From: Acutalibacteraceae bacterium
GTDB taxonomy: Bacteria > Bacillota > Clostridia > Oscillospirales > Acutalibacteraceae
DNA length: 26,612 nucleotides
NCBI GenBank assembly: GCA_045613005.1
Contig: JAZLAD010000155.1
Span: forward strand, 1-26,612
Direction of reading: 5' to 3'
The position numbers and the translations under genes were made by a program. A model generated the notes under the pieces. That model did not search any database and had not been told where the DNA came from. It saw only the letters and a program-made list of their open reading frames with translations. Shown here piece after piece: positions 1 to 26,612 of the stretch (within the stretch, counting starts at the first letter, position 1; the number at the start of each line of letters is the position of its first letter).

Positions 1-4
1 TAAA

Positions 5-1228
5 ATGGATTTGTCTAATCCTCGGACACCAGAGATCCTTAGCAGGATATCCACATTCTGTAAAGAAAATGGATGGAAAGCAAGATGTTTGTATATACGA
101 AAATATGTAGAGGTTGAGAGCGACTGGTATGAGTTAGTTCCTACTTATTTCAAAGACAACACACCCTGTGACAGAATCGAAACTGTTACCAACGAAAACA
201 AGAAGATATACACGCGTGTCATCCGTGCTTTTCACGAATTGTGTCCATCCCCCAAAGAATGGGGAGAAGATATCTATGTTCCAGAACGATTCCGCAACTT
301 TTGTATCCAAAACAGTATTGATGATTTAGACTTTTGTTGGGCAAGGGACATAGGCAAATATGAAGCTGAGCAATACTTCCAGGTATATGGGAAGAGAGTG
401 GTTCCGCAAATTGCTATTGACTATGGCCTTAAAAAATCGAATGTTGAGTTGATTTCCGCAGCAGGTGGATGGCTGCCAGAAATTGCAAATGTTTTTCACG
501 AACTACAGCAGGTCGATTTGCAGGATTGCTATTTAGCAGAAGATTTACCCGATAGCGGAATTGCCTATGTGTATATCCCTCGTACATTCTCCAGCGTTGG
601 TCGTCATACCATTTTGCTTCACAAAGAAATTGTACAATCTTTATTGAAGCAGAAAGTCCTGCCTTTAAGCGCCTTAAAACCAGCAGCAGTTGTTAAATCA
701 CTGCCTGGAGGGTATTCTTTGAAACATACTCAAGTGATTGAGCGGCCAACTGGTCAATTTATGTCTACGATGCTCATGGAGTATGAAAAGCTGAAAAACA
801 CAGCTCGTCCGATTCGGATGGTATCCGAAAAAGATGCATTAAAAATGCTCAGACTTGCCAAGAAGGAGCGCAAAGAGGATTTTCAAAAAGGATTACCAAA
901 GACTATAAGCGAAACTCTGCTAAACACAGCCTATAATGTTTTGATTCCATATTATAGTGTCGCCAATGGCTGTTTCCTTTCAGATGAGTATGAGTTGCTT
1001 TCGGCTGTGAAGGCGATAGAGGAAAATATAGTATTTCAAGAAAACTTGTCAAAAGAGGAATTATTGGATACACAACCAGAAGGGGTTGTAATTGGTCGAT
1101 GCCCTGATGGAGATGCTATTTTACTATGCAATGATGGCAAAGTTGTTCGTTTTAGCCACGAAGAACCAGTTGCCGTTGAACAATGGCCAACTTTGGCACA
1201 ATTCTTTGTCGATGCCATCAATGAATAA
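5..1228 (+). CDS. Hypothetical protein with C-terminal SMI1/KNR4 (SUKH)-like domain; may be 5'-truncated by the window edge
   Basis: 407-aa ORF. The C-terminal ~100 aa (YYSVANG...VVIGRCPDGDAILLCNDGKVVRFSHEE...WPTLAQFF) follow the SUKH pattern. The in-frame codon before the ATG (aaa) is not a stop, so the ORF may extend upstream. Confidence 0.55.
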   Translation: MDLSNPRTPEILSRISTFCKENGWKARCLYIRKYVEVESDWYELVPTYFKDNTPCDRIETVTNENKKIYTRVIRAFHELCPSPKEWGEDIYVPERFRNFCIQNSIDDLDFCWARDIGKYEAEQYFQVYGKRVVPQIAIDYGLKKSNVELISAAGGWLPEIANVFHELQQVDLQDCYLAEDLPDSGIAYVYIPRTFSSVGRHTILLHKEIVQSLLKQKVLPLSALKPAAVVKSLPGGYSLKHTQVIERPTGQFMSTMLMEYEKLKNTARPIRMVSEKDALKMLRLAKKERKEDFQKGLPKTISETLLNTAYNVLIPYYSVANGCFLSDEYELLSAVKAIEENIVFQENLSKEELLDTQPEGVVIGRCPDGDAILLCNDGKVVRFSHEEPVAVEQWPTLAQFFVDAINE

Positions 1229-1308
1229 CACCTATGCGTTAGATAAATTTCAATTTGTCGCACAGATGGTATTCGTTTGTAAAAGGGTTTTAGGTTCTCC
1301 TAACAGGT

Positions 1309-1331
1309 GGAAAATGTGCTGTACATTTTCC
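1309..1331. other. Perfect 9-bp inverted repeat (hairpin or protein-binding site)
   Basis: GGAAAATGT-gctgt-ACATTTTCC downstream of the SUKH gene, with no U-tract. Confidence 0.4.
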
Positions 1332-1358
1332 CTGCTTGTTACGGTATAAGACAAAATT

Positions 1359-1392
1359 AAAAGGAAGCACGAAGTTTCGTGCTTCCTTTTTT
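1359..1392. terminator. Bidirectional intrinsic terminator
   Basis: AAAAGGAAGCACGAA-gt-TTCGTGCTTCCTTTT perfect inverted repeat with A/T tracts, between convergent genes. Confidence 0.85.
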
Positions 1393-1441
1393 ACTGTCCT
1401 TTAGAGTACAACGCTTAACCCTAAGCCTTTTTAGTTTAAGA

Positions 1442-2452
1442 TTATTCTCTGCCGTATTTTTCTGCTACCTTTAGTATTTCTTCATAAGGTAACATACCGT
1501 CGATAGAGTTTTCTGCAAACAAATTGCAGGCTGCGGCGGCAGATGCGAATTCAATTATTTCCTGATCGCTCATACCCTTATAGATACCGTAAAGCGAAGC
1601 GGCACAGAAGCTGTCACCCGCACCAACGCTACCCTTCATTTCACTTCTGGGAACGTCTAGAGAGGTGATTTTAGCAAAGGTACCGTCCTTACTTAAGCAG
1701 TAGCCCATTCTCTTGCAGTGAACGATAACCTTTTCACGAACACCTTCGTCAAGGGTTAGTTGCATTGCTTTTTTGATGTTAGCCTCTATAGGATATCCGC
1801 CGTCATCGGTAGCCTCAAGGCCCCAGATAGCGCAACATTCAACCTCGTTAAAGATAAGGAAATCACAGTATTTAAGCGCAGGCTTTATCATTTTTGCATA
1901 GTCTGCATTACTGTCACTAGCTACGTCAACCGAGGTCTTGATGCCTGCATCCTGAACCTTTTTAAGAAGTCTTGCCATAACGGTGCCGTATTCTTTATCT
2001 TCCGCATCCAGCTTATCGAGTAACAGAATATATCCGATATGGAAAATATCGCAGGAAAGCTTAGATACGTCAACGTCGTCGATATCAAAAAGTGCGTTAG
2101 CGCCTCTTGAATGGAAGAAGGTACGGTCGCCACCCGGAATGGTCATAACGTCGGTAAAGCTTGTTGGTGCTTGGTCGGTAGTAGATACACAGTCGGTATT
2201 AATACCGTATTTATTGAGCATATCTATTACGTATTTGCCGTTAGCATCGTTACCTACCTTGCCGACAGCACTAAGCGGAATAGTGCCGTCAATCTTAGCA
2301 AGGTTAATACTTGTATTTGGAACGCTTCCACCTACGGCCTGGGATACCGCTGAAATGTTAGCTAACATACCGAGCTTAGGATAGCAATCGATAGTTTTAA
2401 CAACGTCGGTAAGTATATTGCCCGCAAAGGCTATTCCCTTATTGTAAGCCAT
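1442..2452 (-). CDS. PfkB/ribokinase-family carbohydrate kinase
   Basis: 336 aa; N-terminal GGSVPN and C-terminal GAGDSF PfkB signature. Confidence 0.9.
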   Translation of the reverse strand: MAYNKGIAFAGNILTDVVKTIDCYPKLGMLANISAVSQAVGGSVPNTSINLAKIDGTIPLSAVGKVGNDANGKYVIDMLNKYGINTDCVSTTDQAPTSFTDVMTIPGGDRTFFHSRGANALFDIDDVDVSKLSCDIFHIGYILLLDKLDAEDKEYGTVMARLLKKVQDAGIKTSVDVASDSNADYAKMIKPALKYCDFLIFNEVECCAIWGLEATDDGGYPIEANIKKAMQLTLDEGVREKVIVHCKRMGYCLSKDGTFAKITSLDVPRSEMKGSVGAGDSFCAASLYGIYKGMSDQEIIEFASAAAACNLFAENSIDGMLPYEEILKVAEKYGRE

Positions 2453-2463
2453 AGCTTTTCACC

Positions 2464-3399
2464 TTAGTTGCACTCTGCGGTGAGAGGACCTGCAAGTTCC
2501 TTGAGGTAGAAAAGACGACCTGGGAGTGTTGGAATGTAGGTAGAGGTGATGTGTCTGTCAGGACCGTAGTGAAGGGTTGTGAGGAAGCTCATACCCTGCC
2601 AGCCCATGCCACGACCGAGAACACCGTCAGCGCCGCCGATAGCATAGTCAGCCTTTAAGAAGAGGCCAGGTCCTATTGTGTTAGCAGTACAAGGAACTAA
2701 TGTTGTACGGCTCTTGAAGCTTGTAAGAGCGTTCTGCTCAATGGTAAGTGGGTGGAGCTTAGCACCGATGCGGTAGCACTGCTTTGCCCACTCCTCGTCA
2801 CTCTCGAACTCAACAGCGAACTGTGGCTCCCAGAATGCGATGTGGCACATACGGCCGATACCGTATACTAATACGAGCTTTGCGCCCTCTGCCTTTAAAG
2901 CGTCAATCTTCTCAGGATAGGTAGGAAGATTTTCCTTAGTAGCAAAGTTACGCTGAGACTCAGGAATTGTATTGTTGAGTTTATTAAAGAAAGCCTGCTT
3001 CATTGAGTATTCAAAGGAAGCGGTGCTTGTGCTGTCAAGAGTGTTACCGTCAGCGTCTGCCCACTCGTCCATATTGAAGGTGTAAACGTGGTCGCAGTTT
3101 ACCTTCCACTCATTGAGGAAGTAAGCAGCCCAACGGTACATACCCATAGGACCAACAGGTAAAATCATAGCGCACTTTCTGCCTTCTTCACCTGTAAGCT
3201 TAATCTGCATTGCAATTTCGTGACCCATAAGGGTATCAAAGTCGCCGAGAGAGTCGCACTCTACAGGATTGAAGTCCTTGTGCCAGAAATCTTCTCTTGC
3301 TACACCCATATCGCAGCAAGCGTCAATTTTTGCCATATCCCAACCAACAGGATAGAAGTTTTCGAGTAAAGAACCCTTTACTGTGCTCATAAAATCCAT
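2464..3399 (-). CDS. Glucosamine-6-phosphate deaminase/isomerase (NagB)-like protein, divergent
   Basis: 311 aa; TFNMDEW and [13 protein letters not shown] correspond to NagB TFNxDEY and GIGxNGHIAFNEP. Confidence 0.75.
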
Positions 3400-3436
3400 A
3401 GTAATAATCTCCTTTATGTAAAAAATTAAATGTTAA

Positions 3437-4162
3437 TTAGGGGAGTAAGCGCTTGGTTGTGCCCTTTAGGTATGCCTTGCACATCTTAAAGCCTTCTGCA
3501 TAGTCAGCACCGCACTGATAGCCTCTGTAACGTGAGCAGGTTCTAACCATATCACAGAAATCAATATGGTCGTGGTCTCTCATCCAAACAATCTGGCTTT
3601 CGTGACACTCAAGCATCTTAATCTTAAGGTCGATTTCCTCGGTTACGTCAACAAACTCGTCAGGAACAAAGTTTACACCTGCAAGTGTATCCATATAGTA
3701 GATAGGTACTAACTTTGCAGGCTCACCGTCCTCAGCGCTGTAGCGGTGAGGATAATCGGTGTGGTTTGGAAGGGTTGCAGCAAAGCTTGCATCGAATACA
3801 AGACGTGCAACAGCAGTGTGGTCAGGCATATAATCGTCAGGATTATGTGTGATGATGAAATCAGGGTTTGCATAACGGATGATATCAATCATCTTGTCTC
3901 TTGCCTCTTTGTTATTGTCGTAAATGTCAAGGTCGTTAAATCCTGCAGAGATAACCTCGATACCTGCAAGAGAGCCTGCCTTTTTAGCCTCGTTTGCACG
4001 GATTACGGTTAACTCATCGGGTGGGATGATAACGTGGCCGAGGTTTCCTGTGGAAACGTGGCAAACGATAACCTTATCGCCGCGCTTTACACATTTTGCA
4101 AGTGTACCCGCACAGGCAATTTCTACGTCATCTGGATGACAACCAATTGCTAATACATTCAT
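3437..4162 (-). CDS. PIG-L/LmbE-family deacetylase
   Basis: 241 aa; CHPDDVE and THNPDDYMPDH metal-binding motifs. Confidence 0.9.
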   Translation of the reverse strand: MNVLAIGCHPDDVEIACAGTLAKCVKRGDKVIVCHVSTGNLGHVIIPPDELTVIRANEAKKAGSLAGIEVISAGFNDLDIYDNNKEARDKMIDIIRYANPDFIITHNPDDYMPDHTAVARLVFDASFAATLPNHTDYPHRYSAEDGEPAKLVPIYYMDTLAGVNFVPDEFVDVTEEIDLKIKMLECHESQIVWMRDHDHIDFCDMVRTCSRYRGYQCGADYAEGFKMCKAYLKGTTKRLLP

Positions 4163-4231
4163 TTTTATCTTCCTTTCGAAAAATATTGATTTTTTACAAA
4201 TAGGACAAATATAAAATTATCCTTAATAGTT

Positions 4232-4260
4232 ATTATATATAAATTCATTATAAATTTCTA
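4232..4260 (-). promoter_or_regulatory. Putative sigma-A promoter of the deacetylase operon
   Basis: Minus strand: TAGAAA (4260-4255), 17 nt, TATAAT (4237-4232). Confidence 0.5.
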
Positions 4261-4289
4261 TTGACATTTGGTCTAAGAATTTATAAAAT
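4261..4289 (+). promoter_or_regulatory. Sigma-A promoter of the AraC gene
   Basis: TTGACA (4261-4266), 17 nt, TAAAAT (4284-4289). Confidence 0.7.
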
Positions 4290-4336
4290 AGGCTCAACAA
4301 TATTACCAAAAAGTATCAAAGACCTAATTTTAAAGA

Positions 4337-5233
4337 GTGGGAAAGAGTATGGAAAAAACAACGGGAACAAGCTTAGGAGAAAAAATAAAGGTTACAAACC
4401 TTAAAAGTGCATTTTATTACGACGTGCCGCACGACTTTGCTTATAGCGGCGAAAGGCATAACGGATGGGAGTTTGTCTACGTTGAAAAGGGCAAGGTTTG
4501 TGCCACGGCGGAAAATTCAAAATATATATTAAGAAGCGGTGAAATGGTGTGCCACAAGCCGATGGAATTTCATAAGCTTGAGCCCTATCAGGGGGAGGCT
4601 ACCATTATAGTTTTTTGCTTTGAGTGTAACGATTTTTCTATGCAGTTTTTTTCTAACAAAATAATATCGGTTAACCAACGTCAAAAGCTGTATTTAAACG
4701 ATATAGTAACCTATGCGCAGAAGTTGTTTTTATCGAAGAGCCCGTTGGGTATCGCGAAGGATGGCGGAATGGAGAGAAATCCCGAGGCAAAAACAGAAAG
4801 CGAGCAATTTATAAAAAACACTATTGAGTTGCTTGTACTGTCACTTTTGTCATCGCAAAGCACCGAGCGTAAAAAGAGAGTGGAATCGTATAAGCAGTAT
4901 TCACACCGCAGAACGCTCACAAGTGATATAATCGAGTATTTAAATGCTAATTTATCGGAGGCTGTAACGCTTGAGGATATATCCGAAAAATTTTCTTATT
5001 CGGTTTCAAGCATTAAAAGAATATTCAAGGCGGAGACAGGCTACAGCGTTATGAATTATTTGGCTAATCTCAGAATTGCAAGGGCAAAACAGCTACTTCG
5101 CGATAAAGAAAATTCGGTTGAATACGTAGCGGCAAAGGTTGGCTTTTCCAACGTGTACTATTTTTCGAATTTCTTCAAAGCTAAGGTAAAAAAGAGCCCT
5201 AGTGAATATCGTAAGCAATACAGTAAATTCTAA
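4337..5233 (+). CDS. AraC/XylS-family regulator with N-terminal cupin domain (start may be ATG 4349)
   Basis: Cupin-like HNGWEFVYVEKG...HKPMEFH. C-terminal double HTH ending VGFSNVYYFSNFFKAKVKKSPSEYRK. Confidence 0.92.
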   Translation: MGKSMEKTTGTSLGEKIKVTNLKSAFYYDVPHDFAYSGERHNGWEFVYVEKGKVCATAENSKYILRSGEMVCHKPMEFHKLEPYQGEATIIVFCFECNDFSMQFFSNKIISVNQRQKLYLNDIVTYAQKLFLSKSPLGIAKDGGMERNPEAKTESEQFIKNTIELLVLSLLSSQSTERKKRVESYKQYSHRRTLTSDIIEYLNANLSEAVTLEDISEKFSYSVSSIKRIFKAETGYSVMNYLANLRIARAKQLLRDKENSVEYVAAKVGFSNVYYFSNFFKAKVKKSPSEYRKQYSKF

Positions 5234-5268
5234 AATTATTAATAAATTGTAACCATTTTTGTAAACTA

Positions 5269-5297
5269 TTGTCTTTTTGAAATAAATGTGGTATAAT
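5269..5297 (+). promoter_or_regulatory. Sigma-A promoter with extended -10
   Basis: TTGTCT (5269-5274), 17 nt, TATAAT (5292-5297), preceded by TGG (TGn). Confidence 0.6.
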
Positions 5298-5354
5298 GCT
5301 ACAGTACGATGAAAGATTATGCCTATAAGGCTTTTGGTCTGAAGGGAAGTAAAT

Positions 5355-7631
5355 ATGGAAATTTCTTCTAAATTAAAGACGGCAAAGGTTTTCCTTTGTA
5401 ACGTTGCAATACGTATTTTTTATGCGTTTCAGTTTTTCTTTGTAAGTCTGTTACCGGCATTTATGAAGAAAAGCTTTGACGTTACGACAACCAAAAAATC
5501 ACGTATTGCGGGAACACTCACGGCATTTTTATTAATGCTTGCCGTTATTATACTCAACCGTTCGTTTATATCTCAGGAAAATAGCGGCAAATGGCAGCTT
5601 TTGGCATTTTGTCTTATTTTCCCGTTTGTTATCGGCACACTTATCATATTTAAAATAAAGATAAAAAACAAGGTTATTTCGAGGATAGCCTTTTTGTTGC
5701 TGTTTGCGCTTTTGCCTATAGCTACTATGACCATGACCGAGTGCCTTAACAACATATTCGTTTATAATATGACCCATCTCGGTTTTGTGGGCAATTATAT
5801 CGTAATTCTTCTTTTCTATTTCCTCGTGTTTGCGCTAACGGGAAGCATTAAAATTTCAATGCTGACCCTAACTCCTATATTCTTCGGTTTTGCCCTGGCA
5901 CATTCATATCTTATGGTTTTCAGAGGCACTCCGTTTATTCCAATGGACTTTTTAAGCATTACAACCGCTATGGGAGTAAGTTCTACTTATGACTATACCC
6001 CTACCGCCATTATGATAACCGGCGCGTTAATTTTCATCTTCCTTATAGTTTTAGCATTCAAGGTGGCAACACCTAAATTCCATATTATCACAAAGATTAC
6101 GCTTCGCGTCTTTACGGGTGCGTTTTTTGCAATAGCGGCGGGTATTTTCTACTTTACCAATATTTTTACAAATATGGGTATAACGCCTGATTTCTGGAAT
6201 CAGACCAGAGGTTATAAAAACTATGGCTTTGTTTACAACTTTGTTTGCAACACAAAATATCTTTATATGTCTACCCCTCAGGGCTATAATCCTGACGATA
6301 TAGAAGGTCTTGTAGATAAAGAGACAAATAAAAACCCAAATAAAGTGCCGATCACCGAAAACGCGCCTAATATTATTTGCATAATGAACGAGTCACTTTC
6401 TGACCTTCGCGTTTTGGGTGAATTTACAACTAACGAGGAATATATGCCCTTTATGGATAGCCTTACCGAGAATACGGTTAAGGGTAATCTTTACGTTCCT
6501 GTAATCGGTGCGGGTACATCTAATACCGAGTTTGAATTTTTAACAGGCCATACAACCGCATTCTTGCCGTCGGGCAGTAATGCATATATGTTGTATATCA
6601 AAAATCCGATAGCATCTCTTACTTCAACGCTTGAAGGTCAGGGTTATTCCTCAATTTCCTTCCACCCTTATTATGCAAGCGGTTGGAACCGAGTTGACGT
6701 TTATAACAATATGGGCTTTAATTCGTTTGTGAGTCTTGAAAATATCATAGATATTTCTCTTATGGATACCTATACTCAAAACAACAATAATCCCGACTTT
6801 TTACAGGAACTCGTTAACCAGCATTATCCAGACAGAAATAATATGCTTGTAAGACAGTATATAAGCGACTCTTACGACTACAGGCTTATAATTGAGGATT
6901 ACGAGAAAAGGGATAAAACAAGACCTTACTTTATGTTCAACGTTACAATGCAAAACCACGGCGGTTATACCACATCGGCTAGTAACTTTGAGGAAAGAAT
7001 ATACGTTACCTCAACTACGAAGGAATACAAGAAAACGAACAAGTACTTGTCACTTGTAAAGTACAGTGACGATGCATTTAAGGAATTAATTGAGTATTTC
7101 AGAAACGTTAAGGAACCTACCGTTATTTGTATGTTTGGTGACCATCAGCCCTCTATCGAGAGCGCGTTTATCCGCGAGGTAATGGGTGTTAGCGACCTTA
7201 CGAATCTAACGGTTGAGCAGGAGCAAAACCGTCACGTAACACCGTTTATTATCTGGGCAAACTATGATATAGAGGAAAAATATATTGAGAAGCTTAGCGC
7301 TAACTATCTGGCGGCTTACGTTGTTGACGTTGCGGGCATTAAGACAACAAGATACAACGAGTATCTTCTAAAGCTGTCCGAAAAGCTTCCTGTAATCAGC
7401 GCGGTGGGATACATTGATGCTGAAAACAACTACTATAAGTGGAGTAATACTACACAGTATACAACGCTTTTAGCTGAGTATGAAAAAATTCAGTATAACA
7501 ATATTTTTGATTATAAGAATAAAAACGACATATTCTATATTGAAGGCTATTCTCACGAACAGGCTGCTGCCGACGTTGCAAGCGGACTTGCAAAGAGTAT
7601 AGAGGAATTGGTTGATAAGGTGACAAAATAA
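5355..7631 (+). CDS. LTA synthase (LtaS)-family membrane sulfatase/phosphotransferase
   Basis: 758 aa; multiple N-terminal TM helices, CIMNES, GTSNTEFEFLTG (catalytic Thr), FGDHQP. Confidence 0.9.
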   Translation: MEISSKLKTAKVFLCNVAIRIFYAFQFFFVSLLPAFMKKSFDVTTTKKSRIAGTLTAFLLMLAVIILNRSFISQENSGKWQLLAFCLIFPFVIGTLIIFKIKIKNKVISRIAFLLLFALLPIATMTMTECLNNIFVYNMTHLGFVGNYIVILLFYFLVFALTGSIKISMLTLTPIFFGFALAHSYLMVFRGTPFIPMDFLSITTAMGVSSTYDYTPTAIMITGALIFIFLIVLAFKVATPKFHIITKITLRVFTGAFFAIAAGIFYFTNIFTNMGITPDFWNQTRGYKNYGFVYNFVCNTKYLYMSTPQGYNPDDIEGLVDKETNKNPNKVPITENAPNIICIMNESLSDLRVLGEFTTNEEYMPFMDSLTENTVKGNLYVPVIGAGTSNTEFEFLTGHTTAFLPSGSNAYMLYIKNPIASLTSTLEGQGYSSISFHPYYASGWNRVDVYNNMGFNSFVSLENIIDISLMDTYTQNNNNPDFLQELVNQHYPDRNNMLVRQYISDSYDYRLIIEDYEKRDKTRPYFMFNVTMQNHGGYTTSASNFEERIYVTSTTKEYKKTNKYLSLVKYSDDAFKELIEYFRNVKEPTVICMFGDHQPSIESAFIREVMGVSDLTNLTVEQEQNRHVTPFIIWANYDIEEKYIEKLSANYLAAYVVDVAGIKTTRYNEYLLKLSEKLPVISAVGYIDAENNYYKWSNTTQYTTLLAEYEKIQYNNIFDYKNKNDIFYIEGYSHEQAAADVASGLAKSIEELVDKVTK

Positions 7632-8116
7632 TGAGGAACACCACGCTTTGTCATATAGAAAAAGACGGAAAATACCTTATGCTCCATCGCGTAAAAAAGG
7701 AAAACGACCTAAACCGTGATAAATGGGTGGGCATTGGCGGAAAGTTCGAGGATAAGGAAAGCCCTGAGCAGTGCAATCTGCGCGAGGTTTTGGAGGAAAC
7801 GGGTCTTACCCTTAAAAATCAGTTTTACAGAGGTATAGTGACCTTTGTATCGGATAAATGGGAAACCGAGTATATGCACCTTTTTACGTCGGATAGCTTT
7901 AGCGGTGAGCTTAAGGAATGTGACGAAGGTGAGCTTTGTTGGGTGGAAAAGGAGAAAATTCCTAATCTTCCTATCTGGGTGGGAGATAAGATTTTCTTAA
8001 AACTCATAGCCGATAACACTGCACCGTTCTTTTCACTGAGACTTGAATACGTGGGAGATAGGCTGATTAGTGCCATTTTAAATGGCAAACCTTTAGATTT
8101 AGGAGATAATTTATGA
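7631..8116 (+). CDS. NUDIX hydrolase, MutT/MutX-like 8-oxo-dGTP diphosphatase
   Basis: Nudix box GGKFEDKESPEQCNLREVLEETGL; TAATG overlap with the upstream gene. Confidence 0.88.
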   Translation: MRNTTLCHIEKDGKYLMLHRVKKENDLNRDKWVGIGGKFEDKESPEQCNLREVLEETGLTLKNQFYRGIVTFVSDKWETEYMHLFTSDSFSGELKECDEGELCWVEKEKIPNLPIWVGDKIFLKLIADNTAPFFSLRLEYVGDRLISAILNGKPLDLGDNL

Positions 8117-8691
8117 AACTATGTGTTTACGGTGCTTCTTCGAGCACAATAGATAAAAGCTTTATCGATGCCGGTGAAGCTTTAGGCAGAGCCATAGCCC
8201 AGCGCGGTCATACCGTGGTTTACGGCGGCGGCGCCGAAGGTATGATGGGTGCTGCGGCTCGTGGAGCAAAAGAGAAAAATGGCGAAATAATAGGTATTGC
8301 ACCGTCGTTCTTTAAAGTAGACGGCTCACTTTTTGAAGGCTGCACCGAGTTTATTTACACCGATAATATGCGTCAGCGAAAAGAACTGCTTGAAACTCGC
8401 TCTGATGCTTATATAGTAACACCGGGCGGCGCCGGTACCTATGACGAGTTTTTTGAAATATTTACGCTAAGGCAGTTAAACCGTCATACCAAGGCGATTG
8501 CAATTTTAAATATAAACGGATATTTTGATCCGCTTATTGCACTTTTAGAAAATGCAATTGAGAAGAATTTTATGACCGAGGCAAACCGAGAACTTTATTT
8601 TGTTTCTGATAACATTGACGAAACGCTCGAATATATAGAAAACTACAAGCCAGTAGAGTTTTCACTTAATCAGTTTAAGGATATAAAATAA
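8113..8691 (+). CDS. LOG family (TIGR00730-like) nucleotide monophosphate phosphoribohydrolase
   Basis: CVYGASS, VYGGG..GMMGA, PGGAGTYDE (PGGxGTxxE motif); ATGA overlap with the NUDIX gene. Confidence 0.9.
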   Translation: MKLCVYGASSSTIDKSFIDAGEALGRAIAQRGHTVVYGGGAEGMMGAAARGAKEKNGEIIGIAPSFFKVDGSLFEGCTEFIYTDNMRQRKELLETRSDAYIVTPGGAGTYDEFFEIFTLRQLNRHTKAIAILNINGYFDPLIALLENAIEKNFMTEANRELYFVSDNIDETLEYIENYKPVEFSLNQFKDIK

Positions 8692-8695
8692 TTTT

Positions 8696-8724
8696 AACGG
8701 GGATAGTGTGCTATCCCCGTTTTT
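8696..8724 (+). terminator. Intrinsic terminator
   Basis: AACGGGGATAG-tgtg-CTATCCCCGTT followed by T tract. Confidence 0.85.
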
Positions 8725-8730
8725 ACATCA

Positions 8731-8759
8731 TTGACAAAAAAAGATAGAGTTAGTATAAT
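8731..8759 (+). promoter_or_regulatory. Perfect consensus sigma-A promoter
   Basis: TTGACA (8731-8736), 17 nt, TATAAT (8754-8759). Confidence 0.85.
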
Positions 8760-8850
8760 AAAGTAAGGCAAAAGCAGTCGTCGGCAAAAAGCCTAACCCC
8801 TGCTCCTTTGTAACATAAATTTATTGGTGTAAAACTATGGAGGAGAATTT

Positions 8851-9870
8851 ATGAAAATGCAAAAAATTATATGCTTATTTCTTTGTGCGCTGATGATTTT
8901 TGCAGTGTGCGGTTGTTCTGATAAGGGCGATAACAACACTAGCTCTAACAATTATTCAAGCACAACAAACGAGGGCTCAACCGGTGGAAATTCAAGCACG
9001 GGAACCACCTCGGAAGACGACATTCAAAACGAGTCAAGCCAACCGACTAATTCAAGCGATGATTCTCAAACTTCGAGCGATGATTCTCAAACTTCGAGTA
9101 ACACCTCGAGTAATACGTCAAGCAATAATTCAAGCAATACCTCTAAGCCTGCAGGTCAAACCTGTTCTCATAAAAACACTACAGTAAAGAACAAGACAGC
9201 CGCCACCTGCACCAAGGCGGGTTATAGCGGTGATACCTATTGCAAGGATTGCGATAAAAAACTTTCCTCAGGCTCTGCGATTGCTGCAACGGGTCATAAA
9301 AACACCGAGCTTCGCAACTACAAGGCAGCCACCACAACAGCAGCAGGTTATACGGGGGACACTTATTGCAAAGATTGCGGAACAAAGGTTGCCACGGGCA
9401 CTGTAATTCCAAAAGCGGAAACCATTTATGAAAAACGTGCAAGAACGATGGCGGCTGCAAGCAAAAAGGTTTCTCATCAGTTTGCAGACGTTGAAAAAGA
9501 AATTTTAAGACGTGTAAACGTTGAAAGGCAAAAGGCAGGTCTTAAAGCGTTGGAGTGGTATGAAGACCCGTATTGCTTTGTTAAAATAAGAGCTCAGGAA
9601 TGTTTACAGTCCTTTAGTCATACAAGACCTAACGGAAACACATGGCACAGTATTTATACCGATGCCAAGGTTGAACTTCACAAGGCTTCTGAGAACTTGG
9701 CTTATGCTGAAAATTATTCGGTAGATAAAATAGCTGAACTATTTGTTAATTCCTGGATGAACTCAGCGGGACACAGGGCAAATATTTTGGATCCTGACGT
9801 TACTCTGCTTTCTGTTGCGGTTGTTAAAGAGGGTAATAAGATAGGAGCCGTTCAGCATTTCTTTGATTAA
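8851..9870 (+). CDS. CAP/SCP-domain lipoprotein with Ser/Thr/Asn linker and two Cys/His repeats
   Basis: Lipobox VCGC; low-complexity linker; 2x H...T..GY.GDTYCKDC; CAP motifs FSHTRPNG, ENLA, WMNSAGHRANIL; SD GGAGGAG. Confidence 0.88.
   Translation: MKMQKIICLFLCALMIFAVCGCSDKGDNNTSSNNYSSTTNEGSTGGNSSTGTTSEDDIQNESSQPTNSSDDSQTSSDDSQTSSNTSSNTSSNNSSNTSKPAGQTCSHKNTTVKNKTAATCTKAGYSGDTYCKDCDKKLSSGSAIAATGHKNTELRNYKAATTTAAGYTGDTYCKDCGTKVATGTVIPKAETIYEKRARTMAAASKKVSHQFADVEKEILRRVNVERQKAGLKALEWYEDPYCFVKIRAQECLQSFSHTRPNGNTWHSIYTDAKVELHKASENLAYAENYSVDKIAELFVNSWMNSAGHRANILDPDVTLLSVAVVKEGNKIGAVQHFFD
9055..9141 (+). repeat. In-frame tandem repeats (2x21 nt exact, then about 4x12 nt degenerate)
   Basis: AGCGATGATTCTCAAACTTCG twice (9055-9096), then TCGAGTAACACC / TCGAGTAATACG / TCAAGCAATAAT / TCAAGCAATACC. 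Confidence 0.85.
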
Positions 9871-9881
9871 TAAAAAATAAA

Positions 9882-9950
9882 ATCGCCGCTATCGGCAAAA
9901 ACTATAGTAAAACTTAAGTAGTTTTTAATTGACTTTTTGCCGATAGTGAT
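9882..9950. repeat. Long-loop inverted repeat with nested hairpin
   Basis: CTATCGGCAAAAA (9889-9901) pairs with TTTTTGCCGATAG (9934-9946); internal AAAACT-taagt-AGTTTT. Confidence 0.6.
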
Positions 9951-9978
9951 AAAAATTATAATTTGCAGATAAAATTTT

Positions 9979-10010
9979 AGCTGTGCGAAAACGCACAGCT
10001 TTATTATTTA
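9979..10010 (+). terminator. Probable intrinsic terminator
   Basis: AGCTGTGCG-aaaa-CGCACAGCT followed by TTATTATTTA. Confidence 0.65.
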
Positions 10011-10079
10011 TACGGTTTTGGGTTGTTTGTAAGACCTAAAATATAATCGGTTGAAGTATTATAAAATTTTGCAAGAGAT

Positions 10080-10307
10080 TTAAACTTTTTTCGTTTTAGG
10101 ATAACGTTCTTTAAGGTCGGTTTCGCCGAGCAGATAGTCGACACTGGTGTTGTAAAAACGGGCGAGTTTTATTAAAACTGCAGTTGGAATATCATTTTCG
10201 CCTGTTTCATATTTAGAATAGCCTGTTTGCGACATCTCTAAAATTTTTGCAACTTCTGTTTGGTTTAAATCTTTGTCTTCTCTTAAATCTCGAATTCTCT
10301 TATACAT
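10080..10307 (-). CDS. XRE/Cro-C1 family HTH regulator
   Basis: 75 aa; RIRDLRED..LNQTEVAKILEMSQTGYSKYETG...SVDYLLG. Confidence 0.92.
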   Translation of the reverse strand: MYKRIRDLREDKDLNQTEVAKILEMSQTGYSKYETGENDIPTAVLIKLARFYNTSVDYLLGETDLKERYPKTKKV

Positions 10308-10348
10308 AATACATTTTACCCCAACTAATAATATTATGTATATTTTAG

Positions 10349-10393
10349 TTTAATCTAAACCAGGTTATTGAAATTTAATCTGAAATAGGTTAT
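10349..10393. promoter_or_regulatory. Two tandem quasi-palindromic operators, TAATCT-N5-AGGTTA
   Basis: TTTAATCTaaaccAGGTTAT (10349-10368) and TTTAATCTgaaatAGGTTAT (10374-10393), 25-bp period. Confidence 0.65.
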
Positions 10394-10396
10394 AAT
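10368..10396 (+). promoter_or_regulatory. Sigma-A promoter of the SLOG-like gene
   Basis: TTGAAA (10368-10373), 17 nt, TATAAT (10391-10396). Confidence 0.75.
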
Positions 10397-10414
10397 CGAA
10401 AACGAGGTGATATT

Positions 10415-10852
10415 ATGTATTCGTGTACCTTTATAGGTCATAGTGATTGTGATAAAAGCATTAAAGAAAAATTGATTTTTGAAATTGAAAATTTAATAAT
10501 TAATCAAAAGGTCTACACGTTTTACGTCGGAACGCAGGGCGGGTTTGATAGGCTGGTGTATGAGTGCTTGTGTGAGCTTGAGGAAAAATATGACATTAAA
10601 GTAGCGGTGGTCTTAGCCTATTTAAACCGTGAAGATGACCTGACGTATTACGATACTAAAAAAACTCTTTTTCCCGATTGCCTTACAAAAACACCGCCGA
10701 GGTTTGCAATAAGTAAACGAAACGATTATATGTTTAAAAATTCGGATTATTTGATTTGTTATTTAGATAATCAGTTTTCTAATACTTATGAGTTGATTTT
10801 AAAAGCAGTTAAGAGAAATAAGAAAATTATAAATTTGGGAAGGCTGCAATAG
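10415..10852 (+). CDS. DUF1273/YspA-related SLOG-family protein
   Basis: CTFIGHS...FYVGTQGGFD...VVLAYL...AISKRNDYM..NSDYLICY pattern; SD GAGGTG. Confidence 0.65.
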   Translation: MYSCTFIGHSDCDKSIKEKLIFEIENLIINQKVYTFYVGTQGGFDRLVYECLCELEEKYDIKVAVVLAYLNREDDLTYYDTKKTLFPDCLTKTPPRFAISKRNDYMFKNSDYLICYLDNQFSNTYELILKAVKRNKKIINLGRLQ

Positions 10853-10859
10853 AAAAAAT

Positions 10860-10898
10860 AAAGATGTGTGGAAATTAAAAATCCACACATCTTTTTTT
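10860..10898. terminator. Bidirectional intrinsic terminator
   Basis: AAAGATGTGTGGA-N9-TCCACACATCTTT with flanking A and T tracts, between convergent genes. Confidence 0.85.
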
Positions 10899-10912
10899 GT
10901 TGTTTGTGTTTT

Positions 10913-10939
10913 CGGGACGTCAAAGGCACGGTCCCCTAC
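10913..10939 (-). repeat. GTAG-tagged REP-like palindrome
   Basis: Minus strand GTAG-GGGAC-CGTGCCTTTGAC-GTCCC-G: GTAG tag followed by a GC-rich hairpin, at a gene 3' end. Confidence 0.45.
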
Positions 10940-10948
10940 AAAATAGAT

Positions 10949-12307
10949 TTAGTTTTTAAGGCTTTGCATAGGTGCAGGGATTCTGCCGCCGCGTGAGATA
11001 AACTTTTTAGGGCTTTTTGTAATATTTAGGTCCATAACAGGTCCACTGCCCAAAAGTCCGCCAAAGTTAAGCTCCTCTCCAACACCCTTGCCGATAGCGG
11101 GTATAACTCTGACTGCTGTGGTCTTTGAGTTTACCATACCTATTGCGGCTTCGTCGGCAATTATCGCCGAGATAACCTCTTCGGGAGTGTCGCCCGGAAT
11201 AATTATCATATCAAGACCTACAGAGCAAACCGCCGTCATAGCCTCCAGCTTTTGAATGGTGAGTGTGCCCTCTCTAGCAGCCTCTATCATTCCTGCATCT
11301 TCGGACACGGGGATAAATGCGCCTGATAGACCGCCTACAGAGGAAGAAGCCATAACGCCACCTTTTTTAACCGCGTCGTTTAGCATTGCAAGTGCTGCTG
11401 TAGTGCCGTGGATACCGCACTGCTCAAGACCTATTTCTTCGAGTATTCTTGCAACCGAGTCACCAACCGCGGGGGTGGGGGCTAGGGATAAATCAACTAT
11501 ACCGAACGGAACACCAAGTCGGCTTGATGCCACGTTGCCTACAAGCTGACCCATACGGGTAATCTTAAATGCAGTTTTCTTTATAACCTCGGCAATTTCT
11601 CCAAGGTCACCGTTTGGACATTTCTTTATTGCCGACTGTACAACACCCGGTCCCGAAACGCCGACGTGCAGAACACAGTCAGGCTCGCCTACACCGTGGA
11701 ATGCACCCGCCATAAAGGGATTATCCTCGGGAGCATTGCAGAGAACAACCAGCTTTGCAGGACCTAAGCAATTATTATCCTTTGTAAGTATAGCCGCTTG
11801 TTTTACGGTTTTACCCATAAGCGCTACGGCGTCCATATTGATACCCGATTTGGTTGAGCCAATATTTACAGAGGCGCAGATATTGGTGGTTTCGGCTAAG
11901 GCTTGAGGGATAGATTCGATAAGTGCTCTGTCGCCTGCGGAGAAGCCCTTATGCACAAGTGCTGAATAACCGCCTATAAAGTTTACACCCGTAGCGTCTG
12001 CGGCGCGCTGTAGAGTGCGTGCAAATAAAACGGGGTCAGCTCCTGATGCCGCCGCTACCATAGCAATAGGGGTTACCGAAATTCGCTTATTTATAATCGG
12101 AATACCGTATTCCTTTTCAATATCACAACCTGTCTTGACAAGATTACCTGCAAGACGGGTTATTTTATTATAGATTTTATCGCAAGCAACCTTTGCGTCG
12201 GAATCAGCACAGTCAAGCAAGGAAATACCCATAGTGATAGTTCTTATATCAAGGTTTTCCTGCTCAAACATTGTGACCGTTTCCATTATGTCCTTTAAGT
12301 TAAGCAT
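10949..12307 (-). CDS. UPF0210 / DUF711 (PFL family) protein
   Basis: 452 aa; [39 protein letters not shown]. Confidence 0.92.
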
Positions 12308-12326
12308 AGATTAAATACTCCTTAAA

Positions 12327-12596
12327 TTATATGCGGTGCATAGAGTTAAAAACGTCTTCGTGCATAACTCTAACGTCGAGGGATAACTCTTTACCTAAAT
12401 CCTTTAGTGTGTCAACAAAGTGGTTAAAATCATTAGCCTTTGAAACGTCGGTCAGCATAACCATTGCGAAGATATCACTTTGCATAACCGACTGGGTAAT
12501 ATCAACGATATTAACCTCGTGTGCTGAGCAAATAGCGCTTACCTTAGCGATAATTCCAACACTATCTTTTCCAATAACCGAAATAACTGTTCTCAT
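12327..12596 (-). CDS. ACT-domain protein (UPF0237)
   Basis: 89 aa; VISVIGKDSVGIIAKVS...NIVDITQ...MHEDVFNSMHRI; usual partner of UPF0210. Confidence 0.92.
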   Translation of the reverse strand: MRTVISVIGKDSVGIIAKVSAICSAHEVNIVDITQSVMQSDIFAMVMLTDVSKANDFNHFVDTLKDLGKELSLDVRVMHEDVFNSMHRI

Positions 12597-12599
12597 AAA

Positions 12600-13031
12600 T
12601 TAGTTTCCTCTTTCTTGCTTGATTTTTAGCAGTATATCGTAAATGACCTTAACTATAAGGGCACAGAACATAGCCGCACCGCCCGAAATATAGAAAGGCA
12701 TATAGAAAAAACCTGCAATAAACATTATAATACCGCTGAATAAACAACAGAAGGCGATATATATAAGGTCGTAAAGCTTTTTGCCTTCAAAAATAGTGTC
12801 CTTAATAATATTTTTAAGAAATCTTCTAACACAAAAGAGAGCTACCGCGCCAAACGCCACACAGGGGTAGCAGGTTAGCATAACGGTTGCCGCAAGGTCT
12901 GCCGAACGACCTTTAACCTCTACGTACCAACTGATACCGTAGGGAAGCCCTATGGTTAATACAACTAGCGAAAACATAAAGAAATATGTAATTGCAAGTG
13001 AAATCTTGGCACTTTTTTTGTAATTTGACAT
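12600..13031 (-). CDS. DUF2975-like membrane protein
   Basis: 143 aa with four hydrophobic segments and a DUF2975-like layout. Confidence 0.65.
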   Translation of the reverse strand: MSNYKKSAKISLAITYFFMFSLVVLTIGLPYGISWYVEVKGRSADLAATVMLTCYPCVAFGAVALFCVRRFLKNIIKDTIFEGKKLYDLIYIAFCCLFSGIIMFIAGFFYMPFYISGGAAMFCALIVKVIYDILLKIKQERGN

Positions 13032-13062
13032 AAAAAAACATCACATCCTATTTCAAATAACC

Positions 13063-13091
13063 ATTATACACCATATTGCGCATTTTTTCAA
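13063..13091 (-). promoter_or_regulatory. Sigma-A promoter of the DUF2975-ACT-UPF0210 operon
   Basis: Minus strand: TTGAAA (13091-13086), 17 nt, TATAAT (13068-13063). Confidence 0.75.
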
Positions 13092-13133
13092 GTAGTCGGT
13101 GAAAGTCGCAAGTAAATATATTACTTTACCCAT

Positions 13134-13162
13134 CGAACGGTGGTCCGGACGCCGTTCTTTAC
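13134..13162. repeat. GC-rich hairpin in the leader of the phage-like operon, possibly a degenerate REP
   Basis: GAACGG-tggtccggacg-CCGTTC; the minus strand reads GTAA-AGAACGGCGTCCGGACCACCGTTC-G. Confidence 0.4.
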
Positions 13163-13195
13163 ATAAATGGTTCTTTTAAGGAGGTTGAGAAGTAG

Positions 13196-13462
13196 ATGAA
13201 AAAGGACGCTTCTCAAAAAATAAAGGATTCGCTGTCGCAGCTTTTAAGCGGAGGGTTATCCGAGCGGGAGGAGCAGGAGCTCAAAAAACAAGGCTTCGAT
13301 ATAAAAAAGCCGACAAGAAGCGCCGCTATAGCTATCGCCCTTTACAAAAAGGCTGCGGCAGGTGACCTTAGTGCCATTAAAGAACTGCGAAGTATGCTGC
13401 CGCAAGAGGAAACTACCGCTACGGAAAGGACAGTTAAAATAATCGATGATATCGGAGATTAA
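13196..13462 (+). CDS. Putative terminase small subunit
   Basis: 88 aa; overlaps the TerL start; ALYKKAAAGDLSAIKEL helix and C-terminal VKIIDDI strand resemble TerS proteins; SD AAGGAGGT. Confidence 0.65.
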   Translation: MKKDASQKIKDSLSQLLSGGLSEREEQELKKQGFDIKKPTRSAAIAIALYKKAAAGDLSAIKELRSMLPQEETTATERTVKIIDDIGD

Positions 13463-14732
13463 GCTATCAAAGATAGTGGGTAAGGGGTATGATGATTTTT
13501 GGCGGTGCAAAGCCAGGTACAGAGTGCTAAAAGGCGGTAAGGCCTCTAAGAAGAGCACCACTACAGCGCTCAACCTCATCTACCGCTTAATGAAGTATGA
13601 AAACAGCAATCTTTTGGTTGTGCGTCAGGTAATGAACACGCACAGGGATTCTACCTTTGCTCAACTTAAATGGGCGCAAGAAAGACTGGGCGTAGAGCAT
13701 TTGTGGGCAAACACCGTAAGCCCTATGGAGATGACCTATAAGCCCACAGGACAAAAGATACTTTTTCGCGGCTTTGACGACGTGCTAAAAATCGCTTCTG
13801 CCACCGTATCTTACGGCTATCTTAACTTTGTGTGGATAGAGGAAGCCTTTGAAATTGGCGATGAATCGGATTTCGATAAGCTTGATTTATCGGTGCCTCG
13901 AGGAAAAATACCGCCCCCGTTATTCAAACAGACCACCATGACCTTCAATCCTTGGAGTGATACGCACTGGCTCAAAAAACGCTTTTTTGATAAAGAGCAG
14001 AAAAACTGCGAGGTGTTTTCTACAAACTATCTTACAAATGAGTTTTTAGACAATACCGACCGTGAAATTTTTGAGCGTATGAAGAATGAAAATAGAAGAA
14101 AATACGAGGTGGCAGGTCTTGGTAATTGGGGTATTTCAGAGGGGCTTGTTTTTGAAAACTGGAGTGTAGGTAAGGTATCTATAGAGAGTGATGAGGAATA
14201 TCTTTGGAGGAGTTTTTTCGGTCTTGATTACGGCTACACAAACGACCCTACCGCATTTGTTGCCTTTAAAGTGAATCCAATCGAAAAGAAGATATATATA
14301 TTCGATGAGTTTTACAAGAAGCGGATGCTAAATTGCGACATCGCAAACGAAATTATACGAAGAGGCTATAAAAAAGAGCGAATAAGGGCAGACTCGGCAG
14401 AGCCTAAATCAAACGATGACCTACGAAGACTTGGTATTTCCCGTATTACACCGTCTGTAAAGGGTGCGGACAGCATACTAAACGGCATTGCAAAAATCAA
14501 TGAATACAAAATAATAGTTGACCCAAAATGCGTCAATATGATAAAGGAGCTGTCATCTTACGTCTATGACGACAAAAGATTTCAAAACGGACTAAGGCTT
14601 CCAAAAGACACGGACAACCATCTCTGTGATGCTATGCGGTATGCCTTTGAGGACGTTAAGTTTTTTAAACCGCTTAACGACAGTAGCGGCGGCTCCTATG
14701 CGCAAGTATTCAATGGAGGTTGGAATGTGTGA
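13446..14732 (+). CDS. Phage terminase large subunit, PBSX/SPP1-like family
   Basis: 428 aa; Walker A GGKASKKS, Walker B VWIEEA, TFNP motif, nuclease GLDYGYTNDPTA and DNHLCDAMRYA. Confidence 0.95.
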   Translation: MISEIKLSKIVGKGYDDFWRCKARYRVLKGGKASKKSTTTALNLIYRLMKYENSNLLVVRQVMNTHRDSTFAQLKWAQERLGVEHLWANTVSPMEMTYKPTGQKILFRGFDDVLKIASATVSYGYLNFVWIEEAFEIGDESDFDKLDLSVPRGKIPPPLFKQTTMTFNPWSDTHWLKKRFFDKEQKNCEVFSTNYLTNEFLDNTDREIFERMKNENRRKYEVAGLGNWGISEGLVFENWSVGKVSIESDEEYLWRSFFGLDYGYTNDPTAFVAFKVNPIEKKIYIFDEFYKKRMLNCDIANEIIRRGYKKERIRADSAEPKSNDDLRRLGISRITPSVKGADSILNGIAKINEYKIIVDPKCVNMIKELSSYVYDDKRFQNGLRLPKDTDNHLCDAMRYAFEDVKFFKPLNDSSGGSYAQVFNGGWNV

Positions 14733-14881
14733 TTTATCTAGTATTTTTTATAGGTTTTTCGTCAGGCTTATTACTCGGATTGCTTGTGAGATTTTTAATA
14801 AGAAAAATAAAGAAACCCTTTAGGTATAAAAAATACGTTAACGAGTATAAAAGCTTTTTGGAGTTTGACGGAAGCCTTTAA
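14729..14881 (+). CDS. Small single-TM membrane protein (50 aa), absent from the ORF track
   Basis: Translated by hand: MIYLVFFIGFSSGLLLGLLVRFLIRKIKKPFRYKKYVNEYKSFLEFDGSL*. The GTG start overlaps the TerL stop (GTGA), and SD GGAGGT lies at 14715-14720. Confidence 0.75.
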   Translation: MIYLVFFIGFSSGLLLGLLVRFLIRKIKKPFRYKKYVNEYKSFLEFDGSL

Positions 14882-14899
14882 AATTTCGCAGGAGGAAAA

Positions 14900-15505
14900 A
14901 TGGAAAAGCAAGAAAATATCAAAGGTCAGGAAAAAATTGCAGAGGTTCCTGACGATAATAAAACAATCAGTGTAAAGTTCAATAAGGAAGTAAAGGAAAT
15001 ATCTCTAGAAGAGGCTAAGGAATTAGCGCAAAAGGGAATGAAATTCGATGCTGTAAGCGAAATGCTTGAGCGACTCAAAAACCTTAGCATAAGCGAGGGA
15101 AAGAGCGTTTTAGAATATATAGCACATCTCGAAAAGAAGGCTATGCTAAAACGAGCCGAAGGCTTAATTGAGGGTTGTTCTGATAAGGATGAGCTGTTAG
15201 AGCTTATTACAAATTTAAGTCTCGATAAAAAGCCGAACCTTTCGGGCTTTGAGGAGTTACAGTCAGCTTATCCCGAAATAGACGACGTTTCAAAAGTGCC
15301 CGAAGAGGTGCTCGAAAACGCTAACCTTTACGGCAGAAACGTTTTTGACCAGTATCTGAGATACTTGTTTGAAAAAAACAAACGCGAAGAAAAAATTAAA
15401 AAGACTCTTGCCGATAACAAAAGTATCGGCTCACAGTCTAAAAAAGATGATGGCAGCTTTGACCCTGTTGGCAGTCGTTTTTTAAAGGGACTTTGGGGTA
15501 ACTAA
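14900..15505 (+). CDS. Putative capsid scaffolding protein
   Basis: 201 aa, charged and helical; VKFNKEVKEISLEEAKELAQKGMKFD resembles a recurrent phage scaffold motif; directly upstream of the capsid gene; SD AGGAGG. Confidence 0.7.
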   Translation: MEKQENIKGQEKIAEVPDDNKTISVKFNKEVKEISLEEAKELAQKGMKFDAVSEMLERLKNLSISEGKSVLEYIAHLEKKAMLKRAEGLIEGCSDKDELLELITNLSLDKKPNLSGFEELQSAYPEIDDVSKVPEEVLENANLYGRNVFDQYLRYLFEKNKREEKIKKTLADNKSIGSQSKKDDGSFDPVGSRFLKGLWGN

Positions 15506-15537
15506 GCTAAAACTTTAAATATAAAGGAGAAATTTAT

Positions 15538-16713
15538 ATGTCAATTAATTCAATAGAAAATGCAGTAAGATATTCAGATGAGCTAGACCTTTTGTTTGAA
15601 CAAAAGAGCGTAACAGGTTTTTTTGCCGACAATGCTTTGGCTACAAAGTTTGTAGGTGCTAAAACCGTAATCATTCCCGACGTGGATTTTCAGGGCCTTG
15701 CAGATTATGACCGTGATACAGGCTTCACCCGCGGCGCTATAACTGTAAGTAACAATTCATATACAATGCTTATGGACAGAGCACGTTCCTTGCAGATTGA
15801 CCGCGAGGATATGGACGAAACCGGTATCGCAAACCTTGCAGGTAAGATACTTGGCGAGTACGTTAGAACAAAGGTAGTGCCAGAGTGCGATGCCTACGTG
15901 CTTTCAAAGCTTGCAGGTCTTGCGGCTACAAGAGCAAATACAATCGACGGCGACGTCACCAAGCCTTTTGAGGCACTTTGTAAGCTTATTAACGAGGTGC
16001 AGAGTGTAGCGGGTTACGATGAAGAGCTTGTAGCCTTTCTTGATAGCGGTATGTACGCGGCTCTTTCCAATTCAAACGAAATTTCCCGAATGATTACCGT
16101 GTCCGACTTTAAGCAGGGCGAGGTAAACCTAAAGGTTAAGTCGCTAAACGGCGTAGCACTTCTCCCTGTTGTTTCAGAGCGTATGAAGACAGCCTACACC
16201 TTTAACGCTACCGGTGCCGGTGGCTTTAAGCCGATGTCTTCGGCTCGAGAAATTTATATGCTGGTATGTCCTAAGCGCAGTGCTCACCTTGTAAAGAAAA
16301 CCGAGCAGATGAGAATTTTCACTCCTGAGCAGAATATTGACGCCGATGCATACAAGTTCGATTACAGAATTTATTACGACGTATTCGTATCAGGCAGCGG
16401 TCTTGATACTATTTGGGCTTGGCTTTCCCCTGCAGTAAACGTAACCGCAGCACCTGTAGGTAAGACGGTTACCGAGGGAAGTATCTCAGGCGACCTTTCC
16501 GTAACTGCTACCTCGAACGCTACACTTTCTTACCAGTGGTACAGCTGTAAGGACGAAAATAAAAACGGTGCTGTAAAGGTAGCGGGCGCTAACAAGAACA
16601 CCTTTACAATTCCTAAGGATTTAACTAAGGGTGCACACTACTTCTTTGTACGTATAATCATTGACGGTATCGCCTATACCGAAACCGATGCGGTTTGCGT
16701 AACTGTTAACTAA
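15538..16713 (+). CDS. Major capsid protein (HK97-fold) with C-terminal Ig-like domain
   Basis: GAKTVIIP, GLADYDR, DRARSLQID..DMDET, EYVRTKVVPECDAYVLSKL, YKFDYRIYYDVFV are coat-protein motifs. Residues ~298-391 are beta-rich with LSVTA...LSYQWY...GAN..TFTIP.....YF. Confidence 0.88.
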   Translation: MSINSIENAVRYSDELDLLFEQKSVTGFFADNALATKFVGAKTVIIPDVDFQGLADYDRDTGFTRGAITVSNNSYTMLMDRARSLQIDREDMDETGIANLAGKILGEYVRTKVVPECDAYVLSKLAGLAATRANTIDGDVTKPFEALCKLINEVQSVAGYDEELVAFLDSGMYAALSNSNEISRMITVSDFKQGEVNLKVKSLNGVALLPVVSERMKTAYTFNATGAGGFKPMSSAREIYMLVCPKRSAHLVKKTEQMRIFTPEQNIDADAYKFDYRIYYDVFVSGSGLDTIWAWLSPAVNVTAAPVGKTVTEGSISGDLSVTATSNATLSYQWYSCKDENKNGAVKVAGANKNTFTIPKDLTKGAHYFFVRIIIDGIAYTETDAVCVTVN

Positions 16714-16734
16714 AATTTACAAGGTTTTTACCTT

Positions 16735-16776
16735 CCGCTCTGCAGCTGACAGCACAAAAACTGCAGAGCGGTTTTT
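16735..16776 (+). terminator. Intra-operon terminator/attenuator-like hairpin after the capsid gene
   Basis: CCGCTCTGCAG (16735-16745), 15-nt loop, CTGCAGAGCGG (16761-16771), TTTTT; the portal SD GGAGG follows at 16781. Confidence 0.65.
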
Positions 16777-16791
16777 AAAAGGAGGAAATGT

Positions 16792-18381
16792 ATGAAAATA
16801 AAACCTCAGGAAATATTTGGTGAATATACAAAGGCGGTAAATTTTAAAAAAGGCATTGGCGCGAAGGGTATTTTCGAGCAAAGCCGAATTAACGAGAGAT
16901 TTTATAGGGGTGACCAATGGCACGGTATCGATAACACAAGTAAAAAACCGCTTGTGCGCCACAATATTGTGAAAAGAATAGGCGACTATAAGATGTCGCA
17001 GATTTTATCTAATGATATACGGGTGGATATTTCAGCCGAGGGTGTGCCGCATATTCCGCAAGAAAGCATTAGCAGTGTCAAGACGTTTAGCGGTGCCGCG
17101 GCAGATGAGAAAGAAATAAACGCAGTTTTATCCGCCCTTTCAAATTATAGAGAGATAACAGCCGAACGAATGAAGTTTGACACTCTGTGTGCCAGAGCGC
17201 TCAAAAACGCATTTATCAGCGGAAGCGGTGTTATTTACACCTATTGGGACGGCGATATAAATACAGGGCTTTTTGCCGAAAACACATCAAAAACCGCTAT
17301 AACGGGAGATATAAACAGCGAGGTTATAGATATTGAGGACGTATATTTTGCCGATCCGTACAACACCGATATACAGGCACAGGATTACGTGATTATAGCC
17401 TCTCTTTCAGAGCCTAAGGCGGTTTTAAGGGAGGCAGAGCGCTCTAGAACCGATAGATACAGTATTTTAAAATTAAAGGAAACAAAGGATGAAAAAGTTT
17501 TAGTGCTGACAAAGCTTTATAAAGAAACTAATCCTGATGGCACTATCACCGTTAAATGTATTAAGGTTACCGAAAAGGCGGTTGTAAGACAAAGCTTTGA
17601 TACAAAGCTCAGACTCTACCCTATAGCAATATTTAATTGGGACGAACGCAAAAATCTGGTATACGGCGACACCGAGCTTACCTACCTTATTCCTAATCAA
17701 ATAGCGATAAACAGGATGATTACAGCAAACGTGTGGTCTGCAGTTACACTTGGTATGCCGATGATGGTTGTAAACGGTGACACGGTTGACCAGAACATCA
17801 CTAACGACCCGGGGCAGATTATTAAAGTGTTCGGCTCGAACGAGGACGTAGCAGGTGCCGTGCGATACGTAGCACCGCCCGACGTTTGCCGAGAATTTGG
17901 AAGCGGAATAAACGAGCTTATAAAGAACACGCTTATTCAAAGCGGCGCCAACGAGGTAGCGCTTGGTGACTCAAAGGCTGAAAACGCAACCGCGCTTCAG
18001 TTTATGCAGAGCGCGGCAACGCTACCGCTAAAGCTTATGAAAAGAAGATTTTATGCTTTTGTTGAAGATATAACACGAATTTGGGCGGATTTTTGGGTTA
18101 CACATTACGGAATTCGCAAAATTAAGTTAACCGACGGCAACGCTACCTATTTTATGGAATTTGATGCGGTAAGATATAAAAATTTATATCTTACAGCCAA
18201 GACACAGGTACTAGATAAGGCTGAGTTTTCGCTTAGCGACACTATGTCGGCTTTGGATAATTTGCTTGATAAGGGAATTATTGATAAAAAGCAGTATTTA
18301 GAAAGGCTTCCTAAGGGATTGATTACCGGTACCGAAAAAATTTTTGTAAAGGAAGGGGAAAAGCTTAGTGACAGTAAATAA
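16792..18381 (+). CDS. Portal protein, P22/podovirus-like
   Basis: 529 aa; RFYRGDQW...PLVRHNIVKRI N-terminal motif, YGDTELTYLIPNQIAINR, plus context. Confidence 0.8.
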   Translation: MKIKPQEIFGEYTKAVNFKKGIGAKGIFEQSRINERFYRGDQWHGIDNTSKKPLVRHNIVKRIGDYKMSQILSNDIRVDISAEGVPHIPQESISSVKTFSGAAADEKEINAVLSALSNYREITAERMKFDTLCARALKNAFISGSGVIYTYWDGDINTGLFAENTSKTAITGDINSEVIDIEDVYFADPYNTDIQAQDYVIIASLSEPKAVLREAERSRTDRYSILKLKETKDEKVLVLTKLYKETNPDGTITVKCIKVTEKAVVRQSFDTKLRLYPIAIFNWDERKNLVYGDTELTYLIPNQIAINRMITANVWSAVTLGMPMMVVNGDTVDQNITNDPGQIIKVFGSNEDVAGAVRYVAPPDVCREFGSGINELIKNTLIQSGANEVALGDSKAENATALQFMQSAATLPLKLMKRRFYAFVEDITRIWADFWVTHYGIRKIKLTDGNATYFMEFDAVRYKNLYLTAKTQVLDKAEFSLSDTMSALDNLLDKGIIDKKQYLERLPKGLITGTEKIFVKEGEKLSDSK

Positions 18382-18718
18382 CGTTTATAATTCTGCAATA
18401 AAGCTTTTAGGCTACAACAATGCGTATTTATCCATTGAGGATAACGACATACTCAAGAAAAGGGCGGTAGAATTTGTAAACCGCATTGGCTTTGACCTGT
18501 TTAAAATGCCGTCGGTAAACGGTTTTTTAGAGGAATTTAACATTCCACCTAATGCCTTAGAGGCACTCATATACGGAGTTTGTATGCTTATTAGCCTCTC
18601 AGAGTCAGACGGCGACAAAAACCGACTTTTTACCGAGCTTTACAATCTCAAACGGTCAAGCTTTAAATCTTGCGTAACAAAAATAACCGACACCTTTCCT
18701 GCAAGTTTAGAGGTGTAA
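18368..18718 (+). CDS. Putative head-tail adaptor (P22 gp4 / T7 gp11-like)
   Basis: 116 aa helical protein (MTVNNVYNSAIKLLG...ALIYGVCMLI...FTELYN) between portal and nozzle; GTG start overlaps the portal end. Confidence 0.5.
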   Translation: MTVNNVYNSAIKLLGYNNAYLSIEDNDILKKRAVEFVNRIGFDLFKMPSVNGFLEEFNIPPNALEALIYGVCMLISLSESDGDKNRLFTELYNLKRSSFKSCVTKITDTFPASLEV

Positions 18719-18720
18719 AA

Positions 18721-20823
18721 ATGAGATATTCGTATTTGAAAACAACGCCTATTAAGGAATTATCCCTTAAAGATTTTAGCGGAGGACTCAACACTTTAAA
18801 CCGCGAGGATTTAATTCTTGATAATCAGCTAAGTGACGGCGCGAATTTAATATTTAAAGACGGCTATCTTACAAGCCGAAAGGGTGTCTCCTTTAACCTT
18901 GAGGAAGCTATAGGCAATTTTGATGAATCAGGAAGCTTTCTTAAGGGGCTTAAAATAACCGATACTGAATTTTCAAAGGATAATAAAATCCACCGAGTAG
19001 CCTATGCTCTTTGGGGTGACAATCTGAACTACCAGACGCTTTATATTTATTTTGTTTCTTCTGATAAAAAATTAACGTCTGCAGGAAATTTTGAGTTTAC
19101 AAGGACAAGTGCTGACATATATTATACCTTTTCAAACATAATATTTTTAGTAGGAAGAAAAACTAAGGGCTGTGGACTATATGCGTTTTTAAAGCTTAAA
19201 TCAGAAGATAGGAATCTTTATGAAATCTATGAGTTAGGCTCTGATTTTAATCAGTGGCTAAAAATACAAGGCGATGATATTTACACGCCCATCGTACTCT
19301 TGAACGGCAAAGGTGATAAATATGCCAGCGCTTTAAGGGAGAGTGATTTTAGCGCTGAGGCTACAAAAAGGCCTGAGAAATTTAATATGCTCACACCCCG
19401 TTTTAAAGCGTATTTTACAACCGACGGATATTCTGATACCTTTCAGCTGCCAATAAAAAGGCTAGCCGAAGACAGTGACGTTTTATGCAGATTCTACGTT
19501 TCGAACGATATTTATTACGAGTGGCATATATATGCGGGAGAAAAGATGATTACAACCAAAGTAGGTAACAAAAATATTACTATGATTTGTTACAGAAGCT
19601 CGGCAAATATAGTCTTTTTTGATGAACAAGGCAACGTTTGTCCGCTATCACGAAACTATTTGCTTGATGGAAATAATCTTGTGGTTGAGGCTTCAAGAGA
19701 GGATTCGTATACCATTTCGCAAATAGCAGGCTGTGAGCATTGCAAGGTGTATAATTCAAACGTCTTTTTTTACGGTAATCAAGAAAACGTAAGCAATATA
19801 TATGGTACAACAACCGCAAATCCACTCTATTTTCCCGAAAATATGAAGACCTCTGTAGGAAATCATAGCGATAGGATTTGCGCTATGGCGGTGCAAAACA
19901 ACAAGCTGATAGCATTTAAAACTAACGAAATTTATCAGGTGTATATAGATAAAAGCGAGAGTGAGCTACTGTGGGACTCGTTAGTAGACAGCACCTCTAC
20001 AAGCTTTGAAACAAAACAGCTGAGGATATCGCTTATACACGGCAGTATTGGTTGCGGCAATAGGGAAACCTTGGCGGTTTGTGGAAATAGACTTGTTTGG
20101 TTAGGCGCTGACGCTAAGGTCTACACCCTTGCCACCACAACCTACGGAAAGGAAAACAACGTATACTGCCTATCCGATCCCATATCTAACCTTTTAAAGG
20201 CATATAATACGCAAGAAATTTCAAGCGCCTTTGCCTTCGATACCGGCGGATATTACGCGCTTTGCATAGCAGAAAGCCTGTATATGCTTCACTACCGCAT
20301 AAAAAATTTCGGTATTTCGCCTGTTTATACAGCAGTGGGAAATCCCCCTCAAACCATTGCCTGGTACGTTTTAAAACTGCCAAATCAGAAATACTATTCG
20401 GGATATTCGTATAACGGCGAAATCAACCTTTCGTGCGGTGACGATAATTTGAAATACTGCGTTTTATCCTCGCTTGACGGTGAAACCGATAATATCTTAC
20501 GTACAGAATACGGAGATGCTTTTAAGGAAACGGCTCAGATAGATAGCAGCATCACAACGAAATTTTTATATTTTAGTGAGCCTTGCAAGAGGAAAATAAT
20601 AGAAGACGTATACGTTAGTATGGACTTTTCAGGTGAGGCTGATATAATATTAAACGATGGTTATATAGAGCACAGGCAAACTGTATTTTCTCAAAAGACA
20701 CAAAAAGTGCCTATAAGAATAGCGCCGCATTTTAGAGGTGTATACGGTTTAAGTGTTACGGTAAAATCTGAAAATCCTATCAAGATAAACTCTATTTCGG
20801 TAAGATATAAAAATTTAGATTAA
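18721..20823 (+). CDS. Putative tail nozzle / DNA stabilization protein (P22 gp10 / T7 gp12-like beta-propeller)
   Basis: About 700 aa from ATG 18721 (SD GAGGTG); N-terminal DFSGGLN motif, beta-rich repeats, IGC.NRETLA..GN.LVWLG, C-terminal strands typical of nozzle proteins. Confidence 0.65.
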   Translation: MRYSYLKTTPIKELSLKDFSGGLNTLNREDLILDNQLSDGANLIFKDGYLTSRKGVSFNLEEAIGNFDESGSFLKGLKITDTEFSKDNKIHRVAYALWGDNLNYQTLYIYFVSSDKKLTSAGNFEFTRTSADIYYTFSNIIFLVGRKTKGCGLYAFLKLKSEDRNLYEIYELGSDFNQWLKIQGDDIYTPIVLLNGKGDKYASALRESDFSAEATKRPEKFNMLTPRFKAYFTTDGYSDTFQLPIKRLAEDSDVLCRFYVSNDIYYEWHIYAGEKMITTKVGNKNITMICYRSSANIVFFDEQGNVCPLSRNYLLDGNNLVVEASREDSYTISQIAGCEHCKVYNSNVFFYGNQENVSNIYGTTTANPLYFPENMKTSVGNHSDRICAMAVQNNKLIAFKTNEIYQVYIDKSESELLWDSLVDSTSTSFETKQLRISLIHGSIGCGNRETLAVCGNRLVWLGADAKVYTLATTTYGKENNVYCLSDPISNLLKAYNTQEISSAFAFDTGGYYALCIAESLYMLHYRIKNFGISPVYTAVGNPPQTIAWYVLKLPNQKYYSGYSYNGEINLSCGDDNLKYCVLSSLDGETDNILRTEYGDAFKETAQIDSSITTKFLYFSEPCKRKIIEDVYVSMDFSGEADIILNDGYIEHRQTVFSQKTQKVPIRIAPHFRGVYGLSVTVKSENPIKINSISVRYKNLD

Positions 20824-20845
20824 TTTGCTAAAAGGGGGAAGGGAT

Positions 20846-22015
20846 ATGAAAAAAAGGGTGTTTATTTGCTTTGTTTTGGTTTTATGCTGTCTTTGCGGAT
20901 GCACTGTACAGCAAAATGACAAAACCGAAACCGAATTGCCAAAACAAAAGCAAACAGATAATATAAAAGGGGTTTGGATAAGCTATCAGGAGCTTGATTC
21001 AATGCTTAATTCTAGCGATTTTAAATCAGAGTTTGAAGCCGCGGCGGATAAAATGCAAAAATCGGGAATAAGTGACGCTTACATACACATAAGAGCTTTC
21101 GCCGATGCTATTTACAAGAGCGAACTTTTTCCCATAAGAGCTGCTGCCGACAAAGACTTTGACGTTTTAGAGTATATGATAAACATATGTCACAAAAAAA
21201 ACATTCGTTTTCACGCTTGGATTAACCCCTACAGGATAAAAACCTCTGACAGCGATAAAACAACCCTTTCGCCCTTTGGCACTATTTACGGTTGGCTTAA
21301 CGACGAGGACACAGATAATGATAACAACGTGCTCAGTTATAACGGTTTGTATTTAAATCCCGCTTCGAGCGAGGTGAGGAAACTTATAATCGACGGTGTG
21401 CGAGAGGTAATTTCTAATTATAGCGTTGACGGTATTCATTTTGACGATTACTTTTATCCCACCACCGACGCTTCATTTGACAGCCTTTCGTATGAAGCGT
21501 ACACCGGAGGTAATCAAAACCCTATGTCGCTAGCAGATTTTCGCAGAGCTAACGTTAATTCGCTTATAAGCGGATGCTATACCGCAATTAAGTTTTACAA
21601 TAAGGATATAGAGTTTAGCATAAGCCCTACCGCCTCGATAGATAAAAACTATAATGGGTATTTTGCCGATATTGAGGCGTGGGTGGAAAATTCTTGCGTG
21701 GATAGAATAATACCTCAGCTTTATTTCGGCTTTGAATATCCCGATAAAAATTTTAGATTTGATACGCTCTTAAAGGATTGGAAAGAGCTTTTTGAAAATT
21801 ATGATACAAAGCTGACAATTGGTCTTGCCGTCTATAAAATAGGAACAGACGCAGAGCCCGATTGCTTAGAATGGCAAGAAAAGACCGATATACTAAAAAG
21901 ACAGGTGGAATTAATAGATAAGGATAAAACACTTAGCGGCTACGTGTTCTTTTCGTATTCCTATCTCTTTTCAGAGGATGAGCAAATAAAAAAATCGACC
22001 AAGGATTTAATATAA
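20846..22015 (+). CDS. GHL10/DUF187 (YddW/DigH-like) glycoside hydrolase lipoprotein
   Basis: Likely start ATG 20846 (MKKRVF...LCGC lipobox); KGVWISY, FHAWINPYR, YLNPA, DGIHFDDYFY, IIPQLYFG. Confidence 0.85.
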   Translation: MKKRVFICFVLVLCCLCGCTVQQNDKTETELPKQKQTDNIKGVWISYQELDSMLNSSDFKSEFEAAADKMQKSGISDAYIHIRAFADAIYKSELFPIRAAADKDFDVLEYMINICHKKNIRFHAWINPYRIKTSDSDKTTLSPFGTIYGWLNDEDTDNDNNVLSYNGLYLNPASSEVRKLIIDGVREVISNYSVDGIHFDDYFYPTTDASFDSLSYEAYTGGNQNPMSLADFRRANVNSLISGCYTAIKFYNKDIEFSISPTASIDKNYNGYFADIEAWVENSCVDRIIPQLYFGFEYPDKNFRFDTLLKDWKELFENYDTKLTIGLAVYKIGTDAEPDCLEWQEKTDILKRQVELIDKDKTLSGYVFFSYSYLFSEDEQIKKSTKDLI

Positions 22016-22057
22016 AAAGAACTACGGCTATCGGAATTTCCGATAGCCGTAGTTTTA
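22014..22057. terminator. Bidirectional intrinsic terminator
   Basis: Perfect 17-bp arms AACTACGGCTATCGGAA-t-TTCCGATAGCCGTAGTT between convergent stops. Confidence 0.9.
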
Positions 22058-23584
22058 ATCTTTATTTTGTAAACAAAGCTCTATACCTAAAACACCGTAC
22101 AGTTTTTGTTGTTCTTTAGAATAATACTTTTTCATATCATCAGGTGTCGCTTGTGTTACGTTTTTGCTGGTATATCCGCATTTAAGCAAGGGCAAAGATT
22201 TGTACAACTCATCAAAAGAATTAAATTTATGTAATTTTAAGACCTTGGTGCTAAGCGTTTCGCCGCTTGAAGCGTTTGTGAAAACAATAGTATCTCCTAC
22301 GTTTATTTGCTGACGCTTTTCATCAAACAAACGAAGCTCTATCGTTTTTTGCCCACTTTTTATCATCTTGAAAGGGGAGGGATTAAGCTTCATATTATGA
22401 TTTGCCGGTTTACGGTACAAAAGCACACAGCACTCCACGTGATCGGTATGAGGAAACATATCGACAGGTTGAATTTTGCGAACGTTATAGCCTTTACGGA
22501 TAAAATATTTCAAATCGCGGGCAAGTGTTTCGGGATTGCAAGAAACGTAGACCACGCGTTTTGGTGCGAGGGTTGCTACCGAATCAATGAATTTTTCGGT
22601 GCTTCCGGCACGAGGCGGGTCCATAATGACCACGTCAACCTTTTCACCAGCTGCCGCCATTTCCACCATAAAATCACCCGCATCGGCAGTGTAAAACTCG
22701 ATATTTTTAATACCGTTGCGTCTTGCGTTAAATTTAGCATCCTTTACAGCGTCGACACTTAGTTCTACTCCAATAACCTTATGGGCATTTTTTGAGGCTA
22801 AAATTCCTATCGTACCCGTACCGCAATATGCGTCAATTACGGTTTCCTTACCCGATAGCTCCATAAATTCAAGAGCCTTTTTGTAAAGCTTTGTGGTCAT
22901 AACAGGATTTACCTGATAAAAGGATTTGGGCGAAATACGGAAAACATTATCAAAAATAGTATCCTCGATATAACCCTCACCATAGAGGGTTATGTTTTTC
23001 TCGCCTAAAACAAGGCTTGTGAATTTATTGTTTACGTTTTGAACTATTGTTGTGATTTCGGGGTGCCTTTGTAAAAGGGCGTTAATAAACGAACGGCTCG
23101 ACGGAAAAATCACACTACCCGTTACAAGCACAACCATTACTTGACCTGTATAATATCCCTTACGCACTAAAACGTGGCGCAAAAAACCGGTCATATTATT
23201 TTCGTCAAACGGTTTTAACTTAAACGATTTTAAAAGCTTGCGAATAGTAACGATAATCGCATCAGCACCGCTATCTTCAATCATACATTCATCAATCGGT
23301 ACGATTTTGTGGGTTGACGACTGATAAACACCCGAAATTATACCCGTTCTGTCCTTACTGAAAGCGGCTTGAACTTTACAGCGGTAATGGGTTGGATTTT
23401 CCATACCAATAATTTCCTTGACCCGACAAAATTTACCGAGCAGCTTTATGCACTTTATTTGCTTATATTTAAGTTGTTCGGGATAGGTCATATTTTGCAA
23501 ATGACACCCACCGCACTTTTTATAGTGCGGACAGCCGTTTCCCTTGCCAACCTTTACGGTCGGCTTTTTGATATTATTTTGCAT
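22055..23584 (-). CDS. rlmD: RlmD/RumA-family RNA m5U methyltransferase (no TRAM domain) fused to a C-terminal ASCH domain
   Basis: CPHYKKCGGC Fe-S motif, SFYQVN, DAYCGTG, DPPRAG, YVSCNP, DMFPHTDHVE. Then MKL..SPFKMIKSGQKTIELRLFDEKR..I.VGD.I.F (ASCH) at 22055-22402. Confidence 0.88.
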   Translation of the reverse strand: MQNNIKKPTVKVGKGNGCPHYKKCGGCHLQNMTYPEQLKYKQIKCIKLLGKFCRVKEIIGMENPTHYRCKVQAAFSKDRTGIISGVYQSSTHKIVPIDECMIEDSGADAIIVTIRKLLKSFKLKPFDENNMTGFLRHVLVRKGYYTGQVMVVLVTGSVIFPSSRSFINALLQRHPEITTIVQNVNNKFTSLVLGEKNITLYGEGYIEDTIFDNVFRISPKSFYQVNPVMTTKLYKKALEFMELSGKETVIDAYCGTGTIGILASKNAHKVIGVELSVDAVKDAKFNARRNGIKNIEFYTADAGDFMVEMAAAGEKVDVVIMDPPRAGSTEKFIDSVATLAPKRVVYVSCNPETLARDLKYFIRKGYNVRKIQPVDMFPHTDHVECCVLLYRKPANHNMKLNPSPFKMIKSGQKTIELRLFDEKRQQINVGDTIVFTNASSGETLSTKVLKLHKFNSFDELYKSLPLLKCGYTSKNVTQATPDDMKKYYSKEQQKLYGVLGIELCLQNKD

Positions 23585-24927
23585 TATTTTCTCCTTAACA
23601 AAAGTGCCACAGTTTCACAGTGTGCAGTTCTTGGAAACAAGTCACAGGGGGTATATTCTTTAAGCGTGTAGCCAAGCTCAGTGAAAAGCTTGATATCACG
23701 GGCGAGTGTTGACGGGTCACAGGAAACGTAGACTATTTTTTCGGGAGAAAAATCGTTTGCCACGGTTTTTACAAGTGATTCATCACAGCCCTTTCTCGGT
23801 GGGTCTAAAATAACCACGTCGGGAGAAAGACCTCTGTTTTTAAGGTCCTTTGCGGCGGTGGCGGCATCCGCGCAAATAAAGTCTGCATTTGAAAATCCGC
23901 CGTTTGAAGCATTCTTTTTAGCATCTTCTACAGCCTCGGGTATAATTTCTACACCGATTATCTTTTTAGCCTCATCTGCCATAGAAAGACCTATGGTACC
24001 TGCACCGCAGTAAAGGTCTAATATTATTTTATCCTTAGGCTCTGCGTATTCCTTGGCGGTATTATAAAGTATTTCTGTCATATCGTGATTAACCTGATAA
24101 AAGGATAGAGGAGAAATAGAAACTTTAACACCGCAAAGGGTGTCGGAAAGCGTATCGCTGCCGTAAAGGATTAAGCACTCGCTTCCTAAAACAACGTTGG
24201 TTTTTTGTTTGTTTTTATTTATCTGCAGGCTTTTAAACTTTTCACCAAGCGCTGATTTAAGCGCTTTAATCAAGCTATCTGAGAAGGGAAGTTTATCTCC
24301 GTTAATAACTACTACCGCCATAATATCCCTGAGTGATGAACAGCGCAGATAAAAATGTCTTACAAGACCCTTGTGGGTTTCTTCCGAGTATATAGAAATA
24401 TTTTTTTCTTTAATCCAATTTTCAAATACGTTTATAGCGGTGTCGAATTCCTTTGGCTGTAAAAGGCAGGTATTACACGGCACTATTCTGTGCGAATGGG
24501 TAGAATAAAAACCTACTTTGCCTTCTTCACTTACAGGGTACTGCGCTTTATTACGGTAAAAAAAGGGGGATAACGCTTTTATAGGCTGTGGCGCTAAATC
24601 TATGCCGCCTATTCGCTTTATACAGTTATACACTGAGTTTTGTTTAAAGTTTAGCTCACTCTCATAGCTTATGTGCCTGAAAGCACAACCACCGCACCTT
24701 GAAAAAACCGGACAATCAGGCTCGGTTCTGTCCTCAGAAGGAGCAAGAATTTCCTCTATTTTTCCAAAGGCATAGTTTTTCTTTAGTTTTACTATTCTTA
24801 CCGTTAAGCTATCGCCGATAGCGGAATTCGGCACGAAAACAGCAAAGCCCTCATATCTTCCGATACCGAAGCCTTTATCGGTGTAGTCGGTAATGTTTAG
24901 TTTAATTATATCGTTCTTCTTCATCAT
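23584..24927 (-). CDS. rlmD: 23S rRNA m5U1939 methyltransferase RlmD with TRAM domain
   Basis: N-terminal TRAM domain, CPVFSRCGGC, SFYQVN, DLYCGAG, DPPRKG, YVSCDP, DLFPRTAHCE. Confidence 0.92.
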   Translation of the reverse strand: MMKKNDIIKLNITDYTDKGFGIGRYEGFAVFVPNSAIGDSLTVRIVKLKKNYAFGKIEEILAPSEDRTEPDCPVFSRCGGCAFRHISYESELNFKQNSVYNCIKRIGGIDLAPQPIKALSPFFYRNKAQYPVSEEGKVGFYSTHSHRIVPCNTCLLQPKEFDTAINVFENWIKEKNISIYSEETHKGLVRHFYLRCSSLRDIMAVVVINGDKLPFSDSLIKALKSALGEKFKSLQINKNKQKTNVVLGSECLILYGSDTLSDTLCGVKVSISPLSFYQVNHDMTEILYNTAKEYAEPKDKIILDLYCGAGTIGLSMADEAKKIIGVEIIPEAVEDAKKNASNGGFSNADFICADAATAAKDLKNRGLSPDVVILDPPRKGCDESLVKTVANDFSPEKIVYVSCDPSTLARDIKLFTELGYTLKEYTPCDLFPRTAHCETVALLLRRK

Positions 24928-24928
24928 A

Positions 24929-25369
24929 TCAGTATTTTTTAGGTATTACGTTTCCGTCTTGGTCAACAAAGCCTTCGCCCTCTAAAGCACCCTCTTTAAA
25001 CAGAGAAACACCGTTTCTGCAATCGTAAAAGCCGCCGTGGCAAACGTCAAGCGGAATACTGTTTATAACGGCAACGTCGTTGTTAGCCCAGATAACCTCA
25101 ACCGAGTCTATTCCTGTTTGCCAAAATACGTTAGAGGTTTTGTCTTTTGTTTTAACCTCGGCTCTTACGGCACTGCCAAGTGAATTTTCAACACAGTAAA
25201 CGTTAATTACTTTATCGCCTGTAGGTGAGCTTACGGTGGATATAATCTTACCCTGAGGAAGCTTATTTATATCTGCAAAAAGACTGCTTTTAACGGTGAA
25301 AAATAAATTAACTAAGGTTATAACAAGTGTAAAAACGTAAATCATTATAAACAACGGCTTAGTTTTCAT
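24929..25369 (-). CDS. DUF5412-like membrane-anchored protein
   Basis: N-terminal TM; SSPTG...VY...AVRAEV...VFWQ...V.W.NND.AVIN. Confidence 0.6.
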   Translation of the reverse strand: MKTKPLFIMIYVFTLVITLVNLFFTVKSSLFADINKLPQGKIISTVSSPTGDKVINVYCVENSLGSAVRAEVKTKDKTSNVFWQTGIDSVEVIWANNDVAVINSIPLDVCHGGFYDCRNGVSLFKEGALEGEGFVDQDGNVIPKKY

Positions 25370-25381
25370 AAAGCTCCCTCC

Positions 25382-26173
25382 TTAAAAATTGCGTGTATTT
25401 TCTTGAGTCAGGTTTAAATTATATCCTGTAACCGAGTAGCGTGCATGAACCGTTAAGGCGCACAAGAAATATGGCAGGGTAAAAATAATCGGTACTACGA
25501 AAAGGCTAAGCAACAGGTATCCTAAAAAGCTGAATATCAGTGACCACAGCTCACCCGACGAGCGACGCGCTATTACACTTGCCATGTGAATAGCCTCGTC
25601 AACCGACATATCGTCGTTAGCCACCAAAAGAAATGGCGCCAGGTAGTAGCGAAGCATTAAAACAAATATTGCAAGGGCTGCCATACCTATTAAGAATGAT
25701 AAAAGTGCACCGAGGCTTTCACTCCAAAGCGGTATATCGACGTTTAAAAGGTCAAAAAAGAAATCGCTGGTAATAAGCTTTACTATACCTGCGGGTATAA
25801 AGCATAATACCGAATAGAAAATAAATCTTGCCAAAAGGTCAAGAATCAGTCTCATCGCCCTTTTGTAGGCTTTAAAGCAGGAAAAGTAAATAAATATTTC
25901 CTGAACACCCAGTACGTTTTCAAAAACAAGGTTTTTGAAAAATCTTATAAGCCCTAAAAAAAGCGGACAAACAAGAAATAGATTCAATAAAAGCCAAAGG
26001 ATAAAAACTATATTATCTTTAAGAATTGATGAAAGTAAGGAGGTGGCGAATGATATAATTATGATTGGCAGAATAAAGACAATAGTAGACGTACAGGCAA
26101 TTAGCCAACGTCCTTTAAGTGCCGCCTTTGCGGAGCTTTTTACAGCCTTAGACGGTATTGCCACTTTTTTCAC
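25382..26173 (-). CDS. DUF975-family membrane protein
   Basis: 263 aa; K..AKAALKGRW start, multiple TMs, LRYYLAPFLL.......EAI..AS. Confidence 0.75.
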   Translation of the reverse strand: MKKVAIPSKAVKSSAKAALKGRWLIACTSTIVFILPIIIISFATSLLSSILKDNIVFILWLLLNLFLVCPLFLGLIRFFKNLVFENVLGVQEIFIYFSCFKAYKRAMRLILDLLARFIFYSVLCFIPAGIVKLITSDFFFDLLNVDIPLWSESLGALLSFLIGMAALAIFVLMLRYYLAPFLLVANDDMSVDEAIHMASVIARRSSGELWSLIFSFLGYLLLSLFVVPIIFTLPYFLCALTVHARYSVTGYNLNLTQENTRNF

Positions 26174-26185
26174 TCCTTTTAAATA

Positions 26186-26612
26186 TTAAAGTGTTTTAAG
26201 CTTGGCAAAGTTTGCCATAAGCTTTTTTGTGCCTGTATTTTCAAATGCAATTTCGAGCAAGGTATCACTGCCCATTGGGGTTGCCTTTATTATCATTCCC
26301 TTGCCGAAGGTGTTATGAACAACAGTTTGTCCTGCTACAAAGCTGCAGGAATTGGATTTTGGTTTAGAAAAGGAACTGTTACCAAACGACGTCGGCGCAC
26401 TTCTTTGAAGCTTTGGCGCAAAGTCGTTATTAGCATAACTATTACTGCTCTTTTGGTGAGAAGCAAAGAAACCGCCTCTTGTATCGGAAGTATCGTTTCG
26501 GTATTTAATCGGTATTTCGTTTAGGAAGCGTGACGGCGCATTTCTTGTTGTAGAGCCGTAGAGCATACGCGAAGAGGTGGTTGTAATGGTAAGCTTTTGC
26601 TTTGCTCTTGTC
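26186..26612 (-). CDS. pcrA: PcrA/UvrD helicase, 3' part (runs off the window)
   Basis: The frame continues to the window edge as TRAKQKLTITTTSSRMLYG...SRFLNEIP (motif VI), followed by the C-terminal Tudor-like V.H..FG.G.I...LEIAF...GTKKLMANFAKL. Confidence 0.88.
   Translation of the reverse strand, partial: TRAKQKLTITTTSSRMLYGSTTRNAPSRFLNEIPIKYRNDTSDTRGGFFASHQKSSNSYANNDFAPKLQRSAPTSFGNSSFSKPKSNSCSFVAGQTVVHNTFGKGMIIKATPMGSDTLLEIAFENTGTKKLMANFAKLKTL

Follow-up and report, generated by a model that had tools for sequence, protein, structure and literature searches.

The window analysed here is a 26,612-nucleotide stretch of a contig from a metagenome-assembled genome (88% complete, 5.5% contamination) of an Acutalibacteraceae bacterium. 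Between positions 13196 and 22015 it carries nine intact, closely packed genes on one strand, with ordinary chromosomal genes on both sides (DUF2975-ACT-UPF0210 upstream and rlmD-rlmD-DUF5412-DUF975-pcrA downstream). These flanks match the preliminary description of this DNA, all of whose open reading frame coordinates were verified, and its intergenic gaps (-17, -4, 18, 32, 78, -14, 2, and 22 nt) were reproduced exactly. The features of the locus are as follows.

13095..13113, + strand: promoter-like motif (A)TGTCGGTGAA(T/A)GTCG(C), recognized by conservation upstream of g1
13196..13462, + strand: g1, small terminase-like protein, 88 aa (position and a weak motif)
13446..14732, + strand: g2, large terminase (TerL) of the PBSX family, headful type (Pfam, NCBIfam)
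14729..14881, + strand: g3, single-pass membrane protein, 50 aa (hydrophobic N-terminal stretch)
14900..15505, + strand: g4, scaffold candidate, 201 aa (position before the capsid gene)
15538..16713, + strand: g5, major capsid protein of the HK97-type family phrog_422 with an Ig-like domain (phrog_422)
16714..16791, + strand: stem-loop between the capsid and portal genes (minimum free energy [MFE] versus shuffles)
16792..18381, + strand: g6, portal, 529 aa (phrog_156, 5.1e-19)
18368..18718, + strand: g7, head-to-tail adaptor candidate, 116 aa (fold matches, place between portal and nozzle)
18721..20823, + strand: g8, tail nozzle, 700 aa (AlphaFold model and Foldseek)
20846..22015, + strand: g9, GHL10 (DUF187) lipoprotein (PF02638, 1.4e-43)
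22018..22056, unstranded: strong bidirectional intrinsic terminator with an 18-bp stem and T runs on both strands

The terminator closes both the operon and the convergent rlmD. The base composition of the operon matches that of the host, and a search of the window found no integrase, primase, replication gene, or bracketing direct or att repeat; the first reading had likewise seen no integrase, replication gene, or recognizable att repeat. In a close relative (L084), a 65-kb contig keeps synteny with positions ∼10,080 to 26,566, from an HTH gene through pcrA, and an independent bovine metagenome contig covers positions 10961 to 19674. The contig is therefore not chimeric, which removes a worry raised in the preliminary description.

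The 3′ end of g1 overlaps the start of terL by 17 nt, and g1 is kept in all loci. Its family matches are weak (DUF5681 and phrog_2412), it has no recognizable HTH domain, and its similarity to the HTH-bearing TerS of related phages (hhalign probability, 33%) is weak and confined to the core motif; we infer that g1 is a TerS lacking the HTH. The large terminase matches Terminase_3 (2.7e-48) and Terminase_3C (4.4e-26) in Pfam and TIGR01547 (“PBSX family”; 4.6e-49) in NCBIfam, and its dN/dS is 0.05 to 0.07. A small open reading frame occupies the place of g3 in 101 of 105 loci, 97 of which encode a strongly hydrophobic N-terminal stretch, and its C-terminal motif, EYxNFLxYDG(S/T), is conserved. 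The next gene, g4, is a scaffold candidate by position alone; it is kept in all loci at 35 to 51% identity, the equivalent in related phages is ∼270 aa long, and no family match was found in Pfam, NCBIfam, or PHROG. The capsid protein matches phrog_422 across residues 3 to 296 (6.3e-70) and carries an additional C-terminal, in-frame Ig-like domain of ∼95 aa. Its identity is 71 to 80% genus-wide and 94 to 97% in the closest species, and its dN/dS is 0.046. The gap between the capsid and portal genes contains a stable hairpin in all 77 loci compared (median MFE, −24.9 kcal/mol; median z, −4.5 versus shuffles), with varying sequence, and is a candidate attenuator or transcript-stabilizing hairpin.

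Pfam and NCBIfam offered no family for g3 to g8, and neither the profiles of g1, g5, g7, and g8 nor the portal sequence matched any sequence in the PDB. Portal identity across loci is 49 to 60%. The model of g7 is a four-helix bundle (pLDDT, 84) and by fold comes closest to podovirus adaptors (cyanophage A4 and Sf6 gp7); these matches are weak (E, 0.1 to 0.7; TM, 0.46 to 0.62, with 0.61 for Sf6 gp7), and g7 is accordingly listed as a candidate adaptor. The g8 model is of higher confidence (pLDDT, 87.6), and its best 29 Foldseek matches in the PDB are all tail proteins of portal-tail complexes, nearly all from short-tailed phages, including the nozzles T7 gp12 and P22 gp10 (E, 2e-20 to 2e-9; TM, about 0.5). 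The short-tailed type claimed earlier is borne out by this nozzle fold. No contractile-tail family (sheath or tube) was matched in the window, and the portal is followed directly by g7 and the nozzle-fold g8, which is the fastest-evolving gene of the operon (24 to 41% identity between species).

The GHL10 lipoprotein gene, listed alongside the operon in the first reading, is probably cotranscribed with it. Its membership of a particle system is uncertain, because it survives beside DUF2975 in one species (G018) that has lost g1 to g8. It lies directly after g8 in most loci, stands between g8 and lysis genes in some clade X species (G011 and G020), and is absent after g8 in G002, G004, and G024.

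Of 89 loci, 71 have the core of the promoter-like motif upstream of g1, irrespective of which genes flank the operon, and the sister genus has it there as well. Most loci carry a TATAAT-like −10 element ∼13 nt 3′ of the motif, and no sigma-70 −35 hexamer was found on the + strand at the motif site. A dedicated activator or sigma factor probably binds to it. Its full 16-nt form is present at only three places in this genome, with one further one-mismatch copy before the fiber gene. The motif precedes a collagen-like tail fiber gene (contig C156) and a cassette of membrane protein, Amidase_3-CW_7 endolysin, and r1t-type holin (contig C135), both on contigs other than that of the operon, which is a weakness given the completeness (88%) and contamination (5.5%) of the assembly. 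The tail fiber reported as absent in the preliminary description thus exists, together with lysis genes, at other loci with the same motif. One motif copy in this genome adjoins a ToxIN-like locus.

Of 24 sampled species, 15 have between 1 and 5 exact motif sites in their genomes. No such site was found in the four sampled species without the operon, which also lack close fiber and endolysin orthologs, and one was found across 16 outgroup genera. The genes 3′ of the motif in the sampled species encode fiber, endolysin, holin, an XhlA-like protein, and a MuF-ribonuclease with barstar, and in G011 and G020 the orthologous holin-amidase cassette directly adjoins the operon. A clade X query for the XhlA-like gene (c8) gave no match in five clade Y genomes, and the copy of this gene in the present genome is on a 1.8-kb contig without usable context. 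Some motif copies adjoin a resolvase gene (G013), an integrase gene (G020), or dnaA-region sites, which we take as unrelated or unexplained. A motif common to dispersed loci and found in none of the four operon-less species suggests one dedicated regulator; a search among the genes 3′ of motif copies gave no obvious transcription factor.

Of the 212 species genomes of the genus, 170 have the capsid ortholog (89 of the 108 of high quality), in single copy except in one genome, and the sister genus has it as well, with the same motif. This is not the patchy strain-level presence that the preliminary description had named as evidence against a host-maintained element. About 18% of species genomes yielded no operon, which is therefore dispensable. 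Gene order is identical at about 100 loci, and the upstream neighbors DUF2975-ACT-UPF0210 are kept in exactly one of the genus's two major clades, so that they track species clades. The tree of TerL, capsid, and portal is congruent with that of rpoB, sharing 9 of 12 splits (after label shuffling, 0.22 on average and 3 at most). Relative to the closest relative, dN/dS is 0.046 to 0.17 for eight of the nine genes and 0.47 for g3, indicating purifying selection at the same level as in the flanking host genes (0.014 to 0.19). Sequencing runs containing the sequence comprised only Logan contigs, from bovine and sheep gut metagenomes. In three metagenomes, represented by assembled contigs, the depth of the element equals that of its flanks, with neither local amplification nor an excision joint. 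The sole possible RNA run holds 250- to 400-nt fragments from host and element alike and is uninformative on expression. The host-maintained element first proposed from the sequence is supported by presence, synteny, phylogeny, selection, and depth.

An inert prophage remnant, or a piece of an active temperate phage, might be conserved in appearance only, and some lineages do show damage: G013 has a split g8 and L144 a broken capsid gene, a deletion runs from portal to nozzle in L099, and G018 has lost the element cleanly. IMG/VR also carries short fragments of the element as viral. Internal stops or deletions are nevertheless restricted to ∼4 of 98 loci, and about 94 have intact reading frames, with divergences large enough to saturate dS. 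Together with dN/dS values of 0.05 to 0.17 in most genes, congruence with the species tree, single copy number, flank-level depth, host-like composition, and a lack of mobility genes, this leaves such an origin with hardly any credibility.

The preliminary description had also regarded close homologs in complete phages as a possible refutation. Such homologs exist, but they form a separate sister lineage (type II) of complete phages of ∼33 to 39 kb, found as prophages in G003, G008, G014, G021, and G022 and as IMG/VR contigs of 20 to 39 kb; G021 and G022 carry the element and a sister-lineage prophage in one genome. The cultured-phage records of INPHARED held no close relative (best capsid match, 36%). 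The type II phages share the order TerS-TerL-scaffold-capsid-portal-adaptor-nozzle in most loci, with the portal elsewhere on a few IMG/VR contigs. Identity with the element is 67 to 73% (genus prophages) or 54 to 76% (IMG/VR contigs) for TerL, 42 to 63% for the capsid core, and 44 to 47% for the portal. In contrast to the element, they have replication genes and an ArpU-like regulator, their TerS is longer and bears an HTH, and their scaffold and portal are longer too; their occurrence is patchy, and there is no promoter motif upstream of their TerS. Their capsid lacks the Ig-like domain in the loci examined, except in L189. They also encode a conserved protein, c38 (323 to 349 aa), after the nozzle; it is missing from the element, the tail of which may therefore be incomplete.

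These relatives raise a further alternative, that the operon is kept for interfering with the related ∼35-kb phages of the genus, by hijacking or poisoning their packaging or assembly, or is mobilized with help from them. Phages and prophages of equal gene order do share the genus with the element, and in G021 and G022 also the genome, the scaffold, portal, and TerS of the element are shorter than theirs, and the ToxIN-like locus beside one motif copy would suit an antiphage role. However, the phages lack the motif upstream of TerS, this genome yielded no late activator of the phage type, and the element has fiber and lysis genes of its own. Strict cophylogeny and immobility exclude a transferring satellite, and neither integrase nor primase was found. 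We consider this alternative very unlikely.

The window contains, we believe with reasonable confidence, the operon for head, neck, and nozzle of a particle system that was domesticated from a phage and was already being inherited vertically when a large uncultured genus of gut Acutalibacteraceae began to radiate. The element has two of the features generally expected of a gene transfer agent (GTA): it is a fixed, vertically inherited, and selected phage-derived structural cluster, and it has no functions for self-replication, integration, or excision in the window and no amplification of its own locus in three metagenomes. As judged from their genes, these bacteria probably produce virus-like particles of their own, filled with DNA.

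We infer regulation, particle formation, packaged content, and delivered content (DNA, toxin, or both) as follows. A regulator acting on TGTCGGTGAA(T/A)GTCG at the −35 position would switch on the operon and coactivate the unlinked operons with the same motif, namely, the fiber gene (C156) and the lysis cassette (C135) and, in other species, also MuF-RNase/barstar and DUF6883-type pairs. Scaffold and Ig-bearing capsid protein would be made in excess, as the hairpin would reduce read-through to the portal, adaptor, and nozzle genes, and a short-tailed particle would assemble. The PBSX-family TerL and the HTH-less TerS-like subunit would fill the head by a headful mechanism with low sequence specificity, most likely with host DNA. 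Holin and endolysin would then lyse a producing subpopulation, and the released particles would attach to related cells via the fiber. Since the loci are dispersed, a single headful cannot carry all of the genes unless capsid capacity is far above the ∼35 kb of related phages.

The payload could differ. A 190-aa fusion of the C-terminal part of a MuF head-morphogenesis domain (PF04233, 1.4e-6; phrog_241, 1.4e-11) with a barnase-type ribonuclease (PF00545, 2.7e-10) is encoded behind the motif in G019 (two copies), G021, and G022, followed by a barstar gene (7e-20), and DUF6883-type toxin pairs recur likewise behind the motif in other species. A killer particle comparable to a PBSX-like bacteriocin, in which MuF toxins or envelope damage kill nonimmune relatives and DNA is incidental, agrees with the best explanation in all but payload. 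MuF toxins have been proposed to travel inside phage heads (PMC5576092). The PBSX-family TerL points in the same direction, and fast-evolving nozzle and fibers would suit strain-level targeting. Conversely, no MuF toxin gene was found in the present genome, the motif-linked toxins are accessory rather than universal among the sampled genomes, and the MuF fragment is only a putative capsid-targeting signal. Moreover, a whole DNA-packaging motor is under strong selection, although a pure protein device would not need it, and a role in killing alone is unlikely.

Also unlikely is a combination of both cargoes: a chromosomally encoded capsid weapon or courier, in which a single regulator of the motif loci would govern heads loaded with polymorphic MuF-anchored toxins (barnase-type RNase or DUF6883) plus host DNA, followed by lysis, injection into neighbors, and barstar-type kin immunity. 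A domesticated phage would then be a toxin delivery system with exchangeable payloads, and gene transfer agents would be joined to polymorphic toxin delivery. To our knowledge, MuF toxin delivery has never been tied to a nonviral, vertically inherited particle.

Virus-like particles containing bacterial DNA are abundant in gut viromes, and we know of only one Gram-positive gut producer locus identified so far, that of FpGTA. The particle system proposed here would be the second of the short-tailed type, domesticated independently of FpGTA, and it occurs in about 80% of the 212 species-level genomes of its genus, a widespread, uncultured group of human and livestock guts. It is a concrete candidate source of “unexplained” host DNA in rumen and fecal virus-like particle data. 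The motif tying head, fiber, lysis, and toxin loci provides a signature for finding the remaining parts of the system and its regulator, and the free-living sister phages offer a natural comparison for loss of the TerS HTH, shortening of scaffold and portal, and gain of the Ig domain.

Several known systems resemble the element in part. Capsid-forming satellites (cf-PICI) likewise have their own compact head and packaging module and an incomplete phage gene set, but they are mobile and patchy, carry integrase, regulators, and primase-replicase, and borrow helper tails, none of which holds for the element; it follows host phylogeny, and the window has neither integrase nor primase-replicase. 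PBSX and PBSX-like defective prophages of Bacillus share the TIGR01547 TerL, a chromosomal, nonexcising, and vertically kept state, lysis genes (XhlA-like, holin, and amidase), and a possible killing role. They differ in having a contractile, myovirus-type tail, one contiguous cluster of ∼28 kb, and their own repressor, whereas the head and neck genes of the element span about 7.6 kb, its nozzle is of the podovirus type, and its loci are dispersed; with no sheath or tube families, it does not belong to that class. The RcGTA type of Alphaproteobacteria is also vertically inherited under purifying selection, and its multilocus “genome” consists of a head-tail cluster and separate fiber and lysis loci. 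Its common regulation and a TerS that has lost DNA-binding specificity are predicted for the element as well. RcGTA is, however, siphovirus-like, unrelated in sequence, from another phylum, and regulated by GafA/CtrA.

No literature combining Acutalibacteraceae with GTA was found, and the closest parallel is FpGTA of Faecalibacterium prausnitzii, the particles of which, encoded by two loci, have been shown experimentally to package 8.4 to 8.9 kb of host DNA (PMC12946183; Nat Commun 2026), while the particles of the element are predicted from its genes. Both are chromosomal, near-ubiquitous, short-tailed, phage-derived clusters of gut Oscillospirales, with a TerS lacking an obvious DNA-binding domain, no replication or integration genes, and fiber (or receptor-binding protein), holin, and endolysin genes unlinked to the head genes, at a second locus in FpGTA (PMC12946183). 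FpGTA has an N4-gp56-family capsid, a “Terminase-like family” TerL, and a Prp-like protease, in the order TerL-portal-Prp-capsid (PMC12946183). The element, in contrast, has a PBSX-family TerL, a phrog_422 capsid with an Ig domain, no recognized protease, and the order TerL-scaffold-capsid-portal. Homology was rejected, as the capsid has no NCBIfam N4-gp56 match, the TerL is TIGR01547, and gene order differs. The preliminary view that this was not a described system therefore holds for the capsid and terminase families but has to be qualified, since a short-tailed GTA-like system has been described in the Oscillospirales (PMC12946183). The different families and gene order indicate independent domestication, and the proposed particle system of this genus of Acutalibacteraceae would be an evolutionary lineage without earlier description.

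The operon at 13196-22015 most probably encodes a vertically inherited, selectively maintained particle system of a short-tailed type with several loci, and we regard this reading as well supported. The window is contig C155 of a metagenome-assembled genome (1.26 Mb, 88% complete). All nine co-oriented ORFs of the preliminary description are present, with intergenic spacings exactly as reported there. Features discussed here are as follows.

13095-13113, copy of a promoter-like motif upstream of g1
13196-22015 (+), the operon: g1 (TerS-like), g2 (TerL), g3 (membrane protein), g4 (scaffold candidate), g5 (capsid protein), g6 (portal), g7 (adaptor candidate), g8 (nozzle), and g9 (GHL10 lipoprotein)
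14729-14881 (+), g3, membrane microprotein of 50 aa, with its start overlapping the stop of TerL
16429-16713 (+), Ig-like C-terminal domain of the capsid protein
16714-16791 (+), gap between the capsid and portal genes
18167-18189 and 20798-20820, two copies of a 23-nt direct repeat
22055-24927, tandem pair of rlmD-like (TrmA-family) methyltransferase genes

The identity of g2 as TerL is secure at the sequence level (Terminase_3 at 2.7e-48 plus Terminase_3C; NCBIfam “PBSX family”). The capsid protein matched phrog_422 at 6e-70 over residues 3 to 296 and has ∼95 further residues, the portal matched phrog_156 at 5e-19, and g9 matched GHL10 at 1.4e-43. The name “nozzle” for g8 (700 aa) was borne out at the fold level: the 29 best PDB fold matches to its structure model (pLDDT 87.6, built on an alignment of 20 homologs) were all tail proteins of portal-tail complexes, nearly all from short-tailed phages, and included T7 gp12 and P22 gp10, with E values down to 2e-20. 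The g7 model is a four-helix bundle whose best matches, although weak, are podovirus adaptors. The names of g1 and g4 were taken from position; g1 lacks the helix-turn-helix (HTH) found in the TerS of the related phages and matches that TerS only weakly, around one motif. The microprotein g3 is a real gene that matched no known family. Of 105 loci, 101 have a small ORF at this position, and in 97 the N-terminal stretch of its product is strongly hydrophobic. The C-terminal end of g3, EYxNFLxYDG(S/T), is near invariant.

In all 77 of 77 loci, the capsid-portal gap holds a stable hairpin whose structure is kept while its sequence differs; it probably determines how much capsid and scaffold is made relative to portal, adaptor, and nozzle. 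The Ig-like capsid domain is limited to the domesticated lineage, except for one locus (L189). It resembles repeats of large proteins (486- to 1,630-aa open frames) in other genera of the order, with 42 to 44% identity in two genomes (G025 and G034), a likeness that suggests capture of a host domain. The direct repeat (96% identical), with one copy within the portal gene and the other at the nozzle gene's end, may be due to chance.

As described previously, the flanks are ordinary chromosomal genes (DUF711/UPF0210, ACT, and DUF2975 upstream and two rlmD-like methyltransferases, DUF5412, DUF975, and pcrA downstream), and no integrase, replication gene, or bracketing direct repeat was found in the window. 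The first rlmD-like copy carries a C-terminal ASCH domain and is 39% identical to its counterpart in a close relative's locus (L084), versus 80% for the second. The block is closed by a bidirectional terminator with an 18-bp stem, and its base composition is that of its surroundings. Assembler depth was equal in element and flanks in three independent metagenomes (e.g., 9.98 versus 9.9, 9.2, and 8.2), one metagenome contig spanned the host-element junction, and no joint skipping the element occurred in the assembled contigs of the three metagenomes, from which rare forms would escape.

Of the 212 species genomes of the genus, 170 (89 of the 108 of high quality) encode a full-length ortholog of the capsid protein with its Ig domain, as a single copy in all but one. 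Across the order, TerL at ≥62% identity is limited to the present genus plus two sister genera; of these two, g18 has this element too, together with GHL10 and the promoter motif. Related loci come from human, ruminant, and horse guts, and metagenomes containing the window sequence come from bovine and sheep gut. The order g1 to g8 is invariant in ∼100 loci examined. The intactness noted for the operon extends to the related loci, with genuine internal stops or deletions in only ∼4 of 98 distinct loci.

The checks proposed earlier for synteny, phylogeny, and selection all favored vertical inheritance and maintenance. The rpoB tree of sampled species has two clades; DUF2975-ACT-DUF711 lies upstream of the element in exactly the members of one, and the other has different upstream neighbors and an extra XhlA-like gene downstream. 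A tree of TerL, capsid, and portal agreed with the rpoB tree (15 common genomes) in 9 of 12 splits, compared with a mean of 0.22 and a maximum of 3 after label shuffling, and the three discordant splits were poorly supported. Of the four sampled species that lack the element, three group in a single clade. An “empty site” is seen in one such species (L080; G018:C14, 8493-10151), where GHL10 lies 124 nt from DUF2975-ACT-DUF711 and g1 to g8 are cleanly gone; this genome has no motif sites. Against the closest relative (L084, DUF711 99% identical), dN/dS was 0.13 for g1, 0.07 for TerL, 0.17 for g4, 0.046 for the capsid protein, 0.10 for the portal, 0.11 for g7, 0.12 for g8, and 0.15 for GHL10, within the range of the host flanks (0.014 to 0.19); only g3 was higher (0.47). 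Other close pairs agreed. The protein sequence of g8 evolves fastest.

The motif (A)TGTCGGTGAA(T/A)GTCG, with a TATAAT-like −10 element ∼13 nt downstream, precedes g1 in 71 of 89 loci, irrespective of the neighboring gene; the window copy has no sigma-70 −35 at its position. Of 24 sampled species, 15 carry 1 to 5 exact sites in their genome, with none in the four sampled species lacking the element, one in 16 outgroup genera, and about none in a reversed control. Elsewhere in this genome, the motif precedes a 98-aa membrane protein, an Amidase_3 plus 2×CW_7 endolysin, and an r1t-type holin (C135); a collagen-repeat, tail-fiber-like gene (C156, one mismatch); and a ToxI-repeat/ToxN-like locus (C164). 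The claim that there is no tail fiber thus holds for the operon but not for the genome. At the third locus (L185; C164, 5000-6535), a ToxN/AbiQ-like ORF, truncated by the contig end, lies ∼330 nt downstream of the motif, and the intervening sigma-70-like promoter, two ∼35-nt direct repeats, and hairpin make it look like a type III toxin-antitoxin system.

In other species, genes behind the motif encode fibers, XhlA-like proteins, endolysins, holins, GH25 or M23 lysins, MuF-fragment/barnase-type RNases with barstar, and DUF6883-type pairs. The RNase (190 aa)/barstar pair occurs in G021 (L168:350-1255), twice in G019, and once in G022, and TnpV/MuF-like plus DUF6883 proteins with an 83- to 87-aa partner recur. 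By their sequences, both kinds of pair are predicted polymorphic toxin-immunity cassettes sharing the particle operon's promoter motif; delivery of MuF toxins, or killing of competitors, ranks second among the functions considered. No close fiber or endolysin orthologs were found in species without the operon. Orthologous holin and amidase genes directly follow GHL10 in two genomes (G011 and G020), so that a contiguous head-tail-lysis element, with GHL10 inside it there, is probably ancestral. In two species (L173, G022:C16; L180, G006:C5), an exact motif is followed ∼1.1 kb downstream by dnaA-dnaN-recF, the two being separated by a gene on the opposite strand, possibly by chance or through a link to the origin region.

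The preliminary description held that patchy presence with close homologs in complete phages would weigh against domestication. Such homologs exist: a paralogous type II cluster, with matching head-neck gene order in most loci, occurs in several genomes of the genus (L033, G008; L034, G003; L035, G014; L037, G021:C24; L038, G022:C12) and in IMG/VR viral contigs of 20 to 39 kb (L191 to L196 and L200), the largest of which reach 33 to 39 kb. Upstream of the G022 cluster are genes for PcfJ, DUF3102, a DnaD-like protein, a rolling-circle Rep, and an ArpU-like regulator. Complete short-tailed phages or prophages of this lineage infect the genus. However, reciprocal monophyly of the element (type I) and type II has full support, and the phage homologs are therefore a sister group, not the source of a patchy distribution. 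Unlike the element, type II phages have a TerS with an HTH (PF13022), a longer scaffold (∼270 aa) and portal (∼600 to 630 aa), a capsid protein without the Ig domain, and an additional conserved protein (c38) following the nozzle; the motif was not found upstream of their TerS genes. The intermediate locus L189 has TerS, TerL, and portal of type II yet an Ig-bearing capsid protein. Countering these sister phages is a less probable function of the element.

No paper linking Acutalibacteraceae with GTAs was found. The closest described system is the podovirus-like FpGTA of Faecalibacterium, which has two loci and experimentally demonstrated ∼40-nm capsids containing 8.4 to 8.9 kb of host DNA (PMC12946183). 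By analogy with FpGTA, and given the HTH-less TerS, gene transfer or host-DNA packaging is ranked first as the putative function of the element. PBSX has a TerL of the same family as the element but a contractile tail, RcGTA resembles the element in logic but not in sequence, and cf-PICIs have mobility genes, which the element lacks. Membership in the FpGTA family was ruled out: FpGTA has an N4-gp56-type capsid protein, a TerL from another family, and a different gene order (PMC12946183), and the element proteins had no match to the FpGTA families in NCBIfam. The element and FpGTA therefore represent separate domestications.
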